A stretch of 64,000 bases of DNA, taken from a virus. Within the stretch, counting starts at the first letter, position 1. Each line of letters starts with the position of its first letter. This document shows positions 1 to 64,000 of this stretch, in pieces. Under the pieces are notes generated by a model. The model was not told where the DNA came from and did not search any database. It saw nothing but the letters and a program-made list of their open reading frames with translations. A program made the position numbers and the translations under genes. The stretch covers positions 32,514-96,513 of the IMG/VR virus record IMGVR_UViG_3300008113_000016; one strand, given 5' to 3'.

Positions 1-2
1 CT

Positions 3-2159
3 GCAACGGTACCAAACGTTGTTGGATTGACGGAAACTCAAGCAAAGTCTACTCTAACCACAAATTCTTTTGTTGGTGTTACAACAACAGAAACTTTGAC
101 AGCAGAGCAGTCATTAAACAATATAGTTTATGCACAATCTCCAAGTGGAGGAAACTCTGCTACAGTTTCTTCAAACGTTGCACTATCTGTTTACAGATGG
201 AATGGAAGTACCCCCGCACCAGTTACTACGACAACAACCACGACAACTGCTGCCCCAACAACCACAGCAGCACCTACTACATCTGCCCCAGGAACAACCT
301 CTGCTCCAAACCAAACATCTTCCGTAAGTAGTTTATCTCCTACAAGTGGGTCAACTGCTGGTGGTTATAGCGTTACAATTTATGGAACTTTTCCTACTCC
401 AATTACCAATATTTCGGTTGCTGGAACTAATATTGCTGTAAACAGTTGGAGCCAATCATCTTCTTCAATTTCTTTCCCAATGCCATCAAGATCTGCTGGT
501 ACTGTAGGAATTCAAGTCTTTAATGGACTGACCCCACTAATGTCTGAACTATCATTTACATATACATCTGGAACAACTGCTGCAACCAATGGACCAGTTC
601 CAAACGTAGTTGGACTTTCATATGATAGTGCATTTACAACACTTTATAATGCTGGTTTCCAGGTTGATGCCTCTGTTGCCAGTACAACTGTCGCTTCTAA
701 TGATCAAAAGGTTTACGCTCAAGCACCTTCTGGAAATAGCACAGCAACATATGGAACAACAGTTAATATTTATTTTTACCAATATAGTGGAACTACAACT
801 GCAGCACCTACATTAAAACTTTGTACTCAAGCAGATGTTAGTAACATTAACAATGCTTGTACTGTTGTAAATACTTGTAGATCATACGGAAACGGTGCTT
901 CTTGTACAACAGACCAAACTACAACTACTACAACAACTACTGCTGCTCCTTCAGGCGCAACATGGTACTGTACATACTCTGTTTGTAACCCATTCTCTGG
1001 ATATTATTCTACACAGCCATCAAACTATGGAACTTATTCAACGGATCAATCAACAACTTATGGTGGTGGAAGTTCTTACACTAAGATTGCTTGTAATACA
1101 ACCGCTTATAATATTTCTGCAGCAGCACAGGCTCCTTGCGAGTCAGTTGCTACTACCACTACAACTACAACAACTGCAGCCCCTACTACAACCACAACAA
1201 CGGCTGCTCCAACATATTATTATGCTTCTTGGTGTTCATATGGTCAATGCTACACTGACTATGTTTCTACAAGTTGCGCTACAATGAGAAACTTAGCAGA
1301 AGCAGATTCTGGTGGATCGTTTAGTGGATTTACATGCTCTACATCTGGATATCCACCATGCCCTGCTGCTTGTTCTGGAGGTCAAGTAACAACTACTACA
1401 ACCACAACAACAACCACAGCAGCACCAACAACATGGTATTGTACTTACTCTGTATGTCGTGGAACTTCTGGCGCATATATTACTAGCCCACAAGTTTATG
1501 GAACTTATTCTTCAAACCAAACGGCTACATCCTCTAGCGGTGGAAACACTACTAAGATTGTTTGCTATACAACTGGATACGATGTTACAGCAGCACAGCA
1601 ACCAGCATGCGAAGGATTTACCACTGCTGCACCAACTACAACCACAACAACTACTACATCTGCTTCTTGCGTTTGTGTATACTCTGATTATGGAACATAT
1701 TATTATTCACCACAGTGCTGTTCTTCTGGAGCACCAAGATCTGGTTCTTTAAGTGGGGTTACTTCTGGAGACTGCTGTCCTAACGTTAATAAGGCTACAA
1801 CTGCTGCTCCCACAACAACGGCTGCTCCTACAACCACTGCTGCACCAACTACAACTTCTGCATCTTGTGTTTGCGTCTATTCTGACTATGGAACATATTA
1901 CTTTGCTCCTCAATGCTGTCCAGCAGGTGCACCAAGATCTGGAGCATTAAGCGGAACAGCATCAGGATCATGTTGTCCAGATGTTGCAAAGGCTACATCA
2001 GCACCAGCCACAACTACAACAGCAGCACCTGCTACTACAACCACTGCTGCAGCGTCTGGAAGATTCTGTACTTCTGCTAATATTGCAAACCCATCAAATC
2101 CATGCTACAGTACATCTCAGTGCAGTTCACAAGGAAGCGGTAGTTTATGTTTCGTATAA
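3..2159 (+). CDS. 5'-partial PASTA + IPT/TIG-domain protein with Thr-rich mucin-like linkers and duplicated Cys-rich modules
   Basis: Frame open from base 3 (ATVPNVVGLTETQAK, a PASTA start); second PASTA VPNVVGLSYDSA; IPT-like VSSLSPTSGSTAGGYSVTIYG; TTTTAAP runs. Confidence 0.75.
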   Translation, partial: ATVPNVVGLTETQAKSTLTTNSFVGVTTTETLTAEQSLNNIVYAQSPSGGNSATVSSNVALSVYRWNGSTPAPVTTTTTTTTAAPTTTAAPTTSAPGTTSAPNQTSSVSSLSPTSGSTAGGYSVTIYGTFPTPITNISVAGTNIAVNSWSQSSSSISFPMPSRSAGTVGIQVFNGLTPLMSELSFTYTSGTTAATNGPVPNVVGLSYDSAFTTLYNAGFQVDASVASTTVASNDQKVYAQAPSGNSTATYGTTVNIYFYQYSGTTTAAPTLKLCTQADVSNINNACTVVNTCRSYGNGASCTTDQTTTTTTTTAAPSGATWYCTYSVCNPFSGYYSTQPSNYGTYSTDQSTTYGGGSSYTKIACNTTAYNISAAAQAPCESVATTTTTTTTAAPTTTTTTAAPTYYYASWCSYGQCYTDYVSTSCATMRNLAEADSGGSFSGFTCSTSGYPPCPAACSGGQVTTTTTTTTTTAAPTTWYCTYSVCRGTSGAYITSPQVYGTYSSNQTATSSSGGNTTKIVCYTTGYDVTAAQQPACEGFTTAAPTTTTTTTTSASCVCVYSDYGTYYYSPQCCSSGAPRSGSLSGVTSGDCCPNVNKATTAAPTTTAAPTTTAAPTTTSASCVCVYSDYGTYYFAPQCCPAGAPRSGALSGTASGSCCPDVAKATSAPATTTTAAPATTTTAAASGRFCTSANIANPSNPCYSTSQCSSQGSGSLCFV

Positions 2160-2175
2160 TTGAAAGGAGAAACAA

Positions 2176-2841
2176 ATGAAAGAAGTTCTAAGAATGCCTA
2201 ATCTAGTTGGACTAGATGTTGGTGCAGCAACCCAAATGCTAAACAGTTTTGGTTTTCAAAATGTAGAGTTTCAGCCAGTAATTCCAAAAGATCAAAACTC
2301 TACGATTAATATGGTTTATCACCAAAGCGTACAGTTTGATACAGACATTAAAGCATTTGACGCTATTACAGTTTACTATTACTATAAAGAAGAAAAGCCC
2401 AACGAGTACTATGCTTTTGTTGGAAAAGACACATTGGTAAACACAGTAACTGGAATGAAGTTTGTTTCAGACCTTATGGCAAAAGATGTTATTCTTTCTT
2501 TAAATGATCAGTCTTTAGCAAAAAGTGGACAGGCTCCAGAAGACCCAGTTTTAGGAGTAATCTATCAAGTTAAGCCTATAAGTTTTAAATGGTATTGGGC
2601 AATCAACGACATGACGGTTGGATATCAGCAAGAATTCCTTATAAAAAGAAATGGAATTTGGGCTTACATTATTGCTGACGATTTAAAAGTTGGAGACACA
2701 GGATTAAACTCAGAACTAGTAGAAACTCAGATAACTAGCAAGGTAAGAATAGATGCTCCAATTAGCGGATATCAATTGTTAATTGTTGACTCTAAGCCAA
2801 TCATTACGGAGTCATTTGTAATCAGAACAAGAACGGAGTAA
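2176..2841 (+). CDS. PASTA domain + degenerate Hint-like domain protein
   Basis: MPNLVGLDVGAA PASTA motif; C-terminal half has Hint-like spacing (ADDLKVGD, ITSKVRID) without catalytic residues. Confidence 0.6.
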   Translation: MKEVLRMPNLVGLDVGAATQMLNSFGFQNVEFQPVIPKDQNSTINMVYHQSVQFDTDIKAFDAITVYYYYKEEKPNEYYAFVGKDTLVNTVTGMKFVSDLMAKDVILSLNDQSLAKSGQAPEDPVLGVIYQVKPISFKWYWAINDMTVGYQQEFLIKRNGIWAYIIADDLKVGDTGLNSELVETQITSKVRIDAPISGYQLLIVDSKPIITESFVIRTRTE

Positions 2842-3825
2842 TTGATGAAGAAGTCTATCTTCATACAAATTCCTTCCTATAAGGACTACGAACTTGAACC
2901 TACAATTCTAGACTGTATCAATAAGTCTTCTGGCAAGTTTGATTTAAGGTTTGGAGTTTCTTTACTTGTTCATGGAAAAAACGATGTACCAGTTCCAAAG
3001 TTATCTAATGTTCATGTAACTAGATTAACATTTGATGATGGCTATGGTGTTGGATTTTCTAGAGCAAGGGCTAACGAATGGTATGCTGGAGAAGACTACT
3101 ACTTTCAAATTGATTCACATGAAAGGTTTAAACCAAACTGGGATCTATACCTAGTTTTAGAATTAGAAAGATTAAAAGCAAATGGATACAATAAGCCATT
3201 AATGTCTGGATACCCTCAGAATTATTGGTTTAATGATTATGGTATGCCAACATATTTTGATGATGACTATATAACTAGTTTTAAATTTGTAGATAAAAAT
3301 ATTACTCAATTTTCAGAAACAGGAGTGTTAGATCAAACTGCACACCTTAATGATAAAAGCAGAACAATCAGAGCAAGATCATCTTGTGCTGGAATGGTGT
3401 TTACTGTAGGAGACTACGGTCTTATAAAGCCAAATGAAAAGATTATGTTTTGGGGAGAAGAAAACCTACAGTCTGCAAGAGCAATCACTAATGGATTTAG
3501 TTTATTTACTCCTCAAAAGAATGTTGTTTACCATCAGTATTTTGCAAAGAGTGAAGAGAACAGAAGCCACAAAAGAAATAAAAGAGCGCATGTTTGGTCA
3601 GACCTAAGAGATCATGGATTTGACGACTGGCATCAAAAAGATGAGGCTGGAAAAGAGTATCTAGTTAATCTATTTAAAAACTGGGAGATAAGTCAAGAAG
3701 GACTAGGCAGCGTTGTAAGTAAAGAACTGTATACTCTATACACTGGGATAGATCACGACTTGCGTTCTTTGACAGAAGATGCTATAATGGGAACTGAACC
3801 AAACGACTTATTAAGGAATATATAA
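2842..3825 (+). CDS. GT60/Gnt1-like GlcNAc glycosyltransferase (GT-A fold)
   Basis: SIFIQIPSYKD, G.G.SRA, GEDYYFQIDSHERF..NWD and FWGEE motifs. Confidence 0.8.
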   Translation: MMKKSIFIQIPSYKDYELEPTILDCINKSSGKFDLRFGVSLLVHGKNDVPVPKLSNVHVTRLTFDDGYGVGFSRARANEWYAGEDYYFQIDSHERFKPNWDLYLVLELERLKANGYNKPLMSGYPQNYWFNDYGMPTYFDDDYITSFKFVDKNITQFSETGVLDQTAHLNDKSRTIRARSSCAGMVFTVGDYGLIKPNEKIMFWGEENLQSARAITNGFSLFTPQKNVVYHQYFAKSEENRSHKRNKRAHVWSDLRDHGFDDWHQKDEAGKEYLVNLFKNWEISQEGLGSVVSKELYTLYTGIDHDLRSLTEDAIMGTEPNDLLRNI

Positions 3826-4007
3826 TGGAAACAAACCGATATGAACTAGTAATCACAGCACTACAGCAGCGAATTGGGGAGATAGTGGCAAACTATGAAA
3901 CCCAGATTGCAATTCTTAGGGCTGAGTTAACAGCAGTAACTGCACCAGCAGAAGAAGAAACTAAGGTTGTTGAAACAACTGATAAAAAGGGGAGTGCTAA
4001 GAAGTAA
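3825..4007 (+). CDS. small coiled-coil hypothetical protein
   Basis: ORF with RBS, coupled to neighbours. Confidence 0.6.
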   Translation: METNRYELVITALQQRIGEIVANYETQIAILRAELTAVTAPAEEETKVVETTDKKGSAKK

Positions 4008-4414
4008 TGTCTTTTACTGATGGAACACCAATTACCTTTTCGTTTATTGAAAAGATTCAAAATGAGTTAAATAAGATTATTGGAAACATTGGCTCTAAGA
4101 GCATTCCAAAGATCTTTATCAATGGAACGATGGTAAAAGATCCACAGATTCTATCTAGACGAGTAGACATTAAGGCACCAGCAAAAACATTAGTATTTGA
4201 ATATAGAGTTAACTTTACAGATGCTGCATTTCAAACTAATCCAAATGTCACAATAACACTTCAGCACCCTAAGTATCGTGCATATGCTTCAATCACACAA
4301 ATTACCCCTGCATCGTTTCAGGGATTTATTACAGTATCACCACCAACAGAAAAGGCTACAGGTATTGACACATCAGTACCATTTGTGCTAAACTATATCG
4401 CTGTAGGATCATAA
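4007..4414 (+). CDS. hypothetical protein, H-type-lectin-like tail-associated fold possible
   Basis: VNFTDAAFQTNPNVTIT...LNYIAVG pattern. Confidence 0.45.
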   Translation: MSFTDGTPITFSFIEKIQNELNKIIGNIGSKSIPKIFINGTMVKDPQILSRRVDIKAPAKTLVFEYRVNFTDAAFQTNPNVTITLQHPKYRAYASITQITPASFQGFITVSPPTEKATGIDTSVPFVLNYIAVGS

Positions 4415-4422
4415 TTAAATAA

Positions 4423-4677
4423 ATGAATAAAGGCGGATACGTTCTCGTAAACGCCCCTAATCATCCTAGAAGACATAAGGATGGAAAATATTGGCAACAC
4501 ATAATTGTTTGTGAACAGATTCTCGGAAGGCAACTTCGCAGATGGGAATCTGTTCATCACATTAATGAGATAAAGAATGATAATAGACCAGAAAACTTAT
4601 TTGTTTGTTCAAGGAAAGAGCATGACAAGGCTCATAACATGCAACCAAATAAAAAAAGAAAGAATTGCAAGAAGTAA
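4423..4677 (+). CDS. HNH endonuclease (HNH_3 type)
   Basis: VHHINEIKNDNRPENL...H motif. Confidence 0.85.
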   Translation: MNKGGYVLVNAPNHPRRHKDGKYWQHIIVCEQILGRQLRRWESVHHINEIKNDNRPENLFVCSRKEHDKAHNMQPNKKRKNCKK

Positions 4678-4717
4678 AAACTTCTGCTACAATACGCTAA
4701 TTACAGAAAGGTAATTA

Positions 4718-5518
4718 ATGAGTAACGATTTAAAATGGATGCTGTCGTCTGATCAGCAATTTCCTTATCAGGACGATAAAGCCATTGAGTTGTGGTTTAA
4801 AGTCCTAAAATGGTTTAAGCCAGATGTAGTTGATTATCTTGGAGACACAGATGATCAGGCTTGTTACAGCAAGTATACTGAGGGAAGATCAGCAGAGTTC
4901 TTAAACCTACATAAGACTGACAGTCGAGACCTTATTGTTCCCATGATGAGACATGAGGCGAAAGGCGCAAGAGATTTTTATACAAAGACTCGTGAGATGC
5001 TTCCAGATGCACAATTGTTTTCTGCGTTGGGAAATCACGACGTAAGAATTTTTGATTATTTAGACAAAAAGTTACCAGAATACATTTCAGAAGTAACTCC
5101 AGAATCTTTGTGGTCTTTGGACTCCTTGGGATACGAATACATTTACTACAACGAATTGCCAAAGCGTCGCTTTGGAGATATTCACGTTCATCACGGATTG
5201 TCTGTTTCGGATACAGGTGCTGTTCGTAAAGACATGAATGATCTACAGATTTCTTTGATCCGTGGACACTCACATAGAATTGCTTCACACTTACAAACAT
5301 ACGAGTTGCGTAATAATGGAGAGGGCGAAACTATCCGTGGATATGAAATCGGGCACATGTGCGATGAGAAGGGTCCAGGAATGAAGTATACCCAACACCA
5401 TGATTGGCAAAAGGGGTTTGCTATTGCACACATTGTAAATGATTATCCACATATTCAGATGATTCATATTGCACCAGATTATTCATGTGTTGTAGATGGA
5501 AAGGTGTTTAAGGTTTGA
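4718..5518 (+). CDS. calcineurin-like metallophosphoesterase
   Basis: SD.Q, LGD..D, GNHD, HHG, GHSH motifs. Confidence 0.85.
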   Translation: MSNDLKWMLSSDQQFPYQDDKAIELWFKVLKWFKPDVVDYLGDTDDQACYSKYTEGRSAEFLNLHKTDSRDLIVPMMRHEAKGARDFYTKTREMLPDAQLFSALGNHDVRIFDYLDKKLPEYISEVTPESLWSLDSLGYEYIYYNELPKRRFGDIHVHHGLSVSDTGAVRKDMNDLQISLIRGHSHRIASHLQTYELRNNGEGETIRGYEIGHMCDEKGPGMKYTQHHDWQKGFAIAHIVNDYPHIQMIHIAPDYSCVVDGKVFKV

Positions 5519-5730
5519 TCAATATGTATTGTGGAAGATGTTCCACCAAAGAAAGAAAAAGCAGGGTGTTTGTTGACCGTGTGTTTACCTCTCAACTGCA
5601 CCTAGAAATGTATTGCCTTACTTGTGGTAAGAGATGGATGTTTCATCCACCAGAGGCTGGAGGAAGACTGGCTCTTCGTGTAATGGCACTTGAGCAGAAG
5701 TTCTTGAATGGAAGTAGTCAGGGACGATGA
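5515..5730 (+). CDS. Zn-ribbon protein
   Basis: CxxC...CxxC. Confidence 0.6.
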   Translation: MINMYCGRCSTKERKSRVFVDRVFTSQLHLEMYCLTCGKRWMFHPPEAGGRLALRVMALEQKFLNGSSQGR

Positions 5731-6224
5731 AAGGTATCTCACCACACTTTACTCAATACAGAAGATACTTCTTCTTAAATGGTAAATTACATAAAATGAT
5801 TTATGTTGACAAGGCTCAAAATCTTTGTCATGCTCTTTTGCTAGAGGATAATAAGTTAATGTCGTATATTTACTCTGACGTAAAGAAGATGCATAAAAAA
5901 GCATTTACTATTGGTGAGGTTGCATTATTGGTTAATCGACACAAGAATAGAATTAGAGAGGCTATGGATAACGACTCCTTGCCTTTTCCTCAATCTATTC
6001 CAGGTAAGAGAAAAACTTACATGTGGAGTGAAGACGAAGTTTTAGATGTAAGAGATTATTTTGCAAGCGTTCACAGAGGCAGACCAAGAAAAGATGGAAT
6101 ATCAAAGTCTTGGAATGTTCCAACCATAGAGGAGTTAAGGTCAAAGATGTTAAGGGAAACCACCTTGTATGTTCAAAACGATGAGGGTAAGTTTATCCCT
6201 TTGTGGAAAGCAGAGGGTTTCTAG
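5727..6224 (+). CDS. MerR-like HTH DNA-binding protein
   Basis: FTIGEVALLVNRH..., RGRPRK. Confidence 0.55.
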   Translation: MKGISPHFTQYRRYFFLNGKLHKMIYVDKAQNLCHALLLEDNKLMSYIYSDVKKMHKKAFTIGEVALLVNRHKNRIREAMDNDSLPFPQSIPGKRKTYMWSEDEVLDVRDYFASVHRGRPRKDGISKSWNVPTIEELRSKMLRETTLYVQNDEGKFIPLWKAEGF

Positions 6225-6565
6225 TGGGAATACTTGATAACCTAGAAGCGTACCTTGAACACGATAATCAAAGCGCACAGTTAGAGTTAAACTTTGATGA
6301 AGAGCAAGACTTAGGGGATATGGAAGAAGATGAAGAACTAATTGAATTAGATCGTGACTCTTTGCTTGGGGCAGCAGTCAACACTTTATCTTTGGCTACA
6401 GACTATGCAAACTCTAAAAATGATTACAATGCATTGGCAAGAATATCAGATAGGTGGCTAAAAGCAGCAATGGTATTAGAGGGAATGGGCAAGCAAGAAA
6501 CAAAGAAGTATCCATTAGGATTTCAAGCATTAGATTCGGAGGACGATGATGAAGGAGACAACTAA
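6203..6565 (+). CDS. acidic hypothetical protein
   Basis: ORF in operon; true start uncertain. Confidence 0.55.
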   Translation: MESRGFLVGILDNLEAYLEHDNQSAQLELNFDEEQDLGDMEEDEELIELDRDSLLGAAVNTLSLATDYANSKNDYNALARISDRWLKAAMVLEGMGKQETKKYPLGFQALDSEDDDEGDN

Positions 6566-6761
6566 GGTTCGTGTTGGACTAAAGTATGTAAGAAACTTAG
6601 GAAACTATGAAAGCATACACGTTGATATTGGCATAGAAGACTGGGTAAGAGATTCAGATCAAGGAACCTCTTCAGCAGTTGACAGGGTTTATGCGTTTGT
6701 AGAAGGAAAACTACTTGAGAAGATGAAGAGTATTGAGGAGGAAATTAATCATGTCGTTTAA
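6546..6761 (+). CDS. conserved phage hypothetical protein
   Basis: NLGNYES motif typical of small phage replication-region proteins. Confidence 0.6.
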   Translation: MMKETTKVRVGLKYVRNLGNYESIHVDIGIEDWVRDSDQGTSSAVDRVYAFVEGKLLEKMKSIEEEINHVV

Positions 6762-7971
6762 AGAAGAAGCAGAGGTAATCTCTGCAGTATGCAAGAATAA
6801 AGATATTTATGTTCTTTACGAGAACAACGTAGATCCAATGATGACAAATTGTGGGGATATGTGGTCTTTTATTAAGGATTACTATAACGAAACAAAAAGC
6901 GTTCCAAATGTAGACTTAATTCAGTCAAGATTTAAAGATTTTACCCCAGTAGAATCAGGACCTACAATCTATCATGTAAACAGATTAAAAGAAGTGTATC
7001 TTGCAGATGCTTTAAAAAATGTATTAAGAAAGTCTGCTAACTTTGTTCAGTCTGGAGAAAACTCTTCTGCCCTTAATCTTTTGAGTTCAGAGGTTTCTAA
7101 CATTGCTAGAATTACATCTCGTGTTAAAGACGTTGACGTTACAGACATTGATGATGCGGTTGCCCACTTTGACTACGTTCAAAAGATGGCAGCAGAAGGT
7201 CGTGTTGGAATCAGAACTGGAATTAAATCACTAGACATATGCTTGCCTATGGGAATTGCTGACGGTCAACTTGGAATTATGCTTGCGTATCCAGCAATTG
7301 GAAAGTCTTGGCTGGCACTGCATCTTGCAGCACAGGCATGGAAGGTTGGCAAGAAGCCAATGATCATTAGTCTTGAAATGACTGAGAAAGAAGTTAGAAA
7401 TAGAATCTATACAATTCTTGGTGATGGAAAATGGTCTCATAGAAAGTTAAGTTCTGGAGATGTTGACAGAGAAGAGTTTGCAGCGTGGGCAGATGAAAAT
7501 CTAAAGGATAAGCCTAAGTTTAAGATTATTTCTATGGACGGAGAAAGTGCTATGACACCAAATCTAGTTCGTGGAAAGATTGATCAATACAAGCCAGATA
7601 TTGTATTTATTGACTACCTACAATTAATGACAGATAATGGAAACACTTCTGGTAGCGAAGTCATTAAGGTTAAGAACCTTTCAAGAGAACTTAAACTATT
7701 AGCAATATCATGCAACTTACCAGTTGTAGCCATTACGTCTGCAACCCCAGACGATGCACAAGACCTAGAATCTGTACCACAATTAGGTCAGGTTGCTTGG
7801 TCAAAACAGATTGCGTATGATGCAGACTGGATTTTGGCTATGGGAAGAAAAGCACATAGTACTGCACTAGAGGTCGCTTTTAGAAAGAATAGAAACGGTT
7901 CTTTAGGAGACTTTATTATGAATGTAGACTTTGACTCTGGAAGATTTAAAGAAGTATTTGATATATCATAA
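6751..7971 (+). CDS. dnaB: replicative DnaB-like helicase
   Basis: Walker A AYPAIGKS, SLEM, IDYLQLM, KNRNG; start moved to ATG 6751 after GAGGAGG. Confidence 0.93.
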   Translation: MSFKEEAEVISAVCKNKDIYVLYENNVDPMMTNCGDMWSFIKDYYNETKSVPNVDLIQSRFKDFTPVESGPTIYHVNRLKEVYLADALKNVLRKSANFVQSGENSSALNLLSSEVSNIARITSRVKDVDVTDIDDAVAHFDYVQKMAAEGRVGIRTGIKSLDICLPMGIADGQLGIMLAYPAIGKSWLALHLAAQAWKVGKKPMIISLEMTEKEVRNRIYTILGDGKWSHRKLSSGDVDREEFAAWADENLKDKPKFKIISMDGESAMTPNLVRGKIDQYKPDIVFIDYLQLMTDNGNTSGSEVIKVKNLSRELKLLAISCNLPVVAITSATPDDAQDLESVPQLGQVAWSKQIAYDADWILAMGRKAHSTALEVAFRKNRNGSLGDFIMNVDFDSGRFKEVFDIS

Positions 7972-7992
7972 GGGGGGTATAATTGTTATGGA

Positions 7993-8340
7993 ATGGAATT
8001 CATACAGCCCAAGAACCTTAAGATGTTTATGTACGAAGGAGAGTACTCAGATGAGTCTGACGTTATCAGGCTCAAGGCTCAATATGAAAAACTATTGATC
8101 TCCTATATGAGGTCTAAAGGATATCTGAGACAGATTGACTTAGATCCAGTCTATACTGTAGACTATAACGGTAAGACTTTTAAGTTTGAATTATTTATGT
8201 ATGGCATTTATGTCGGAAAGAGAAGGTCACAGTGTTACCAGTTCGTAATGGGAACAAGGCTTATACCGATGAGCAATTTACCGCAGAGCAAGTTAAATCA
8301 GTGTTGCAAGAATGCGGAATCAGTATTGGGTCGGAATTAG
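7993..8340 (+). CDS. hypothetical protein
   Basis: ORF after a TATAAT element, overlaps primase start. Confidence 0.6.
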   Translation: MEFIQPKNLKMFMYEGEYSDESDVIRLKAQYEKLLISYMRSKGYLRQIDLDPVYTVDYNGKTFKFELFMYGIYVGKRRSQCYQFVMGTRLIPMSNLPQSKLNQCCKNAESVLGRN

Positions 8341-9191
8341 AGACTCATTATTTAATTTATTGTCCATTTCACTATAACGTCAATACCCCTGCTTGTGAAG
8401 TAGATAAGACAAAGGGTTTGTTTATTTGTTTTTCTTGTAATGAAAAGGGAAGCCTATTTGATATTGTCACAAAGACAACAGGCAGAAAGTATTTTGAGGC
8501 TAGACGGTTTATTAATGGCAAGTCTACAGAAACTGTTAATATTGCAGAGACAATTGAGACAAACGTTGAGCCAATGCCAGAGTTTCAACCTTTTGATATG
8601 GAGTTGATTAACTCACTGCACGAACAACTGTTAAAGTCTGATAGGGCTAAGTCTTATCTTTATAACAGAGGGATAAACGACTTTGGTATCAAAAACTTTT
8701 TAGTAGGTTACTCTGAAAAGCAAGATATGATTACAGTTCCAGTATATAGTCCAGAAGGATTATGTGTTGGATTTGTTGGAAGATCCATAGAAGGAAAAGT
8801 TTTTAAGAATAGTATAAATCTGCCAAGAAACAAAACATTGTTTAATTTATCAAACGTAAAGTACACTTCAGATGTTGTGGTTGTAGAATCAAGTTTTGAT
8901 TGTATTAGGCTGTGGCAGTTGGGTATCCCTGCTGTGGCTACACTAGGGGCAATGATTGGCTCAAGGCAGATATCTTTAATGTCTAAGTATTTAGAGACAA
9001 TGATTTTGGCTATGGATCATGACGATGCAGGCAAGTCTTTAGAGAATAAGATTAAACAAGCATTACCTAACAAAAGCATATCCTCAATGGAGTTTCCAGA
9101 TAACTACAAGGACGTTGGGGCTATGTCAGATGAAAGCATTAAGCATTACTGGCGCAAGTCCTCTGAATTTGACGAACTGCTTTCTTTTTGA
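8232..9191 (+). CDS. dnaG: DNA primase (CHC2 Zn finger + TOPRIM)
   Basis: CPFH...CFSC; VVVESSFD; DHDDAG; KDVG. Confidence 0.92.
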   Translation: MLPVRNGNKAYTDEQFTAEQVKSVLQECGISIGSELETHYLIYCPFHYNVNTPACEVDKTKGLFICFSCNEKGSLFDIVTKTTGRKYFEARRFINGKSTETVNIAETIETNVEPMPEFQPFDMELINSLHEQLLKSDRAKSYLYNRGINDFGIKNFLVGYSEKQDMITVPVYSPEGLCVGFVGRSIEGKVFKNSINLPRNKTLFNLSNVKYTSDVVVVESSFDCIRLWQLGIPAVATLGAMIGSRQISLMSKYLETMILAMDHDDAGKSLENKIKQALPNKSISSMEFPDNYKDVGAMSDESIKHYWRKSSEFDELLSF

Positions 9192-9246
9192 TATAATAGT
9201 ATCAACAGGCTCACTTATAGAGCCAACTACTTAAGGAGTATAAATT

Positions 9247-9906
9247 ATGGCTGTAATTACAGGTCTCAAGAATATCCAAAAGGTTATTGAGAAACCAAAG
9301 GGTGCAATGGATGCACCAAAAGCAACTTGGCTAAAACTAGAAGATGGTCAAGGAATCAAAGTACGTTTTATTAACGAAGTAGACGGAGACTCAAAGTTTT
9401 ACGATGAAAATCGTGGTCTTGCTATTGTCGTTGCTGAACACACAAATCCAAAAGATTATCGTCGAAAGGCTGTTTGCACTATGGACGACGAAGGTCGTTG
9501 CTATGGTTGCGAAATGGCTAGAAAAGAACCAAAGACTGGCTGGAAGGCACGTCTACGCTTTTACTGTAACGTTCTTGTTGACGATGGTAACAAGGATCCG
9601 TATGTTGCAATTTGGTCACAAGGTGTTGGTCCAAAGGTAACAAGCACAAATACAATCTTTGAATACGCATCCGACAACGGATCAATTTCAAATTTGATTT
9701 GGCGTTTAAAAAGAAATGGAACTGGAACACAAACAAATTATGTTCTAATTCCTATTGCACCAGACACAGAAACATTTGATTGGTCTGGAATTGAACCGTA
9801 TGACTTGCAAAAGTCTGCAATTAGAAATGTAAACTATCCAGATCAAGAATCATTCTACATGGGCTTGATCGAAGATACAACAACCTCTACTGCTGTAGAT
9901 TGGTAA
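9247..9906 (+). CDS. phage single-stranded DNA-binding protein (gp32-like)
   Basis: LKLEDGQ..VRF, Zn ligands H..C..C..C, RNGTGTQTNY, acidic C-terminus; between primase and polymerase. Confidence 0.75.
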   Translation: MAVITGLKNIQKVIEKPKGAMDAPKATWLKLEDGQGIKVRFINEVDGDSKFYDENRGLAIVVAEHTNPKDYRRKAVCTMDDEGRCYGCEMARKEPKTGWKARLRFYCNVLVDDGNKDPYVAIWSQGVGPKVTSTNTIFEYASDNGSISNLIWRLKRNGTGTQTNYVLIPIAPDTETFDWSGIEPYDLQKSAIRNVNYPDQESFYMGLIEDTTTSTAVDW

Positions 9907-9913
9907 AAGATTG

Positions 9914-9943
9914 GGTGGGGAGTTTAGCCATTTACTCCCCACC
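9914..9943 (+). terminator. GC-rich hairpin between SSB and dnaE (terminator or stability element)
   Basis: GGTGGGGAGT / ACTCCCCACC 10-bp inverted repeat, no strong U-tract. Confidence 0.5.
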
Positions 9944-9965
9944 TAACACAAACAGATAGGAAGAC

Positions 9966-12900
9966 ATGTTTAACAACCATCACTCACACTCATACTATAG
10001 TTTGCTAGACGGATACTCTAGCCCACTAGAGTTGATGCAACGTGCAAAAGAAGTTGGCATGTCTTCTATGTCTATTACAGATCATGGTACTTTAAGTGGT
10101 CACAGAGATTTTCTTATGGCTGCAAAAGAAACTGGTGTAAAGCCAATCCTTGGTCTTGAGGCATATTTTACAACAGACAGAAATGATAAGCGTTCTAAGA
10201 AAGAAAGAAACGAAGATGAACAGGTTTATAATCACTTAATCGTTTTGGCAAAAAATGAAACTGGTTTATCTAATCTAAGTAAGATATCTGAGATAGCGTG
10301 GAACGACGGGTTTTTTACAAAACCAAGAATTGACTTTGATATTCTGGAAGAAAATCATGAAGGTCTTATAGTTTTATCTGGATGCATGAACGGAATCATT
10401 GCAAAGGCTATTCAAAACAACAACCCTTCTTTAGCAAAACAATATACTGCTTGGTTTAAGGATGTGTTTAAAGAAGACTTTTATATGGAAGTTCAGCCAC
10501 ATAACCCAGTAGAATTAAACATGCAACTTCTTTCCCTTGCAGATGAAATGGGAGTAAAGCCAACGGTAACCTTAGACTGCCATTATGCTTCTCCAGAAGA
10601 TCGGATTGCAGAAGAGATTATGCTTATCCTTGGAACGCATCCAAATGTTCTTAAGGAATCAAGTTTTGATGCAAGCAGAAAGATCAAGGACATTATGTCC
10701 AGACTTGATTACCTATATGGAGAAAGAAAAATGTCTTTCAAGGACTTAGACATTTATTTGATGGGTTACGAAGAGTTAATGTCAAAGATGAAAAAGTCTG
10801 GAATTGATCGACTAGACATGTTTGAGTCAAGCATGGAAATCTCTGATAAGGTTAGTAGTTATGAATTAAAGCAGAACCTAGACTTACTACCAATTCAGGT
10901 CTCAGACCCCGCACAGGAACTCCAGAGGCTGTCTTTTGCTGGTCTTAAAGCAAAAGGTCTAAACAATGATGAAGCATACCTAAAGCGTCTTAATGATGAA
11001 CTAAGTATTATTAAAGAAAAGAATTTTTCTGCATACTTTTTAGTTGTAGCCAACATGATTGGTTGGGCAAAGAATAATGAAATTATGGTTGGTCCAGGTC
11101 GTGGCTCTGCTGCTGGATCACTAGTTTGCTACGCTCTTGGAATCACTGACGTTGACCCAATAGAGCACGGACTTCTATTCTTTAGATTTATTAATCCAGA
11201 ACGTAATGACTTTCCAGATATTGACACAGACTACCAAGACTCTAGAAGAAATGAAGTTAAGGATTATTTAACAGAACAATATACTAACGTTGCATCTATT
11301 GCAACATTCCTTACATTTAAAGATAAGGGTGTTGTGCGAGATGTTGCAAGAGCCTTTCATATTCCACTAGCAGAAGTAAATAAGTCCCTTAAGAATGTTG
11401 AAACTTGGGACGAGTTTTTATCAAGCAAAACAACAGAAGAATTTAGGTCAAAGTATCCAGAGGTTGTTTTCTATGCAGATAAATTGCGTGGAAGAATTCG
11501 TGGAACTGGAATGCATGCTGCAGGAATAGTTGCATCTCAAGAGCCTATATCAAACTTTGCTCCTATGGAAACTAGAAAAGATACACAGAGTGACTCAAGA
11601 ATTCCTGTTGTTGCGGTGGATATGGAAAAAGCAGCAGACATTGGATTGATTAAAATTGATGCTCTTGGTTTAAAGACTCTTACAGTTATAAAGCAAACGC
11701 TAGATATAATCAAAGAGAGACATGGCAAAGAGATCAATCTATCCACCCTTCCACTTCACGATGCTGAGGTCTATGCAGATCTTAGTGCAGGTTTTACAAA
11801 GGGTGTCTTTCAGGCTGAAGCAGTTCCATACACAAATCTTTTGGTTAAGATGGGCGTAAGCAACTTTGACGAACTTGCTGCTTCTAATGCTTTGGTTCGT
11901 CCAGGAGCCATGAACACCATTGGAAAAGAATATATTTTAAGAAAAAAGGGTAAAAAGCAAGTAAAGTACATACATGATTTATTAAAACCATATACAATAG
12001 ATACCTATGGATGTATTCTCTACCAAGAACAAGTTATGCAAGCATGCGTACACCTTGGCGGTATGTCCATGTCGGAAGCAGATAAAGTTAGAAAGATCAT
12101 TGGAAAGAAAAAAGATGCTAAAGAGTTTGACCAGTTCAAAGAACAATTTGTTACTGGAGCATCTAATCACATCTCAGAGAAGGAAGCAGAGGCTTTATGG
12201 CATGATTTTGAGGCTCATGCTGGCTACTCTTTTAACAAGTCTCATGCTGTTGCTTACTCTATGCTATCTTATTGGACGGCTTGGCTAAAAAAATACTATC
12301 CGCATGAGTTTATGTTTGCAATCCTTAAAAATGAAAAAGACAAGGATGCTCGTACAGAATATTTAATTGAGGCTAAAAGAATTGGAATCAATGTTCGTTT
12401 GCCACACATTAATGAGTCTGACATTGACTTTAAACTAGAGGGTCAATCTATTCGATTTGGGTTGGGTAACGTAAAGTTTATATCAGAGAACATTGGTAAA
12501 AAGATTCTTGCTAACGCACCATACAAGTCTTATAAGGATTTTGTAGACTTTGCTATGGAAAAAGGATCTGGCATTAACAGCAGAGCAGTAGACGCATTAA
12601 ACAAAGTTGGTGCTGCTGCATTTAATGACAAGCCAAGAACTGGTGAAGAAAGACAAAACTATTATGAATATCTAAATATTCCAGAATTTAATTCAGAGAT
12701 TCCTAGATATATGGAAGCATACTTTACTCCACTAGAGGAGTTTGACGAGGTTTCTTGTATGATAGTTTCTGCAATGGTAAAGTCAATCAAACGTGGCAAG
12801 GGTTGGTCAAGAGTAGAGATTGTAGATAAGACTGGCAGCATTGGTGTTTTCCATGATGAAGATACAAACATTGAACCAGGAAAAATTTACATTATTTTAA

Positions 12901-13235
12901 TTGCTAGTAACAGAATTGCTGGTTTTGCAAAAGCAGAAGATCTTGAAAATATATCAAATCCTTTTGTTAAGTTCTTAAAGGCTAGAACTATTCCACTTGC
13001 AAACGACGAGTACTTTGTGGTAGACTTTAGTACAAGAAAAACAAAGAAGGGCGATAAGATGGCTAACGTCGTCTTATCTAATTCAGATAAAGAACTAACA
13101 TCGATTGTGGTTTTTCCATCGCTATATGCAACAGCCTTGGTAAATATGAGACCAGGAAGTGCATGTAAACCACAATTGAGTGAATTAAAAGACGGTGGAC
13201 TAACATTAAAGTGGGTAGAAAATGGAAAGGCTTGA
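9966..13235 (+). CDS. dnaE: DNA polymerase III alpha subunit (family C)
   Basis: PHP HSHS.YSLLDG, TDHG; GRGSAAGSLV; PDIDTD; FNKSHA. Confidence 0.97.
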   Translation: MFNNHHSHSYYSLLDGYSSPLELMQRAKEVGMSSMSITDHGTLSGHRDFLMAAKETGVKPILGLEAYFTTDRNDKRSKKERNEDEQVYNHLIVLAKNETGLSNLSKISEIAWNDGFFTKPRIDFDILEENHEGLIVLSGCMNGIIAKAIQNNNPSLAKQYTAWFKDVFKEDFYMEVQPHNPVELNMQLLSLADEMGVKPTVTLDCHYASPEDRIAEEIMLILGTHPNVLKESSFDASRKIKDIMSRLDYLYGERKMSFKDLDIYLMGYEELMSKMKKSGIDRLDMFESSMEISDKVSSYELKQNLDLLPIQVSDPAQELQRLSFAGLKAKGLNNDEAYLKRLNDELSIIKEKNFSAYFLVVANMIGWAKNNEIMVGPGRGSAAGSLVCYALGITDVDPIEHGLLFFRFINPERNDFPDIDTDYQDSRRNEVKDYLTEQYTNVASIATFLTFKDKGVVRDVARAFHIPLAEVNKSLKNVETWDEFLSSKTTEEFRSKYPEVVFYADKLRGRIRGTGMHAAGIVASQEPISNFAPMETRKDTQSDSRIPVVAVDMEKAADIGLIKIDALGLKTLTVIKQTLDIIKERHGKEINLSTLPLHDAEVYADLSAGFTKGVFQAEAVPYTNLLVKMGVSNFDELAASNALVRPGAMNTIGKEYILRKKGKKQVKYIHDLLKPYTIDTYGCILYQEQVMQACVHLGGMSMSEADKVRKIIGKKKDAKEFDQFKEQFVTGASNHISEKEAEALWHDFEAHAGYSFNKSHAVAYSMLSYWTAWLKKYYPHEFMFAILKNEKDKDARTEYLIEAKRIGINVRLPHINESDIDFKLEGQSIRFGLGNVKFISENIGKKILANAPYKSYKDFVDFAMEKGSGINSRAVDALNKVGAAAFNDKPRTGEERQNYYEYLNIPEFNSEIPRYMEAYFTPLEEFDEVSCMIVSAMVKSIKRGKGWSRVEIVDKTGSIGVFHDEDTNIEPGKIYIILIASNRIAGFAKAEDLENISNPFVKFLKARTIPLANDEYFVVDFSTRKTKKGDKMANVVLSNSDKELTSIVVFPSLYATALVNMRPGSACKPQLSELKDGGLTLKWVENGKA

Positions 13236-13572
13236 ACTAGATAGATTGGCATTAGAGTTGCACTCTACTGCTGTTACAAAGAAGTTTTGGGACGAATATC
13301 CTAAGAACGGAACAGAGTCAGAGAAGTTTGTTTTTTATGCAAAGCAAATCGCAATGATTCATTCTGAGGCTACAGAGGTATTGGAGTCTATTAGAAAAAG
13401 AAAAGATAGCCATGAAACAGTTGAAGAACTGGCGGATATCTTGATTAGAACGTTGGATCTTTATGGCGCAATGTATTCTTATGGATATACTCCATTTAGT
13501 TTACAGAAGGTATTAGAATCAAAGATGGACAAAAACCTAAGTAGACCTGACAAACATGGTGTCCTTGGATAA
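13222..13572 (+). CDS. MazG-like NTP pyrophosphohydrolase
   Basis: IHSEATEVLE...EELADILIR..D...K...N..R. Confidence 0.8.
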   Translation: MERLELDRLALELHSTAVTKKFWDEYPKNGTESEKFVFYAKQIAMIHSEATEVLESIRKRKDSHETVEELADILIRTLDLYGAMYSYGYTPFSLQKVLESKMDKNLSRPDKHGVLG

Positions 13573-13792
13573 GAAAAAAATAGATGGTTATTTTTTAGAG
13601 GGATCAGATAACGAACTTCTTTTGGTCCTTAGAGGTTACGACGAAGAAATATTTTTGTCGTTAATCAAAAAACTTGCCACCATGAGAGATACAGATATTA
13701 AGAAGTTAACAGATAAATTGGAGGAGCATTTTTATGAAAGAGATAGCATTAGAAAGCATTCTAAGCAACCTAGATCCAAAAACAAGAAATAG
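13556..13792 (+). CDS. hypothetical protein
   Basis: ORF in operon. Confidence 0.55.
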   Translation: MVSLDKKKIDGYFLEGSDNELLLVLRGYDEEIFLSLIKKLATMRDTDIKKLTDKLEEHFYERDSIRKHSKQPRSKNKK

Positions 13793-14741
13793 GGTTCAGA
13801 AGGCTGTAAACGTAGAGATTGAAAAGCAGCCAACACCAAGCCTTGGTCTTAACGTTGCATTAAATGGTGGTCTTGGGTATGGGCGACAGGTTTTAGTTTG
13901 GGGAAATAAGTCTGCTGGTAAGTCTTCTTTTTGCTTACAGTTAATTGCAGAAGCGCAAAAACTTGGAAAGACCTGTGCTTGGATTGATTCAGAGCAATCA
14001 TACTCTGCAGATTGGGCAAGCAAACTAGGTGTAGATTCAGACAAACTAATCTACTCTGGAGCAAAAACTATTAACGATATGGTAGATGTAGGAACAGATC
14101 TAATGTCTGCAGGCGTAGACATTATTGTTGTTGACTCTATCTCAGCCCTCCTTCCAGCAATTTATTTTGAAAAAGATGGAGAAGAGTTAAAGTCTCTAGA
14201 AAATACAAAGCAGATAGGTGCAGAAGCAAAAGACATGACGCATGCTGTTAAGATGCTTAATTATGCTAATAAAAATACATTGTTAATTTTAATTTCTCAA
14301 CAAAGAAATTCTTTTGGCTCAATGCATGCGACACACATTCCAACTGGAGGAATGGCTACAAAGTTTTTTAGCAGCACAATTATTAAGTTGTGGTCTTCAG
14401 AAGCAGAAGCAAACAGAATTAAATCAGACGTTCAAGTGGGAGACAAACTCATAGAACGCCCTGTAGGTCGTAGTGTAAACTGGAACGTAGACTATAACAA
14501 AACTGGTCCACAGTTTGTTTCAGGGGCATATGACTTCTACTTTTTAGGTGAACACGTTGGGGTTGATAAGGTAGCAGACCTTGTTGATACAGCAGAACTT
14601 ATGGGCTTAATTGAAAAAGGTGGTGCTTGGTATACCGTTCTTGGAGAAAGATTTCAAGGAAGAGCAAAGGTTGTTGCATATGTTAGAGACAACAAAGAGG
14701 TCTTTGAAAAATTAGAAAAGATGGTGTATGAAAAGATATGA
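13734..14741 (+). CDS. recA: RecA/UvsX-like recombinase
   Basis: GNKSAGKS, WIDSE, VVDSI, GGAWY. Confidence 0.93.
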   Translation: MKEIALESILSNLDPKTRNRVQKAVNVEIEKQPTPSLGLNVALNGGLGYGRQVLVWGNKSAGKSSFCLQLIAEAQKLGKTCAWIDSEQSYSADWASKLGVDSDKLIYSGAKTINDMVDVGTDLMSAGVDIIVVDSISALLPAIYFEKDGEELKSLENTKQIGAEAKDMTHAVKMLNYANKNTLLILISQQRNSFGSMHATHIPTGGMATKFFSSTIIKLWSSEAEANRIKSDVQVGDKLIERPVGRSVNWNVDYNKTGPQFVSGAYDFYFLGEHVGVDKVADLVDTAELMGLIEKGGAWYTVLGERFQGRAKVVAYVRDNKEVFEKLEKMVYEKI

Positions 14742-14926
14742 GCATCGATCCCAATGAGTTTATCAAAAAAGAAAACAAGCCAGTAAAAGAAGAGTTTGAT
14801 ACGATCACTGGAAGTTTTAGTTGTCAAAGTTGTGACGAGTCAGTAGATTCCGCATTCTATGATGAAGAGAATAGACAGATATTTTGGGATTGTTCTTGCG
14901 GTAAAAGAAACAAGGCTAGACTATGA
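14738..14926 (+). CDS. Zn-finger protein
   Basis: CQSC...CSCG. Confidence 0.6.
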   Translation: MSIDPNEFIKKENKPVKEEFDTITGSFSCQSCDESVDSAFYDEENRQIFWDCSCGKRNKARL

Positions 14927-15225
14927 GCGAAGCAAGCGAGATTAAAAGAATGGGTGGCAAAGCCCATAAAAATAGTGGTCGTGGTCAGTATCAAAAAGCA
15001 GATGCAAGTTGGAAAATGTTTATCGTAGATATTAAAGAGTTTAGTAAATCATTTGGATTATCCAAAAGTGTTTGGTCTAAAATTGTTACAGATACTCTTA
15101 AGACAGATAACGAAAAGTATCCAGCACTAAAGGTTGTTCTTGGTGAGGGTTCAAGTAAGGTAAGATTAGCAGTCATAGAGTGGTCTATGTTAGAAGAGTT
15201 AGTAGAAAGGTACAATAATGAGTGA
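14923..15225 (+). CDS. PD-(D/E)XK Holliday junction resolvase-like protein
   Basis: NSGRG...D...D.K pattern. Confidence 0.65.
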   Translation: MSEASEIKRMGGKAHKNSGRGQYQKADASWKMFIVDIKEFSKSFGLSKSVWSKIVTDTLKTDNEKYPALKVVLGEGSSKVRLAVIEWSMLEELVERYNNE

Positions 15226-15556
15226 TTCAACATTAGAGTTAATCAATCAGATTACAGAGTTTAACGACATACATGAGTTTATGCAGGACAAAGATTTAGA
15301 TGAGGCTTTGGCTATCATCGTTAAGATTCTTATGAAGCCAGACATTCCTGCCACACAGGCTCCAGTCTTGATTTCAAAACTGCAGGCTATGTCTGCAAAG
15401 TTTGGAGTTATGGCTACTTGGTATACAACAGTTCAGAAGGGTCCTGCAGGATCCTCCAATAACATCAAAAAGAATGTATACTATACAATGAAAGACTCTT
15501 TAGACAAACTTGTAGATGCTCTAAAGTATGTGGCTAGATATAACCTAGGAGCGTAG
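15218..15556 (+). CDS. hypothetical protein
   Basis: ORF in operon. Confidence 0.6.
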   Translation: MSDSTLELINQITEFNDIHEFMQDKDLDEALAIIVKILMKPDIPATQAPVLISKLQAMSAKFGVMATWYTTVQKGPAGSSNNIKKNVYYTMKDSLDKLVDALKYVARYNLGA

Positions 15557-16326
15557 TGGCAAAAAACTTAATTGACTCTGTAAGACGGGGCAAAAATAAA
15601 GAAGCGTTTGATACAAAAGGATTTATCAAGGCATTGAATAAGTCCTACCTTGAAGATAAGAACGCATCAAAGTATATGAAGAAGAATACTTTCTCTCCAA
15701 GTACTATTGGGTATGGTCACGGAATGTGTCCTAGGTACTGGTTCCATGCCTTTAATGGTACAGAGTTTAAGGATTCATTTACTGCTCCATCCGTTGCATC
15801 TATGTTAAGTGGAACAGCAGCGCATGAAAGACTGCAGTCAATTATTTCAAAGATGGAGTTTTTTAAAGAACTTGAAAGAGAAATTTTAAGTGAGGATCCA
15901 CCAGTAAGAGGCTTTGCTGACTTTGTTTTGGAGAAAGATGGCAAGGAAATTGTTGGAGAAATCAAAACAATAAAGGACGAATACTATGACATTAGAAAGG
16001 CTAGTAATAGCCCTTCAGAAAGCCACTACCTTCAACTACTAATCTATATGAAGATTGAAAAGGTTGAGCAAGGTTTTATCCTATATGAGAATAAAAACAC
16101 AAATGAGTTGCATGCAGTACCAGTAATGCTTGATGCAGAGGCTGAGAACTACATTGACTATGTGTTTGATTGGATGCGTGATGTTTACTCTTCATACAAA
16201 AATGACACTATGCCAGAAAGAGTGTTTACTGAATCAAGCAGACAATGTAAGGGCTGTCCAGTATCTTCTACATGTTGGGCAAATGGCGATGGAGAAGTTT
16301 TCATAGAACAGTTAGAGGTTAGATAA
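15556..16326 (+). CDS. Cas4-like PD-(D/E)XK exonuclease with Fe-S cysteines
   Basis: CPR, G...H, G..D...EIKT, QL..Y, C..C.....C. Confidence 0.85.
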   Translation: MAKNLIDSVRRGKNKEAFDTKGFIKALNKSYLEDKNASKYMKKNTFSPSTIGYGHGMCPRYWFHAFNGTEFKDSFTAPSVASMLSGTAAHERLQSIISKMEFFKELEREILSEDPPVRGFADFVLEKDGKEIVGEIKTIKDEYYDIRKASNSPSESHYLQLLIYMKIEKVEQGFILYENKNTNELHAVPVMLDAEAENYIDYVFDWMRDVYSSYKNDTMPERVFTESSRQCKGCPVSSTCWANGDGEVFIEQLEVR

Positions 16327-16643
16327 TGAAGGTTTGTGCTAACTGTCAGAAAAGTTTTATGTTTAAGACTCATAATCAAAAATATTGTTCAAATGAGTGC
16401 TGTCGTCTTGCAACCAATAAAAGAATAATGGAAAAGTATTATGACAAAAGGGCTAGACTAAAAGGTAAAGAAAGGCTATGTTTGTCTTGTGACGCTGCAC
16501 TAAGCAGATATAACAGTGAAGATATTTGTGCTTCCTGTTATGCATCTATGGTAAAAAACAAAGTTGTTATAGCAAGGGGGTTGGTAAAAAATGTCGCTAA
16601 TGCAAGCAAAAAGGGCAGACGCAAAAAGAATCCTGGGGATTGA
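16326..16643 (+). CDS. Cys-rich Zn-binding protein
   Basis: CxxC..QKYCSxxC, two further CxxC. Confidence 0.6.
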   Translation: MKVCANCQKSFMFKTHNQKYCSNECCRLATNKRIMEKYYDKRARLKGKERLCLSCDAALSRYNSEDICASCYASMVKNKVVIARGLVKNVANASKKGRRKKNPGD

Positions 16644-17142
16644 TGCATCCACCAACTCTGTAGCATTTACTTTGTTTGTTGACGGTAAGCCATCAAGATG
16701 GGGTAAGATTGAAATGGACGGAGACATATATGAAAAGGTTAGACAGTCCAGAGTAAGATTTGCTGATGCAATGAAAGAACTTAATCCAGACTACGTTGTT
16801 ATTGAGTCTGCTATTTTGGTTAGATCACCAGATGCAAGCATTAAGATAGCAATGGTTGTTGGCTCTATAATTGGAAGCCTAGAAAAACACGTTAGGGTTA
16901 TTACCGTAAAGCCAACAGAGTGGCAAAATTATATAGGAAATAGAAACTGGACAAAGGTACAAAAAGACTCCTTTAAGGTTGAGCATCCTGGGTACAAAGA
17001 ATCTTGGTACAGCAATAAGATCAGAGAGAAAAGAAAGCAGTTTACGGTAGACTACTTTAATAAAAAGTATTCTATAGAACTAGATGATTTTGATGTTGCC
17101 GATTCTTTTGGAGTGGCATACTTTGCAACGGAGAGGCTATGA
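16591..17142 (+). CDS. RuvC-like resolvase
   Basis: ILGID, VVIE, D.AD motifs. Confidence 0.8.
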   Translation: MSLMQAKRADAKRILGIDASTNSVAFTLFVDGKPSRWGKIEMDGDIYEKVRQSRVRFADAMKELNPDYVVIESAILVRSPDASIKIAMVVGSIIGSLEKHVRVITVKPTEWQNYIGNRNWTKVQKDSFKVEHPGYKESWYSNKIREKRKQFTVDYFNKKYSIELDDFDVADSFGVAYFATERL

Positions 17143-17300
17143 AGTTATATCAAAGTAAAGAGTGGCTTTACAGAAGGTACGTTGTTCAAAAGAAGACTGT
17201 TACAGAGATAGCAGAAGAGTGCAAGACCTCATATCAAACAGTTTATAGATATCTTGTGTCTTTTAATTTAATTAGAGATCCAAGAAAGATAAAGAGATAA
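17139..17300 (+). CDS. small HTH DNA-binding protein (not in ORF track)
   Basis: MKLYQSKEWLYRRYVVQKKTVTEIAEECKTSYQTVYRYL..., 53 aa, ATGA overlap. Confidence 0.7.
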   Translation: MKLYQSKEWLYRRYVVQKKTVTEIAEECKTSYQTVYRYLVSFNLIRDPRKIKR

Positions 17301-17342
17301 GTACTGTTTTATGGTAAACTATAATCATAACAATGGAGTAAT

Positions 17343-17870
17343 ATGAGCAAAGATATTGAATTAGCAGAGCGTTGGGAAAAGATCAATAAGGTAGTTGAAG
17401 AATACCTTAAAGGAAATACTCCTACCCAAATTGCAAAAAGCACTGGCTATACTAGAAACCAAGTACAGGAATACATTTCTGAATGGCAGCAGGTTATCTG
17501 GAGCGATAGACAGATTCAAGAACGTGCTAAGTCTGCAATTATGTCTGCAGATCAACATTTCAATATGTTGATTCAAAGTGCTTGGGAAACATTAGACCAA
17601 GCAGATCAGGTTGGAAATCTTGGTGCAAAGACAACATCAATTAAGATTATTTCTGACATAGAGTCAAAAAGAATTGATATCTTGCAGAAGGCTGGACTAT
17701 TAAACAACAATGAGTTGGCTATGCAAATCGCAGAGGCTGAAGAAAGACAAGAAGTTTTGATTAAGATATTACGAGAGGTTTCTTCTAAGTGTGATAATTG
17801 CAAGGTAGAGGTTGCAAAAAGATTGTCACAGGCTAGTGGACAGGCTGAGGTAATAGAGACCAATGGTTGA
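17343..17870 (+). CDS. HTH protein, probable terminase small subunit
   Basis: N-terminal HTH, coiled coil, directly upstream of large terminase. Confidence 0.55.
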   Translation: MSKDIELAERWEKINKVVEEYLKGNTPTQIAKSTGYTRNQVQEYISEWQQVIWSDRQIQERAKSAIMSADQHFNMLIQSAWETLDQADQVGNLGAKTTSIKIISDIESKRIDILQKAGLLNNNELAMQIAEAEERQEVLIKILREVSSKCDNCKVEVAKRLSQASGQAEVIETNG

Positions 17871-19662
17871 TTTTAATTTTAACGAACTCTTTGAAATATT
17901 AGATGGAGAAGAGTTTGAAGAAAGACCAGTAACCATTGAAGAGTTTGTTGAGTCACAAAACTATCTTGGCTTGCCACCACTTTCAGATAACCAATATAAA
18001 TGTATTCGTGCCATGTCTCAGATCTATAAGCAAGAAACTTTAGAAAGACTTTATGGAAAAGAAAAAGGGTTTGAACGTTGGAAGCAAACATGCAACGAGG
18101 TTGTTCTTCAGTTAGGTAAGGGTAGTGGAAAAGATTATATGTCTACCATTGCAGTATCTTATATTGTTTACTTATTGTTATGCTTAAAGGATCCAGCAAA
18201 ATATTTTGGCAAGCCTCCAGGAGATTCAATAGACCTAATTAATATTGCTATTAACGCTCAACAGGCTAAGAACGTTTTCTTTAAAGGTCTTTGTAATAGA
18301 ATCGATAAGTCACCTTGGTTTGTTGGAAAGTACAATAAAAAGGCTGACAGCATAGACTTTGATAAGAATATATCTTGCTATTCTGGGCACTCAGAACGTG
18401 AGGCTTTTGAGGGTTACAACGTACTCACAGTAATCCTTGACGAGATTTCTGGTTTTGCTATAGACAACACTAGCGGTCATGAGCAGGCTAAAACTGGTTC
18501 AGCAATTTATGATATGTACCGTGCATCAGTTGATTCTCGTTTTCCAGATCACGGAAAGGTTATTCTTCTATCATTCCCTAGATATAAAAATGACTACATC
18601 CAGCAAAGGTACAATGCTGTTGTTGGAGAAAAAAATATTATCATTAAGCAGCATGAGTTTATTTTAAATGAAGAGTTGGATGAATCAGATCCATCAAACA
18701 AGTTTACTGTAGAGTGGGAAGAAGAGGAAATTATATCTTATAAGATACCTAAAGTTTTTGCTTTGAGAAGACCTACTTGGGACGTAAACCCACAAAGATC
18801 TATTGAAGATTTTAAGATTGCTTTCTATACAAATCCAAACGATGCATTGGCACGTTTTGCCTGTATGCCTGGAGAAGCAGAAGATGCTTTCTTTAAGTTC
18901 AGAGATAAGATTGAAAAGGCTTTTAATGGACCAGATGCTTTTGTAAACAGCCGTGTTGAAGAATGGATGGTTCCAGATCCAACAAAACAATACTATATGC
19001 ATGTTGACTTAGCACAAAAGCACGACCATTGTGCGGTAGCAATGTCTCATGTCTCAAAGTGGGTTAATGTTTCTATGGGTAGTTACTCAACAGTTCAGCC
19101 AATAGTACAAGTTGACTTTGTAAAGTTTTGGACACCAAGACCTGGAGATCCAGTAGAACTAAAAGATGTAAAACAGTTTATCATTGATATGCGTGGCTTA
19201 GGATTTGATATAAGATTAGTAACCTTTGACCGTTGGAATTCATTTGAAATAATGAATGAGTTGAAAGGGCTTGGAATGAATAGCGAAACTCTTTCTGTTG
19301 CAAAAAAGCACTATGAAGATATGGCTATGATCATTGCAGAAGAAAGATTATCTGGTCCAGCAATACCCCTTTTGATAGATGAATTACTTCAACTAAGAAT
19401 CGTAAGAGACAAGGTAGACCACCCTAGAAAGGGTTCTAAGGACCTTTCAGACGCTGTTTGTGGTTCAATATACAACGCAATTGCATATAGCCCTAAAAGG
19501 GTTGGAGAAGTAGAACTAGATATACACACATATAGAGACAGCAAGGTTGACAAACCACCACTAGGTATGGGAGAATATGACAATGTTATCAGAGCACCAA
19601 AGAGTAGATCGGAGATGCCAGCAGAGATATCTGATTATCTTGCTGGATTAAAACTATTATGA
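17863..19662 (+). CDS. terminase large subunit
   Basis: GKGSGKD Walker A, ILDE Walker B, HVDLA and KDLSDA nuclease motifs. Confidence 0.9.
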   Translation: MVDFNFNELFEILDGEEFEERPVTIEEFVESQNYLGLPPLSDNQYKCIRAMSQIYKQETLERLYGKEKGFERWKQTCNEVVLQLGKGSGKDYMSTIAVSYIVYLLLCLKDPAKYFGKPPGDSIDLINIAINAQQAKNVFFKGLCNRIDKSPWFVGKYNKKADSIDFDKNISCYSGHSEREAFEGYNVLTVILDEISGFAIDNTSGHEQAKTGSAIYDMYRASVDSRFPDHGKVILLSFPRYKNDYIQQRYNAVVGEKNIIIKQHEFILNEELDESDPSNKFTVEWEEEEIISYKIPKVFALRRPTWDVNPQRSIEDFKIAFYTNPNDALARFACMPGEAEDAFFKFRDKIEKAFNGPDAFVNSRVEEWMVPDPTKQYYMHVDLAQKHDHCAVAMSHVSKWVNVSMGSYSTVQPIVQVDFVKFWTPRPGDPVELKDVKQFIIDMRGLGFDIRLVTFDRWNSFEIMNELKGLGMNSETLSVAKKHYEDMAMIIAEERLSGPAIPLLIDELLQLRIVRDKVDHPRKGSKDLSDAVCGSIYNAIAYSPKRVGEVELDIHTYRDSKVDKPPLGMGEYDNVIRAPKSRSEMPAEISDYLAGLKLL

Positions 19663-20006
19663 TGAGTGAAGATTTTGATGAGGGCGATGCTTTTGTTTCA
19701 TACCTACTACAGAATGGACATATAGAAGTTCACGGTGTTGATAAGCGTGGAGAAATATATTATAAGTTTACAGAAAAAGGAATAAAAGAGCAGGCAGAGT
19801 TTGTAAAGGATCACCAGTCTGTAATATCTGAAGTTGTTTTTGCTCTTTGGGAAAAAAATTTAATGGATATGCAGATGAACCCAGAAACAAACGATTGGAT
19901 GGGCAAGCCTACAGAACTTGCCTTTACAGATCATGGAATAGAGTTAACGGTTGAAGAAGAAGATGTTTTGGACCAGATTAAGTCACACTTTTTAGAAGGA
20001 AACTAA
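19659..20006 (+). CDS. hypothetical protein (wHTH-like possible)
   Basis: ORF; YKFTEKG. Confidence 0.55.
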   Translation: MMSEDFDEGDAFVSYLLQNGHIEVHGVDKRGEIYYKFTEKGIKEQAEFVKDHQSVISEVVFALWEKNLMDMQMNPETNDWMGKPTELAFTDHGIELTVEEEDVLDQIKSHFLEGN

Positions 20007-20012
20007 ATGTTT

Positions 20013-20085
20013 GCCTTTATAACTCAGTGGATAGAGTCACTGCCTTCTAAGCAGTTGGTCGCAGGTTCGATTCCTGCTAAGGGCG
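20013..20085 (+). tRNA. tRNA-Arg(UCU)
   Basis: Acceptor GCCTTTA/TAAGGGC, anticodon arm ACTGC-CTTCTAA-GCAGT, GGTTCGATTCC; no encoded CCA. Confidence 0.93.
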
Positions 20086-20103
20086 CAATGAAAGGAAATT
20101 ATT

Positions 20104-21132
20104 ATGGAAGATAAGTTATATCAGATTGCTATGGCACAAATAGACCCAAACGGTCTTTGCAATTCAGGCTGTTGGTTTTGTCCAGTAGCCTATTCACCAA
20201 ACCCAGAGTTTGCAAAAAAGACAATGAGTCTAGAATTATTGGACAGTATTTGTAAGCAGTTGCACGAAGGAAAAGGAGACTTTGTTACTCCAAACTTTGA
20301 TTTTATTTATACTGCACATTACAATGAGGTGCTTTTGTATAAGCACTTTGAAGAAATGCTTCAGATATTTAGAAAATATAATTTTAAAACAATGGTTCTT
20401 TCAAACGGAATACCTTTAACCAATCAAAAGGTAGATATTATTAAGCAATATCCAGATGTTGTTTATGGCATATGCTTGAATATACCTTCATCTGAGCCAG
20501 AACTTTGGGCACAATATACCAAGTTTAATGTAAAGATGTTTGACAGATTAATGGGTCAAATTCAATATGCTATGGATGAATTGCCAGAATATGTTACAAG
20601 CAATAGGCTAACTATTCAGGTTAATGGTGTTAACGAAAACTCTTTATTCCACAAAGGTGGATGGTTGATCATGAAAGAAGGAGCACCATCAATTGATATG
20701 AACCCATTGAGTGGAACACTAGCAAATCAAGTAAAGGGTTTTCAAGATAGATTCCCAGGACTTCAGGTTTACGATAACCCTTATCTAGTTGATAGAGCAG
20801 GTACTCTTGCAGATATGGGGATTATATCTAATGGGCTAGGCATTCAAAGAGATGCTAACGCTCTAGAACTACTTGAGATTCCTTCAACTAAAAAGGTAAT
20901 TGGTTGCAAAAATGGAAGAGAAGTTGGTGGTAGAGCAAAGGGTTGGATTCATGTCAATGCAAATGGTCATATGTTCATATGTTGCAATGACTATGAAATG
21001 CAGACCATTTATGGCAACTTAGAAGAAAAACCATTAAAGGAAATTTGGAATAGCGAAGAGCACTTGAGCATGGTTCAGCAGGCTTATGACACATTATGCA
21101 GAACTTGTGGTGCTGCAATCTGGAGCGAATGA
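20104..21132 (+). CDS. radical SAM protein with SPASM/twitch domain
   Basis: CNSGCWFC; G.MFICCND...GNL....L.EIWN...CRTC. Confidence 0.88.
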   Translation: MEDKLYQIAMAQIDPNGLCNSGCWFCPVAYSPNPEFAKKTMSLELLDSICKQLHEGKGDFVTPNFDFIYTAHYNEVLLYKHFEEMLQIFRKYNFKTMVLSNGIPLTNQKVDIIKQYPDVVYGICLNIPSSEPELWAQYTKFNVKMFDRLMGQIQYAMDELPEYVTSNRLTIQVNGVNENSLFHKGGWLIMKEGAPSIDMNPLSGTLANQVKGFQDRFPGLQVYDNPYLVDRAGTLADMGIISNGLGIQRDANALELLEIPSTKKVIGCKNGREVGGRAKGWIHVNANGHMFICCNDYEMQTIYGNLEEKPLKEIWNSEEHLSMVQQAYDTLCRTCGAAIWSE

Positions 21133-21146
21133 TATAATTGTATTAA

Positions 21147-21252
21147 GGTTCTGTGGCTATTATCTTAGGATGATATAGTTACAAATCGGCAAGAGGATAT
21201 TAGACAGTGTTCTACCTCCCATACGGCAGGTTGACAAGGTTGCCACAGAACC
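21147..21252 (+). ncRNA. putative structured small RNA
   Basis: 11-bp closing stem GGTTCTGTGGC/GCCACAGAACC with internal hairpins, just after TGATATAAT. Confidence 0.55.
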
Positions 21253-21279
21253 CCCACTTACTTAAACTAGGAGGATATT

Positions 21280-21468
21280 ATGGATCTTAAAGAAAAGTCT
21301 TATGTACTTAATGCAACAGACCGTTGTGATAGATGCTATGCTCAGGCATATGTTTGGGTAAATGGGATTGCTGGAGAACTTTTGTTTTGTGGTCACCACT
21401 ACAAAGAAAATGAAGAAAGCCTAAAGAGTTATGCTATTGAAATTGTAGATGAGAGGGATAAACTGTGA
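21280..21468 (+). CDS. small actinobacterial-type Zn-finger protein
   Basis: LNATDRCDRC.AQAYV...GELLFCGHH resembles a conserved actinobacterial chromosomal protein. Confidence 0.65.
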   Translation: MDLKEKSYVLNATDRCDRCYAQAYVWVNGIAGELLFCGHHYKENEESLKSYAIEIVDERDKL

Positions 21469-21719
21469 GAGAAATTTTATACTTTACTGCAAGTTGGTGT
21501 AACCCTTGTAAGAAGGTTAAGCCAATTGTAGAGGAGTTAAATAGTGAAATGAAAGATAAGATTAAGATTATAGATGTAGACGATAATTTTAAAAAAGTTC
21601 AAGAGTTTGAAATCAAATCGGTTCCAACCTTTGTTGTTTTGGTTGACGGCAAAGAGGTTGAAAGAAGAACAGGTGCTCAGACAAAAGACGAACTAGTGGA
21701 ATTGTATAGTAGGGTCTGA
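21465..21719 (+). CDS. trxA: thioredoxin
   Basis: FTASWCNPC, SVPT. Confidence 0.9.
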   Translation: MREILYFTASWCNPCKKVKPIVEELNSEMKDKIKIIDVDDNFKKVQEFEIKSVPTFVVLVDGKEVERRTGAQTKDELVELYSRV

Positions 21720-21895
21720 TGCCAAGATACGATTATAAATGCAATAAGTGTGGGATTACCATAGAGTTTGAGAGAGGGTTTGGAGAGGACACAGAGCCTA
21801 TTTGCTGCAGCGAAGGCATGAGCAGGGTTTGGAGTGCTCCAGCAGCCGTTTTCAAGGGCACTGGCTTTTATTCCACAGATAATGCTAAAAACTAA
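21719..21895 (+). CDS. FmdB-family Zn ribbon protein (not in ORF track)
   Basis: MPRYDYKCNKCG...FKGTGFYSTD, 58 aa. Confidence 0.8.
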   Translation: MPRYDYKCNKCGITIEFERGFGEDTEPICCSEGMSRVWSAPAAVFKGTGFYSTDNAKN

Positions 21896-21922
21896 AAACA
21901 ATACCGTGATACAATTAGGATC

Positions 21923-22393
21923 ATGGCTGATCTTGGTTTTTCCCCTGGAGAATTAAATTTAAGTTTATATAAAGGTGACACCTTTTCAGCAAAAGTCATT
22001 GCAAAAGATGGCACTGGAAACACTCTAGATTTAACTGGATGGGCTATTAAGGCTTTAATTTATGCAGCAGATGGAGTAACACCTCTTAATTTTACGGATG
22101 GTGCTACTACCATTCCAGCAGAGTTTCAGATTGGATCAAAGAATTTAGGAGCAGGAGAAATCTTCATGTTCCTTCCAGATGGAGCAACAAGACAGATTCC
22201 AACAGGTTCAAAGTTTGACGTAGAAATATCAAAGTTTTACTCAATAGATGAACTCAATGTAGACAATAATACTTCTACTTTAGAGCAGGATCAGTGGGTA
22301 GTTTTGACAATAATTAAGGGTACAATTACAGTAGTGAATGATATCACATATTCAACTGGTACAATTCCAGTTGGTAGGGGGCAGATAAACTGA
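21923..22393 (+). CDS. virion structural protein (BppU-N-like)
   Basis: LSLYKGDTF...LDLTGW pattern at start of the fibre module. Confidence 0.5.
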   Translation: MADLGFSPGELNLSLYKGDTFSAKVIAKDGTGNTLDLTGWAIKALIYAADGVTPLNFTDGATTIPAEFQIGSKNLGAGEIFMFLPDGATRQIPTGSKFDVEISKFYSIDELNVDNNTSTLEQDQWVVLTIIKGTITVVNDITYSTGTIPVGRGQIN

Positions 22394-24465
22394 TGGCAGA
22401 CGTAAGCGTATTAAGCGATTTAGCATCCATTGAAGTTAGCGTAGGTAATTTTGGTGGTGCTCAGATTTTGTTTGCTTCTGGAGCACCTTCTAGTGCTGTA
22501 GGTTCTAATGGCGATGTTTACTTTAATAAAACTAACGGTGATGTTTACAAGAAGGCTGCAGGATCTTGGACTCTAGAAACTAATGTTGGAACTCAAACCG
22601 AAATTGATGCTGCTGTTTCAATTATCAATACTGCTCTTGGAGATAAATCAGATAAGGCAACTACAATTACTGCTGGTCTGGGATTATCTGGCGGAGGAAG
22701 CCTAGCAGCAAATAGAACAATCGATGTTGACTTTACAACAGTTGGCGGAGACAATGGAACAAATGAAGAGGTTGCAAGAGGCAATCATATTCATGACGGA
22801 AGATATTATACTGAAACTGAATCAGATGCAAGATTTATTAATACAAACAAACTTGGTGTTGCAAACGGAGTAGCAACACTTGATCCAGATGGAAAGATTC
22901 CAGCCGTACAAATTCCAAGCGTTTCTTTGGTTGATGTTTTTACAGTTTCATCTGTAGCAGGATTGACAGCATTGTCAACCGCAAAGCAGGGTGACATTGG
23001 TATTGTTAATTCTTTAGGTCAAGACTATGCATATATTTTATCTACTGCAGATCCAGCAACATTATCTAACTGGATTGCACTTTCTTTCTTGCCAGGAGAA
23101 TCAGTAAGTTCTGTTGACGGACAAAGAGGCGCAGTTGATTTATCAGCAATCTATCTAAAATTAACTCCAGGTTCTGCTCAAACAGTTAGCGGAGTCCTTA
23201 ATCTAACAGGCAATGTATCTTTTACTAATGCGCCAACAATTGGAACTGGGGCAAATGGTAACAATACAGTATTAAATCAAGGAGAAATTGAAGCAAAGAT
23301 TGCTTTAGCAATTGAAGCATCACGACCAAATAAAACTTTTGATATTATTGGAAGCAACATTAGCAATACAACTGTACAACTTCAGTCTTTAGCAAATAAG
23401 ACAAGTGGTGTTTCTACTGGAAATACTCCAAATCAATTTATGGTTTCTCAAACATTAATTCCTTTTAGAACTGGAGATGCTGTTACAACTACTGCTGGCT
23501 CTGGTGTTACTATTCCTAGCGGATTAAACGCAACAACAACCTACTACGCTAGAGTATTTTCTATCGATCCAAGCGCAGCAACAGTTCCACCTTCATCAGT
23601 AACAAACTATGCTGTTACAGTTCCTTTTGGTACTGGAAGTGGATACTACTTGAATACAGTACAAAGACCAATTCTTTCATTCTTCCGTGGAAACACATAT
23701 AACTTTAATCAAAACGATTCATCAAACGCTGGACACCCAGTCGGAATTACATCTATTGTAGATGATGAAGCAGGTCTTTTGACAATAGCACAGGGAGTAA
23801 AGTATTACTTAGATGGTGCTTTAGTTGCAGACTTTGTTGCATATGAAACTGGATTTGCTGCTGCCACAACAAGAAAAGTTGAATTTATTCCAAACGGAAA
23901 TACTCCAGCAACAGTATATTATTTCTGTGGTCACCATACGCTTATGGGCAACCAAATTAATGTTACAACATATAGCACTGGAAACATAGATGTAACTACA
24001 GCAATTCCTCTATCTAGAGGGCAGGCTTCTTCTACTCTTTACAGCAATGCATATGGAGTTCAACTTTATAATACATATGAAAATGCAATAAATGTTGGAA
24101 GTTATACTGGTCTTATTACTATAGGAACATTTACAACAAACCTTGTAGCACCAGATTTGCTTTACATTAACACAAACAACAACTTCTTAGAGTTTGATTT
24201 TGATATTACAACAGCAATCCAATCAACAACTTCTGGTCTTCAGTTACCAGGAACATTGCTAGATTTTCCACAGGCTCATGTAACGGTATGGGACGGAGTA
24301 AGCAAGAGAAAAGTTGAGATTGAAACAATGATAGAGGCTATTGACACAAATGCAGATTCAGTTTTAGATGCTGCAAGATTAAAAGTTATTTTTGCAAAAA
24401 GACCAAGATTAGGAGAAAACTACAGAGTACTTGTTGGTCAGTACTCTAAGGTAGTTAATACATAG
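22393..24465 (+). CDS. tail fibre/virion structural protein
   Basis: GAPSSAVGSNGDVYF, NGVATLDPDGKIP, VSSVDGQRGAV fibre repeats; YYFCGHHTLMG cupredoxin-like motif. Confidence 0.7.
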   Translation: MADVSVLSDLASIEVSVGNFGGAQILFASGAPSSAVGSNGDVYFNKTNGDVYKKAAGSWTLETNVGTQTEIDAAVSIINTALGDKSDKATTITAGLGLSGGGSLAANRTIDVDFTTVGGDNGTNEEVARGNHIHDGRYYTETESDARFINTNKLGVANGVATLDPDGKIPAVQIPSVSLVDVFTVSSVAGLTALSTAKQGDIGIVNSLGQDYAYILSTADPATLSNWIALSFLPGESVSSVDGQRGAVDLSAIYLKLTPGSAQTVSGVLNLTGNVSFTNAPTIGTGANGNNTVLNQGEIEAKIALAIEASRPNKTFDIIGSNISNTTVQLQSLANKTSGVSTGNTPNQFMVSQTLIPFRTGDAVTTTAGSGVTIPSGLNATTTYYARVFSIDPSAATVPPSSVTNYAVTVPFGTGSGYYLNTVQRPILSFFRGNTYNFNQNDSSNAGHPVGITSIVDDEAGLLTIAQGVKYYLDGALVADFVAYETGFAAATTRKVEFIPNGNTPATVYYFCGHHTLMGNQINVTTYSTGNIDVTTAIPLSRGQASSTLYSNAYGVQLYNTYENAINVGSYTGLITIGTFTTNLVAPDLLYINTNNNFLEFDFDITTAIQSTTSGLQLPGTLLDFPQAHVTVWDGVSKRKVEIETMIEAIDTNADSVLDAARLKVIFAKRPRLGENYRVLVGQYSKVVNT

Positions 24466-24473
24466 GGGGAACC

Positions 24474-25136
24474 ATGGCAATTAAATATTTATCAGATATA
24501 GATTTAGGCAACCTTCAGTTAGTTCGTGCCCGTGTTGAAAACCGATCAAACAATCCTACTGTCCCAACAGGAGAAGAAAACGATTACAAGGGTTATGTAT
24601 ACTACAATACTGCAGATAACTCTTTTTACTATTTTAATGGAACTAGTTGGGTTAAACTAACCCAGGTAAACGTTGCAAGCGTTAACAACTTAACTGGTGC
24701 AATCACTCTGACTACAAACGAAGTTCCAGAGGGAAGCAATAACAAGTATTATGTAAAAGAAACTGCACAAGATGATGTTGCTCAAATGTTTACTGCAGCA
24801 ACACACAGAGGTCTTAGCGTTAACTATAACGATTCAGCCAACACCCTCAGCGTGGACCTGACTCAAAACGTAACACTTACATTCCCTTATCAAGTTTTTA
24901 CTGGATCATTAAACCAAACCACCTTTATTATGAACGAAGAAGTTCTAAGCCCAACTCACCTATTGGTGTCAGTTGGCGGAGTCATGCAAACCCCATTTGA
25001 CTCCTACACAATCAATGGGTATCAACTAGTCTTCTCTGAAGCACCAGAAGAAGAAGCAAAAATCACAGTACGCTATATGGCTGCCCCTGTTGTAATCACA
25101 GATACGGTACAATTAGTAGACGGTGGAACATTTTAA
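24474..25136 (+). CDS. virion structural protein
   Basis: VASVNNLTGAI; LVSVGGVMQTP...LVFSEAP; DGGTF end. Confidence 0.65.
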   Translation: MAIKYLSDIDLGNLQLVRARVENRSNNPTVPTGEENDYKGYVYYNTADNSFYYFNGTSWVKLTQVNVASVNNLTGAITLTTNEVPEGSNNKYYVKETAQDDVAQMFTAATHRGLSVNYNDSANTLSVDLTQNVTLTFPYQVFTGSLNQTTFIMNEEVLSPTHLLVSVGGVMQTPFDSYTINGYQLVFSEAPEEEAKITVRYMAAPVVITDTVQLVDGGTF

Positions 25137-25151
25137 TGGAGGAATATACTA

Positions 25152-28100
25152 ATGGCACTAGATAGAGTACCATCTTATTTAATCAAGGGCGATGTAGCGT
25201 TTAGCCCAATTCAAGCATTGCTGGACCCAGTTAGCAAACTGCGTGTATCAACACCAGAGAACCTAATTGATACAGACTTCGAATATGGTCTTCAGACCAC
25301 TAAGTGGGAGACTCTTGAATTAGTTAATAATATTCCAACATTCTTCAACCGTGCTGGTGACGACCCAATTGCATTTAATACTATTACAGGAACTAACGGA
25401 ACAGACGTTATTTTAGTAAACTGTCTTGCAGCACATAACCTAACAGTTGGATCTCCAATTATTGTTCAAGGTTTAAGATCAACATCTGCTGAAGGTGCTT
25501 ATGTTGTAACTAGAGTTGTAGATGCAAATAATTTTGAATACAAGGCAAAAAGAACACAGACAGTGACTCAGCAACTACACGACACATACACATTGGTTTT
25601 TCCAGGACAACTTTATCAGGGTACACAGTACAGACTAGATGCATTGGGAGCAATTCATACAAATGGTGCAAACCCATCAACAATTACAGTTGATACAACA
25701 GACCCACACGGTTTTGCGGTAGGAACTAAGTTCCTTCTAACAAACTCTGTATCTAACAAGGTCCTTTCTTTCTCAGGACAGGGCATTGATATTGCATCAG
25801 ACATTGCATCAACAAAGGTAACCGTTGCAAACAACTTGGTTTCAGGAGCAACTGGATATCAAGAATTCAACACAATACCTTACGATTGGCAGGGAACACA
25901 GTCTTTATTCTTTAAGATTTCAAACATTGATCTAAACTTAAATAAGTTTACATTTTTGACAGTTCATGGATTGGCAAATAACGATCAGGTTATGTATGTT
26001 TCTCCTATTGGAGACAACGTTGTTGGAGGTCTTGTAAACTATGCAATGTACTATGTTAAGAAGTTAACAGACTATGAGTTCCAACTTACAACAACATTTA
26101 ATGGTTCAGCGATTGACCTTACTACAAACCCAAGCATTACTTTTGGTCCACACGCATTCTTTAGAGCCTACAAGGTTCAGCAAGTAGATAGCGTAACTAA
26201 CGACACATTGATTTTAGAAAATGCTCCAGTGTTTACAACTGGTGCAGAAATGTTTTGCTTTACATCAAACTCAGCAACTGGTGGTGTTGCAGCAACTACT
26301 ACTGGAGGAATTGCAAACATTTCTCTTTCAGTAAACAACTTTAACCCAGTAAACTATGACAAGCATATCGCTGATCAAGTTGACGCACCAAATAGAAGAT
26401 TAAGACTTACTAGCCCTTCTGGTGCAGTAAGAGATATTATTAATACAAACGTAAATGGATTTACATGGTTGGTTCCATCTGTAGATATTACAGAAAGAGA
26501 TTCTATTTATGTTCAAAACCACGGCTTTGTTAACAATGATATTCTTCTACTTACTTCTGCACAGACACCTCCAGGTGGTTTGTCTAACGGAAGCATTTAT
26601 TTTACAGAAAGAGTTTCTAATGATAGATTCCGTGTAAAGGGAACCAAAGCAGGTTCTACCATTCAACTATCAAGCGTTGGAACTGCTACATTAAACTGGG
26701 CACTTCGTAAGCCAAATGCTAACGTAGATACTGTTTTCTCAACAGCACATGGAGTTACAGATGGAACACAGTTAGTTTATAACAATGCTGGTAACCCATC
26801 AATTGGTGGTTTAACAAACTCAACAACATACTATGCATACAAGTCAGATGCAAATAGATTTAAATTAACAACACAAGCATCTAACCCAATCATTAACTCA
26901 TACACATTTGTACAAAATACTTCAAATATCAACTTAACTTATGCATATGTTGAACTTGGTCAAACACATAACTGGACTACTGGAGATGCTGTAGAGTACA
27001 AGTCTTTGTTTGAAGTTGATGGAATTATTGATTCTTCAATTTACTATGTAAGAGTTTGGACTTCATCACAGTTCTCTTTATACTATACTAAGGCAGATGC
27101 ACTTGCTGGATCTTCAAGAGATGTTGCTCTTGGAACAGATCAGCGTGTAAGATTTACAGGAAGCCCAACTGGAGACGGAACCTTTAGAAAGGTAGACTTC
27201 GTTGACCTAACATCTCAGGCTGCAGGAACTCACACATTTAACGTAATTAAGGAAGGTGGAGCAGACGATGTTTATGAAGTTGCTTCAGTTCCTACAATTA
27301 ATACATTTACACTCGCTTCATCTTCACAACTAGATAAGCGTTCATTTAACTTTAACCCTTCAGACTCAGTGGACCTATATAGAGATGCAATTTATCTTCC
27401 AGGTCACAAACTATACACTGGAGCACCTATTGACTATACAGTTGGTGGTTCAGGAACGGCAATTGGTGGATTAGTTAACACAACAAGATACTATGTCATT
27501 CGTGTAAGTCGTGACTGGATTGAACTTGCAGAAACACCAGACCTAGCCAAGGCTAAGATTGCAATTAATCTTAACTCAATTGGAACTGGATCATCACATA
27601 ACTTCCTAAGCCCATCTGTTGCTGGAGAAGTTTTTGGTAATGGAACTGTTGGAATTACAGTAGGATCTAACCTTGTAACAGGAACTAACACAAACTTCCT
27701 AAACTTGTTTAAGATTGGTGATATCTTTAAGGTTAACATTAACCAAGATAACCCTACAATTACTGTTGCTCAATCAGGAACAACTGTTAACACAACAACA
27801 TCTGTGATTACGTTCAACTCTCATGGATTTGTTAACGGTGAGGCAGTTAGATATAACTCTGCTGGACCAATTGGTGGTTTAACAGATAATAATATTTACT
27901 ATGTTCGTGTTACAGATGCAAACAATTTCTCTTTGCACGAAAGTCCAGATGGAGCAAATAACAACAACCTTCGTTTAATTCTTACTACAGTAGGATCTGG
28001 AAACGGAACCTTTAATAAGTTTAATAACGGATGTACTTTTGAATCTAGAATCACTGCTATCAGAGATAAGACTAGACTTGTAGTTGCAGATAATGTTCCT

Positions 28101-30329
28101 TCAGTTATCTTTAACAAGCCTCTTGGAAAGAGTGCTGTTATTACTAACAAAGTTTTAAGCACAAATAATGCTACTTTAACAACATTGGTTAACCATAACT
28201 TTGTTAACGGAGATCAAGTAGTAGTCACTGGAGTTGACTCTACATTTAATGGCACATACACAATTACTGGTGTCACTGGAAACACATTTACCTATACAAA
28301 GGTTTCAGGAAACGTTCCTTCTGCATCAGTTATTCCAAATGGTTTTGCAGCACAAAATGCAAACACTGTTTCAACTCTTAACTATGTTCAGACAACAGCA
28401 TTGTTCGTAAAGGCAGACGGATTTGCAATTCATAGACCATACGATGGTGGTGTAGAACTTATTCCAGCAACAAACCCTGACGCACAAATCATTCGTCAGA
28501 CAAGAAAGTACTTTAGATACCAGTCTGGTAAGGGTATCCAAGTTTCTTTTGCAATTAACTTTAGTGCTCCAACAGAAATCACAACCTTAACACGCAATAG
28601 CGGTAGCAACATTGCAATTGTAAAGACTGTTAACCCTCATAGAATGAGTAGCGGTGTAAAGATTAAGGTAGAAAACGCAGTTGTATCTGGTGGAACAAAC
28701 TACTGGAATGGAAACTTTACAGTAGATACAGTCATTGATGATTATCAGTTTACATACAATATGCTTGCAGAGCCTGTTGGAACAAAGGCTCAAGGATTCC
28801 CTCAATTTGCTGTTAGAGAATGGCAGAACTCAAGACTTCGTTGTGGATTGTTTGATGATCAAAACGGTATGTTCTTTGAGTATGATGGTCAGTACCTATA
28901 TTGCGTTAGAAGATCTAGCGTACAGCAGTTGTCTGGAAGAGTACAGACAACATTTAACAGTGCTAAGATATCTGGAACAGACACATCATTTACATCTCAG
29001 ATTGCAGCAGGTCAAATGATTGTAATCAAGGGTCAGTCATACAAGGTTGTTGGTGTAGATAATGATACAACAATGTATATCCAGCCAGTATATCGTGGTC
29101 AATCATCTACAAACGTAGTAGTAACAAAGACTATTGATACTAGAACAACACAATCACTTTGGTCAATTGACAAGTGTGATGGAACTGGTGTTACAGGATA
29201 CAACCTAGACATTAATAAGATTCAAATGGCTTACATGGACTACTCATGGTACGGTGCTGGTAAAATTCGTTATGGATTTAAGGACCAACTTGGAGAAGTA
29301 AAGTATGTTCATGAGTTTAAGCATAACAACATCTTCACAGAGGCTTACTTCCGCTCTGGTAACTTGCCAGCACGTTATGAAGTAATCAATACTGGAACAC
29401 CAAACTATGTTCCAAGCCTTAACCACTGGGGTACATCTGTTATTATGGATGGAGAATTCCAGCAAGACGATGCATACTTGTTCACAGCAGCAGGTAACAT
29501 TATTACAAATACAAACGCAACTACTGCTACATTTACAGCACAGATTGCAGCAACAACACAAAGAGCAACAAGATACGATCCAACACAGGGAAGATCTGTT
29601 CCAGTATGGAGAATTGAAGCAACTACATATTCTGCAGTTCGTAACATTCCTTCTGGAACTCCTTTGGTTAACGCTACATACCTACAGGCTGGTACAAAGA
29701 CAGTAGGATCTGTACAGCAGTCTGGTTCTGTTGGTTTCATTTATATTGATAGAGCACCAATCCAAGCGATTGGAACAAACCAAACATTTACATACGGAGA
29801 CTCTACAGAACTACCAGCATTGATTCCTTTGGTTTCAATTAGATTGGCACCTTCTGTAGACAACGGAACAACTGGTGTTCTTGGTTCAAGAGAAATTATT
29901 AACAGAATGCAGTTAATTCTTAACAGCGTTGGTATCCTTACTAACTATGATGCTGAAATCAAACTGCTACTTAATGGTATCCTTGATAACTCAGATTGGC
30001 AGAGAGTAACATCACCTTCACTTAGCCAGGTGGTATACCATGCATCTGGAAACACAATCACTGGAGGAACGCAGATTTATAACTTCCGTGCTCCAGGTGG
30101 ATCTCCAGAAACAGTAGGGTCTTTGTCAAGACGTGTTTCTAACGCAACAACATTTAACTTGAACGAATTGGTTAACATGGGTAACTCAATCCTTGGTGGT
30201 GACGGTGTATATCCAGATGGTCCAGACGTTCTTACAATTGCAGCAACCGTTGTAGATCTTATCGGTGTGGGTGCGGATAACCCAATCTCAATCACTGGTA
30301 GACTATCATGGTCAGAAAGCCAAGCATAA
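25152..30329 (+). CDS. large virion structural protein with repeated beta modules
   Basis: 1725 aa; repeated HG...GD.V.Y...IGGL....YYV units. Confidence 0.7.
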   Translation: MALDRVPSYLIKGDVAFSPIQALLDPVSKLRVSTPENLIDTDFEYGLQTTKWETLELVNNIPTFFNRAGDDPIAFNTITGTNGTDVILVNCLAAHNLTVGSPIIVQGLRSTSAEGAYVVTRVVDANNFEYKAKRTQTVTQQLHDTYTLVFPGQLYQGTQYRLDALGAIHTNGANPSTITVDTTDPHGFAVGTKFLLTNSVSNKVLSFSGQGIDIASDIASTKVTVANNLVSGATGYQEFNTIPYDWQGTQSLFFKISNIDLNLNKFTFLTVHGLANNDQVMYVSPIGDNVVGGLVNYAMYYVKKLTDYEFQLTTTFNGSAIDLTTNPSITFGPHAFFRAYKVQQVDSVTNDTLILENAPVFTTGAEMFCFTSNSATGGVAATTTGGIANISLSVNNFNPVNYDKHIADQVDAPNRRLRLTSPSGAVRDIINTNVNGFTWLVPSVDITERDSIYVQNHGFVNNDILLLTSAQTPPGGLSNGSIYFTERVSNDRFRVKGTKAGSTIQLSSVGTATLNWALRKPNANVDTVFSTAHGVTDGTQLVYNNAGNPSIGGLTNSTTYYAYKSDANRFKLTTQASNPIINSYTFVQNTSNINLTYAYVELGQTHNWTTGDAVEYKSLFEVDGIIDSSIYYVRVWTSSQFSLYYTKADALAGSSRDVALGTDQRVRFTGSPTGDGTFRKVDFVDLTSQAAGTHTFNVIKEGGADDVYEVASVPTINTFTLASSSQLDKRSFNFNPSDSVDLYRDAIYLPGHKLYTGAPIDYTVGGSGTAIGGLVNTTRYYVIRVSRDWIELAETPDLAKAKIAINLNSIGTGSSHNFLSPSVAGEVFGNGTVGITVGSNLVTGTNTNFLNLFKIGDIFKVNINQDNPTITVAQSGTTVNTTTSVITFNSHGFVNGEAVRYNSAGPIGGLTDNNIYYVRVTDANNFSLHESPDGANNNNLRLILTTVGSGNGTFNKFNNGCTFESRITAIRDKTRLVVADNVPSVIFNKPLGKSAVITNKVLSTNNATLTTLVNHNFVNGDQVVVTGVDSTFNGTYTITGVTGNTFTYTKVSGNVPSASVIPNGFAAQNANTVSTLNYVQTTALFVKADGFAIHRPYDGGVELIPATNPDAQIIRQTRKYFRYQSGKGIQVSFAINFSAPTEITTLTRNSGSNIAIVKTVNPHRMSSGVKIKVENAVVSGGTNYWNGNFTVDTVIDDYQFTYNMLAEPVGTKAQGFPQFAVREWQNSRLRCGLFDDQNGMFFEYDGQYLYCVRRSSVQQLSGRVQTTFNSAKISGTDTSFTSQIAAGQMIVIKGQSYKVVGVDNDTTMYIQPVYRGQSSTNVVVTKTIDTRTTQSLWSIDKCDGTGVTGYNLDINKIQMAYMDYSWYGAGKIRYGFKDQLGEVKYVHEFKHNNIFTEAYFRSGNLPARYEVINTGTPNYVPSLNHWGTSVIMDGEFQQDDAYLFTAAGNIITNTNATTATFTAQIAATTQRATRYDPTQGRSVPVWRIEATTYSAVRNIPSGTPLVNATYLQAGTKTVGSVQQSGSVGFIYIDRAPIQAIGTNQTFTYGDSTELPALIPLVSIRLAPSVDNGTTGVLGSREIINRMQLILNSVGILTNYDAEIKLLLNGILDNSDWQRVTSPSLSQVVYHASGNTITGGTQIYNFRAPGGSPETVGSLSRRVSNATTFNLNELVNMGNSILGGDGVYPDGPDVLTIAATVVDLIGVGADNPISITGRLSWSESQA

Positions 30330-30338
30330 GGAGATAAA

Positions 30339-30851
30339 ATGCCTACACAGACGCAAATCTTATTTAAGAGAAGCAACACAAGTGGTGCAGTTCCAACAAC
30401 AACACAGTTGTCTGCTGGAGAAATTGCAATCAATTCTTATGATGGAAAAGTTTATTTCAAAAGAAGTAATGCTCAAGGAGACGCAGTAATTGAATTTGTT
30501 ACTGCTGGAAATGATGGAAAGATTAATCCATTGTATTTGCCACCACAAAGACTACAGCAAACTTATGTTGTAGGTAGCCAAGGAGCAATGACAGCACTAA
30601 GTTCTGCAATTACTGGAGACCTTGCTGTAAGAACAGATCAAGGTAAAACATATATTTTAGGTGGAACTGGAGATTACTCTATTTTAGGAAACTGGGTAGA
30701 GTTATTATTTGCTGCAGCAGCCGTTAACAGCGTTGACGGAAGAACTGGAGCGGTAACTCTGACAGACAAATACGCTGGAATTTCAGCATTTGCCTCACTT
30801 TCACAACTTGTAGATGATACAATAGTAATGACATTAATGGGAGGATACTAA
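30339..30851 (+). CDS. tail fibre-associated protein (Mtd-N-like N-terminus)
   Basis: ILFKRS...LSAGEIAIN..DGKVYFK; VNSVDGRTGAV. Confidence 0.6.
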   Translation: MPTQTQILFKRSNTSGAVPTTTQLSAGEIAINSYDGKVYFKRSNAQGDAVIEFVTAGNDGKINPLYLPPQRLQQTYVVGSQGAMTALSSAITGDLAVRTDQGKTYILGGTGDYSILGNWVELLFAAAAVNSVDGRTGAVTLTDKYAGISAFASLSQLVDDTIVMTLMGGY

Positions 30852-30854
30852 AAA

Positions 30855-31157
30855 ATGCCAACAACACAAAAGGTACTGTACAGAGGAGTAGCACCAACAA
30901 CAAACGGTACTCTTTATACAGCAGCAACAACTGGGGGTACTGTAATTACAAACATTATTGTAAGCAATGCCTCAGCATCAGCAGGAACATTTAACTTTAC
31001 CCTAGACGGTATTGTTTTTGCACAGTCAAGTGCTGTTCCAGCAAATGGTTTTGTTAACTTTGATATCAAGCAAGTTCTACCTAACACAAAGACAATTGCT
31101 GGATCTGGTTCATCAACATCAATTTCATTTCATATTTCAGGAGTAGAACTCTCCTAA
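30855..31157 (+). CDS. small structural protein
   Basis: beta-rich, HISGVE end; paralogue of 36887-37210. Confidence 0.55.
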   Translation: MPTTQKVLYRGVAPTTNGTLYTAATTGGTVITNIIVSNASASAGTFNFTLDGIVFAQSSAVPANGFVNFDIKQVLPNTKTIAGSGSSTSISFHISGVELS

Positions 31158-31594
31158 TGCCAATTAATACATATCCTGCAAATGCTGGTGATCATTTTCA
31201 TAGCGGTCAATACATTCAGAGCAATGGTGACGTTATGAACGGAACACTTCTTTTGAAGTCTGTTAACACAAGGTCTGTAAGTCTTGGAACAGTTAGCGGA
31301 TCAGTAAACTTGGATATGGCTCAAGGTAATGACTTTATTGTTACCGTAAACGGAGCAACAACCTTTAATTTTACTGGTGTAACTGCATCAAATGCAGTTC
31401 TAGGAACATTGGTTCACTCAGTTGGTCTACAACTTATTAATGGTGGAAACTTTACAATGTCTTTCCCTGGAGTAAAGTGGGCTGGAGGAACAGTTCCAAC
31501 CCTAACTTCTAGCGCAACAGACATTCTTTCTTTTGTTACCTTTGATGGTGGTACCAACTGGCGAGGCATGATGGTATCAAAGGACAGTAAGTAA
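31157..31594 (+). CDS. tail fibre-associated protein
   Basis: VKWAGGTVPTLT...DILSFVTFDGGTNWRG. Confidence 0.6.
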   Translation: MPINTYPANAGDHFHSGQYIQSNGDVMNGTLLLKSVNTRSVSLGTVSGSVNLDMAQGNDFIVTVNGATTFNFTGVTASNAVLGTLVHSVGLQLINGGNFTMSFPGVKWAGGTVPTLTSSATDILSFVTFDGGTNWRGMMVSKDSK

Positions 31595-32055
31595 TGATGT
31601 TTGTATACGCTCCCAATAACACTGTTCAAGAGATTTTAAACGAAGATATGCTTCGTGCAGCATTTCCAGAGACAGCATTTCCAGTAGATATGTCTAACGC
31701 TGAACTTCCAAAAGATTACTATGATGTTAGAGATACAGAGATTCCTGCTTGGGATAAGGCAACAGAAAAAATTGTTGAAGAGATGGTTATTGAATTTGGT
31801 CACTGCTGGAAAAAGTATACAGTTGCTAAACTAAATGCAGAAGAACTAATTGCTCACAATGCAAGAAAGTGGTCAGAGTTAAGATATTTAAGAAATGTAG
31901 AACTACAAAGAACTGACTGGATGATGCTTCCAGATACTTGGGAAACATTTACAGACAAGCAGAAAAGAACAATTTTAGATTATAGATCAGAACTAAGAAA
32001 CATTACTGAGGGTTCAGATCCTTTCTCAATTACAATAAAGCCATTTGAGTGGTAA
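31594..32055 (+). CDS. tail fibre assembly chaperone
   Basis: W..LR..RN..L..TDW..LPD...YR.ELR.I. Confidence 0.75.
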   Translation: MMFVYAPNNTVQEILNEDMLRAAFPETAFPVDMSNAELPKDYYDVRDTEIPAWDKATEKIVEEMVIEFGHCWKKYTVAKLNAEELIAHNARKWSELRYLRNVELQRTDWMMLPDTWETFTDKQKRTILDYRSELRNITEGSDPFSITIKPFEW

Positions 32056-32071
32056 GGGAGGGCGTTAGGAT

Positions 32072-32992
32072 ATGGCGTTAAGACCTCATGCTAGAAGATC
32101 TGGATTTGCAGCCCCACTATCATTTTTACTTAGACAAATTATTGCTGCTGGATATGTTCATGCAGGATATAAAGACGCTTCTCCTTGGAGAAACGTAGCA
32201 AGAATTAATCACTCAAACGATACTTTTACTAACCTTGGAGATGTTCTTCAATATATTCATGCATATGCTGGAGGATTCTCTAATGCCGATAAGGCTTGGA
32301 TCACTCGTGGTGTTCCAAACTGGCTTCCAGCAACAACAAATGTATCAACGTTTAACATGAGAACAGAGACAACTTTTGGAGGAAACTACTCTGCGCCAGA
32401 GGCTATTGCAGACTGCGATGGCATGTGGCAAGAACAACTTCGTGGTTGGATGTATGCACACGGTGCCTCTTCCAATAGAATGAGATTTAATTTAGTCACT
32501 GAGGCTTGGATTAGTTCTCTTGGTGGTAACCTTACATCTGGTGGTTCTGGTCATGCAACAGCAGCACACGAAACAAGAGGATGGGCTTGGGCAGATGGTA
32601 ACACATCATCAAACGCTAGAAGCACTACATTTGCTACAGAAACAGAAGCAGTGACAAATGTTTATGGAAACTATGGTCAACAAAAAGGAATTTCTTCAAA
32701 ACTTTCATATGTGTATGCAGGAAATGAGGGAGACTATGCTGGTGGCAATAACCTTCGTAGGTTTAACGTAGCAACAGAAACTAACGTTGGTAACGTAGCC
32801 AAGCCAATTGGCAACAGTGGAGAAGAAAATTTTGACATGGGTCAAGAAAAACAATTTATGGCTGGCATGTATAATGGTCTACAAAACACTAGATCATGGC
32901 GTTTTAATTATACAACAGATAGCGGATACGAAATTACAGGTCCTGCGGGTACACCTGGAAGAAGTTCTGGCTACTGTTCATGGCGTTCTTAG
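32072..32992 (+). CDS. beta-propeller-like (Kelch-like) protein
   Basis: Repeated F.F.TET blades with Y.AG motifs. Confidence 0.55.
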   Translation: MALRPHARRSGFAAPLSFLLRQIIAAGYVHAGYKDASPWRNVARINHSNDTFTNLGDVLQYIHAYAGGFSNADKAWITRGVPNWLPATTNVSTFNMRTETTFGGNYSAPEAIADCDGMWQEQLRGWMYAHGASSNRMRFNLVTEAWISSLGGNLTSGGSGHATAAHETRGWAWADGNTSSNARSTTFATETEAVTNVYGNYGQQKGISSKLSYVYAGNEGDYAGGNNLRRFNVATETNVGNVAKPIGNSGEENFDMGQEKQFMAGMYNGLQNTRSWRFNYTTDSGYEITGPAGTPGRSSGYCSWRS

Positions 32993-33006
32993 AAAGGAAT
33001 AAATAG

Positions 33007-33744
33007 ATGAGATATGAGAGAGGTATTACCTCTGATGTAAGCAACTTTAATCAAGATCAAAAAGAGATTTTAAAGTATGCGTTAAACAGACAATGGGGAG
33101 TTCCAGTATTTAAGATTGATAATTTTATTGGAAATTCACACTTTACACCCTTTGGAAAAATTAGACAATTCATGATGGAACTTCAGGTTAGAGAAAATGT
33201 TGTTATGGACCTAGAGTTAATCATTGAAGAACTAAAAGCAAAAATTGAGATTGAAACAGAAGAAATTGAAGCAACAGATTCTCCAGGTAGAAAGAAACTT
33301 CATGCAGTTCAAATTGCTAAACACGAAAAAGATTTGTACGCATACAGAGAAAAGGTAACCTATGCCTATGAAGATAGAGATAAGATTATGATGCTTATTT
33401 CTAGATTTAATGATTCAGAAGACGGTAAGTTGCCAGACGGTAGAAGGCTTGTAGATTGCCTTGGAGACCACGATCTTGAAGAACAACTAGAAGAAGAGAT
33501 GTGGGTAGAACGTCTTGGGTCACAGGCTGCTTGGGATATTGCATTTTATGGAAGACCAGGAATTGGAAACGTTGAGGCAATTCAACAAATGCCTAAAGAT
33601 GTTCAAATTAAAACAATTCAGTTTGCTGCAAAGAAAGCAATTGAAACATCACATGTATTTGAGTTGGCAACTAAGCAAGCAATGGCAGAACTAGAGTTTA
33701 ACGACGAGGAGTGGCTAAACCTAGAAAGCAAGGAGTTAGAGTAA
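33007..33744 (+). CDS. coiled-coil hypothetical protein
   Basis: Heptad-rich ORF in operon. Confidence 0.6.
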   Translation: MRYERGITSDVSNFNQDQKEILKYALNRQWGVPVFKIDNFIGNSHFTPFGKIRQFMMELQVRENVVMDLELIIEELKAKIEIETEEIEATDSPGRKKLHAVQIAKHEKDLYAYREKVTYAYEDRDKIMMLISRFNDSEDGKLPDGRRLVDCLGDHDLEEQLEEEMWVERLGSQAAWDIAFYGRPGIGNVEAIQQMPKDVQIKTIQFAAKKAIETSHVFELATKQAMAELEFNDEEWLNLESKELE

Positions 33745-34337
33745 TGTATATACTTTATGAAACTCCAGATGTTAGCCACCATCACAATTGGATAGAAGAG
33801 ATAGGTCAGTACCTAAACTATAGAGTAGGATACTTTGACGACGAACTTCTTTATTCTCACAGACTTCCAAAGATGATACCTTTGCCAAATAAAGATGTTG
33901 CAATGGCGTGGAAATTTGCTGGAAATTTAACTGGAAACATAACAGTAAGAGAAGGCACCATAGTATATGATCAATTAGATAAAAACTCATTGAGAGAGTA
34001 CAAAGATAAGTTTAAATATTATCTAACACTTGAAGATAAATTAAATGCTGCTCAGTTAATGAAGATTGCCTTGTATGGAACTGTTACTAAGTACTTTTCT
34101 AACTGCAGCGATATAAACTTTCATGTGGCACCGTTCTACGATGCACCATTTAATCCAGATGAGATGCACAAGTCTTATGAGGAGATCTTGAGAAAGATTA
34201 ACGATTGTGCTACAATTGAGGACTGCAACGAACTAATGTATACAGATTTTGGATACAGCAGACCACCAAAGAATGAAGGTGACGGTTTATATTCTTATGA
34301 TGAAACCCCATCTGGTAATCCGACGAAAGGGTACTAA
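33744..34337 (+). CDS. hypothetical protein
   Basis: ATG overlaps upstream TAA. Confidence 0.6.
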   Translation: MYILYETPDVSHHHNWIEEIGQYLNYRVGYFDDELLYSHRLPKMIPLPNKDVAMAWKFAGNLTGNITVREGTIVYDQLDKNSLREYKDKFKYYLTLEDKLNAAQLMKIALYGTVTKYFSNCSDINFHVAPFYDAPFNPDEMHKSYEEILRKINDCATIEDCNELMYTDFGYSRPPKNEGDGLYSYDETPSGNPTKGY

Positions 34338-35980
34338 TGTTTACGGTTCCTCTGAACCCCAAACTCAACGAAAAGGAGATGGAGGGTTTTATTGCCTTTT
34401 TAGAAAAGTATAAGCACCTCATCTTTGACTTCTATTTTACTTGTCGCATACCACCATTTACACAGGATGCAATGGGTGACGTTTTTATTGGCGGGGAAGA
34501 AGATCATAACTATCTAAATGAATTGGCATTATTTATTCAGGAAAAGACTGGCGTAACTGCCTCTGCTGTATTTAATAATATAGAGGTTAGACCAGACCAA
34601 CAAAACCTAGACTTATGGATTGAAAACTTTAGACCTTGGTATGAAAAAGGTATTAGGTCTGTAACCATACCACACACACATTGGATGGCTACTGGTCAAA
34701 TTAAAAAGAATTTTCCAGAATTATTTGTTAAGAATACTATTTTAAGAAACGTGTCAGAGCCAAGAGACATTGAGAAGTTGGCTAAGGCTGGATTTGATTA
34801 CATTAATCTAGATCGTGATTTGATGAGAGACCACGAAAAGTTATTAAGGTTTAAGAAAGCAAAAGAAAAGTATGGAGTAAAACTATCCCTGCTTGCAAAC
34901 GAAGGATGCCTTGGTGGTTGCATTATGATGGACGAACACTATCAGTTTAACAATACAAGAACTGGTGGTCCTCAATATTTTAATGATCCAATCAGCCGTG
35001 TTGCCTGTCCTAAATGGGACATGGAAGATCAAGCAGTTATGTTAAAGACAGCAAACTTTACTCCATGGAGAGAGGACTGGGTTGAGTTCCTAGAAGAACT
35101 TGGTATTGATGTTATTAAGATGCATGGTCGTGAAGCAAAGACAAGGCTTCGTGAAAGCATGGACATTATTAAAAAGTTTGATAGCGGTGAAGAGATACTC
35201 TTTGAACACTTTAAAGGATTTATAGAAGAGACAAACCTAATAGATAAGCCCATAGATATATGGCGTAAAAAGATTAAGAACTGTAAGTTTGATTGTTGGG
35301 ACTGTGGTTTCTGTGACAAGATTATGCAGGCTAAGTATGGAAAGACAGTAGACCCCAAGGTCCTTCTTGTAACCAAGGAGTTAGTGGATTCTGTGAATAA
35401 CAGTATAGATATTGATATTCCTGGGCTAACTAGCCCTAGAGTCCAGTCTCTTATAAATAGCCTCTCTAAAGCCTCTACAGGCTACCTAGAGGTGGGTTCA
35501 GCCATGGGTGCTACGGCTGCAGCAGCCCTAAAGGATAACTCACTTAGGGCATACTTTGTAGATCTTTGGCAGGAAGATATCCAGCCATTCAAAGATAACT
35601 TATTTAATTTACCATCAAATACAAGGGATGGTTTTGTTAAGAATATAACACCCTATCTTGGTAAAAATAAAGTATCTGTAATTAAATCAGATATGTTAAA
35701 GGTAGACAAGCACAAGATAGAAAACATTGATCTGTTCTTTTACGACGGACCTCACGATAGACAATCCACATCAAAAGTGGTACAATATTATTCGGAAACA
35801 TTCGCTGACACGGCAGTCCTTATCTTTGATGATGCAAACTGGACTGAGGTTGTAGAGGGTGCTCAAGACGGAATAGCAAAGTCAGGCTTGAATGTTTTAT
35901 TTTCAAAAAAGGTTTTAAACGATATAGAATCAGAAAGGGATTGGTGGAATGGAATTTTCATCGTCGTTGTTAGTAGATAA
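34337..35980 (+). CDS. peptidase-U32-like Fe-S protein fused to class I SAM methyltransferase
   Basis: LLANEGC..GC, CPKW, IK.HGRE, CKFDCWDCGFC; YLEVGS..G, FFYDGPH, IFDD. Confidence 0.7.
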   Translation: MFTVPLNPKLNEKEMEGFIAFLEKYKHLIFDFYFTCRIPPFTQDAMGDVFIGGEEDHNYLNELALFIQEKTGVTASAVFNNIEVRPDQQNLDLWIENFRPWYEKGIRSVTIPHTHWMATGQIKKNFPELFVKNTILRNVSEPRDIEKLAKAGFDYINLDRDLMRDHEKLLRFKKAKEKYGVKLSLLANEGCLGGCIMMDEHYQFNNTRTGGPQYFNDPISRVACPKWDMEDQAVMLKTANFTPWREDWVEFLEELGIDVIKMHGREAKTRLRESMDIIKKFDSGEEILFEHFKGFIEETNLIDKPIDIWRKKIKNCKFDCWDCGFCDKIMQAKYGKTVDPKVLLVTKELVDSVNNSIDIDIPGLTSPRVQSLINSLSKASTGYLEVGSAMGATAAAALKDNSLRAYFVDLWQEDIQPFKDNLFNLPSNTRDGFVKNITPYLGKNKVSVIKSDMLKVDKHKIENIDLFFYDGPHDRQSTSKVVQYYSETFADTAVLIFDDANWTEVVEGAQDGIAKSGLNVLFSKKVLNDIESERDWWNGIFIVVVSR

Positions 35981-36863
35981 TCAAGAATACTTGTTGCTTT
36001 TAGCCATTGTCATGGGGCTATCTTTTGCAGCAAAGAAGACTCAATTTTTTCTTCCCCTGTATTCTTTAATTGCAAGAAAAGTAAAATCTAAAAGAGCAGT
36101 AGTTGCTTTAATTTCTTTAATATCTGGAGTGCTTCCAATTAATGGTCGTGCCTCAGTTTCTGCTGGAGCACTAGATACTATTGCTCCCAAGAAAAATAGA
36201 TCTAAGTATGGGGTCGTAGACTATCTATCAACACACCACTACTACTTCTGGTCTCCACTAGAGGCAACGGTTATCGTTCCAATGGCTACCCTAGGAATTA
36301 CCTATTGGCAGTTTATGGGAAGAATGCTTCCACTACTGCTGACCGCACTGGCTGTTATAGTATTTTATTTGTTTAGAGTATTAAAAGAAGAAGACATAGA
36401 TATTGATGTGGTCAAGAGGACAGAGCCAACTGAGTGGAAGCAAGATAGAAAGCAGTTGGTGGGCTACGCTAAGACATTGCTTTTTGTTGGTGCAATCATT
36501 ATTCTTGGCAACATCGTTAAGGCTAACTTTGAAACAATCAATGCTTGGGTAAACAGTGCTCACGACAATGGTCTACTGCTTATGGTTATTATTGCAGGAT
36601 TCTTAGCCTCTTTTGCTTTAGGAAGTAGTGGTAAGTTTGCAGGCTTTACTTCTCTATCTGCTACGGTATATGGAGTGGAATACCTACCATTGTTCTTTGC
36701 AATTGATTACGCAGGATACATGTTGTCTCCAGCACACAAGTGCTTGATCATTACAAAGTCTTATTTTGGAACAACACTAAAAGAACACTACAAGGCTATT
36801 TTTGCTTTGGTCATACCAGTCATGGCTATGGGCGTATTGACCTATCTAACAATTGATAAATAG
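35949..36863 (+). CDS. multi-pass membrane protein, DUF401/ion-transporter-superfamily-like
   Basis: Many TM helices; GYMLSPAHKCL...YF. Confidence 0.6.
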   Translation: MEFSSSLLVDNQEYLLLLAIVMGLSFAAKKTQFFLPLYSLIARKVKSKRAVVALISLISGVLPINGRASVSAGALDTIAPKKNRSKYGVVDYLSTHHYYFWSPLEATVIVPMATLGITYWQFMGRMLPLLLTALAVIVFYLFRVLKEEDIDIDVVKRTEPTEWKQDRKQLVGYAKTLLFVGAIIILGNIVKANFETINAWVNSAHDNGLLLMVIIAGFLASFALGSSGKFAGFTSLSATVYGVEYLPLFFAIDYAGYMLSPAHKCLIITKSYFGTTLKEHYKAIFALVIPVMAMGVLTYLTIDK

Positions 36864-36886
36864 TATAATTGGTTAGGAGGTAATAA

Positions 36887-37210
36887 ATGTATCCATCACA
36901 CACAATGACCCTTTATAGAGGAATAGTCCCATATAGCGGAAGCGGAACCTATACTAATGTATATACTTCTCCTTCTGCAGGTACTATCACTGTAATAAAG
37001 AATATAGTTGTTTCACACGATCATAATGCTGCCAGAGAAATAAGCATCAAACTTAATGGTGTCGCATTTCTAATTGACAAGCAAATTCAACCAAAAGACT
37101 TTGTAAACCTGCTTATTGATCAAAACGTAGATACTATTGAAATGTTTTGTACCCTAGACCCCGTAGATGGGGATATGCATGTGCATATTAGTGGTACAGA
37201 AGAGCACTAA
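36887..37210 (+). CDS. small structural protein paralogue
   Basis: LYRG..P, TVIKNIVVS, HISG shared with 30855-31157. Confidence 0.55.
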   Translation: MYPSHTMTLYRGIVPYSGSGTYTNVYTSPSAGTITVIKNIVVSHDHNAAREISIKLNGVAFLIDKQIQPKDFVNLLIDQNVDTIEMFCTLDPVDGDMHVHISGTEEH

Positions 37211-37241
37211 CATGCTATAATAATATAGCCTGTCCAACGGC

Positions 37242-37272
37242 AGTTAGTCCCCGAAAGGGGATTAACTTTTTT
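37242..37272 (+). terminator. intrinsic terminator
   Basis: AGTTAGTCCCC-GAAA-GGGGATTAACT followed by T-run. Confidence 0.75.
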
Positions 37273-37285
37273 AGAAAGGTAAAAT

Positions 37286-37651
37286 ATGAATATTCTGGTT
37301 TACGGAACAGATAGTTTTAATGACTATAGCACCTTCATGAGAGGGCTGGTGGTTTGCATAGACAACAACCACAAAGAAGAAACTCGTGAGGTAGTTATAT
37401 ATAGCGCAGGACCATATGCTTTAAACCATATGACTGCTGAGTTCTGCAATAAAACACTAGACTATTTTAAACAAAAGAAAATTAAGATTAAGTTTCATCG
37501 TATTCCTATTAAGACTGCTAGTAAGAAGATTGCAGAGATTAACCCAGATGAGGTAATATCTTTTCAAGCACGACTTGACAACACCTCTAAGGATCCGCTA
37601 AAATATACCTGTGAACTATTTGGCATTAAATACAGTTTTTATCGTGTTTGA
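37286..37651 (+). CDS. SLOG (YspA-related)-like protein
   Basis: ILVYGTDSFNDY N-terminus. Confidence 0.5.
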   Translation: MNILVYGTDSFNDYSTFMRGLVVCIDNNHKEETREVVIYSAGPYALNHMTAEFCNKTLDYFKQKKIKIKFHRIPIKTASKKIAEINPDEVISFQARLDNTSKDPLKYTCELFGIKYSFYRV

Positions 37652-37653
37652 TG

Positions 37654-37682
37654 TTGACAATTCTTTAAAACAAGCGTATAAT
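37654..37682 (+). promoter_or_regulatory. consensus sigma70/SigA promoter
   Basis: TTGACA-N17-TATAAT. Confidence 0.85.
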
Positions 37683-37699
37683 GATATTAAATAGAAAGG

Positions 37700-37957
37700 T
37701 TGGACATGGCACAAAAACAAAAAGATATTAAGACAATTGACTTGACATATGATCAGGCTCATGACCTAGTATCAAAGAACCCAGATTTGTATTGGGATGG
37801 ATACACCATTGTAAGTTGGAGAGAGAATGTAGATGCATTCACAATGCCTAATGGTTTATTCAGAAATGGTAAATGGGGTATTGCCTTCAGACACTCATTT
37901 AATGAGGCAGGCATTTGGAGGGTTCCAGTATTTTATGTTAATAGACGTAGACGGTAA
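37700..37957 (+). CDS. hypothetical protein
   Basis: ORF downstream of promoter with RBS. Confidence 0.6.
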   Translation: MDMAQKQKDIKTIDLTYDQAHDLVSKNPDLYWDGYTIVSWRENVDAFTMPNGLFRNGKWGIAFRHSFNEAGIWRVPVFYVNRRRR

Positions 37958-38222
37958 CTGGAAAAAAGACGCTGCTTGCAAGTCTTTAGATCCAGAACTA
38001 TTCTTCGACAAGTATGAAGAAGATCCAGACTTAGCAAAGGCTGTAGATCAGATTTGTTTAGGTTGTCCAGTAATCTCAAGATGTTTTGAGGTAGGTACTA
38101 GTTTGAATAACTATGGAGTCTGGGGTGGTGTATACTTAGTAGAGGGTGAGCCTGATAAGTCTCGTAACCTACATAAAACACAAACAGTTTGGACTGAAAT
38201 TATGGAGTTAATTAATGAGTAA
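37935..38222 (+). CDS. whiB: WhiB-family Fe-S transcription factor
   Basis: W...AAC...DPELFF...C..CPV...C...GVWGG. Confidence 0.92.
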   Translation: MLIDVDGNWKKDAACKSLDPELFFDKYEEDPDLAKAVDQICLGCPVISRCFEVGTSLNNYGVWGGVYLVEGEPDKSRNLHKTQTVWTEIMELINE

Positions 38223-38472
38223 GTTTACAGAAGATATGGCGTTTGCTGTTAGACAAATACCACACCCATATCCTGGATTGATTGTAGATTTTGTTGAGTT
38301 CCCAGACTATATTGGTATTCGTGTTTATGAAAATCAAATTATGGAACTTAATGACAACAAGCGTGTTACATTTATGGAATACTTACAGCAACTTCGTCAG
38401 ATGATTGAACTTGCTGGAGAAAAAGCATTCTTTGATGGTGTAGCGGGTGACCCGCCAAGTAAAAGGAGATAA
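38215..38472 (+). CDS. hypothetical protein
   Basis: ORF in operon. Confidence 0.6.
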   Translation: MSKFTEDMAFAVRQIPHPYPGLIVDFVEFPDYIGIRVYENQIMELNDNKRVTFMEYLQQLRQMIELAGEKAFFDGVAGDPPSKRR

Positions 38473-38656
38473 CGTGAACAGACCAGTGCTTATTATAGAG
38501 TTTAATATAATGGGGCAACTTCTCAAAGAAGGACTATACATGTCCTTGATTTCTTGGGAACAAGATGGTATACTTCACGAAGAGTATTTGGAAAACGATG
38601 AGTTTGTCCCACTTGAAGATCTTGGGTGGGAACATGAGCAAGAAACTAATTTCTAA
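38447..38656 (+). CDS. hypothetical protein
   Basis: ORF; start uncertain. Confidence 0.5.
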   Translation: MTRQVKGDNVNRPVLIIEFNIMGQLLKEGLYMSLISWEQDGILHEEYLENDEFVPLEDLGWEHEQETNF

Positions 38657-38669
38657 AAGATAGGGAATA

Positions 38670-39221
38670 ATGACTGTAATTGTTGGCGTAGTAAACAGTA
38701 CTGGATGCTATATTGCTGGTGACCGTGGGGCATCTGACGATAACATAATTCTTCCTTTAGCGCACCCAAAAGTTTGGAGAACTGGAAACTATCTTTTTGG
38801 ATATTACGGAAGTATGGATGGGGAAAAAGTTATGTATAACTTTGAGCCACCTGCTTTATCAAATAGAAAAAATGTAGATAAGTTTATGCTTGGAGATTTT
38901 ACTCAAGCCCTAAAAGCATTTTATGATCAACATTTTGTTTTTGCTACACAAGACAAAGAACTAGATTTTGGAATGATCATTATTGCTGGAAAGTATATGT
39001 ATGAGCATGATGCTGGAACAATGTCTATGACAAGATTTGAAACAGATTATCTTTCTGTTGGTAGCGGTTCTGAGTATGCTTATGGATCTCTTTATGCAAC
39101 ATCTGCTTGGTCGGACGGAAAGAAGAGAGCAAAGACTGCTATTGAGGCTGCAGTAAAATATAGCCCTAGTTGTATGGCACCCATAGATCTATTGGAGATA
39201 AAACATGAAGAAAAGCAATGA
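38670..39221 (+). CDS. HslV/proteasome-beta-like Ntn peptidase
   Basis: N-terminal Thr (MTVIVG), AGD, K, GSGS.YA.G. Confidence 0.8.
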   Translation: MTVIVGVVNSTGCYIAGDRGASDDNIILPLAHPKVWRTGNYLFGYYGSMDGEKVMYNFEPPALSNRKNVDKFMLGDFTQALKAFYDQHFVFATQDKELDFGMIIIAGKYMYEHDAGTMSMTRFETDYLSVGSGSEYAYGSLYATSAWSDGKKRAKTAIEAAVKYSPSCMAPIDLLEIKHEEKQ

Positions 39222-39513
39222 CGATTATTTAGTTAAGTTTGAAAAAGATGCAAGAGAGATTCTAGAAGAAGCCCTTGCAACTCTGATCAAAAAGCAGGAG
39301 GACTATGGTCCAAAGAACATTAGCACTGCCCCAGGAGGACCACTAAATGGTCTTATGGTGAGGCTGCATGATAAGATGGAGAGACTTAAAAATCTCATCT
39401 ACAATAATAGGATTACCAAAAATGAGTCTGTTGAAGACAGTTTCTTGGACAGCATGAACTACAATCTAATTGCCCTTATGGTTTTAAGAGGCAAGTGGGA
39501 TAACTGGGAGTGA
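39205..39513 (+). CDS. nucleotide-modification-associated domain protein (Nmad1/DUF1599-like)
   Basis: KK..DYG, R..DK..RL, ES..D...D..NY. Confidence 0.75.
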   Translation: MKKSNDDYLVKFEKDAREILEEALATLIKKQEDYGPKNISTAPGGPLNGLMVRLHDKMERLKNLIYNNRITKNESVEDSFLDSMNYNLIALMVLRGKWDNWE

Positions 39514-39681
39514 GCATGAAGTTGCATAAGACAGGGTTCTTTGGTATAATTGGGTTTGTGTTCATTTGGGCAACGCTCACTGTGATACATACCTTTAGGT
39601 CAATGAAAGACATTGACCTTTTTGATATCGGAGAAGACGATATCGAAGACAATCTAAATAATGAATAATTAAGGAGAATAA

Positions 39682-40788
39682 ATGAATTCATTTAAGAAAA
39701 TCGCTCTAGCCGTGGTTGCAGCCATGACTACCGCAACAATCGTAGCAACACCTGCAAGTGCTGCTGTAATGACAGTCGCTGTTGACCTTGCTGGAACGGC
39801 TAACACAACCGCTTCAGCAATTGCCACACCTGCTTCATTGCCAGTACCTGCTGATAACACGGTAGATGCTGCAGATGCACTTAAGTTTGTTGCAACAGTA
39901 GATACAGGAACAAACGTTACTGTAACAACTACAAATGCAACAATTGTATCTGCACTACATACTGCTGCTGCTCCAGTAGGAGCATCGTCAGGATCATCAT
40001 CTTTGACAATTGCAACTGGTACAGGAACAACTGCAACGTTCTATGTATACACAAAGACAACCGCAATCGGTACAGTTGTAGTTAATAATCAAGGAACAAC
40101 CCTTACATACTATGTACAGGGAACTGCTGGTAAGATTAATAACCTTACAGTATCTGCACCTGCATCTGGTGCTGCTGGAACAAAGCAAGACATTACTGTA
40201 ACTGCTACAGACGTATTTGGAAACAAGGTTTCTGGTAAGTCAATCACAGCATCAGTATTTGCTGCAACCGCAACACTAGATACAGCAACAGCAACAACTG
40301 GTGCAACACTTTCAGATTTTGGAGTTGCTAAGTTTGCTGCAACACTTCCATCAACTGGATCACGTTCACTAATTACATTTGCACCAACAACATCATCTGA
40401 TGCAACAACAGCAGATGTAGTTGGTCTTGCTGCTCGTACACTTGCACCGTTTGCAGAGATTACAGTTCGTGATCTAGTATCAGAACTTGCTGCACAGACT
40501 GCTGCAAAGGATGCAGCACTTGCTGCAAAGGCAGTAGCAGATGCTGCACTTGTTAAGGCAACTGCAGAACACACTGCTCTAATTGCTGCTGAAAAGGCTG
40601 CTTCTGCTAAGGCACTTGCCGATGCAAAGACTGCTTCAGATGCTGCACTTGTTGCAAAGGATGCAGAGATTGCAAAGTTGAAGGCAGATAATGCTGCTGC
40701 ACTTGCTGCAATTAAGAAGGCATTCAACGATCTTGCTAAGAAATGGAATGCAAAGAATCCAAAGGCAAAGGTCACACTAGTTAAGTAA
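39682..40788 (+). CDS. secreted Ala/Thr-rich surface protein with C-terminal coiled coil
   Basis: Signal peptide MNSFKKIALAVVAAM...PASA; Ig-like strands. Confidence 0.7.
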   Translation: MNSFKKIALAVVAAMTTATIVATPASAAVMTVAVDLAGTANTTASAIATPASLPVPADNTVDAADALKFVATVDTGTNVTVTTTNATIVSALHTAAAPVGASSGSSSLTIATGTGTTATFYVYTKTTAIGTVVVNNQGTTLTYYVQGTAGKINNLTVSAPASGAAGTKQDITVTATDVFGNKVSGKSITASVFAATATLDTATATTGATLSDFGVAKFAATLPSTGSRSLITFAPTTSSDATTADVVGLAARTLAPFAEITVRDLVSELAAQTAAKDAALAAKAVADAALVKATAEHTALIAAEKAASAKALADAKTASDAALVAKDAEIAKLKADNAAALAAIKKAFNDLAKKWNAKNPKAKVTLVK

Positions 40789-40801
40789 TTAACACAACAT
40801 T

Positions 40802-40831
40802 AAGGGGCTAACTAAGGTTAGCCCCTTTTTT
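40802..40831 (+). terminator. intrinsic terminator
   Basis: GGGCTAAC-TAAG-GTTAGCCC followed by T-run. Confidence 0.8.
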
Positions 40832-40865
40832 GTTTGTCAAATGATATACTTATCTTGTAAGACAT

Positions 40866-43037
40866 TTGTCTTCATTAGGAGAAAGGGAAATTAGACGGTA
40901 CTTACGCATAGGTATATCAAGTTTTTTGGCATTTGGGTGGCTTGTAATAACACCCATAGATGCCAATTCTGATGATCCATTAACCGTTGCAGCCCAAGAA
41001 ATACAGGAACTTAATAGTGCCGTAGATAAACTAGACTATAAAGATGGTCTAGTAGACCTAATTGATATAGCGGAGAATAAGTTCACTTATGCTAAAAATG
41101 CAAAAGACGACATGGATGATGCAAAGAATGCATATGATGATGCCGTAGAAGCAGAGGCTATAGCCCTTGAAGAAAAAAATGATGCACAGTCAGCCGTCGA
41201 CGATCAGACAGCCACAGTAGCCCTAGCCCTTGAACATAAAGATAGCGCACTTGAAGATAAGAATGATGCACAGGACGCACTTGATATAGCCAACATAAAT
41301 GTTCAAAACACATTGTCAAATCTTCAATCTGCTGGAGGGTCAGGGCTTTCCTACACAGTTTATAACTTATTAAGAAGTGGAAACTCAGCAGTACCTGGAT
41401 CTGGAATATGCTCAGGAACATGGAACTCAAACTCCATGCAACTTCCAGTATGTGGAAATAGATATGAAAATATTGTAGTTAAATTTACTGGACAGATAAC
41501 ACTTCCATCATGGTTTTCAACAGTAGCATTTGCTGGATATACAGATGATGGTTTTAGAATGTATGTTGATGGACAGCCTGCTGTTAACAACTGGGTTGAG
41601 CAGGGAGCAAGATGGAGTGCTTGGTCTCCAACATATGATGTAAGCCAAGATAAAACTTTAGATGTAGAGATATGGTGGTATAACGGAGGAGGACCAGGAT
41701 CTTATCATCTTGGATGGACAATTCCTGGTGGTATGACTGGTGCAGGTTGTGATTATGCTGGAAATCCAAGAGTGTGGGGAGAAAACTTTAGTTGTAATCT
41801 AGATACATTCTCTTCTGGATCTGGACCAACACAGGCACAATTAGACGCACATGATAGTGCAATTTCAGATCAGCAAGACGCACTAGAAAACTATAACGAT
41901 AAGTTAGCAGAATATAATGACAAACTCAATGTTTATAATCAAGAAGTTGCAACACTCAATGCATATAATCAAACATTAATCAATAAAACTTCTGAGTATG
42001 ATAATGCTGTAAACGATACAGAAGATGCTTTATCTGAAAAAAATAATTCTATTTCTACTTTTAACAGTGCAATAAATGATGTTAATGCTGCTATTGATGA
42101 TGCATGGCGTTACTATGATGAGCAATCACAGAGAGAAATTCAAAGAGCAATTGCACAGGCAGCAGCAAATGCTGCAGCAAACCAACCAAAGCCAGAACCA
42201 AAGCCTACTGTTGAACCAGAAAAGCCAAAGCCTTCTCCACCACCAACAGATAAACCAGAGCCAAAGCCAACTAATCCTACTGCTACAGAAGACCCAGAAG
42301 GTTCTATTGGCAATCCAGATCCTAAGCCAACACCACCAGGACCTAAGCCAGAAGAGCCAAAACCAGAGGAACCTAAGCCAACCCCTGCCCCAACACCTGA
42401 ACCCAAGCCAGAGCCTGCTCCAGAGCCTCCTGTTGAGCCTGCTCCAGAACCTAAACCGCTTCCAAGACCAGATTTTAAGCCAGCAGAAAATGTTGATCCA
42501 GCAATTAAAGATGCAGCATTAGCAGCACTTATTCCAGAAAAAGGTAGCGGAACATCAGAAGATCTATCTGGAGTTATTGCCAATCTTACAAGCAAGGATA
42601 ATAAGTTAGTAAAACTTTCTGTAGAACAAACTGCAGCAGTAAGTCAAACACTTAAGGCTCTAACAAAAGAAGCAAAGGCTGAAATTGCTGGAGAACTTGG
42701 TATTTCTGCAGCAGAAGTTGCAAAGGTAGCAGAAGTAATGAAATCAGATCCTGCCGTTGCATCAGCATTTGTTGAGTTTGCAGATAGAGCAGGTGAGGCA
42801 GGAGATACACCAATGCCATTTACATTAGCAGATGCAACAACAGAAGTACAAACAGAAGCATTCTTAGCAGACCCACTTGGAGCATTATTTGAAGTGGATG
42901 TTACAGAACTCTTATCTAATTTCTCTGAGTTAGGTAAGGATATGACAGATGATCAGAGAGAAAAAGCGCAAGAAGTAATAGTTCCAGTAATCATTGTTTC
43001 GCAAATTGCATCAACAGTGATTGGAATGAGGAGGTAG
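40866..43037 (+). CDS. secreted/membrane protein with PA14 domain, coiled coils and Pro-Glu repeats
   Basis: VKFTGQI...TDDGFRMYVDG...NNW.EQ...WWYNGGG; (PE/PK)n tract. Confidence 0.75.
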   Translation: MSSLGEREIRRYLRIGISSFLAFGWLVITPIDANSDDPLTVAAQEIQELNSAVDKLDYKDGLVDLIDIAENKFTYAKNAKDDMDDAKNAYDDAVEAEAIALEEKNDAQSAVDDQTATVALALEHKDSALEDKNDAQDALDIANINVQNTLSNLQSAGGSGLSYTVYNLLRSGNSAVPGSGICSGTWNSNSMQLPVCGNRYENIVVKFTGQITLPSWFSTVAFAGYTDDGFRMYVDGQPAVNNWVEQGARWSAWSPTYDVSQDKTLDVEIWWYNGGGPGSYHLGWTIPGGMTGAGCDYAGNPRVWGENFSCNLDTFSSGSGPTQAQLDAHDSAISDQQDALENYNDKLAEYNDKLNVYNQEVATLNAYNQTLINKTSEYDNAVNDTEDALSEKNNSISTFNSAINDVNAAIDDAWRYYDEQSQREIQRAIAQAAANAAANQPKPEPKPTVEPEKPKPSPPPTDKPEPKPTNPTATEDPEGSIGNPDPKPTPPGPKPEEPKPEEPKPTPAPTPEPKPEPAPEPPVEPAPEPKPLPRPDFKPAENVDPAIKDAALAALIPEKGSGTSEDLSGVIANLTSKDNKLVKLSVEQTAAVSQTLKALTKEAKAEIAGELGISAAEVAKVAEVMKSDPAVASAFVEFADRAGEAGDTPMPFTLADATTEVQTEAFLADPLGALFEVDVTELLSNFSELGKDMTDDQREKAQEVIVPVIIVSQIASTVIGMRR

Positions 43038-43038
43038 T

Positions 43039-43242
43039 ATGAAGATAATTAAGAAAGTCGTAAAAGGCTTCTTTACATGGCTTAAAGATGCGGGAATAGA
43101 AGTGATTGCACAGGCTTTCACCCTCCTTGGCTTCTTTATCGCATGGCTTACTTTAACTGGATCTGCTAGGGATATTGTTGGCATAGCCGTAATGATAACA
43201 ACAGCAGTTTGGTTAATCACCATACCTTTAAGAAAAGACTAA
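43039..43242 (+). CDS. two-TM membrane protein
   Basis: Hydrophobic helices, in lysis region. Confidence 0.6.
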   Translation: MKIIKKVVKGFFTWLKDAGIEVIAQAFTLLGFFIAWLTLTGSARDIVGIAVMITTAVWLITIPLRKD

Positions 43243-43256
43243 TAAGGAGGAACATA

Positions 43257-43574
43257 ATGGCAAGAAGAAAGAAAGATGTAGACCTAACAATCCTTGACCC
43301 TGAGACAGGTCAAGAAGTTCTTGGTGGAGCAGTAACTAATCTATGGAACATTTTCCTAAGAATTGTTGCTGTCTTTGCTGCGTCAGGCTTGTCAGTCATT
43401 GGTGCTGGAGCGGTAGTAGGTATCTCTACCCTTACAGCAGTAACAATGGCTGGCTTGTTGGGTGTGGCTACAGTAGTCGAAAGACTAGCAAGAGCCTTCC
43501 TAGATGATGGCAAGTTGTCTGCTGAAGAAATTAATCAGGCATTTGCTAAAGTTGACAAGAAATCAGGAGAGTAA
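43257..43574 (+). CDS. holin-like membrane protein
   Basis: Two TM helices directly upstream of endolysin. Confidence 0.55.
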   Translation: MARRKKDVDLTILDPETGQEVLGGAVTNLWNIFLRIVAVFAASGLSVIGAGAVVGISTLTAVTMAGLLGVATVVERLARAFLDDGKLSAEEINQAFAKVDKKSGE

Positions 43575-43648
43575 TTTTCTGATATAATATTGTTATTAAG
43601 TCCCACCCTGAGCAAATCAGGGTGGGCATACAATATAAGGAGTTTATC

Positions 43649-44452
43649 ATGGCAGAAAAAGGAACACTGGCAAAAATTATTGAGGTTGCCAAAGCAGAAG
43701 TTGGGACCATTGAGGGTCCAAAAGATAATGAAACAAAGTATGGTAAGTGGACTGGAGCAAACTTTTTGCCATGGTGCCAGTCTTTTGTTTCTTGGTGTGC
43801 ATACACATCAGGATTAGACGCAAAGAAGTATCCAAAGAGTGCAGCAACGATTGCTGCTTCAGACTGGTTTAAGAAAAATAATCGTTGGGCAGATGCTCGT
43901 AATGACGATCCAACTCCAGGAGATTGGATCTATTTTGATTTTCCAGATGATGGTGTCAATAGAATCTCACATGTAGGAATTTGCATTAAAAATAATGGTG
44001 ATGGAACAATTCAAGTTATTGAAGGAAATACTTCAGGAACTGCAAAGGGAGATCAAAGAAATGGCGGAATGTGCGTAGAAAAGACTCGTGCATATGTCAA
44101 AAATAATAAAAAGAAGTTAATTAATGCCGTAGTTGGTTGGGGAAGACCAGTATATGTTGGAGAAGAAAATCTTCCTTTGCTATCTAAGGTTGGTTCATCT
44201 GATGCTGCTCCTGTTGCACCTAAGACAGTAAAGAAGCCAGCACCTACAAAGCCTGTACAGTTTGTTAATTTAAAGGTTGGTTCAAAAGGACAGAATGTAA
44301 AAACAATTCAAGCAGCATTAAAACTGAAAACTGATGGTGCTTTTGGTCCTGGAACAGAAAAGGCTGTAAAAGAATTTCAAGCAAAAAACAAAATGCTTCT
44401 GACAGGCATTGTTGATGAAACACTATTTAAGTTGTTAAGGGGTTCAAAGTAA
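43649..44452 (+). CDS. endolysin, CHAP domain + peptidoglycan-binding domain
   Basis: PWCQSFVSW, SHVGI, IEGNT; GSKG..VK.IQ...DGAFGPGTEKAVKEFQ. Confidence 0.9.
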   Translation: MAEKGTLAKIIEVAKAEVGTIEGPKDNETKYGKWTGANFLPWCQSFVSWCAYTSGLDAKKYPKSAATIAASDWFKKNNRWADARNDDPTPGDWIYFDFPDDGVNRISHVGICIKNNGDGTIQVIEGNTSGTAKGDQRNGGMCVEKTRAYVKNNKKKLINAVVGWGRPVYVGEENLPLLSKVGSSDAAPVAPKTVKKPAPTKPVQFVNLKVGSKGQNVKTIQAALKLKTDGAFGPGTEKAVKEFQAKNKMLLTGIVDETLFKLLRGSK

Positions 44453-45288
44453 TGGCAATTGCTGAAGGCGATTTGGTAATGGGCAACACATCTGAGGGAA
44501 TGATCCACGGAATGGTTGAGCATATTATGTGGGAAGGTGGAACATTAGGAACACCTGGAACAGAGTTTGCAATTGAATCAATGCCACCAGATAATCCAGC
44601 AATGTCAGTTAGAATCTACAGAGAGTTAAATGGAACTTGGCAGCCAACAGCATATAGCATTGGCATGATGTATCTTAGTGCTACTAAACTTGAAACTCTT
44701 AAGGGTCATAGCATGGACGATGAAGATGATGAAGATAAAGAAAAGGTTAGAAAGAAAGCACCTTGTTGGGATGGTTATGTACAACGTGGAATGAAGCCAG
44801 GAGAAAATGGAAGAATGGTTCCAAACTGCGTACCAGTTGCTAAGTCAAACGATTTCTTTGAAGATAACGACGATGTAGTTTATGATTACGAAACAGTATC
44901 TAAGGCTGAAGGCTATAGCCCACCAGAAGGTGCTAGATCAGCAGCACGTCGTGCTATTAAGTTGAAGGAACAAGGTAAGGCTAAGGGTGCGGGAACTTCT
45001 GTGGGTTGGACTCGTGCAGGTCAACTTGCTAGAGGAGAAACCCTTTCTCTTAGTACAGTTAAAAGAATGTATTCATACTTTAGTAGACATGAGGTTGACA
45101 AGCAGGGCAAGGATTGGAACAATGCAGAAAGCCCTTCAAATGGCAAGATTATGTGGCTTGCTTGGGGCGGAGACGCAGGGTATTCATGGTCTAGATCAAT
45201 TGTTGAAAGATCAAAGAAGAAGACTACTAAGTCAAACACTGTTAGTTGGTTTGGTCACTTTAACCCTAAAGGCGTTAGAAAGTCCTAA
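44452..45288 (+). CDS. mosaic phage protein (head-morphogenesis-associated domains possible)
   Basis: PCWDGY..GMK...VPNCVP; GT.VGW.RA.QL...VKRM.SYFSRH...WGG. Confidence 0.55.
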   Translation: MAIAEGDLVMGNTSEGMIHGMVEHIMWEGGTLGTPGTEFAIESMPPDNPAMSVRIYRELNGTWQPTAYSIGMMYLSATKLETLKGHSMDDEDDEDKEKVRKKAPCWDGYVQRGMKPGENGRMVPNCVPVAKSNDFFEDNDDVVYDYETVSKAEGYSPPEGARSAARRAIKLKEQGKAKGAGTSVGWTRAGQLARGETLSLSTVKRMYSYFSRHEVDKQGKDWNNAESPSNGKIMWLAWGGDAGYSWSRSIVERSKKKTTKSNTVSWFGHFNPKGVRKS

Positions 45289-45289
45289 C

Positions 45290-45318
45290 TTGACTTCCAT
45301 TGCCCATTTTGATATAAT
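45290..45318 (+). promoter_or_regulatory. sigma70/SigA promoter with extended -10
   Basis: TTGACT-N17-TATAAT. Confidence 0.7.
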
Positions 45319-45556
45319 TGGGTAATAAACAACATGAAAGGTAAATTATTATGGTTCATTCTCTTTGGCTTTTGGCTGCATTTGCTGTTGGCTGGATTGT
45401 CTGTTATATTCAAATGACATACGGCGTAGATCAAGATCAAGACTAATGTCAAGTAACAGGGTTGTCATTTGTCCACAATGCAAAAAAGAACTAGAGGTTC
45501 GTTCTGCTTTTGCTCATCACACACTATACAATCACATAAGTAAAGCGCACAAGTAA

Positions 45557-45826
45557 TTGACAAACATTATGCGTATGGACTGGGCAGCGTTAGGCTATCA
45601 AGCAAACTGGAAAGATGGGATGGTATCTTGGGAGATACCTGATCCATTTGATACATTTGTAGCAGAAAAAGATGCTAAGTCTAAGGGTGCTAAGTACGAC
45701 TTCTTTGCAAAAGAATGGTCAATGAACTGTGGCTGCTGCAATGAAGAGTTGTTTGCTAAAAATAAAAAGATGCTAACTAAAATTAGACTTTATCATACTA
45801 GAAATGAGTGCTGCGGTGGCTATTAG
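45557..45826 (+). CDS. hypothetical Cys-containing protein
   Basis: ORF in small-gene cluster. Confidence 0.5.
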   Translation: MTNIMRMDWAALGYQANWKDGMVSWEIPDPFDTFVAEKDAKSKGAKYDFFAKEWSMNCGCCNEELFAKNKKMLTKIRLYHTRNECCGGY

Positions 45827-45958
45827 TTGTATTGAATGCAATCAATCAGAAGAAGATGAAGACTTCTACGACAAGCATCAATGGCTTCCAGATCGATTAT
45901 GGTGCGTTAATAAGAGAGTTGATGAAATGACACAGAGCATAGTTAAAAAGGCTAAAAG

Positions 45959-46198
45959 ATGAATCATGATGAGTTAAGATCTAAAATTCAGCATTATAAT
46001 TGGGTGGAAGCGACAGATTTAATTAAGGCATTAGATGCAGTAGTGAAGTTGCATAAGCCAGTCATGGCATTTACAGGCGGATATGACGGGGAAGAAAATG
46101 AATTATGGGCAGAGCAATGTCAAGAATGTTCAGGTAATGGATTTAGCCAGATGTATCCCTGCACAACTATTCAGGCTATTGAGAAGGAACTAAAATGA
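45959..46198 (+). CDS. hypothetical protein (actinophage-type LH.P...C..C...YPC.T)
   Basis: Motif pattern. Confidence 0.6.
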   Translation: MNHDELRSKIQHYNWVEATDLIKALDAVVKLHKPVMAFTGGYDGEENELWAEQCQECSGNGFSQMYPCTTIQAIEKELK

Positions 46199-46464
46199 TT
46201 GATTGGTTAGTTAATAGAATATTTAGGTGGGATCCACTAAGACATGCTATCTTTGATGAAGTAAGGTTGTATCAATCTGTGGATAGGGCAATGTGGGAAG
46301 AAGAAAGAGATAACCCAACTAACCTTACATGGTCTGAAGGTAATAGGTGGTACGGCTGGACTTACAATAGTAAGGCTAAACGTTACTATTTTGATGATAT
46401 TGGCAATGAGTCTCTAATGGGATTATGGGAAGATCAATGGAAGAGAGAGAAAGACAATGAATAA
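46195..46464 (+). CDS. hypothetical Trp-rich protein
   Basis: ORF with ATGA overlap. Confidence 0.55.
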   Translation: MIDWLVNRIFRWDPLRHAIFDEVRLYQSVDRAMWEEERDNPTNLTWSEGNRWYGWTYNSKAKRYYFDDIGNESLMGLWEDQWKREKDNE

Positions 46465-46593
46465 AGAGTTTAAAGTAGGAAAGAAATGGGTATCTATAGG
46501 TGCTAGTAAACGAAGATTTGCTATAGGTTTTGCCATTTCTCCTTGGTCTATAGATATAGACTTTTTGTGGTTTTGGATTGGAGTAGAACTGTA

Positions 46594-46863
46594 ATGTTAT
46601 GGTCATGGATATTAGCGGTTATTGGCGTTGCAGGAATTTACTTTGTTGGTAAAAAAACTATTTGGGGTTGGTTAGTATTACTATTTAATGAAACATTGTG
46701 GATTGCTTATGCAGTATTAACACAACAATACGGTTTTATTTTTAGTGCTATTGCATATGCAATTGTTTATATTAAATCTTACATACACTGGACTAATGAT
46801 AAGAAAGTAATGATTAAGAACCTTGAAGATACTATTGAAGATATGGAGTTTTTTAGAGAATGA
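46594..46863 (+). CDS. PnuC-like three-TM half transporter
   Basis: WSW.L..IGV.G.Y..G.K..WGW...N..LW..Y.....QYG. Confidence 0.65.
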   Translation: MLWSWILAVIGVAGIYFVGKKTIWGWLVLLFNETLWIAYAVLTQQYGFIFSAIAYAIVYIKSYIHWTNDKKVMIKNLEDTIEDMEFFRE

Positions 46864-47021
46864 AAGATATCTTGTTGTCTACGCTCACAGGCTTTGGCTG
46901 CGGTCTAGTGTTTGCTTTGTTTAAGTTGCCAGTGCCAGCCCCTCCAGTTTTTGCAGGAGTTGCTGGTATTATTGGATTGTGGGTAGGATATAGTTTGATC
47001 TCAGGAGGATTAAATGGGTAA
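46860..47021 (+). CDS. XapX/DUF1427-domain membrane protein (not in ORF track)
   Basis: G.GCGLVFALFKLPVPAPPVFAGVAGIIG. Confidence 0.75.
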   Translation: MKDILLSTLTGFGCGLVFALFKLPVPAPPVFAGVAGIIGLWVGYSLISGGLNG

Positions 47022-47151
47022 GCATAAGGATAAGATTGAAAAGGCTCTAGAAATTAGACGAGCACACCATAAGGGTCCAGGTCCTGCACCTGGATCAATG
47101 AACAAGAAGAAGACTGGCTACAGAGGTCAGAAGGCTAGAGGCAATAAGTAA
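47014..47151 (+). CDS. small basic protein (not in ORF track)
   Basis: MGKHKDKIEKALEIRRAHHKG..., 45 aa, AGGAGG RBS. Confidence 0.55.
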   Translation: MGKHKDKIEKALEIRRAHHKGPGPAPGSMNKKKTGYRGQKARGNK

Positions 47152-47714
47152 TGGGGTTTTGGGATAGCCTAGACAAAGAAACTGCGGGAGATGCCATCCT
47201 AACAGGATATAAAGGTGATCTTGCAGATATGCCTCTCTATGAAGAGGTACACAACAAAGTTCCAGGAGGTCACTCAGTTCTTGACTTTGGCTGTGGTGTA
47301 GGAAGAAATATCCCAAGCCTAGTAAACAAGTTTGAAAAGGTAGTAGGGTATGACTTCCCTAATATGCTTGATCTAGTTCCAGAAGGGCGGAAACAGGTAA
47401 GCAATGACCCATACAAACTATCTTACAGTAGTAACTGGGACTATGTATCCCTACAGAAATATGATTGTATCTTTGCTAGTTTAGTCTTCCAGCATATTGA
47501 TGAAGAAGAACTAAATACATACTTATCAGATATGCAAGGTATGTTGGTTAATAAATTAGTTGTACATTCAAGAACTACTTTAGATAACGGTACTACTCTA
47601 GTGTTACCTATTATTGAAAAATACTTTGCTTTGGATTCTATTGATTATAAGAAAGATCCAAACAGTGCTGCTTACGATCACTTCATTGCGGTCTTTAAGC
47701 ATCAGTGGATGTAG
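47151..47714 (+). CDS. class I SAM-dependent methyltransferase
   Basis: VLDFGCGVGR, YD......VFQH. Confidence 0.85.
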   Translation: MGFWDSLDKETAGDAILTGYKGDLADMPLYEEVHNKVPGGHSVLDFGCGVGRNIPSLVNKFEKVVGYDFPNMLDLVPEGRKQVSNDPYKLSYSSNWDYVSLQKYDCIFASLVFQHIDEEELNTYLSDMQGMLVNKLVVHSRTTLDNGTTLVLPIIEKYFALDSIDYKKDPNSAAYDHFIAVFKHQWM

Positions 47715-47775
47715 CGTAGTGGTAGCGCATCACCTTGCCAAGGTGTAGGTGTGGGTTCGATTCCCATCATCCGCT
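47705..47775 (+). tRNA. tRNA-Gly(GCC)
   Basis: Acceptor GTGGATG/CATCCGC, CACC-TTGCCAA-GGTG, GGTTCGATTCC. Confidence 0.88.
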
Positions 47776-47785
47776 CAAAAATAAC

Positions 47786-47814
47786 TAAAGGGGCTACTTT
47801 ATGTAGCCCCTTTA
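47786..47814. terminator. bidirectional terminator at the strand switch
   Basis: TAAAGGGGCTAC-TTTAT-GTAGCCCCTTTA. Confidence 0.75.
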
Positions 47815-47892
47815 ATCTTTAAATTTCGGCGGTGACTAGAAGCGTCGGCGTGACTAGGAGCAATAAAGTATTGTCCCAATACACCTAGTCCT

Positions 47893-48312
47893 CTACTTAA
47901 TCCGAATAGTTTTTGGTTTCTTCTCTTCTGGCACAATACGTTCTACTTCGATGGTTAGCATTCCTGCATCCATCTTGGCTCCAACGACTTCCATGAATTC
48001 GCCAAGTGCAAAAGTTCTTACGAACTTTCTTGTGGCAATACCTCTGTGAAGATACTCTGCAGCATCCTCATCAGCCTTTTCACCTTTAACGATAAGTGTG
48101 CCATTATCTACAGACACCTCTACATCGTCCTTGTCGAAGCCAGCAACAGCAATAGATACCTTGTAGGTATCATCGTTTTCTTTCACGATATTATAAGGTG
48201 GATATGATTGCTTAGATGCTGCTTCATGAATATGTGCAAAACGGTCTAACTCACGGTTAAACCCAATAAAAAAAGGATCTGAGAACAGATCCATAGTAAA
48301 TAGATTACCCAT
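47893..48312 (-). CDS. small heat shock protein Hsp20
   Basis: YPPYNI, AVAGF, YLHRGIA.R.F.R.F.L, GML.I; ATG 48312 after AGGAG. Confidence 0.93.
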   Translation of the reverse strand: MGNLFTMDLFSDPFFIGFNRELDRFAHIHEAASKQSYPPYNIVKENDDTYKVSIAVAGFDKDDVEVSVDNGTLIVKGEKADEDAAEYLHRGIATRKFVRTFALGEFMEVVGAKMDAGMLTIEVERIVPEEKKPKTIRIK

Positions 48313-48473
48313 TTTTGTTCTCCTTTTAAGCGAGTAAATTGGCGGAATCCCAAATGGCAATTCCACCTGATACCATTATACTATATAGAACAATATAAGG
48401 TCAATTTATCTTGAATCAAGGATAACTTCCCAGTGATTAATTCCGTTCCTCCGTAATATGTTATACTAGAGAT

Positions 48474-48557
48474 ATGAAACCTTTCTTAATTTTACTTCTT
48501 GGATTATTCATCTTTCTTAACTATATGGCTTATTTACAACAACAGAATTGGGGATAA
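48474..48557 (+). CDS. 27-aa hydrophobic peptide, probably leaderless
   Basis: MKPFLILLLGLFIFLNYMAYLQQQNWG; TGTTATACT 6 nt upstream. Confidence 0.4.
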   Translation: MKPFLILLLGLFIFLNYMAYLQQQNWG

Positions 48558-48900
48558 CCTGTGTATAAACCTGTGGATAACTTAATATAAACAGTGCTTA
48601 TGTTATATGTATATCAGTACTAATATATATAGTATGTTTTTACTGTGTAATAATGTGTATATGAAATAGCCTTCGTAATCATTTTCCCAACTGGGGAAAA
48701 ACTGTGGATAACTTATCATATCTTGTGGATAACATTGTGGATAACCCAGTATGATAGGATAAGTACTGTATATTGTCTTAAAATGTGGATAAATATGTGT
48801 CTCAAATATTGAGAAATTCTGTACTATTTTAAGACAAAATAACTTATTTTACATATATTTTAATTCATTTAATCTCTTTTCTTATTGTTTTTATCCTATA
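48549..48900. promoter_or_regulatory. DnaA-box cluster with AT-rich tracts, candidate replication origin
   Basis: TGTGGATAA at 48572, 48703, 48724, 48736, 48784; TGTGTATAA at 48560; variant at 48549. Confidence 0.7.
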
Positions 48901-48955
48901 TATAATCCCAGTGATTTTTAGATCAAGTTCGTAATCTATTTTAGATCCCGATTCA

Positions 48956-51900
48956 TTATTCGGATGCAACTGCTATGTCTGCATATCCTAGTATTCTTAG
49001 ATATGCAAATGTACTCATGAGTAACTCACGGGTATTACAAACGTCACATCCACAAAAGATATCATAGGTATTATAACCATCAGGAACTTCTTCATCCATC
49101 AATTGATTGTAAGCATTATTGAGATGATCAGTTACATATTCCTCAAGCATTATAGCATGTTCCTGCGTAATGTCAATTTTTAGCATATTCCCCAAATTTC
49201 CTGTGAAATTCCAGTGACTTTTTTCACATCATCGTAATGTTTATTTAGATTGGTTTTGAAAGTCGGCTGCATCGCCTGCTCTCGCAGGCAGATGACTAAT
49301 AAGCCTACTCTACTTCTGCAACTTTTTCTACAGTGTAAGGTTGGATTAACTCCAGGATGTTATCTAAGTTAATCTTAATTGGTGGCTCATTATGCTGATT
49401 AACAAAATCCTCTAACTGAATAAAGGTTTGCTCTAACTTTTCCTTACCCTTATCTGTAAGTGCTAGATCCCCGTCAATCAATCCATATGCATAAGGAAAT
49501 CCTAAATCGTTGGCAGCACAAAAGTATGCTACCTCTCCATCATAGCGATGGTTAAGCCATACCTTTGTAAGTGTGGCAGCCATCTGTGTAAACTCTTCGT
49601 TATTAATTTCTTCCATAGCCTAATTATACCGTCCTATTCTAACTCTGTCAAATCTACTGGCTCTTGTCCTTCAGGATTTCTGTAAGACCTGCCAGAGATG
49701 TAATTGTGGTATTCTTTCCACTCATCTAATCTATCATTCATATCATCTGAGAAGGCACGAGAGGTGTGCTGTGCCAACTCTGCTGGAGATAGCCTTCCGT
49801 CAAGGAATGCCTTCTCTAGGTGTTTGCTTGCCTCTTTTTCATTCATCATTGGATTGTATCATATTCCTCTCAGATTGTAAAGTTAAGAAATGGCTGCTTG
49901 CTCCCCCTCAGAAACAGCATACTTAGCGACTTGGGATAAACCCTCCGACAATAGCCGTACCAAGTTTAATTAATTAACGAGACTTGACTTTGGTACCCTT
50001 GCGAAGTGCACTGAGGGACACATTGTCAACGAACTTGCCATTCTTACGAATAACAACACGGTCTGATAGACCATAGCGTGTATCCCATTGTTCTAGGTAC
50101 GGGATCTGCTTTGCTTTCTTTGCCATATGCTTTCTGCCTTTCTAGACTAATTCAGTCTGTCGTGAGTAGTAATCGATGAACTGTTGAATAGATACTACGT
50201 TGCCTGCATCATTAACAGTATTGTTGGTGAGGTCAATCATGGTGTAATGATATTCCTCTTCGGTCCTATCCATTTGATTAACAAGGATGCCAAAACCTGT
50301 CTCGCTATCCCATGAATCACCGATGAGTTGAGATATCATGATTCGCAATGCATAAGGAGTATCTCCCATGGCAATACGACCCTGTGCTGCAGTAAGTGCA
50401 CGGGCTAAATCATAGTTCTTGGTATCTCCGCCCCAATGTGAATACAGTGTTACTGTATTGTCTTCATCTTGTTTAAAATGAAAATTAGTTCTTGCTCCCA
50501 CGATTAAACCTCTTCTTCTATGCTAGTAACTTCTAGTGGATACCAATCAAAGGCGTAAATTTCTACGTCTTCTTCACGCTCTATACGTTCAATCTCTTCA
50601 ATTGCTTCAGCCTCTGTTTCTGCCTCAATCTCAAAGTCGTATAACGTTTCTCGTTTTGCTTCTATCTTATACATTGGCATTGTAGTTTTCCAATCCTACT
50701 AGGGTAAGTTCCTGAATTGTAGCACACTCTGTGCATTTCTCCAAATCGTGTTCCTGAAAAGAATCTCTAATAAGATTATCAGGGTCCTCTAGTTCAGCAT
50801 GGCAACTTTCACAGAAATACCAATTAGAACTAACTTTGATTTGAATATCAGTATCTGCGGGGAAAGGGACCTCAGTGATAAAGTATCCTATTCGATTGAC
50901 AAAGTGCCAGCCTGACCAAATGTAAGAGCCACCGTCGTCACCATCACCATACATCCATATCTGACGCTCTGGAAAACATTTGACAAAGTTGACCTCATCT
51001 CCATATGTTTCCCACATGTAACCATCAAAAGATGCATTCTCATCGAAGGTATTCTTGATAGGCTTATAAGTCTCAAACCACTCATCGAAGTCCATCTCAA
51101 TAAACTTATTCACTGAGTTTCATCCTAACTATGTCATATGCATCAATACATCCAGCAGTATAGTCAACCATTGAGAACTCATTCTCAGATTCATATTGCT
51201 CACGCATTACAGTTAGTTCTTCTATCCTTAACTTAACAAAGGATAATAGTTCTTCAAGCATTTTGATACCTGTCTTTCATTTCGAGGAGGATAAGGTCCG
51301 TATACTCTACAGCACCTTCTAGGTAGTGGTATATTGTATCAGCACCGTCAACGGTTGTCAAACGCTCTTCTAATTCATTCTTAAGATTCTCAGTATAGCG
51401 AATGATCCCCTCAATCAAATCTACCGCAGTCTCTCGTTCACAGGGACCACAGCAAACATATTCGTCTTCGCTGTAAGGTACGGAGCAACCACAACTGTTG
51501 CACCAAGACTCATCATACATTCCCATTGTCTTCTCCTTGCTCATATGGTGGAACATTTACAGCAGGAGGTTCTGAGAAGAATAGATTGAAAGCAACCTCT
51601 AAGCCCTGAGCGTAGCCCATAGCCTCAGTTCTTTCCATAGACAACATAGCGTCTGAGAAACCATCTTGTTCTTCTTCTTGGGCAATCTCATTAAAATCTG
51701 CCCACGCTCTGTCAATTAGTTCTTGTAGTGCTTGTTTGAGGGTCTGTGTCATTGTTTTGCTTTCTAGTAGTGGAAATCAACTGGAACGATATATTGTAGC
51801 ATAGCCTTGTCAGGATTGTCAAGTCTCTCCATAAGATACTTCATATGGCTGGTATGCTCTACACAGTCAAAGAAATGGCTATCTGAGGTATAAAAGTCCA

Positions 51901-52300
51901 TGAGTGATTCGCAAGCGTTCTTAATGGTATAAGTATTCATGCTGAATCTCTGATTATCTGGAATACCACTATTTGAGATATAATCAACCATATCACTAAC
52001 AAACTTATCTGTGTTAATTTCCTTTAATGCACGATTCATGTTTTCAATACGCCAAGACTTAATTTGTTCAATAAGATTATTAAACTTATCTTTGTCAGTT
52101 GCATAGGATATAACTTGTGAATCATTAGGTGAGTATCCGTCTCCAATTGGATTCCAACGACCACCACCAACTACATGCCAGTCAGACCATTCTGGAAAAC
52201 TGTATCCAGTATCATCTGAAGGTTCTAGTAATGCTGAAACTTCTGAGAATGCTTCTTCTTTATCTGGGGCTTCTACTATAAAATAATGAAGCGTATGCAT
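48956..52300 (-). other. cluster of about 11 small hypothetical genes, probably early
   Basis: Tightly packed minus-strand ORFs with AAAGG/GAGG RBS, including 49974-50126 and 50504-50680 absent from the track. Confidence 0.7.
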
Positions 52301-52330
52301 GAGGGGTAACCTTTCTGTTGTGAGGCTCTA

Positions 52331-52352
52331 AGTATACCAAAAGCCACTGACA
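52331..52352 (-). promoter_or_regulatory. PafBC/RecA-NDp-type promoter
   Basis: TGTCAG-TGGCTTTTGG-TATACT. Confidence 0.7.
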
Positions 52353-52430
52353 AATGCAATTCCCGTGACTTTTTTGCTTACCCCGTAATAGTGAGATTGA
52401 TCACATATCCCACCCGCCCTGCATTTCTTG

Positions 52431-52506
52431 CGATTCCGATGGGATTTGAACCCACGATCTCTACAGTGACAGTGTAGCGATTTAAACCAGACTAATCTAC
52501 GGAACC
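52431..52506 (-). tRNA. tRNA-Asp(GUC)
   Basis: Reverse complement GGTTCCG...CTACA-CTGTCAC-TGTAG...GGTTCAAATCC...CGGAATCG. Confidence 0.92.
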
Positions 52507-52512
52507 AAATGG

Positions 52513-52541
52513 TGAGCAGTTTTAAATCTTGCTCAGGATTT
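52513..52541 (-). ncRNA. H-type pseudoknot repeat, copy 1
   Basis: AAAUC-CUGAGCAA-GAUUU-AAAAC-UGCUCA. Confidence 0.6.
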
Positions 52542-52546
52542 TTTAG

Positions 52547-53557
52547 TTATGCGCTAACTAAAGTCTGCACAACTTTTAGCAGACGATTTTTTTCTGCATT
52601 GACCTGTGGGTCAAAACCAGAAGCAGCAGCAAGAATGCTTTCGTTGTTTCCACCACGAGCAGTGCGGAACCAATCAAGGCGTTCTGTGAGAGCGTTAAAC
52701 GCACCCCAAGCATTACCAGCAATCATTCCGTTAAATTGCCCTGTGTAAATATCGTTGATAATATCAACTTTATTTTCCCACTTCTTAAGCGCACCCTTTG
52801 TATCCTTCTCAGGCTTTGGGTAAGCAGCAAGAATAATCTTGTTAAAGTCTTGTGCGGTGATTTCCTTCTCAATCATAGCCTTAGCCATTTTATCGAATTC
52901 GTCCATATAGACATTAGCAAGACCAAGAGCCTCACGAGCAGCAACTACCTTGCCCTCTGCGGTCTGAGTGTGGCGTATCTTGAAAGATTGCTTTACGCCG
53001 TTCTTCTTCTTAATTGAATTAAGAGCAAGATTGAGAGTGTTAGCGCACACTACACGAACAGGTGTAATGCTTGCTTGAATTGCAACAGAACCGTCGTGTG
53101 ATGTGTTGATGAGCAAATAAGTCTTTACAACATCTGCAACACCGTTAGGGTCTAGAACAGTTTCACGCTCTAGTGCAATAGAACCGAAAACCACTTTACC
53201 CTTTTTGATTGAGCCAGCAGTTTCCCAACGACCTCCACCGTCGATGATGTTATCACCAAATGAGAATAAATCTTCATTCTGTAGTGGAACATAACGCTCA
53301 CCAACAACGCCAAGAATATCTGTGCCGTTGTCATATGGATTGGTGCGTGTAACCATAAATGAATTAGAAGCCTTACGATACCCGTCAGGGATAATCATAT
53401 CTTCTAACTTAACATTCCAGTTATTTAGTTTTGCTAGTGATAGCATTTCTGATGTATTTACTTCTTCTGTAAATACTGTGCCTAAACCGTGCCAAGCAGG
53501 TTCTCTGAATGAAGCGAAAGATGTTTCGCCGTTTTGTTGCTCTAAATCGTGAGCCAT
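52547..53557 (-). CDS. DUF932/DUF945 (TIGR03299-type) phage/plasmid protein
   Basis: PAWHGLG, Y..LQN, ETAGS...G, YLL..TSHDGS, RVVCANTL, RHT. Confidence 0.88.
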   Translation of the reverse strand: MAHDLEQQNGETSFASFREPAWHGLGTVFTEEVNTSEMLSLAKLNNWNVKLEDMIIPDGYRKASNSFMVTRTNPYDNGTDILGVVGERYVPLQNEDLFSFGDNIIDGGGRWETAGSIKKGKVVFGSIALERETVLDPNGVADVVKTYLLINTSHDGSVAIQASITPVRVVCANTLNLALNSIKKKNGVKQSFKIRHTQTAEGKVVAAREALGLANVYMDEFDKMAKAMIEKEITAQDFNKIILAAYPKPEKDTKGALKKWENKVDIINDIYTGQFNGMIAGNAWGAFNALTERLDWFRTARGGNNESILAAASGFDPQVNAEKNRLLKVVQTLVSA

Positions 53558-53586
53558 TTTTTTCCTTTCGATTGGTTGATGGTGCA

Positions 53587-53608
53587 ATTATAGCAGTCTG
53601 GGCTGACA
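53587..53608 (-). promoter_or_regulatory. PafBC/RecA-NDp-type promoter
   Basis: TGTCAG-CCCAGACTGC-TATAAT. Confidence 0.7.
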
Positions 53609-53687
53609 TATGTCAAATCGTCCTGTGAAAAATGTCCGATTTGCGTAATGCTATCTTATATAGTGAGACGGGGGCGGGTTGGAAAAG

Positions 53688-53771
53688 GGACAGTTTAAAC
53701 ACATGTCCAGGTGATGATCCAAGAAAATGACAATAAACTTGGATGGACCTTTTAACATCGTGTCCAGGATG
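53688..53771 (-). ncRNA. two tandem H-type pseudoknots separated by a hairpin
   Basis: CAUC-CUGGACAC-GAUG..GUCCA; AUCCAAG/CUUGGAU; CAC-CUGGACAU-GUG..UGUCC. Confidence 0.6.
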
Positions 53772-53793
53772 ATTAGATAGCCCCTACCTAAAT

Positions 53794-54270
53794 TTAAGAG
53801 GAAGCCCGTGCACTGTCCAAGGACCAATCATGAATCTCAACGTTTCCATTGCTAGATTCAATTGAAATCTCATCTTGCATTACCCAATCAATATCGAAGT
53901 CTTCAACTTCATCGAATGGTACTGAGACTGTTCCTGTAACTGTAAACGTTGCAGTGAATTCAATTTCCTTGGAAGGATTAATTCCAAAGTACTCGCATAG
54001 TTCACGCAGCACGTCGTCCTTATCATAGTTTGGGTTAGACCATTCCATGATGTGTTCATCAAGACCGTTAATCTTATCCTGCAGAACTGCATTATGCTTT
54101 GACGCTTGTCGTGCATTGTGTAGTTCCCATTCAATATTGCGTACCTTATCGATAGTATACTCAGGGTCTGAGTATCCATGAATCACCTTGTACGAGATGA
54201 GTGTGTCTGGGTTGTAAGGTACTGACAGTTCTTCTTCTGTCTTATATGTTTGTAGCGACATAAGGGGCAT
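53794..54270 (-). CDS. hypothetical protein
   Basis: 158-aa ORF downstream of a PafBC-type promoter (54298-54319). Confidence 0.65.
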   Translation of the reverse strand: MPLMSLQTYKTEEELSVPYNPDTLISYKVIHGYSDPEYTIDKVRNIEWELHNARQASKHNAVLQDKINGLDEHIMEWSNPNYDKDDVLRELCEYFGINPSKEIEFTATFTVTGTVSVPFDEVEDFDIDWVMQDEISIESSNGNVEIHDWSLDSARASS

Positions 54271-54480
54271 TCTTCTTTCTAGTAGGTTAGGGTCCTAATT
54301 ATACACGAACCCAGTGACATTTTCAACTTGTACCTTAATGAATGTGAGGAATATCACAAAAAGTCGGGCGCAGCATTTGCTGCGCTAACTAAATTAATTT
54401 ATCATGAAATCCAATCACCAATCAAAATTAAAAATAAAATAAAAAATGATAATCCAATTATTACACTTGCCATGTTAACC

Positions 54481-55200
54481 TCACTTCTTACTAGAGGAGA
54501 AGATTATATCAGATTTATTGAAGACGCACAAGGAGCAGGTTACACAAGCAGAACCCTCTTTGCTAATCAGTGGAATAGCCTTTTTATTTTCAGGACACTT
54601 TGCTCCAGGCTTTCCGATAATTTCTTTTAGAGTGCTTTGACCAATAGCAAAATTTTGTGCAAGGTATGCCATTTTAATACCATAAGTCAATTTAAGATCT
54701 GTTGCCTCTTTGATATTCTCACTGTCTGCAGAATAATATAATGAGAGATTATCTATATCCTTAAGCATAATTGCAGCAGACTTTACACGAGTATATACCC
54801 AGAATTGAATATCAGGATGATTTAAGATAATATGCTTCCAGGCGAAGGCATAATCGTCGCTAAAGAAATCTCCGTCCCAGTGGATACGGAATAACTTTTC
54901 AGCATTGCGCTTTTCACAATCCTTTTTGAAATCTGCAATCATCTCTTCAAGCAGCAATTCCATTGTGTCGTGGTCTGCGTCTTTTAGCAAATTCCAATTG
55001 TTAAGTAGATTATCTCTTACGCCCTTATATATCTTTTCTAGTTTTCCTGCGTAGCAGACTTTCTTACATATAGAGGTTTCACCAGGGCACGAGTAAGCCT
55101 TGCCACTAGGCAATCCAAAAGTGTTGGCAATTGTTGGGGTTTTTCCATTAGGGGAGACGGCATTAGTAACTTTCCTATCTTTAGAACGAATGAGGGGCAT
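54481..55200 (-). CDS. Gp88-family (radical-SAM-related) protein
   Basis: F.LP....CPG....C...CYA, FRIHWDGDF, FWVYTR, C..C.LC. Confidence 0.75.
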   Translation of the reverse strand: MPLIRSKDRKVTNAVSPNGKTPTIANTFGLPSGKAYSCPGETSICKKVCYAGKLEKIYKGVRDNLLNNWNLLKDADHDTMELLLEEMIADFKKDCEKRNAEKLFRIHWDGDFFSDDYAFAWKHIILNHPDIQFWVYTRVKSAAIMLKDIDNLSLYYSADSENIKEATDLKLTYGIKMAYLAQNFAIGQSTLKEIIGKPGAKCPENKKAIPLISKEGSACVTCSLCVFNKSDIIFSSSKK

Positions 55201-55215
55201 TTAGTGTTCCTTTCT

Positions 55216-55353
55216 TTAGCGATATTCTACCATACGGGACTGACGATGTTTTACCTTGCGAGAATAAGCCTTTTTAGACTTTACATAGGTAGCAGCATTA
55301 GACCTACGGAGATCCATAAGTTTTCGCAATTCTTCCTCAGTCTTTTTTCGCAT
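55216..55353 (-). CDS. 45-aa basic leaderless protein (not in ORF track)
   Basis: MRKKTEEELRKLMDLRRSNAATYVKSKKAYSRKVKHRQSRMVEYR; ATG 6 nt after TATACT. Confidence 0.6.
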   Translation of the reverse strand: MRKKTEEELRKLMDLRRSNAATYVKSKKAYSRKVKHRQSRMVEYR

Positions 55354-55531
55354 ATTGCAAGTATAGCAAATTTATCAGACATTAGCAAATCAAAACGCTG
55401 TGATAAATCTCACATGGTTTTAATGCTGTGGATAACCTGTGGATAAACCCGCCCGCATTTTTATGCATAGCAATTTATAAAAATACATTTTTTATTTTTG
55501 ATCCAAATAAAAAAAATAAATAAAAAAATGT

Positions 55532-55559
55532 TGAGCAGTTTTGCGACTTACTCAGGTCG
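55532..55559 (-). ncRNA. H-type pseudoknot repeat
   Basis: CGAC-CUGAGUAA-GUCG-CAAAAC-UGCUCA, followed by U-tract. Confidence 0.6.
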
Positions 55560-55585
55560 TTTTGTTTTAGCGTTGTGCTAAACTA

Positions 55586-56011
55586 TTACAAATAACGAGC
55601 AATAGCGTTGTATGTAGAAGTATTTACAACTTCCTCATCTGTCATTTTGAGGATACGAATTGCGTTCGTGATTTCCTCTTTTTGCTCGTTGTAAGTGTGG
55701 GTGTGAATTACCTCAAAATCCTTTTCAGGTTCTTGTGGGAAATCTCCCTGCTTTACTACAATGTCAAAATCAACATTGAGGTTGTTGTTCCAAGAACGAT
55801 AGTTAGTGCGAAGGTTCTCAGCCTTTGAGAAGTTCTCAATAGCCCATTTACCAACTTCCTTGCGCCACTTTTCCATAGCCTTAGTGTGCTTGGCTTCGTT
55901 TTCGCCTTGTGTAGCGTAGTTCTTTTCTAACTCAGCAAGGCGTGTTTCTAGTGCCTTGATTACTTTAGGGGTAGCGATTTTCACGCTAATAGATTTTCCG
56001 TTTCTAGCCAT
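55586..56011 (-). CDS. hypothetical protein
   Basis: Start MARNGK after AAAGGA; promoter at 56051-56072. Confidence 0.7.
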   Translation of the reverse strand: MARNGKSISVKIATPKVIKALETRLAELEKNYATQGENEAKHTKAMEKWRKEVGKWAIENFSKAENLRTNYRSWNNNLNVDFDIVVKQGDFPQEPEKDFEVIHTHTYNEQKEEITNAIRILKMTDEEVVNTSTYNAIARYL

Positions 56012-56476
56012 TTTGTTTCCTTTTCTGTTGAGGGTTTGTCTTGTAGGGGTATTATAGCAGGGGCTACTGACAAGCAATAACCCCTGCTAATCTTATTAGT
56101 CTAGGGCTTCTGAATAGCAAGCGTCATAGAAACGCTTACTATCGAAGTTAGGGTTATCACTCTCAAAATAAGCACAGAACTCGTCAATGAGTTCCTCAAA
56201 TACAATTTGAGGGATTTCGTCTTTGTATGTGCTAAGGATTTCAGCCGTTGCCACATAGTCTTTGCGTGTCATCATTTTATTAGTTTGCCTTTCTTGTGCG
56301 ATAGTATTTGTAAGCCTTGTAACCTGCGTATGCTAATCCTGTTAGCAATACTGCGTTAGGTATGTTTATGTCAATCCATAATAGATTATCTACTTGGAAA
56401 GAAATCCACCAATTATTGCTTATCTCAAATAATACTTTGTTATCCATTTTTACCTGTCCTTTTCTTTTTTGTTAGT

Positions 56477-56504
56477 TGAGCCTTTTAGACACTTGCTCAG
56501 GTGT
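56477..56504 (-). ncRNA. H-type pseudoknot repeat
   Basis: ACAC-CUGAGCAA-GUGU-CUAAAAG-GCUCA. Confidence 0.6.
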
Positions 56505-59357
56505 GTGGATAATTACTTATCCAAATCCTCAACTGACACAGTTGTCCAACGCTCTCCCTTTGGAGTAGTTAGTCGAACTCTCACCGAGCCAGATGAGTTA
56601 GATACGATTTCCTCAATCGTTCCTGTAACGCCACTTTTTAGAGTTGTGAATAAATCGCCAACCTTGTAAGTGTTTCCATTTACTGACATTATTGCTTCCC
56701 TTCGTTTGTTGTTTGTAGGCTTATTGTATCAGGTGCTACTGACAAATTACAGAGCACCCTCTTGGAACAGCCCAATTTCCAAATCTAGTTTTTCATTTTC
56801 GGTGGCTTCGGATAAATCTACCCAACCAGCACCATTTTCATCTATTCTAAAAATCTCTACATAACCCATTTGGTTTGTCCTTTCTGTATGTAGCAATTAT
56901 AGCAAAATCTTGGAGGCAAATCAAATCCAAAACGAAATAATCTCACATTTTGATACAAAATCCCTGTGATAAAAATCACACGGATCTTACTTGACTTACT
57001 GGCGAGTAGGGGGGCGGGTTTAGTTGAAACTTCAACTATATATTGCGATGATCCATCCCACTGTAATTAAAATAAATAAAATAACATCTAACAATTTTGC
57101 ATTAACCAATCGTCTTCAGGATAATATTTTGCTAACGTTTCATCGCTGTAGCATGCATGACACAATTGAATGTCGTCGTCAATTGGTCCTTCCATCCACA
57201 TTTTATTAGTACAATTTAAGCAAGTTTCATTCATACTCTTCTCCCTCTACTGGGTCGATGAACCATTGCAAGTGGTGCTGCTCTACAATTGCGTGTGCAG
57301 GTGCTTGCGTTGAACCTTTATAAGTAATTTGAAAATCACCAACCATTGGCATTTCAATCATACGATTATAATCTTCATCGTAGAATGCGTCAATTGCTTC
57401 AATACAAGGTTGAACCATTTCTGCGGGAACGGGTGGATAGTGATTACCCTTCAAGTGATAGAGTAATTGTGTTTCTAAGTCTAGAACGCTATCTGCTAAT
57501 CCAATTGCTGTAACTGATCCCATTATTATTTCTCCTCTATATCTGATACATAAACATCATTTTTATTTAGTAATCCGTATTTGATATTGCTATCAAACAT
57601 TTCAATAGCAGCGTCATAGTCCTCTGCTTCAACATTTATAAAACAAGTAAATTCAAACAGGGGCATTATTTCACGCTCACATTTCCATTAGTGTAGAAAG
57701 TCTTAGTATACATTTTACCCGTAGGGTCTGACAGGTTATAGGTTGCGTATTCTTTTGCGTCTCCATAATCAACGCACTTAGTCCAAGCGTCTACTGCTTC
57801 TAGTAAATCGCTAACACGCAAAGTATTTACAAGGCTTCCGTCATAGGAAGTAGTTAGAGAGTAATTGTATTCCATTATTACTCACCAACCTTTACTGCTA
57901 CTGTGCGATAAGTATTCTTGAACCCATACTGAGGCTTTACCTCTACAAGGTAAGAGTCGCAACCTTCATACCAAACTGCGTGAGGGTGCTTTTCTGCGGA
58001 GACAATTTCTCCACTTACTGAACGGGATACATAGCGTGTGCCTACAAGTAGGCTTTCGATAGAATAAACATTTGCTGACATTATTTAGTCTCACTTTCTT
58101 TTGTTGTTGATACGGACATTGTAGCAGATAGAACTGACAAGGCTTCTGCCTTGCTTGCTTGACGGGTGGCGATTACATACGCCTTGAATTCGTCTAGGTT
58201 CATTTTTGACCTTCTTTCGTTGTTGTTATAGTAGCAAGTATACCAAAATAGTCTGACATTATCAAATCCAAATTCGGACATTTGGGACACTTTCCGTGTG
58301 ATAAATCTCACACTCGTAAATCCAGTGATAAATCTCACATCGTACATAAAGGTGCAAAACGGACATTTTGCCCCCGCCCGTTTTTTATGCAGATCGTCGC
58401 ATTTTTATAAATTACAAAATTAATTTTTTAATTTAGCAATTATTTTTTCTGCTTCTAATTTTGTAATTATTTCATCTGCGAAAGCAATTGAAATTTCTGT
58501 TTGCTGTTTTTCTGTAAGCGATGCCCACAAATAACCAAGCAAATAGTGTGTGCCACTATCTACATTACCATTACGAATTTTTGTAGACATTTCTTTTACT
58601 TCTTGTAGCAATTCCATATTAGCCATTTAGCCACTCCTCTCCAGAAAAATCACTTTCCATTTGTGATAAATCTTCATCAGTAGGTGTAAAGAAATCCTCA
58701 AAATCTTCTTCTACTTCAGGGGTAGTAAAGAGAGAGGCATTATCTTCATAGTAGTTATCCCAAGAGTATTTTGGGGCTTCCCAAGACATTGTGTAAGTCA
58801 TTATTTATTCTCCATTTCTTTTACGCAATCACAAGGCTCACAATCATAGTCATTTTCGTTACCCCAAAAGATAACGCCTTGACCATTACATTCATCACAA
58901 TCAAAACGCATTAGAAAGTTTATCATTGAGAAACCTTCCAATCTCTCCACATTGGGAGGCGTTCAGGGTCAGTATCATCATACCAACGCTCTATGTTATT
59001 TTCACAAACTTCGCAGAATGTGAATTGGTCATCTCCTACCATTGAGATAGCAGACTTATTAGGTGTGTGAGATTTACACACTTCGTTTATTGTTAATGTA
59101 GTCATTTTGACCACCTTTCTTTAATTTCTAATACTAGTATCCTAACAGATACCACTGACAAATTGAGGTCTTATTTGCTTAGGCTCACTGTGATTTATCT
59201 CACATTTATTTGCTAAGGCTCATACCTTGCTTCTTTATTTAATTTTTCTTATACGGGAAGTATAGCACAAGGAAACGGAAAAGTCAAGTCCAGACACGGA
59301 CAAAACGGACATTTTTAATGTGATGTTCGTCACAGAGGGCGGGTGATCCAAGGCGGG

Positions 59358-59388
59358 TTTTTTTGCTAACCTTTCGATTAGCAAAAAA
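59358..59388. terminator. bidirectional terminator-like palindrome
   Basis: TTTTTTGCTAA...TTAGCAAAAAA. Confidence 0.55.
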
Positions 59389-59896
59389 CTTTTTTAGTTT
59401 TCGATAACTTCTAAAACTTCAAAAGCATTAAACTTTTCTAATTCATCATCAGAAAGTTTTGCAAATACTTTATTTAGATTGAATACTGCTTGCAAATCTG
59501 AATCTGCATCAGTAACGAAACTAATCAAAACATTTTTTTTCATTTATATTCTCCTTTCGAGATAAGTTCATCTAGCATTTTTGCTAGTGGGTCTATTGGC
59601 TCGTCTGCCAAATAGTTTTCTAATTCTAATTGTTTTACGAAATCTATCATTGTTTATTTATCCTTTCTTATTCTTAGCAATAAACTAATTCTGTAGAGTA
59701 TGAGTATGTCATTGACTCTCTGTCAAAGTAAGCCCACATTTCTTGTGTCTTGTGAGACTTATCTACGGAACAGAACCTGTCCCAACTATCACCTGTCCAT
59801 TGGCAGGATAGGCACTTACTTACTTGATGTGATAATACTTTTGTCATTTTCTGACCTTTCTAGTTTAGAGACCTTCTCTAACTTTCTAATACTGGA

Positions 59897-60071
59897 AGTA
59901 TAACACAGGGTACTGACATTTTGAGGGGTATAAAACGGACATTCTAGACATTGTGATGTAGGTCATATGTGATGTACGCCACAGAGGGCGGGTGGTGTGA
60001 GGTATATCACAAAAATAGTTTTGAGACACGCCCGAAAAACGGGTCAAAATGTCAGTGGTAGGTGATAGGAT
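59897..60071. promoter_or_regulatory. divergent promoter hub: two PafBC-type promoters flanking three CRP-type boxes
   Basis: Minus 59897-59918 TGTCAG-N10-TATACT; plus 60050-60071 TGTCAG-N10-TAGGAT; TGTGA-N6-TCACA-like at 59952, 59968, 59996. Confidence 0.7.
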
Positions 60072-60119
60072 ACTAGGTATCAAGATGAGATAAAGGTTAT
60101 CTCAAAGAAAGGAGTCAAT

Positions 60120-60677
60120 ATGACTCACTCATTATCCGTAGTGGTAGAACCCTATCACTCTATGTCCTCTAGCAATACTAAGGATAAGAATATCTTTAGA
60201 CTTGCTAATGGTAACTACATTAGCAGAATTGCTTATGTCCATATGGTAGCCTCTGAGGGATTACTCTCTCATCGTTACCTAAGCCCTAACGAAAGTAAAT
60301 GGGTATTCCAATTTAGAAAGGAGTCTAACTAATGACTACACTTATTTGTTGTTTCTGTGAGAAAACTTATTCTCACGGAACTATGTTCTGCGGTTTCTGT
60401 AACGAATACAAAGGTCTTATGACTATTACAGATTTTGATAAATACTATGGAAAGGTATCTAACTAATGGATTACTATGACGATTACTATGATTATCAAAA
60501 CGATAACCTATTATCAGTAGGTTGTTACTGCAAGATTAATTTTGTTTGTTCTGAATGCAAGGAGGATTACCTATGAAGATTTGGATATCATGTCAGATCT
60601 GTGAACAACCTGTTGTTGAAGTAGATATTGAAGACAGTAAGTATCTAACAGCAACTTGCTCAGAGTGTTGGGATTAG
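60120..60677 (+). other. operon of four micro-ORFs, three with paired Cys motifs
   Basis: 60120-60332, 60332-60466, 60466-60576, 60573-60677 with TAATG/ATGA coupling. Confidence 0.6.
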
Positions 60678-60799
60678 CAATGCCTGCTAAATCCGCATAA
60701 TGGGCGCACTATTCAAAATCGCATAATGCTTTGAAAATTGCGTATCATACATGAAAAAATTTTATTCACATTTTTAGAATATCTAAATAAACAGTACTA

Positions 60800-61144
60800 T
60801 TAGTTACTTAGTAAGAATTTAAACACAGGAACGGTATCTGGAATCTGATCTTTGGGTGCGGTAGCAAGCCATTCTTTAATAGATTCTACAGATGCAGGAT
60901 CGTGCTCCAAGAATGGAGCATCTTCTTCTGTGTGATGAGACTCCCATTTACCAATTGGACAGGAGGTATCCTGAAACTCAATTTTTCCAGGCATGTAACA
61001 TCCACATCTTCCACATAGGTATGCTTCCTTGTGAAAGAAAGGACAGGTAGCACAAGCAGAGATTCTATGTTTGAGTACAACATCATTTACAACAGCAATC
61101 TCGTATGATGATCCATCTTCATTCTTAACAGTCTTCTTAGCCAT
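60800..61144 (-). CDS. Cys-rich protein (DUF6171-like)
   Basis: R...C..CP...C..CGC.M..K......CP.GKW. Confidence 0.65.
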   Translation of the reverse strand: MAKKTVKNEDGSSYEIAVVNDVVLKHRISACATCPFFHKEAYLCGRCGCYMPGKIEFQDTSCPIGKWESHHTEEDAPFLEHDPASVESIKEWLATAPKDQIPDTVPVFKFLLSN

Positions 61145-61376
61145 GATTTTCACTACTTTCTTGTTTCCATTTACCCAATGGGCAATATGCATGAGGCAAT
61201 TTTGCCTTTGCATTCATTATACATCCACATTGCTTACACATGTTGATAGGTTTAAGTAATTGAGGACATGCTTTGCATATCTCTAATCTATTTAAATAAA
61301 CAGTATCATTAACTTTATCTATACTAGGATTAAGCATATCCCAAGGCATTGCTTGTCTATCTGGAACATTACTCAT
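61137..61376 (-). CDS. Cys-rich protein (DUF6171-like), tandem paralogue
   Basis: RLEICKACP...CKQCGCIM.AK.......CPLGKW. Confidence 0.7.
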   Translation of the reverse strand: MSNVPDRQAMPWDMLNPSIDKVNDTVYLNRLEICKACPQLLKPINMCKQCGCIMNAKAKLPHAYCPLGKWKQESSENHG

Positions 61377-61578
61377 TGTTATCTTCTTCTCCTACAAGCG
61401 ACGGAAGTGGACACATCAGTTGTCCCTGACTATGTAATTGCCGTAGATTCAATGCATCTTCACCTTTACCTAAAGCATCGGCAACTAATAGCAACATATC
61501 ATAAACCCTACCTAGCATAATATAAGTAATTACGCCTGAGTTCTCATTAATATCTTTAAATTCAGATTCTGTGCTCAT
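61369..61578 (-). CDS. hypothetical protein
   Basis: ORF in operon. Confidence 0.55.
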   Translation of the reverse strand: MSTESEFKDINENSGVITYIMLGRVYDMLLLVADALGKGEDALNLRQLHSQGQLMCPLPSLVGEEDNNE

Positions 61579-62260
61579 GCCACGCCTTCGCTGTTATAGG
61601 AAACGATTGTAGCACAAAAGATTCGATAGCGTTAGCGTATTCACGAATCTCATATTGCGAATCTTGTTTCTTTCTTAGCGACAAAAAGTGAAGTACGGAA
61701 TTTAGTGAGGCAGTCCAATGCCATCGCACATACATAGCATATGCTGGAAGCAGCAATCTTGCTTGTTCTGGTGCGATACCATCCTCTAATGCCTCTAAAT
61801 AGGCTGTATGCCCTAATTCTGCTAGTTGTCTTAATTTGTTTGTATACATGGCTCCTGTTTCCGCCGAAACTGGCAAGCCAGAGCCTTGCTTTTTATTTTC
61901 AGGAGAAGATCTCCACTCATTTGGTAGAGGTAGATAGAAAATCTCATTTTCAGTTACATACCTCCTACTACTTTCATTCCAACCCAACTGGTCTTCTACA
62001 TGTGCGCTTGCTACAGCATGCTTATACCACTGTCTAGCGACCATAAGAGGTGCGTAGACCTCAAAGGTAAGGGCGCAATGTCTCAGTGTAGAATCATGCT
62101 TGTCACGAACTAAGAAGTTAATTAATTTTTCATCTTTGTCTGTAATTTCGACGCTTGCTTTTTCGAAAGAAGCCCTAGCAGCATTTACCACTTCTAGATC
62201 TGAACCCATTGTATGCACAAGCCCAACGTACCCATGATCTAGCACTTTGATTTTTTCCAT
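61562..62260 (-). CDS. thyX: FAD-dependent thymidylate synthase
   Basis: VNAARASF, H.S...H, VARQW..H, NESSRRY, EQAR.LLP, Q.EIR. Confidence 0.92.
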   Translation of the reverse strand: MEKIKVLDHGYVGLVHTMGSDLEVVNAARASFEKASVEITDKDEKLINFLVRDKHDSTLRHCALTFEVYAPLMVARQWYKHAVASAHVEDQLGWNESSRRYVTENEIFYLPLPNEWRSSPENKKQGSGLPVSAETGAMYTNKLRQLAELGHTAYLEALEDGIAPEQARLLLPAYAMYVRWHWTASLNSVLHFLSLRKKQDSQYEIREYANAIESFVLQSFPITAKAWHEHRI

Positions 62261-62367
62261 TTAAACCCTTACTCTAGAACCCTATTGTACCAAATCAGAC
62301 CTGATTATGCAAATGGTGTATAATTTTCTTATGACCCTTGTTGGTCATAGAAATAGGAGACATACTA

Positions 62368-62622
62368 ATGTCCGAATCATTGAAAAACCTACTATCGTCT
62401 TACGGACGACATGTTCTAGGTGCAGCAATTGCACTTTACGGTGCAGGAGTTACTGACCCTGTAGATCTACTTAACGCATTGTGGGCAGCCTTGCTCCCAG
62501 TAGCAATTCGCTATGTAAACCCAAATGACAAATCATTTGGAAGAATGCCAGAATCTGCAGAAGTTAAGGATGCGCTTGCAAAAGCAAAAGCACCTGTCAA
62601 GAAGTCCAAGAAGGTTATCTAA
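62368..62622 (+). CDS. holin-like membrane protein
   Basis: SY.R..L.A...; L...NPND..FG. Confidence 0.55.
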   Translation: MSESLKNLLSSYGRHVLGAAIALYGAGVTDPVDLLNALWAALLPVAIRYVNPNDKSFGRMPESAEVKDALAKAKAPVKKSKKVI

Positions 62623-62749
62623 ATAAAAACAGAAAGCATCTTGTGATGTGAAGTGAATTACACTTCAGGGGTACTTAAATAAAAAAATAAAGGGGTTACA
62701 TGCAAATGTGACTCCTTTATTTATTTTAATCTTGTATAATGAGATTATT

Positions 62750-63049
62750 ATGAATATCCTTGAGTGGACTGTTCTGATAGGAGCAGCAATTGGCGCAATT
62801 GGCGTAATGTTTGCATTTGTAAAGAAGGTGGTTTTATTGTTTAAAACATGGTTCCAATTTACTGATGCCTGGTTTGGCACAGAAGAAACTCTTGGCGTTG
62901 TAAAGCGTCTAGAAGAGGGAAACCAAAGATTTGACAACATCGAATCTGAACTTATGATTATTAAGGCAGAGTTATTTAATAATCATGGAACCTCACTAAG
63001 AGATTCTATTGATAGGATCGAAGCAGCAGTAACTAAGAAAGACGACTAA
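62750..63049 (+). CDS. membrane-anchored coiled-coil protein
   Basis: N-terminal TM; EL..N.G.SLRD.IDRIE. Confidence 0.6.
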   Translation: MNILEWTVLIGAAIGAIGVMFAFVKKVVLLFKTWFQFTDAWFGTEETLGVVKRLEEGNQRFDNIESELMIIKAELFNNHGTSLRDSIDRIEAAVTKKDD

Positions 63050-63050
63050 G

Positions 63051-63998
63051 TTGAAATATACTTTTAATGGTTGTTCTGCCTCCGTTGCTACTGGATACGG
63101 ATATGCAGCATTTAAAGTTATCATGACTATGAAACGTTTGGGTTATGACGTTGCAACAAATGATACTGGAGATGTAGAAATTACATTCTCTTTGCCTAAT
63201 GGATATCAACACACAAAAGAAAAAAATTTTAAAGTTGGATACACAGCATGGGAAAGCGGAGACTTTTATGTTTCTTGGCTTGATCCACTAAAGAACGTAG
63301 ACGAACTATGGGTTCCTAACCAATATACTAAATCAGTTTTTCAACCTTGGGTAGAAAAAGAGATCCAAGTGTTTCCTCATGGAGTAGATCCTGTTTGGAG
63401 TCCCAAGCAACGTGAAAGAGGCAAGAAGGTTAGATACCTACACATTGGGTACCCTGCTGTAAGAAAAAACCTTCAGTTGGCTGTAGAAGGCTTTTTAGAG
63501 GTATTTGGACCTGACAGTAAAGATGCAGAATTGATCATTAAGTGTTATGGGGAACATACCCCTCCTAACATTCCCAAAGATGATAGTATTAAAATTATTT
63601 CAGAAACAATGACAACAGACAATCTCGTAAAACTATTTCACTCTTGCGATGTTTTACTTTATCCATCTATGGGAGAGGGATTTGGAATGCTTCCTCTTCA
63701 AGCCCTTGCAACTGGAATGCCTGCAATCGTAACAGAGGGTTGGGCTGACTATCTGTGGCTTGCTCCAAAACTTGGCGTTAAAAGCCTCTACGGAGAGCAT
63801 GGAGAGGGTCGCAGGCACCCAGGGGATATGTTTGTACCAGATAGAGAAGACTTTGTTAACAAGATTAAGCAATCATATGAAGAAATAGATAATTTACAAT
63901 CAGAGTATCTAGAAATCTCTAAAGATATACATAAACATTATAGTTGGGATTTTGTAGTCAGTGAATTTTTCAAATCTTTTGAAAATAGATATATATAA
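63051..63998 (+). CDS. glycosyltransferase family 4 (GT-B)
   Basis: TGYG, HGVD, RKN, YPSMGEGFGMLPLQALATGMP. Confidence 0.88.
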   Translation: MKYTFNGCSASVATGYGYAAFKVIMTMKRLGYDVATNDTGDVEITFSLPNGYQHTKEKNFKVGYTAWESGDFYVSWLDPLKNVDELWVPNQYTKSVFQPWVEKEIQVFPHGVDPVWSPKQRERGKKVRYLHIGYPAVRKNLQLAVEGFLEVFGPDSKDAELIIKCYGEHTPPNIPKDDSIKIISETMTTDNLVKLFHSCDVLLYPSMGEGFGMLPLQALATGMPAIVTEGWADYLWLAPKLGVKSLYGEHGEGRRHPGDMFVPDREDFVNKIKQSYEEIDNLQSEYLEISKDIHKHYSWDFVVSEFFKSFENRYI

Positions 63999-64000
63999 TA

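Follow-up and report, generated by a model that had tools for sequence, protein, structure and literature searches.

What kind of region carries the same few regulatory motifs in one intergenic gap after another, and which proteins could read them? The DNA analysed here is a 64,000-nt window (coordinates below, prefixed w where needed, are positions in it) of a 96.5-kb viral record, which is what the whole-record scans cover. In IMG/VR, 325 relatives were found and 80 were fetched, giving 1.31 Mb of scanned sequence. The phage is uncultured, comes from freshwater, has a genome of about 100–115 kb and is distantly related to the Streptomyces BE1 phages; its terminase shares 60% identity with that of BE-type (Streptomyces) phages. 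The host is placed in Actinobacteria because the phage record carries a WhiB gene. The stretch may be the leftward early, probably host-takeover-type, arm of a lytic-type siphovirus of Actinobacteria, with heads that would be read by three host regulators; we give this motif-based reading about an even chance.

Organisation of the arm and grammar of its heads

From 60.07 down to 52.3 kb the arm is divided into some 12 very short transcription units. Each has one to four small genes, most without an assigned function, and hundreds of related phages have the same layout. The first-pass annotation had described a run of cassettes starting at 48.4 kb. The segment 48.4–52.3 kb, however, has no cassettes and is a long operon with canonical promoters, of which 49623–49651 has a perfect consensus and a leaderless ATG at 49616. 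In the five gaps that had been singled out as examples, every listed element is present in its place. The features are as follows; for the heads at 55360–55454, 58237–58379 and 59139–59343 the elements are given in transcription order.

47572–60057, no strand: candidate collapsed long direct terminal repeat, ~12.4 kb (a hint from contig depth and EGole collinearity; boundaries approximate)
48549–48900, minus: origin-like non-coding array of DnaA boxes in one orientation, including five perfect TTATCCACA (motif scan)
48956–52300, minus: long operon of ~11 small genes, driven by P52352
51793–51822, 51333–51361, 49623–49651 and 49149–49176, minus: internal canonical (TTGACA/TATAAT) promoters of the long operon
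52331–52352, minus: TGTCAG-N10-TATACT promoter of the −26 element type, with CRP-like box (52390–52405, minus) and GGGCGGG (52413–52419, minus)
52430–52506, minus: tRNA-Asp, pseudoknot copy 1 immediately before it
52513–52537, minus: H-type pseudoknot copy 1, AATC-CTGAGCAA-GATT-TAAAA-CTGCTCA, a few nt past the DUF932 stop codon
52547–53587, minus: DUF932 protein gene, the core gene of the module (in 80/80 relatives; homologue of EGole gp2)
53587–53608, minus: promoter with both a TTGACA −35 (18-nt spacer) and TGTCAG; its CCCGCCC at 53672–53678 and CGGACATT at 53631–53638
54298–54319, minus: TGTCAC-N10-TATAAT promoter; its CRP box at 54343–54358, terminator of the upstream unit at 54368–54385
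54481–55353, minus: two-gene unit of a 45-aa basic protein (55216–55353) and a GP88-family protein (54481–55200)
55360–55454, minus: regulatory head with GGGCGGG 55448–55454, DnaA boxes 55438–55446 and 55427–55435, CRP box 55399–55414, promoter 55360–55381
55532–55556, minus: pseudoknot copy 2, then a T-run
55586–56072, minus: promoter 56051–56072 and gene of a 141-aa coiled-coil-like protein (in 74/80 relatives)
56477–56512, minus: DnaA box 56504–56512 overlapping pseudoknot copy 3 (56477–56501)
56723–56980, minus: tandem promoters, canonical 56896–56924 and TGTCAG type 56723–56744, with CRP box 56965–56980 and CCCGCCC 57012–57018
57712–57733 and 58118–58139, minus: two more TGTCAG promoters
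58237–58379, minus: fullest head, GGGCGGG 58373–58379, AATGTCCG 58360–58367, CRP 58324–58339 and 58297–58312, AATGTCCG 58275–58282, promoter 58237–58258
59139–59343, minus: tandem head, CCCGCCC 59337–59343, CRP 59319–59334, AATGTCCG 59306–59313, canonical promoter 59259–59287, CRP 59189–59204 flanked by a direct repeat, TGTCAG promoter 59139–59160
59358–59388: bidirectional hairpin
59897–60071, no strand: divergent control region, minus-strand promoter 59897–59918, AATGTCCG 59936–59943, degenerate CRP-like boxes 59952–59983, CCCGCCC 59986–59992, CRP 59996–60011, GGCGTGTC near 60030, plus-strand promoter 60050–60071

Whole-record scans place nearly all copies of these motifs here: 7/7 perfect TGTGA-N6-TCACA palindromes in w54343–60011, 7/7 GGGCGGG in w52413–59992, 7/7 AATGTCCG in w53631–62374 and eight of the nine TTATCCACA DnaA boxes in w48572–56512. 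All ten TGTCAG-N10-TAnnnT promoters of the record lie in the window at 48.5–60.1 kb, nine of them on the minus strand; the tenth is divergent, on the plus strand. In shuffle controls, 1.1 ± 1.0 such promoters and 3.4 ± 1.8 CRP patterns with at most one mismatch (16 found) are expected. The relatives contain 345 perfect CRP palindromes per 1.31 Mb against ~1–3 expected, and there the promoter word has a strand bias of 211 vs 9. The composite of CRP box and promoter occurs in more than 120 viral (IMG/VR) contigs, with ~1 expected.

In the direction of transcription, the 3′ pseudoknot or terminator is followed by the GC-rich word, DnaA boxes, CRP box, AATGTCCG, and −26 TGTCAG with extended −10; the DnaA boxes and GC-rich word farther upstream and the AATGTCCG between CRP and promoter are optional. 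This order is conserved over 482 unique promoters from the 80 relatives and the window: the pseudoknot is upstream of CRP in 67 vs 0 cases, DnaA upstream of CRP in 81 vs 7, and CRP upstream of AATGTCCG in 70 vs 10. The counts against chance and the order kept in relatives thus bear out the repeated minus-strand grammar noticed in the first-pass annotation. Its general GGGCGGG mark turned out to be lineage-specific: relatives have 33 copies per 1.31 Mb, near chance, and use other GC-rich words at this place, each lineage its own. Nor are the cassettes repeated DNA. The copies share words mostly of 8–22 nt, their longest direct repeat is 28 nt, and self-BLAST of the genome finds no repeats in the region; what repeats is a motif grammar.

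The promoter logo (606 sites) is AwwTGTCAG..TGnTAtAaT, with A at 81% and G at 81% at the TGTCAG positions left unfixed by the search. The core promoter consists of a housekeeping-sigma −10 (TAtAaT, often TGn-extended) and an invariant TGTCAG at −28 to −23, which replaces a good −35; the −35 is only weak. Upstream are one or two perfect CRP-type palindromes at ~36, 46 or 57 nt from TGTC. These distances are quantised even inside one orthologous promoter family, and more than 120 IMG/VR contigs show the classes again in the lengths of their matches. A second series, at 41–42 and 71–74 nt, is shifted in phase by half a helical turn and speaks against our best explanation. The DnaA boxes are perfect. 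Each promoter is followed by a short leader with a Shine-Dalgarno sequence. Every unit opens with a head of this grammar and closes with either a hairpin terminator or the conserved H-type pseudoknot of 27 nt; in 171 of 235 pseudoknot copies all of stem 1 is paired, with 25 different arm pairs. Contigs from RNA libraries (metatranscriptomes) cover the arm, which shows only the presence of the region in such libraries; the 141-aa coiled-coil-like gene has the top depth among them, as a close variant.

The candidate terminal repeat

As had been guessed, the arm is probably part of a long direct terminal repeat, in which case it would enter the cell first whichever end leads. DUF932 and GP88 are inside the 11,341-bp direct terminal repeat (DTR) of Streptomyces phage EGole, and homologues of w61369–61578 and ThyX lie immediately beyond it, with order and orientation kept. 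Depth is ~1.9-fold over 47.6–60.0 kb in one metagenome (per-contig k-mer depth, run X11; run X1 is not decisive), the exact contigs of run X11 having depths of 17.8 on the left, 28–45 inside and 21.3 on the right. A co-occurring strain with a shared segment would yield the same ratio, and the proposed left boundary, at 47.57–47.60 kb, falls inside an ORF. Collinearity and depth together are a hint, not proof.

Candidate readers of the heads and shuffling of units

In the host-regulator reading, host RNA polymerase with the primary sigma factor would read the TGTCAG promoters, aided at −26 by a bound factor that is most likely host PafBC, working through sigma adaptation. From class-I-like positions a CRP/GlxR-type dimer of the host would boost these promoters, the DnaA boxes would titrate or sense DnaA, and the units would evolve as movable blocks of head and genes. 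Early expression would depend on host state. The CRP-, DnaA- and PafBC-type motifs named at first match published forms. The promoter geometry is identical to that of the PafBC motif, tGTCgg(N10)tA(N3)T with its −26 element (PMC8635444), and the logo fits this consensus. About half of the TGTCAG promoters in the window also have a usable TTG −35, unlike classic PafBC promoters. WYL pairs occur in 99 of 121 sampled genomes of the host phylum (93 of 115 without six unpublished genomes). In the same sample WYL/PafBC was not found in most genomes of 1.8 Mb or less, so that a streamlined host would lack PafBC; the promoter motif is not enriched in five small genomes of the phylum. That the arm may integrate DNA damage, cAMP and replication state, as the first-pass annotation proposed, is suggested by motif likeness.

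The same architecture could instead be read by phage-encoded proteins, a possibility that we consider rather unlikely. The −26 TGTCAG would then be bound by a phage activator or sigma adaptor, much as the MotA box is in T4 middle promoters, and phage regulators would use AATGTCCG and the palindromes as operators. The canonical TTGACA/TATAAT promoters would be the true immediate-early ones, and the TGTCAG promoters delayed-early or middle. Such readers would suit the coexistence of two promoter classes, some in tandem (59259–59287 before 59139–59160; 56896–56924 before 56723–56744), the weak −35 of the TGTCAG class, the lack of WYL in small-genome members of the phylum, and a GC-rich word peculiar to each lineage, as expected if word and phage protein evolve together. 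The EGole DTR, too, is enriched in ATGTCCG/CGGACAT (CGGACA occurs 36 times in 16 kb vs ~8 expected; a TGTCGGGCCCGGACA palindrome is present). EGole infects a very different host, and the shared word fits a regulator inherited within the phage family. However, Pfam and PHROGs find no recognisable DNA-binding regulator in the module, and the record and five complete relatives encode no cNMP-binding, Crp-HTH or WYL proteins. In both half-sites, N6 spacing and inner T/A preference the palindrome agrees with the CRP consensus, and chromosomal recA promoters have the same −26 word at the same spacing, with TTGTCAGTGGC preceding recA in large genomes of high GC content from the phylum. Moreover, the promoters closest to the presumed DNA end are of the TGTCAG class and would have to fire before any phage protein exists.

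The units are permuted between relatives. The two-gene unit 55216 + GP88 has another place in the order in 65/65 relatives, gene 56096 has moved in 61/61, gene 60332 is inverted among them, the unit order in the window differs from that of all fetched relatives, and core genes are interleaved with lineage-specific ones. Shuffling, one part of the original proposal, is thereby partly supported; the motifs are too short to show that the shared cassettes are its recombination substrate. These rearrangements would also suit heads that are chiefly boundary or linker sequences for recombination of small-gene units, their host-operator likeness being secondary, which we regard as improbable, if compatible with the regulatory reading. 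Metagenome contigs do break or join at the pseudoknot (52515–52531), the DnaA boxes and the divergent control region, but the sides of these joints are only 20–36 nt and may belong to other motif-sharing phages. The shortness of the shared words and the empty self-BLAST speak against the linker reading as well, and the fixed TGTCAG to −10 spacing and quantised CRP distances show selection for promoter function, not homology. Chance or composition in AT-rich intergenic DNA, for which only the low GC content (38%) speaks, has a negligible probability, being ruled out by the shuffle controls, the palindrome counts and strand bias in relatives, and the frequency of the composite.

Comparison with known systems

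The closest precedents are the SPO1 host-takeover module (1998 work cited in PMC6873191, also PMC10531801) and the Spo0A boxes of phi29. The SPO1 module and the pre-early region in the T5 terminal repeat resemble the arm as ~10–13-kb blocks, associated with a long direct terminal repeat (at it or within it), in which about two dozen small genes without known function form many short units with their own promoters and terminators, presumably first read by host RNA polymerase. The arm has no gene in common with SPO1 or T5, its terminal-repeat location is a prediction, and its promoters have −26 TGTCAG and upstream CRP- and DnaA-type sites instead of being plain strong sigma-A promoters.

Streptomyces cluster BE1 phages have a ~11-kb direct terminal repeat (PMC5764925; EGole NC_055791), whose regulatory grammar is not described in PMC5764925. 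EGole and the arm share a homologous collinear order, with DUF932 and GP88 within the EGole repeat and ThyX and its neighbour directly beyond it. Both also have the CGGACAT/ATGTCCG word and small leftward genes with individual intergenic heads and hairpins. Unlike in the arm, the EGole heads consist of the TGTCGGGCCCGGACA palindrome and TTGnnn/TAGACT promoters, without CRP palindromes or DnaA boxes, and the excess of GTC-N12-TAnnnT is weak; a modular layout without CRP boxes counts against the host-regulator reading, as does this weak excess.

PafBC-dependent (RecA-NDp) promoters of mycobacteria and other Actinobacteria (PMC8635444, PMC6789036) have, like the phage ones, GTC at ~−26, N12, TAnnnT and a weak or absent −35, and in genomes of the phylum recA has the same TTGTCAGTGG word upstream. 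The phage promoters, whose match is predicted and whose host may lack PafBC, are not at chromosomal repair genes, have A and not G at position 5 of the word, carry TTG at −35 in half of the cases and are coupled to upstream CRP boxes.

T4 middle promoters combine a MotA box at −30 with a −10 and work by sigma appropriation. There too a constant spacing separates an ordinary −10 from an activator box that stands in for the −35; the sequence and position of the MotA box differ, and no MotA or AsiA homologue was found for the phage.

Virulent Bacillus phages phi29 and Nf have Spo0A boxes at early promoters and origins (PMC2731898). In phi29 binding was demonstrated by footprinting, whereas the sites here are predicted; a single repressing regulator acts there, and up to three site types in activator-like upstream positions would act here. 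Common to both is a virulent phage with host master-regulator sites, putative in the arm, at its early promoters and replication origin, an arrangement that in phi29 and Nf ties infection to host physiology.

Small leftward units and their heads

From 60.07 kb downward, the minus strand of the window is divided into small units. Every few hundred bases an ordered set of regulatory sites, here called a head, is followed by a short Shine-Dalgarno leader and one to four small genes, and the units are closed by a hairpin terminator or a 27-nt pseudoknot (coordinates and coordinate-based gene names are those of the window):

52331-52352, minus strand: TGTCAG-type promoter, P52352
52513-37: 27-nt pseudoknot at a unit end
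52547-53587, minus strand: DUF932 gene
54368-54385: hairpin terminator at a unit end
54481-55200, minus strand: GP88-family gene
55532-56: 27-nt pseudoknot at a unit end
56477-501: 27-nt pseudoknot at a unit end
59358-88: hairpin terminator at a unit end

The motifs that make up the heads are extremely clustered within the record: its seven perfect TGTGA-N6-TCACA palindromes all fall in 54343-60011, its seven GGGCGGG/CCCGCCC words in 52413-59992, its seven AATGTCCG words in 53631-62374, and eight of its nine TTATCCACA boxes in 48572-56512. With up to one mismatch allowed, the CRP pattern occurs 16 times, against 3.4 +/- 1.8 expected from a shuffle control, and TGTCAG-N10-TAnnnT has 10 exact sites against 1.1 +/- 1.0. 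Nine of these ten lie on the minus strand, the tenth being a divergent plus-strand promoter at 60050-60071; a looser scan adds 54319, 55381 and others, for a total of about 13. The five intergenic gaps that the first-pass annotation gave as examples contain all the elements it had named. We regard the architecture of ordered heads and small units as solid, with little room for doubt.

DUF932 and GP88 are the only family names in the units. Pfam and PHROGs searches with 30 products named only these two, Hsp20 and ThyX, and neither a PDB sequence search nor the protein atlas added a function for GP88 or DUF932. Small function-unassigned genes packed densely into many short units, each with a promoter and terminator of its own, are a trait of host-takeover modules.

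The cassettes had been proposed to span 48.4-60.7 kb, which holds for 52.3-60.1 kb; below 52.3 kb there is instead a long operon that extends from P52352 to 48956 and has canonical internal promoters. A perfect TTGACA-17-TATAAT promoter (49623-49651, minus strand) has a -10 element that stops 6 nt short of the ATG start codon of gene 49305-49616, and the predicted transcript would begin at this ATG. Leaderless mRNAs of this kind are a typical actinobacterial feature.

Several local features accompany the units. In a non-coding gap of ~350 bp (48549-48900), AT-rich tracts are interspersed with five perfect co-oriented TTATCCACA boxes and variants of this box. The gap resembles a DnaA-dependent origin and falls within the candidate terminal repeat discussed below. 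The same CCGACTTT word follows two terminator hairpins (49270-49300 and 54360-54385, minus strand). On either side of the CRP box at 59189-59204 (minus strand) stands one copy of a direct repeat (GAGCCTTAGCAAATAA and GAGCCTAAGCAAATAA; 59170-59235), and each copy could be read as a 5-codon mini-ORF. This repeat-flanked box is kept in relatives (near 5400 in locus L001 and near 4640 in locus L039), between canonical and TGTCAG promoters.

A motif grammar shared by relatives

With the DUF932 gene as the only query, 325 related contigs were recovered from IMG/VR. Motifs were counted in 80 fetched loci (1.31 Mb); five of the fetched relatives are complete genomes of 105-117 kb.

Motif counts in the relatives
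Perfect CRP palindromes: 345 found, about 1-3 expected
Strict promoter word: 211 on the gene strand, 9 on the other strand
DnaA boxes: 391 found, about 10 expected
AATGTCCG: 167 on the gene strand, 40 on the other strand
GGGCGGG: 33 found, about chance

The similar order of elements described for the window is conserved in the relatives. Across 482 unique promoters from relatives and window, the pseudoknot lies upstream of CRP in 67 cases versus 0 in the opposite order, DnaA upstream of CRP in 81 versus 7, GGCGTGTC upstream of CRP in 84 versus 21, and CRP upstream of AATGTCCG in 70 versus 10; as the promoters group into about a dozen families of orthologues, these counts are not independent events. 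Different heads inside one genome also keep the same order. The grammar can serve as a search key: the composite of a perfect CRP box, 20-50 nt and TGTCAG-N10-TAnnnT by itself retrieved more than 120 IMG/VR viral contigs, with up to seven copies per contig, among the matches listed.

The GGGCGGG mark is real in this genome (seven words) but specific to its lineage, being at chance level in the relatives. Other lineages carry GGGACGTC(CC) or CCCCGAGG four to eight times at the equivalent places, and GGCGTGTC is common to most:

GGGACGTC: loci L039, L046, L053 and L061
CCCCGAGG: loci L001, L047 and L060

Each lineage thus has its own GC-rich 7-10-mer, in 4-8 copies, at the upstream edge of its heads; in L039 the word is a palindrome, GGGACGTCCC. 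These words may be sites of a co-evolving protein.

The CRP boxes are 16-bp palindromes of the CRP/GlxR type, seven of them perfect in the window and several with one mismatch, and their half-sites, N6 spacing and inner T/A preference are those of CRP/GlxR sites. Box centres are spaced from TGTC in quantised steps, mainly 36, 46-47 or 56-57 nt and, less often, 41-42 or 71-74 nt; the minor classes are out of phase with the main series. The lengths of the composite matches listed (65-66, 70-71, 75-76 and 85-87) reproduce these distance classes. Within one orthologous promoter family the box is found at 36, 46 or 57 nt in different relatives, which argues for a helical-face constraint. If transcripts start 7 nt after the -10 element, the main series falls near -64.5, -74.5 and -85.5, and with these predicted starts the boxes would lie upstream of the polymerase as in class I activation, with no repressor-type overlap.

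The pseudoknot directly follows a stop codon and has the pattern NNNC-CTGAGYAN-GNNN, an A-rich linker and CTGCTC. In 235 unique copies, stem 1 pairs at four of four positions in 171 and at three of four in 55, versus only 0-7 copies with full pairing in shifted-register controls, and it covaries through 25 different arm pairs. An Rfam search (E up to 1) gave the pseudoknot no family match and returned two tRNAs and a sub-threshold match to the ROSE_3 thermosensor (24.6 bits, E 0.2) over what may be the 5' leader of Hsp20 (48307-48404, minus strand). The Hsp20 gene has a canonical promoter at 48375-48404 (minus strand), and its PHROG match covers the called ORF only from residue 25 onward. One pseudoknot copy (52506-52541) is located directly 5' of tRNA-Asp, between this tRNA and the DUF932 stop codon, which suggests a role in RNA processing or RNA-end protection.

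Candidate readers of the sites

PafBC recognises the motif tGTCgg(N10)tA(N3)T, with its 5' part at -23 to -28 and a GTC that is strictly conserved across actinobacterial recA promoters; the protein inserts between sigma-A domain 4 and DNA, a mechanism termed sigma adaptation (PMC8635444). The phage TGTCAG word has the same bipartite geometry, with an invariant GTC at about -26. The logo of 606 unique sites in the relatives reads AwwTGTCAG-tSSc-nnn-TGn-TAtAaT, with only weak preferences at -35 (T 0.53, T 0.37, G 0.35); about half of the TGTCAG promoters in the window carry TTGnnn at 17-18 nt spacing.

On the bacterial side, GTC-N12-TAnnnT is found upstream of recA in about 40% of 50 genomes of the phylum. 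Large high-GC genomes have CATTGTCAGTGGC...TAGCGT there, the same 11 letters as P52352, and among 20 small genomes only a few have a PafBC-type word upstream of recA. Of 121 genomes sampled from the phylum, 99 have WYL pairs (93 of 115 excluding six unpublished ones, G007, G024, G054, G088, G094 and G126). WYL was not found in most sampled genomes of <=1.8 Mb, and the PafBC-type motif is not enriched in five small genomes.

The phage encodes a WhiB protein, and WhiB proteins are specific to Actinobacteria. Its large terminase is 60% identical to that of Streptomyces BE-type phages (~130 kb). The record, of which the window is the final 64 kb, is 96,513 bp long, classed as linear, estimated to be 83% complete and 38% GC. 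Since BE1 phages have a GC content about 20% below that of their hosts (PMC5764925), this value is no pointer to a low-GC host. When the phage Hsp20 gene was used as a host probe, all hits were short phage contigs, probably mis-binned, in MAGs from three different phyla, and were uninformative on the host. Freshwater metagenomes contain the phage in 16 runs, which come from nine or more studies.

The best reading of these sequence patterns is that host factors would read the sites, to which we give slightly less than an even chance. In six phage genomes, this one and the five complete relatives, neither cNMP-binding and Crp-type HTH domains nor a WYL protein were found. The main rival, a phage-encoded protein reading the -26 word, is less likely, and it stays in play through the ATGTCCG/CGGACAT word, which is enriched both in the group of this phage and in the group of the cultured Streptomyces BE1 phage EGole. 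A fuller form of the reading by host factors is decidedly tentative: in a family of lytic freshwater actinophages that is common worldwide, host PafBC would recognise the promoters of the first genes, incoming linear DNA or its damage would trigger the early module, and the units would also be gated by cAMP-CRP and DnaA.

If true, these would be the first phage promoters built on sigma adaptation, extending PafBC-type control from chromosomal repair genes to viruses, and a three-input sensor of host state in a virulent phage. Literature searches combining PafBC or RecA-NDp with phage promoters yielded no description of promoters of this type in phages. With host CRP, DnaA and PafBC as readers, the first genes of abundant lake phages would be tied to host energy, replication and DNA-damage state, which would matter for the way in which predation by phages follows host physiology in nature. 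The heads are also short natural promoters with defined operator slots, directly testable in model actinobacteria.

A possible terminal repeat, unit shuffling and known early modules

The first-pass annotation had suggested that the region might be a terminal repeat, which should double in read coverage. Contigs of metagenome run X11 that match the window exactly have the following depths:

44.05-47.60 kb: 17.8
47.57-60.02 kb: 40, 29.6, 44.6, 28.3, 31.6 and 32.7
60.06-63.94 kb: 21.3

The length-weighted ratio is about 1.9, in per-contig k-mer depth, and a second strain sharing the segment would look alike. Run X1 is compatible with a terminal repeat and non-decisive. Self-BLAST of the record found no internal long repeat, although a collapsed repeat would stay invisible there, and the contig ends of the 80 relatives have no common boundary. 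Relatives labelled 'DTR' (direct terminal repeat) in IMG/VR have overlaps of only 99 and 127 bp, which mark circular assemblies. A collapsed terminal repeat of about 12 kb is, in our view, about as likely as not.

The units themselves are permuted between relatives. The usual order there is 58923, 56096, 57878, 57666, 57227, [55216+GP88], 56513, 55586, DUF932, versus 57878, 57666, 57227, 56513, 56096, 55586, [55216+GP88], DUF932 in the window; gene 60332 is inverted onto the other strand, and a few relatives show further permutations. The [55216+GP88] unit travels with its own CRP box and promoter, so the movable block is a head plus its genes. The proposed shuffling of cassettes is borne out to this extent, but the words common to the heads, a putative recombination substrate, are only <=28 nt long. 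Nucleotide similarity to the fetched relatives, which are distant, is limited to core genes. Metagenome contig joints were not counted as evidence of recombination, their matching sides being only 20-36 nt. In two metagenome runs there are contigs in which 56870 is joined to 57941 or 58101 (matching sides of only 30-33 nt), which suggests co-occurring strains that lack or replace 1.1-1.2 kb (56870-58101).

Two lake metatranscriptome libraries from one study contain exact contigs over Hsp20, 50.1-50.4, 51.3-51.6, DUF932 and 53.8-54.2 kb and, at the highest depth, a close variant of the 55586-56011 gene; these contigs attest presence in RNA libraries only, neither timing nor transcript starts.

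In a megablast search of 50,697 phage records the region had no match, and distant blastn reached only parts of the GP88 and DUF932 genes of actinophages. A cultured parallel is EGole. Its 11,341-bp direct terminal repeat holds gp1-gp22, small leftward genes each with its own gap. The window DUF932 and GP88 proteins correspond to gp2 and gp8, both within this repeat, and 61369-61578 and ThyX to gp23 and gp24, with which the sequence beyond the repeat begins. The two phages have these homologues in the same order and orientation. The head of the EGole repeat consists of a GC hairpin, a TGTCGGGCCCGGACA palindrome, CGGACATTT and a TTGnnn/TAGACT promoter and, unlike the window, the repeat has no CRP boxes. 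This repeated head (locus L094, 1-11341) is not described in the EGole genome paper. Given the link to the BE1 terminal repeat, the same module becomes accessible to study in cultured phages. Modules of this kind are known from the host-takeover modules of SPO1 and T5 (PMC10531801, PMC6873191), and host-regulator sites on phage early promoters are known from the Spo0A boxes of phi29 (PMC2731898); the grammar itself is, within the literature searched, new.

Follow-up and report, generated by a model that had tools for sequence, protein, structure and literature searches.

Gene content and promoter sites of the small-gene block

IMGVR_UViG_3300008113_000016 is a 96.5-kb contig (38% GC, estimated completeness 83%) of an uncultured phage from lake water. 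The window, that is the whole stretch of DNA that was analysed, comprised 64,000 nt (positions 32,514-96,513 of the record), and all coordinates below refer to it. The genome looks lytic. Because this phage of 38% GC encodes WhiB, it was classed as an actinophage and its host as an actinobacterium other than a mycobacterium; comparisons of tRNA, ThyX and WhiB gave no host assignment. The block under study holds small genes that are probably early. Family matches within it were limited to DUF932 and GP88, and its ~30 small or early ORFs in this contig gave no match to DNA-binding families. Canonical -35/-10 promoters without TGTCAG were found near 59290 and 56920. Further repeated boxes (CRP-like palindromes, AATGTCCGNTTT and CCCGCCC) are common to the intergenic regions.

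The pattern TGTCAG-N10-TANNNT was searched exactly and with single-base changes. Exact matches numbered 10 in the window against 1.11 expected (largest count in a shuffle, 4), and three one-base variants (TGTCAC, CGTCAG and TGTCTG) all retained the GTC triplet. The eleven sites of the original prediction were all recovered with coordinates and strands unchanged, and two exact minus-strand sites (58118-58139 and 57712-57733) were added to them. The block and the predicted promoters are as follows.

51764-60466, strand unspecified: small-gene block, ~30 genes served by these promoters, and in addition tRNA-Asp at 52430-52506
52331-52352, minus: promoter TGTCAGTGGcttt-TG-g-TATACT, 30 nt before the ATG of a gene (51764-52300; 178 aa) that gave no Pfam match
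53587-53608, minus: promoter TGTCAGCCCagac-TG-c-TATAAT, with TTGACA 18 nt upstream of the -10; serves a DUF932-type gene (52547-53557)
54298-54319, minus: variant promoter TGTCAC-N10-TATAAT, with TTGAAA at 17 nt; serves a 158-aa gene (53794-54270)
55224-55245, minus: variant promoter CGTCAGTCCcgta-TG-g-TAGAAT, within a 45-aa ORF and 23 nt before a GP88-family gene (54481-55200)
55360-55381, minus: variant promoter TGTCTG-N10-TATACT; serves the 45-aa ORF (55216-55353)
56051-56072, minus: promoter TGTCAGTAGcccc-TG-c-TATAAT; serves a 141-aa gene (55586-56011)
56723-56744, minus: promoter TGTCAGTAGcacc-TG-a-TACAAT; serves three small genes (56096-56689)
57712-57733, minus: site TGTCAGACCctacgggTAAAAT, exact hexamer and spacing without the extended -10 TG, inside an ORF; the weakest promoter candidate of the set
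58118-58139, minus: promoter TGTCAGTTCtatc-TG-c-TACAAT, 36 nt before a 67-aa gene (57878-58081)
58237-58258, minus: promoter TGTCAGACTattt-TG-g-TATACT, preceded by two CRP-like palindromes and a AATGTCCG box; TTGATA at 17 nt
59139-59160, minus: promoter TGTCAGTGGtatc-TG-t-TAGGAT; serves four small genes (58420-59105)
59897-59918, minus: promoter TGTCAGTACcctg-TG-t-TATACT, left arm of a divergent region; small genes 59394-59847
60050-60071, plus: promoter TGTCAGTGGtagg-TG-a-TAGGAT, the sole plus-strand site and right arm of the divergent region; genes 60120-60466

The 13 sites (10 exact and 3 variants, 12 on the minus strand) were confined to an ~8-kb block at 52.3-60.1 kb. No further exact site was found in the whole 96.5-kb contig. 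The reported lack of this form at replication and structural regions holds for the exact pattern in both window and contig scans. The extended -10 TG was present in 11 of the 13, and a search that included this TG and allowed one mismatch returned 13 matches against 1.98 expected, 12 of them at 52.3-60.1 kb. Spacings of 6-21 were scanned across the contig and spacing 10 alone was enriched (10 sites, against 1-3 at the others); the spacers themselves vary in sequence from site to site. GTC was invariant (13/13), and TTGNNN lay 17-18 nt from the -10 at four sites. With TANNNT set as -12 to -7, the hexamer falls at -28 to -23, which places it near -26 and not at -35, as had been proposed. The expected position upstream of gene starts was likewise borne out, each site lying 6-49 nt from a start codon, with a Shine-Dalgarno sequence in most cases. 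The shortest of these distances belongs to the 45-aa ORF, whose ATG (start at 55353) lies 6 nt past the -10; this ORF looks leaderless, in the manner of leaderless host genes.

Conservation in lake phages and match to cellular damage promoters

A motif scan of related lake phages found the element conserved with strict spacing. Across 80 loci, 570 sites occurred at spacing 10 on the gene strand, compared with ~3-30 at most other spacings; raised counts were also obtained at spacings 16 (170) and 5 (71). With only GTC, TG and TANNNT fixed, the free hexamer positions in the phage family were T in 91%, A in 87% and G in 89% of sites. Complete relatives with terminal repeats carry the sites as one block of ~10 kb, and the motif was also found in loci whose genes bear no likeness to this phage. 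The bases 3' of the hexamer in phage sites were ACC (22%), TGG (19%) or TCC (12%), against a background of 1-2%. The phage-family logo has no clear -35. A match of at least 5/6 to TTGACA was present in 15% of the TGTCAG class, in 34% of extended -10 promoters without GTC and in 2% of random sequence.

PafBC-dependent promoters (RecA-NDp, recA P1-type) of Mycobacterium and other actinobacteria are read by sigma adaptation (PMC8635444, PMC11804915). In PMC8635444 the consensus is given as tGTCgg(N10)tA(N3)T; the element spans -23 to -28, its GTC is strictly conserved and a -35 is lacking. The PafBC-type architecture originally proposed for the phage sites matches this consensus in both the -26 element and the invariant GTC. 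Phage and cellular promoters have in common the -26 element, its GTC triplet at about -27 to -25 and the 10 nt to a SigA-type TANNNT. They also share the forms TGTCAG-TGG and TGTCAG-ACC, the bases TGG or ACC after the hexamer being common to phage sites and to cellular sites upstream of recA, sbcD, carD, ruvA and DUF222-HNH genes. The cellular class has no -35 consensus; the phage match to TTGACA is weaker than in extended -10 promoters without GTC, yet above random. The phage differs in carrying about a dozen such candidate sites within 8 kb of a lytic-looking genome, in placing them before small genes without known function and not before repair genes, and in a nearly universal extended -10 TG.

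Cellular genomes were scanned for the same motif. In an 8.5-Mb actinobacterial genome, exact sites numbered 73 while the control had none; they continue mainly with TGG and also with ACC. High-GC genomes carry the motif at recA, sbcD, 3'-5' exonuclease and DUF222-HNH genes, and genomes of 37-42% GC with tandem WYL genes carry it at recA, ruvA, rmuC and nrdD. Complete genomes of 1.3-1.5 Mb have TGTCAGTGGCGCCTG(C/A)TACCTT together with a LexA box upstream of recA; in this lake-type class the motif also lies upstream of carD and of an OGG-like glycosylase gene, and the damage-regulated promoters of these candidate hosts carry TG as well. Rhodopsin was present in all eight of the 1.3-1.5 Mb genomes checked, and these streamlined actinobacterial genomes look like the acI lake clade.

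Candidate hosts were also searched for pafBC. Tandem WYL genes were found in 23 of 27 small genomes of the 1.3-1.5 Mb lake-type class. The pair in one of them was checked by Pfam (WYL+WCX and HTH_PafC+WYL), by synteny (tatC follows) and by alignment, its PafB aligning over the full length to M. smegmatis PafB (structure 7P5X) with an identical recognition helix, RMFERDK. By these sequence comparisons the lake-type genomes carry true pafB-pafC, with a PafB that retains the GTC-reading arginines. All six genomes with strong motif enrichment have tandem WYL genes, and the recA motif is absent from small genomes without WYL. WYL genes are entirely absent from some of the small actinobacterial genomes of low GC, so the phage's host may lack PafBC. 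The phage (38% GC) is also mismatched in GC with the loci read in pafBC-bearing lake-type genomes (~43-53%). Lake-type genomes yielded 5-14 exact matches per 1.4 Mb, hardly more than the 4-11 obtained in controls, and one low-GC pafBC lineage prefers TGTCAC or TGTCGC over TGTCAG.

Proposed reading by host PafBC and alternative explanations

The analysis shows that the sites are real, that a large phage family has kept them at a strict spacing, and that they match actinobacterial DNA-damage promoters, those of pafBC-bearing streamlined lake genomes among them. We favour, at a probability of about 0.6, an assignment of the 13 sites to the PafBC (RecA-NDp) class of SigA-type promoters, read by host RNAP-SigA and PafBC through sigma adaptation; the phage would thereby probably plug its small-gene block into the host DNA-damage switch. 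Host PafB/PafC is inferred as the reader because the phage carries no detectable activator of its own, and we likewise infer that PafBC is present in the true host, binds at the sites and is required for transcription from them. Control by a host PafBC-like sensor had originally been proposed in a mycobacterial frame; the sensor is partly supported by the motif at recA and other repair genes and by pafBC in lake-type genomes, and the mycobacterial frame is a poor fit for a 38% GC phage from lake water.

At these promoters the TGTCAG at -26, with its invariant GTC and 10 nt from TANNNT, would stand in for the -35 box. The host RNAP-SigA holoenzyme and the host PafB/PafC heterodimer would read them, the PafB helix-turn-helix recognizing GTC and the PafC helix-turn-helix contacting sigma domain 4, as in published sigma adaptation. 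PafBC is activated by single-stranded DNA. Such DNA could arise in the infected cell during DNA entry, through attack by nucleases, or as the phage itself replicates and recombines; it would switch PafBC on, and the small-gene block would fire or be boosted. As a counterpoint, an ssDNA-dependent early programme is awkward for immediate-early genes.

A broader joint scheme, which we regard as quite unlikely, adds two steps to PafBC control. Damaged incoming DNA or first replication intermediates would activate PafBC as an ssDNA alarm, and a dozen promoters would then express counter-defence and takeover genes; the amplified boxes would simultaneously pull PafBC off the host regulon; and phage WhiB, expected to bind SigA domain 4 like PafC, would later displace PafBC and shut the block off. 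Taken as a whole, the scheme would amount to a full temporal switch that works by sigma adaptation.

Phage-encoded readers were sought by domain search. A phage WYL activator mimicking PafBC, the alternative given in the original prediction, found no support, as no WYL domain (PF13280, E≤1) was found in the contig or in five complete relatives and the controls matched. Promoters of a phage sigma factor are not supported either, given the lack of a sigma-70 region 2 (PF04542) match in the contig (estimated 83% complete). Nor is control of the phage genes by LexA (SOS), since the window contains no actinobacterial SOS box (TCGAAC-N4-GTTCGA) at ≤2 mismatches.

Constitutive extended -10 SigA promoters, with TGTCAG as the site of a phage protein of unknown fold and the PafBC likeness due to mimicry or convergence, form an unlikely alternative. 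Two roles are conceivable for the protein: activating the block, if expressed from the few canonical -35/-10 promoters, or repressing it at a later stage. TG at -15/-14 is combined with a good -10 at 11 of 13 sites, and TTGNNN occurs at 17-18 nt in four, so the sites may fire with SigA alone; the canonical promoters near 59290 and 56920 are available in the block, and ~30 small ORFs without family match leave room for a new DNA-binding protein. The element might yet be bound by small phage proteins with an unknown fold. However, searches of the phage gave no HTH, WYL or sigma domain, and those of five complete relatives no WYL. With a private factor the agreement with cellular damage promoters would go unexplained; it extends to the hexamer, the spacing, the TG and the three bases that follow the hexamer, and damage-regulated promoters of the candidate hosts likewise carry the TG.

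It is very unlikely that another host DNA-binding protein, such as a different sigma-adapting activator or a GTCA-type response regulator, reads TGTCAG at -26. In its favour, sigma adaptation is reported for other actinobacterial activators, e.g. AfsR (PMC11804915), and one low-GC pafBC lineage departs from TGTCAG as described above. Against it, tandem pafBC-type genes are present in every genome enriched for the exact motif, which lies at recA and other repair genes, and the GTC-reading helix of PafB is conserved.

We consider it highly improbable that the sites act chiefly as a decoy, in which ~13 boxes on a replicating phage genome would soak up PafBC and damp the host damage or defence response, with small-gene transcription secondary. 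Their density (13 in 8 kb, against 5-14 exact matches per 1.4 Mb lake-type genome and 4-11 in controls) suits such a role, as does the link between PafBC and phage resistance in mycobacteria cited in PMC12848934. Every site is nevertheless promoter-like in place and orientation; each has a -10 and is followed by a Shine-Dalgarno sequence and an ORF, features for which a pure decoy would have no use, and a decoy role is compatible with PafBC control, not an alternative to it. That the repeats arose by duplication of a single promoter cassette, with TGTCAG lacking a function of its own, is scarcely tenable: the intergenic regions do have further repeated boxes in common, but spacers differ while spacing is exact, free hexamer positions are ~90% conserved, and the motif is kept in 80 diverged relatives and in loci with genes unlike this phage.

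Known systems and metatranscriptome coverage

Phage genes under the host SOS repressor LexA are known from coliphage 186 (tum), CTXphi and Bacillus phage GIL01. There, as would apply here, a phage programme is tied to the host DNA-damage sensor through the DNA site of a host regulator; those phages are temperate and rely on a repressor cleaved after damage, whereas here candidate activator sites form the whole promoter class of an early block. In T4 middle promoters the -35 is likewise replaced (MotA box at -30) and an adaptor sits on sigma region 4, a parallel between PafBC sigma adaptation and T4 sigma appropriation that was drawn in PMC8635444. The T4 adaptors AsiA/MotA are phage-encoded and remodel sigma, in contrast to the present case, where no phage adaptor was found and host PafBC is proposed. 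The WYL regulators BrxR, CapW, DriD, DdaA and SiwR also sense nucleic acids and link DNA damage or phage attack to transcription, but they control host genes and none is reported to drive phage promoters. A literature search found no published phage system of the PafBC-promoter kind, in agreement with the original statement that none was known. To our knowledge, PafBC and sigma adaptation have been described solely as a DNA-damage response of the host.

If PafBC control is correct, a host activator that senses ssDNA underlies an entire gene block in an abundant group of lake phages, and phages would have a new means of timing their programme or making it conditional. Such control would be an activator-based counterpart of LexA-wired phage genes and a host-supplied counterpart of T4 AsiA/MotA. 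It also suggests that PafBC is important in the ecology of the dominant freshwater actinobacteria, in which pafBC has been retained even in genomes of 1.3-1.5 Mb. For the M. smegmatis in vitro system, which is already established, the phage sites provide a ready-made panel of naturally occurring variants of the -26 element.

Summed depth in lake RNA-library contigs, which is no ranking of genes, was highest within the stretch for the 141-aa gene at 55586-56011. Assembled lake metatranscriptome contigs, in which DNA carry-over is possible, cover the block genes, show no transcription starts and span two of the predicted start sites.

Promoter-like sites in the early gene block

Exact TGTCAG-N10-TANNNT was found 10 times in the window against 1.1 expected. 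All exact copies lay within 52.3–60.1 kb (9/10 on the minus strand), none occurred in the remaining 88 kb of the contig, and 10 nt was the sole enriched spacing in the contig. The three variants named in the original prediction (TGTCAC, CGTCAG and TGTCTG) were recovered from the sequence, each with GTC kept, and two sites beyond its list brought the count to 13, serving a block of ~30 small, probably early genes (51764–60466; the early block).

Additional sites in the early block
57712–57733: exact pattern; weaker candidate
58118–58139: exact pattern

TG was present at -15/-14 in 11 of the 13 sites, and the pattern with TG, one mismatch permitted, gave 13 matches (1.98 expected). A start codon followed each site by 6–49 nt, usually with a leader rich in A and C plus a Shine-Dalgarno sequence in between. 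At 55354–55381 (minus strand) the -10 element ended only 6 nt before the ATG (55353) of a 45-aa ORF, pointing to a leaderless mRNA; this 6-nt spacing was also seen at high-GC actinobacterial PafBC-type promoters (sbcD and DUF222 genes). Family matches within the block were limited to DUF932 and GP88, with the ThyX gene (61562–62260) just outside, and cultured phages gave no megablast match to the block. Three phage tRNA genes were located, Asp-GTC (52430–52506, minus), Gly-GCC (47705–47776, plus) and Arg-TCT (20013–20086, plus), the first within the early block and flanked by two PafBC-type promoters.

Conservation in related phages and in cells

Viral stretches related via the DUF932-type protein of the block numbered 325, of which 80 loci were kept (~80% identity in that protein; 37.7% GC). 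On the gene strand of these loci, 570 sites had a spacing of 10, against about 3–30 at most other spacings; two further spacings were raised (170 sites at 16, 71 at 5), which additional TANNNT-like words close to the -10 may explain. The family logo was A-W-W-TGTCAG-t-S-S-c-N3-TG-n-TAnAAT with no clear -35. Training with only GTC, TG and TANNNT fixed, which is less circular, returned T at 91%, A at 87% and G at 89% at the free hexamer positions. Aligned upstream regions of orthologous DUF932 genes were only moderately informative. Two complete relatives that bear terminal repeats each had their sites in a single ~10-kb block. IMG/VR was scanned with a strict 14-base pattern; because single hits were near chance, only multi-site loci were used. 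The scan returned mostly kin of the phage, all at 34–41% GC, and a few loci carried 8–11 sites despite genes unrelated to those of this phage.

The consensus for PafBC, an ssDNA-sensing WYL-domain activator of actinobacteria, is tGTCgg(N10)tA(N3)T, with the upstream part at -23 to -28 and without a -35; GTC is strictly conserved at actinobacterial recA promoters and is read by PafB R46 and R50 (PMC8635444). The phage sites share the GTC-bearing hexamer and the 10-nt spacing to TANNNT with this class and are very probably real promoters of the sequence class. An 8.5-Mb actinobacterial genome contained 73 exact copies versus 0 for the reversed control, with the hexamer followed chiefly by TGG and also by ACC; the corresponding bases in the phage family were ACC (22%), TGG (19%) and TCC (12%), over a background of 1–2%. 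Sites in high-GC genomes were positioned 6 nt (leaderless) or 86 nt 5' of sbcD, recA, 3'-5' exonuclease and DUF222-HNH genes. Tandem WYL genes were present in 6/6 genomes strongly enriched for the motif, and in three genomes of 37–42% GC and 1.3–1.5 Mb with TTGTCGC or TTGTCAC-N10-TAnnnT 5' of recA, ruvA, rmuC and nrdD; the recA motif was missing in two neighbouring genome types without WYL. Genomes flagged as unpublished were not used as the basis of any claim.

The original prediction knew of no described phage system of this kind, and a literature search likewise found PafBC work on host regulons only, with no description of phage promoters of this class. According to its citation in PMC12848934, a 2025 study tied pafBC to mycobacteriophage resistance. 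The cultured Streptomyces phage Jay2Jay has TGTC at -28 and a similar left-end block (DUF932, ThyX, Lsr2-like); its four promoters, TTGT-N3-TGTC(C/T)N-N10-TAGACT, bear a looser likeness and were not counted as the same class. They are early and lie within the terminal repeat (NC_029098.1, 7116–9898; repeat 129209–131991).

The phage and its candidate hosts

The window (GC 36–42%) comprises bases 32514–96513 of a 96.5-kb IMG/VR virus contig with an estimated completeness of 83%, and its gene products include DnaE, DnaB, a RecA of divergent sequence, a radical-SAM protein and a member of the WhiB family (37935–38219). Since WhiB is confined to actinobacteria and their phages (PMC10202952), the phage was classed as an actinophage; a Firmicute phage, the initial guess from GC, Shine-Dalgarno sequences and the extended -10, was thereby ruled out. 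Relatives came from lake metagenomes and identical pieces from lake-water RNA libraries. This habitat and the GC content do not fit a mycobacteriophage, and the mycobacterial framing of the original prediction was dropped. A single lake-water study supplied four RNA libraries with contigs that matched stretches of the early genes (52600–59000) base for base, the deepest over a 141-aa gene (55586–56011); these are assembled contigs that reveal no transcript starts, span two predicted start sites and may include DNA carry-over, and no conclusion on expression or start sites is drawn from them. Other contigs over 52600–59000 showed numerous differences, and related strains thus co-occur.

Scanning of genome contigs for WhiB gave hits solely to phage-like contigs that had been assigned to unrelated MAGs, and a protein atlas search with WhiB returned viral clusters only. 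Neither ThyX (31–35% identity) nor tRNA-Asp (≤79% identity with tRNAs from the sampled actinobacteria across most of the gene) assigned a host, and phage RecA was too divergent to serve as a probe for host recA.

The class containing the 8.5-Mb genome was then sampled, an earlier phylum-wide sample having held no rhodopsin-bearing small genomes. This class-wide sample held ~17 complete genomes of 1.3–1.5 Mb with shared sites. Upstream of recA these carried TGTCAGTGGCGCCTG(C/A)TACCTT followed immediately by an SOS box (TCGAACagatGTTCGg), an abutment read out in four genomes (G731, G689, G628 and G532; stretches L222, L223, L213 and L217), so that activator and LexA control overlap at one recA promoter; the phage window had no LexA box. 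PafBC-type TGTCAG(T/C)GATGGCTGGTAGAAT preceded carD, and genes encoding an OGG-like glycosylase and a VWA protein had sites 5' as well. Rhodopsin was found in 8/8 small genomes tested, and local GC was 43–53%. From size, class, rhodopsin and GC we infer that these genomes are of the acI/Nanopelagicales type.

Tandem WYL genes were present in 23/27 small genomes of the class. One stretch (G628:C1:653500-661500; L230) read trmI, WYL+WCX, HTH_PafC+WYL, tatC, the usual pafB-pafC-tat order, and no Pup-proteasome gene was found in these 8 kb; this streamlined genome thus retained pafBC without an adjoining Pup-proteasome gene. Its PafB aligned over the full length with M. smegmatis PafB (RNAP-PafBC structures 7P5X and 9FND; E 1e-40), and the RMFERDK helix, bearing the two GTC-reading arginines, was identical in both. 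The small genomes held just 5–14 exact sites per 1.4 Mb, barely exceeding control, which marks the motif there as a small regulon rather than a general promoter form; the phage, by comparison, has 13 sites per 8 kb. In lake-type streamlined actinobacterial genomes, a ~28-kb genomic island (G532:C1:439654-467143; also G613:C1:386-448 kb and G550:C1:477-498 kb) carried 7–8 TGTCAG(TGG/TGC)-N-TANNNT sites and genes for an OGG-like glycosylase and small unknown proteins; PafBC may control it as an island for damage or defence.

Reading of the promoters and other elements in the block

Most economically, the block promoters would be read through sigma adaptation by RNAP-SigA and PafBC of the host, and ssDNA in the infected cell would switch the block on or boost its expression; functional PafBC dependence is given a probability of about 0.6. 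In its favour, -35 matches were weaker at TGTCAG promoters than at the family's other extended -10 promoters. Against it, pafBC is missing from some small low-GC actinobacteria, so the phage host may lack it, a good -10 with TG might alone suffice for firing, and an ssDNA requirement would be odd for immediate-early genes.

A phage WYL mimic, the alternative in the original prediction, was rejected together with a phage sigma factor: no WYL domain was found in the contig or in five complete relatives, and sigma-70 region 2 had no match in the contig. None of the ~30 early ORFs matched a DNA-binding family. Recognition of TGTCAG by a phage protein of unknown fold is unlikely, and reading of the element by another host factor somewhat more so. 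That the sites act mainly as decoys is improbable, and a functionless duplicated cassette highly so.

At about 59265–59300 and 56895–56930 (minus strand), two promoters lacked TGTCAG but had a canonical -35 (TTGACT and TTGCCT) together with an extended -10, so promoters of two classes are intermingled in the block. Only a tiny ORF separates the former from the next promoter. CRP/GlxR-type palindromes (TGTGA-N6-TCACA, ≤1 mismatch) gave 16 matches over 49213–60011 against 3.4 expected, 13 of them inside the early block and mostly 40–90 nt 5' of promoters (e.g., 54343–54358, 55399–55414, 56965–56980, 58297–58312, 59189–59204 and 59996–60011). The box AATGTCCG(N)TTT occurred in five copies (1.1 expected) 5' of several promoters, and also in the relatives' consensus upstream of the DUF932 gene; it contains GTC but lacks the 10-nt distance to a -10.

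Copies of the AATGTCCG(N)TTT box
53631–53642, plus strand
58271–58282, minus strand
58356–58367, minus strand
59302–59313, minus strand
59932–59943, minus strand

G/C-rich words (AACCCGCCC, CGGGCGGGGG) stood at the 3' ends of small operons, just 5' of regulatory boxes, and may be terminator or processing signals.

G/C-rich words
52410–52425, minus strand
53660–53680, minus strand
55445–55455, minus strand
57005–57020, minus strand
58375–58385, minus strand
59335–59350, minus strand

Follow-up and report, generated by a model that had tools for sequence, protein, structure and literature searches.

Five copies of a compact RNA pseudoknot of the H type, about 28-30 nt long, lie just after the ends of putative early genes in a lake phage (IMG/VR record IMGVR_UViG_3300008113_000016, 96.5 kb), and the same fold, supported by covariation in both stems, belongs to a very widespread family for which no Rfam 15 match exists even at E <= 10 and no describing paper was found. 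We tentatively suggest that it caps or marks the 3' ends of phage messenger RNAs. The analysis started from a 64,000-nt stretch of the record (the window). A preliminary description had reported five dispersed pseudoknots of about 28 nt, with compensatory changes, at the 3' ends of early genes on the minus strand of this window, and this observation was confirmed at every coordinate. Its functional interpretation, by contrast, is only partly supported, as detailed below.

Identification of the five copies and their structural support

Each of the five elements possesses a stem 1 of 3-5 bp closed by an invariant C-G, an 8-nt loop CUGRRYAN, an A-rich linker of 5-7 nt and a 3' strand of 5-6 nt that is complementary to loop positions 2-7 (Table 1). 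A tight descriptor search of the whole 96.5-kb genome found these five plus two weak GU-rich hits, whereas Markov shuffles gave a mean of 1.0 hit with a stem 2 of at least 5 bp. A covariance model built from copies of other phages found exactly these five, at E values from 3e-13 to 2e-5, with the next hit at E 0.24, indicating that they are the only copies in the record. The label of early genes given in the preliminary description is plausible because many small ORFs in the region each possess a sigma-70-like promoter, but it is inferred from sequence alone.

Table 1. Pseudoknot copies and the adjacent tRNA gene (window coordinates).
Feature	Position	Strand	Upstream gene	Structural details	Model score	Surroundings
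Copy 1	52513..52541	-	DUF932 gene; 5 nt after TAA	Stem 1, 52541-52537 with 52528-52524; loop, 52536-52529; linker, 52523-52519; stem 2 3' strand, 52518-52513	53.5 bits, E 3e-13	Ends 6 nt before tRNA-Asp; position conserved in nearly all 80 relatives
Copy 2	56477..56504	-	58-aa gene; 8 nt after TAA		38.8 bits	29 nt before the ATG of the next gene (56447); no room for a promoter, so internal to an operon
Copy 3	55532..55559	-	163-aa gene (56077-55586); 26 nt after TAA	Stem 2 with a G-U wobble	46.3 bits	Long T-rich run 3 nt downstream (may also terminate transcription); homology blocks with relatives end here (71 HSP ends in 55600-55501)
Copy 4	53744..53771	-	158-aa gene (54270-53794); 22 nt after TAA	Stem 2 of the GGAC/GUCC type	27.6 bits, E 7e-6	Gene module has almost no homologues in the relatives yet still ends in the element
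Copy 5	53688..53713	-	Second of a tandem pair, 30 nt after copy 4; about 80 nt after the stop codon	Stem 1 of 3 bp; stem 2 of the GGACA/UGUCC type	26.3 bits, E 1.6e-5	Followed by a C-rich stretch, then a consensus promoter at 53616-53587
tRNA-Asp(GTC)	52430..52506	-				Immediately downstream of copy 1; RNase P cleavage at its 5' end would leave the upstream mRNA ending 6 nt after the pseudoknot

Next, we asked whether the covariation seen within five copies holds in independent data, and it was borne out on hundreds of independent copies. Stem 1 pairs in 131 of 132 exact-core copies with three or more pairs and dozens of different sequences. On 79 distinct sequences, the two middle stem 1 pairs show all four Watson-Crick types with one mismatch each; 0 of 500 shuffles reached the observed score, and slid controls collapsed to 23-39% paired. 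Stem 2 was tested on rows chosen only by their 5' half. Thirty-two rows with minority stem 2 sequences (10 types) pair with their own 3' strand, whereas only 2 would pair with the dominant strand and random partners gave a mean of 4.2 and a maximum of 10. In addition, G-U wobbles are common, with 118 copies of the GAGUA/UGCUC type, and the strand bias is 367:1 in relatives, both pointing to RNA rather than duplex DNA. The geometry fits classical pseudoknot rules: a one-nucleotide loop 1 (C) crossing the deep groove of a 6-bp stem 2 is the optimum, an A-rich loop 3 (consensus AAAAC) lies along the minor groove of stem 1, and G is avoided at +2 and +3, where it would pair with loop 1. Loop lengths fit coaxial stacking of the two stems, with a single variable nucleotide at the junction (A 264, U 197, C 41 and G 8 of 510 copies; 52%, 39% and 8% for A, U and C).

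Distribution and genomic context

The element is not special to this phage, a point that could not be seen from the window alone, and the same fold occurs in hundreds of unrelated phages. More than 118 IMG/VR contigs carry it, and cultured carriers are Cyanophage S-RIM4, Mycobacterium phage Labelle and Paracoccus phage ParKuw1. Carriers include a T4-like cyanophage, a T7-like Paracoccus phage, a Patience-like mycobacteriophage and lake actinophages; the element occurs in phages of cyanobacteria, actinobacteria, alphaproteobacteria and Clostridia. It is also found as 1-2 copies in some Saccharibacteria and Parcubacteria (CPR) chromosomes, and inside CRISPR spacers. This distribution argues for a self-contained function or a universal partner.

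We then examined the context of 510 unique copies. Of these, 86% are intergenic, and the upstream gene is on the same strand in 469 copies against 32. The median gap between stop codon and element is 12 nt; copies typically start 4-8 nt after the stop codon, and the distance from the stop codon to the closing C is concentrated at 8-12 nt and is never below 7. By contrast, the distance to the next start codon is broad, with a median of 107 nt, indicating that the element is anchored to gene ends. About 20% (103 copies) lie 2-13 nt before a same-strand tRNA, of which 98 are Asp and the others include Glu, Cys, Asn and Leu. Within the window, four of five early units end in the element followed by the next promoter, only one classical terminator lies in the 5-kb region, and homology blocks with relatives start at promoters and end at the element. 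The flanking genes are DUF932, GP88 and unknowns.

Possible functions of the element

Our preferred reading, held tentatively, is that the element is transcribed as the 3' tail of the upstream gene, folds once the terminating ribosome has left and acts as a self-contained physical end-cap and boundary for the mRNA. In this view, 3'-to-5' exonucleases such as PNPase, arriving from a downstream end, would stall at it, so that each early cistron keeps a defined, protected 3' end. The downstream end may come from RNase P cleavage at an adjacent tRNA, from weak termination in a following U-run or from an endonuclease cut. For copies before tRNAs, RNase P would leave a tail of 13 nt or less, too short for most 3' exonucleases. 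The fold (by covariation), the strand, the position and the distribution are established by our data, whereas the barrier function, including any exonuclease block or lengthening of upstream mRNA half-life, is inferred in the absence of transcript-end data. Several features sit uneasily with this reading. Predicted stability is modest (-0.2 to -2.9 kcal/mol for stem 1 alone and -4.5 to -5.6 kcal/mol for stem 2 alone), less than that of ordinary terminator hairpins, and a barrier would have to rely on tertiary or topological resistance. If stability were the aim, longer GC-rich stems would be expected, yet stem 1 stays short and AU-rich. Several unpaired or junction nucleotides (loop 1 C, the closing C-G and the loop 3 A's) are nearly invariant, suggesting recognition of a shape by a factor. 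Finally, one copy sits 2 nt after the 3' end of a tRNA, where a 3'-exonuclease block would hinder tRNA trimming. The exonuclease block and processing signal proposed in the preliminary description remain plausible conjectures that fit the context statistics and the tRNA adjacency.

The main rival, which we consider unlikely but not excluded, is a mimic of the tRNA acceptor arm that RNase P would cleave in loop 1, between the U and G of the CUG, to punctuate polycistronic phage transcripts. The putative cleavage site matches RNase P preferences in the literature, with an invariant U at -1, an invariant G at +1 paired with C, and A at the discriminator position in about 70% of copies. CC follows at +2 and +3 in 20% of copies against a 10% background, NCCA occurs in 7% against 1.6%, and copy 1 reads A-CCA. 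The element is repeatedly found next to genuine RNase P substrates, namely tRNAs of five identities, and RNase P is universal, which fits the host range. Moreover, a small H-type pseudoknot with a 3' RCCA is cleaved in loop 1 by bacterial RNase P in vitro, although whether this happens in vivo is stated to be open (PMC12710915). However, about 80% of copies lack CC and 93% lack CCA, and the in vitro substrate was not cut without RCC. There is no T-loop equivalent, and cleavage in loop 1 would leave the upstream mRNA with an unprotected 3' end, which seems counter-productive for an element anchored to gene ends. If this reading were true, the element would be a natural, widespread RNase P substrate, placed by DNA phages of many phyla after genes and next to tRNAs so that the host's universal tRNA-processing enzyme cuts their messages at defined points. 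This would be a phage counterpart of mitochondrial tRNA punctuation and the first in vivo case of RNase P acting on a simple mRNA pseudoknot.

It is similarly unlikely that the element is a pseudoknot-type intrinsic terminator, in which stem 2, stabilised by stem 1, would replace the terminator hairpin and RNA polymerase would release the transcript in a following U-rich stretch. The elements do occupy the slot between a stop codon and the next promoter, where terminators are expected. T is enriched at +4 to +9 (40-48%), and a run of four or more T's lies within 12 nt in 24% of copies against 1.6% upstream. The analogous PeSL cassettes of T4-type phages pair a terminator stem-loop with an early promoter (PMC2839356). 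However, 76% of copies have no U-run, the stems are weak, and a 2-3 nt A/C spacer usually separates stem 2 from the T's. In addition, about 20% of copies are followed within 2-13 nt by a tRNA and about a quarter are followed within 46 nt by the next start codon, leaving no room for a promoter, so transcription must read through; copies 1 and 2 are such cases. Single copies such as copy 3 may nevertheless qualify as terminators.

Somewhat less likely still is a binding site, decoy or operator for a host RNA-binding protein or nuclease, or for a phage regulator. Loop 1, the closing pair, loop 3 and most of stem 2 are nearly invariant despite free variation of stem 1, and the stems stay short and weak, as expected for a recognised shape. 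Against this, the diverse carriers are unlikely to share a dedicated phage regulator, and no candidate protein co-occurs, as the upstream genes are unrelated. Two specific proposals of the preliminary description belong here and are not supported. For a WYL-type sensor, no WYL domain was found in the phage record in a search whose control was positive, and occurrence in phages of at least four host phyla makes a lineage-specific sensor an unlikely partner. For a type III antitoxin decoy, ToxI-type RNAs are tandem direct repeats of about 34-36 nt that lie next to a ToxN-family toxin gene and are cut into units by it, whereas the five copies are 30 nt to about 1.8 kb apart and follow different, unrelated genes. 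No Rfam model matches either. A search of the 96.5-kb record for the ToxN/AbiQ family (PF13958) returned no hit, but the control genomes were silent too. Both are small pseudoknot-forming RNAs carried by mobile elements.

A translation insulator, which at the ribosome's mRNA entrance, when the stop codon is in the A site, would stop post-termination ribosomes from sliding on or re-initiating and so uncouple neighbouring cistrons, is doubtful. The sharp start 4-8 nt past the stop codon, never closer, is the spacing used by frameshift and readthrough stimulators, the element sits closer to stop codons than terminator-like hairpins in the same loci (a rough control), and the ribosome is universal. 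Nevertheless, copies before tRNAs or followed by a promoter have no downstream cistron to uncouple, stop codons are mostly the strong UAA (75%) and often doubled, and tight spacing is equally expected for any 3' element in a compact genome. Readthrough and frameshift readings are not supported, the element lying downstream of the stop codon in 403 of 403 measurable cases. Least likely are a preQ1-I-type aptamer, a minimal self-cleaving ribozyme (suggested by the multi-copy, intergenic, strand-specific distribution close to tRNAs) and a single-stranded DNA signal, as nothing suggests a cleavage site, while G-U pairs and co-orientation with genes on either strand favour RNA over DNA.

Relation to known elements and a proposed cassette model

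The absence of an Rfam match, named beforehand as a test of novelty, held both at the gathering threshold and, on 52300-56700, at E <= 10. Almost the same in size and architecture are luteovirus-type -1 frameshifting pseudoknots such as BWYV (28 nt), which share a short stem 1, a 1-2 nt loop 1, one junction nucleotide and an A-rich loop 3 in the stem 1 minor groove, and which resist mechanical unwinding far beyond their thermodynamic stability. The present element differs in having no slippery heptamer in a reading frame, no overlapping ORF and a longer stem 2 (5-6 bp against 3 bp). The preQ1-I riboswitch aptamer (RF00522) is likewise an H-type pseudoknot of about 30 nt with a variable P1, an A-rich tail and a 3' strand pairing into the P1 loop. 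However, its model gave no match, the junction here is one variable nucleotide rather than a loop with the ligand-reading C, stem 2 is stable on its own and, at 6 bp, needs no ligand, and the element is anchored to stop codons rather than placed over ribosome-binding sites. TYMV-type pseudoknotted acceptor arms and synthetic RNase P substrates (PMC12710915) share an H-type knot whose stacked stems imitate the acceptor/T arm, but the present element shows no anticodon-arm mimic and is internal to DNA-phage transcripts rather than at a viral RNA 3' terminus.

PeSL cassettes (PMC2839356) are likewise repeated short structured elements paired with an early promoter in the hypervariable early region, located at gene ends where module exchange occurs, while REP or intercistronic stabiliser hairpins share the same-strand position just downstream of a coding region and the idea of 3'-end protection. 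In contrast to these, the present element is a sequence-conserved pseudoknot rather than a simple hairpin and is shared across phages of different families and host phyla, and terminator activity, at most conjectural, is unlikely for many copies. In our tentative view, the element together with the next promoter would form a reusable promoter-gene-pseudoknot cassette, and early-gene modules would be exchanged at cassette boundaries.

Structure and covariation of the pseudoknot family

The preliminary description had reported five dispersed H-type pseudoknots of about 28 nt, with compensatory changes, at the 3' ends of early genes on the minus strand, and this observation was confirmed and greatly extended. 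The five elements share one plan: a 3-5 bp stem 1 of free sequence, always closed by C-G; an 8-nt loop of the form CUGRRYAN; a 5-7 nt A-rich linker ending in C or G; and a 5-6 nt strand complementary to loop positions 2-7. Stem 1 and stem 2 share no nucleotides, and the 3' strand of stem 1 lies inside the stem 2 'loop', so that the two together form an H-type pseudoknot. The 1-nt loop 1 over a 6-bp stem 2, and the 5-7 nt loop 3 over a 3-5 bp stem 1, fit the classical steric rules.

To examine whether these elements exceed chance expectation, we first used a loose pseudoknot descriptor, which was uninformative because it gave thousands of hits, as many as in shuffled sequences. By contrast, a tight descriptor found the five elements plus two weak GU-rich hits in the whole 96.5-kb record, whereas shuffles gave about one hit. 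A covariance model built from copies in other phages found exactly these five, in the window and in the full record, at E values of 3e-13 to 2e-5, and the next hit was at E 0.24.

We next searched for the exact core (10 nt, a 3-10 nt gap, then 11 nt). It hit more than 118 IMG/VR contigs, against about 0.4 hits estimated by chance. In the 132 copies recovered, stem 1 always pairs, through dozens of different sequences. On 79 distinct sequences, the two middle pairs of stem 1 show all four Watson-Crick types with one mismatch each. No shuffle reached the observed covariation, and sliding the partner by 1-3 columns collapsed pairing to 23-39%. Eighty related contigs were also obtained through the DUF932 protein rather than through the motif, and the first forty of them carry 193 model hits, 192 of which are on the gene strand. 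To avoid circularity in testing stem 2, we chose rows only by their 5' half plus stem 1. Under this selection, 32 rows with minority stem 2 sequences (ten different types, changing each of the four inner pairs) pair fully with their own 3' strand, while only 2 would pair with the dominant strand and random partners give 4.2 on average. G-U wobbles are common and, together with the strand bias, point to RNA.

A search of Rfam 15, a comparison that had been set as a check beforehand, returned nothing at the gathering threshold on the whole window and nothing at E <= 10 on the region, where only tRNAs and noise came up. A megablast of the 4.4-kb region against GenBank phages gave no match. Literature searches by topic and by literal sequence found no description of the element, although a 2023 catalogue of 10,006 viral structured-RNA candidates (PMC10690425) may include it.

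Carriers and genomic context

Three cultured phages carry the element: Cyanophage S-RIM4 (T4-like, Synechococcus), Mycobacterium phage Labelle (Patiencevirus) and Paracoccus phage ParKuw1 (T7-like). Each has one copy, in an annotated intergenic gap just after a CDS on the coding strand. Uncultured phages assigned to gut Clostridia (Christensenellales, Acutalibacteraceae) match as well. Species-representative bacterial genomes gave 45 exact hits. Some of these lie in chromosomes of Saccharibacteria and Parcubacteria, at gene ends, for example next to RNase Y or at the end of a SAM-riboswitch operon, and there they occur as only 1-2 clustered copies per genome. A genome-wide REP-like role in bacteria was rejected, because five bacterial genomes have only 1-2 copies, clustered together. 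Other hits lie inside CRISPR spacers flanked by array repeats in bacterial MAGs (L237, confirmed; L208, judged by its flanks), indicating that phages of these hosts carry the element too and that hosts target it. Still others look like phage contigs binned into MAGs.

The context of 510 unique copies was then analysed with rough greedy ORF calls and ARAGORN. Of these copies, 86% are intergenic, and the upstream gene is on the same strand in 469 copies against 32. The distance from the stop codon to the invariant closing C peaks at 8-12 nt and is never below 7; a control using terminator-like hairpins for stop-codon spacing was noisy and carries little weight. The distance to the next start codon is broad, with a median of 107 nt, and a quarter of copies are under 46 nt from it, which leaves no room for a promoter. 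A same-strand tRNA follows within 2-13 nt in 103 copies, mostly the homologous tRNA-Asp, but also Glu, Cys, Asn and Leu in unrelated contigs. The 3' flank is A (0.7), then C/A, then C/U/A, then U-rich, and G is almost absent at +2 and +3, where it would pair with loop 1. A run of four or more T's follows within 12 nt in 24% of copies, and NCCA follows in 7%, against 1.6% background. No gene family is constantly linked upstream of the element, as the upstream genes are unrelated.

Within the window, the putative early region consists of small units, each with a sigma-70-like promoter, and only one classical terminator is present. BLAST against the 80 relatives shows a mosaic of 'promoter - small gene(s) - pseudoknot' modules. 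Homology blocks start at promoters and end at the pseudoknot or tRNA; for the 163-aa gene, they end at copy 3. The modules carrying copies 2 and 4/5 are almost unique to this phage, yet still end in the element. This mirrors the PeSL 'promoter plus stem-loop' cassettes that mediate module shuffling in T4-type phages (PMC2839356).

Positions of the pseudoknot copies and of accompanying features in the window and in other records
Feature	Record	Position	Strand	Remarks
Pseudoknot copy 2	window	56504-56477	minus	internal to an operon, 29 nt before the next ATG
Pseudoknot copy 3	window	55559-55532	minus	ends a unit; followed by a long T-run
Pseudoknot copy 4	window	53771-53744	minus	tandem pair with copy 5, ending a unit
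Pseudoknot copy 5	window	53713-53688	minus	tandem pair with copy 4, just before a consensus promoter
Pseudoknot copy 1	window	52541-52513	minus	ends the DUF932 gene, 6 nt before tRNA-Asp
Classical terminator	window	54385-54368
Mosaic early region	window	52000-57600		homology with relatives starts at promoters at about 56050, 55200 and 53650
Modules almost unique to this phage	window	56700-56100; 54300-53700
G-rich or C-rich boxes of the GGGCGGG type	window	52440-52410; 53690-53665; 55455-55440		recur between a unit's end (pseudoknot or tRNA) and the next promoter; relatives have GC-rich words at the same place after a short T-run
Inverted repeat (8-nt GC-rich arm and its complement)	window	56090-56040		encloses the -35 and TGTCAG part of a promoter that ends in TATAAT; the same hairpin loop recurs about 35 times in the relatives
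Two adjacent DnaA-box-like words (TTATCCACA type)	window	55445-55420		in the AT-rich gap after copy 3; similar words follow the element in contigs binned as Flavobacteriia or Bacteroidia (L223, L226)
Pseudoknot	Mycobacterium phage Labelle, ON108649.1	56437-56472
Pseudoknot	Cyanophage S-RIM4, MK493321.1	45609-45644
Pseudoknot	Paracoccus phage ParKuw1, OQ376857.1	28605-28640
Pseudoknot sequence in CRISPR spacers	L237 and L208, bacterial MAGs (Tepidiaquacella; a Leptolyngbyaceae cyanobacterium)	L237:5343-6535; L208 around 6020-6044
Tandem SAM-I riboswitches	L202 and L228, Parcubacteria/Falkowbacteria MAGs	L202:890-1195; L228:3881-4187		head an operon whose last gene is followed by the pseudoknot
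Permuted tmRNA-like gene with a tag peptide (ARAGORN call)	L087, 98-kb viral contig	11748-12110		contig also carries the pseudoknot
Pseudoknot between tRNA-Ile and tRNA-Cys	L138, 190-kb viral contig with nine tRNAs	1690-1873		fills the 33-nt spacer; starts 2 nt after one tRNA and ends 4 nt before the next

Possible functions of the element

The element is anchored to gene ends, tolerates read-through and occurs in hosts from many phyla, with no shared phage protein. We therefore tentatively favour a self-contained role: a compact, probably triplex-stabilised knot that would define and protect the 3' end of the upstream message and insulate neighbouring units. In this view, the actual 3' end would be made by RNase P at a following tRNA, by weak termination in a U-run, or by an endonuclease cut. 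The fold, strand, position and distribution of the element rest on the analyses described here, while its function, including any protection of transcript ends, is inferred. The main weakness of this reading is the modest predicted stability, with stem 1 at -0.2 to -2.9 kcal/mol and stem 2 at -4.5 to -5.6 kcal/mol. Several unpaired nucleotides are also nearly invariant, and both features hint that a shape is being recognised.

The most interesting rival, although an unlikely one on present evidence, is that the element is an RNase P substrate. The loop offers U(-1)/G(+1), the base after stem 2 is usually A, CC(A) is enriched, and tRNAs are frequent neighbours. In addition, a small H-type pseudoknot with RCCA is cut in loop 1 by bacterial RNase P in vitro (PMC12710915). 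However, most copies lack CC. Termination, protein binding and translational insulation remain possible for subsets of copies.

The preliminary description had proposed exonuclease blocks, processing signals, protein-binding decoys resembling type III antitoxins, or ligands for WYL-type sensors; its structural inference is right, whereas this list of functions is only partly supported. The riboswitch, type III antitoxin, WYL ligand, readthrough and frameshift readings fail defining tests. Searches of the phage record for ToxN, in which the control was silent, and for WYL found neither. Stop-codon readthrough was rejected because stops are mostly UAA and often doubled, and the frame downstream of copy 1 runs into a tRNA, while -1 frameshifting was rejected because the element lies after the stop codon. 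Pairing to the 16S rRNA 5' region amounts, in an informal comparison, to only a 6-nt core match, which is within chance.

Implications for phage RNA biology

The element is a very widespread phage RNA pseudoknot that is absent from Rfam. A sequence-conserved 28-nt RNA fold shared by phages of cyanobacteria, actinobacteria, proteobacteria, Clostridia and CPR bacteria, yet missing from Rfam, would be one of the most widespread uncatalogued phage RNA elements. It provides a concrete and very small object, a 29-mer, for structural and biochemical work, and three cultured phage-host pairs now make it accessible to testing. It is also a practical annotation marker for gene ends and transcription direction in uncultured phage contigs. 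Cumulatively, the finding bears on the following: 1) how phages set mRNA ends and lifetimes in early infection; 2) how early-gene cassettes are shuffled; and 3) whether RNase P cuts mRNA pseudoknots in vivo.
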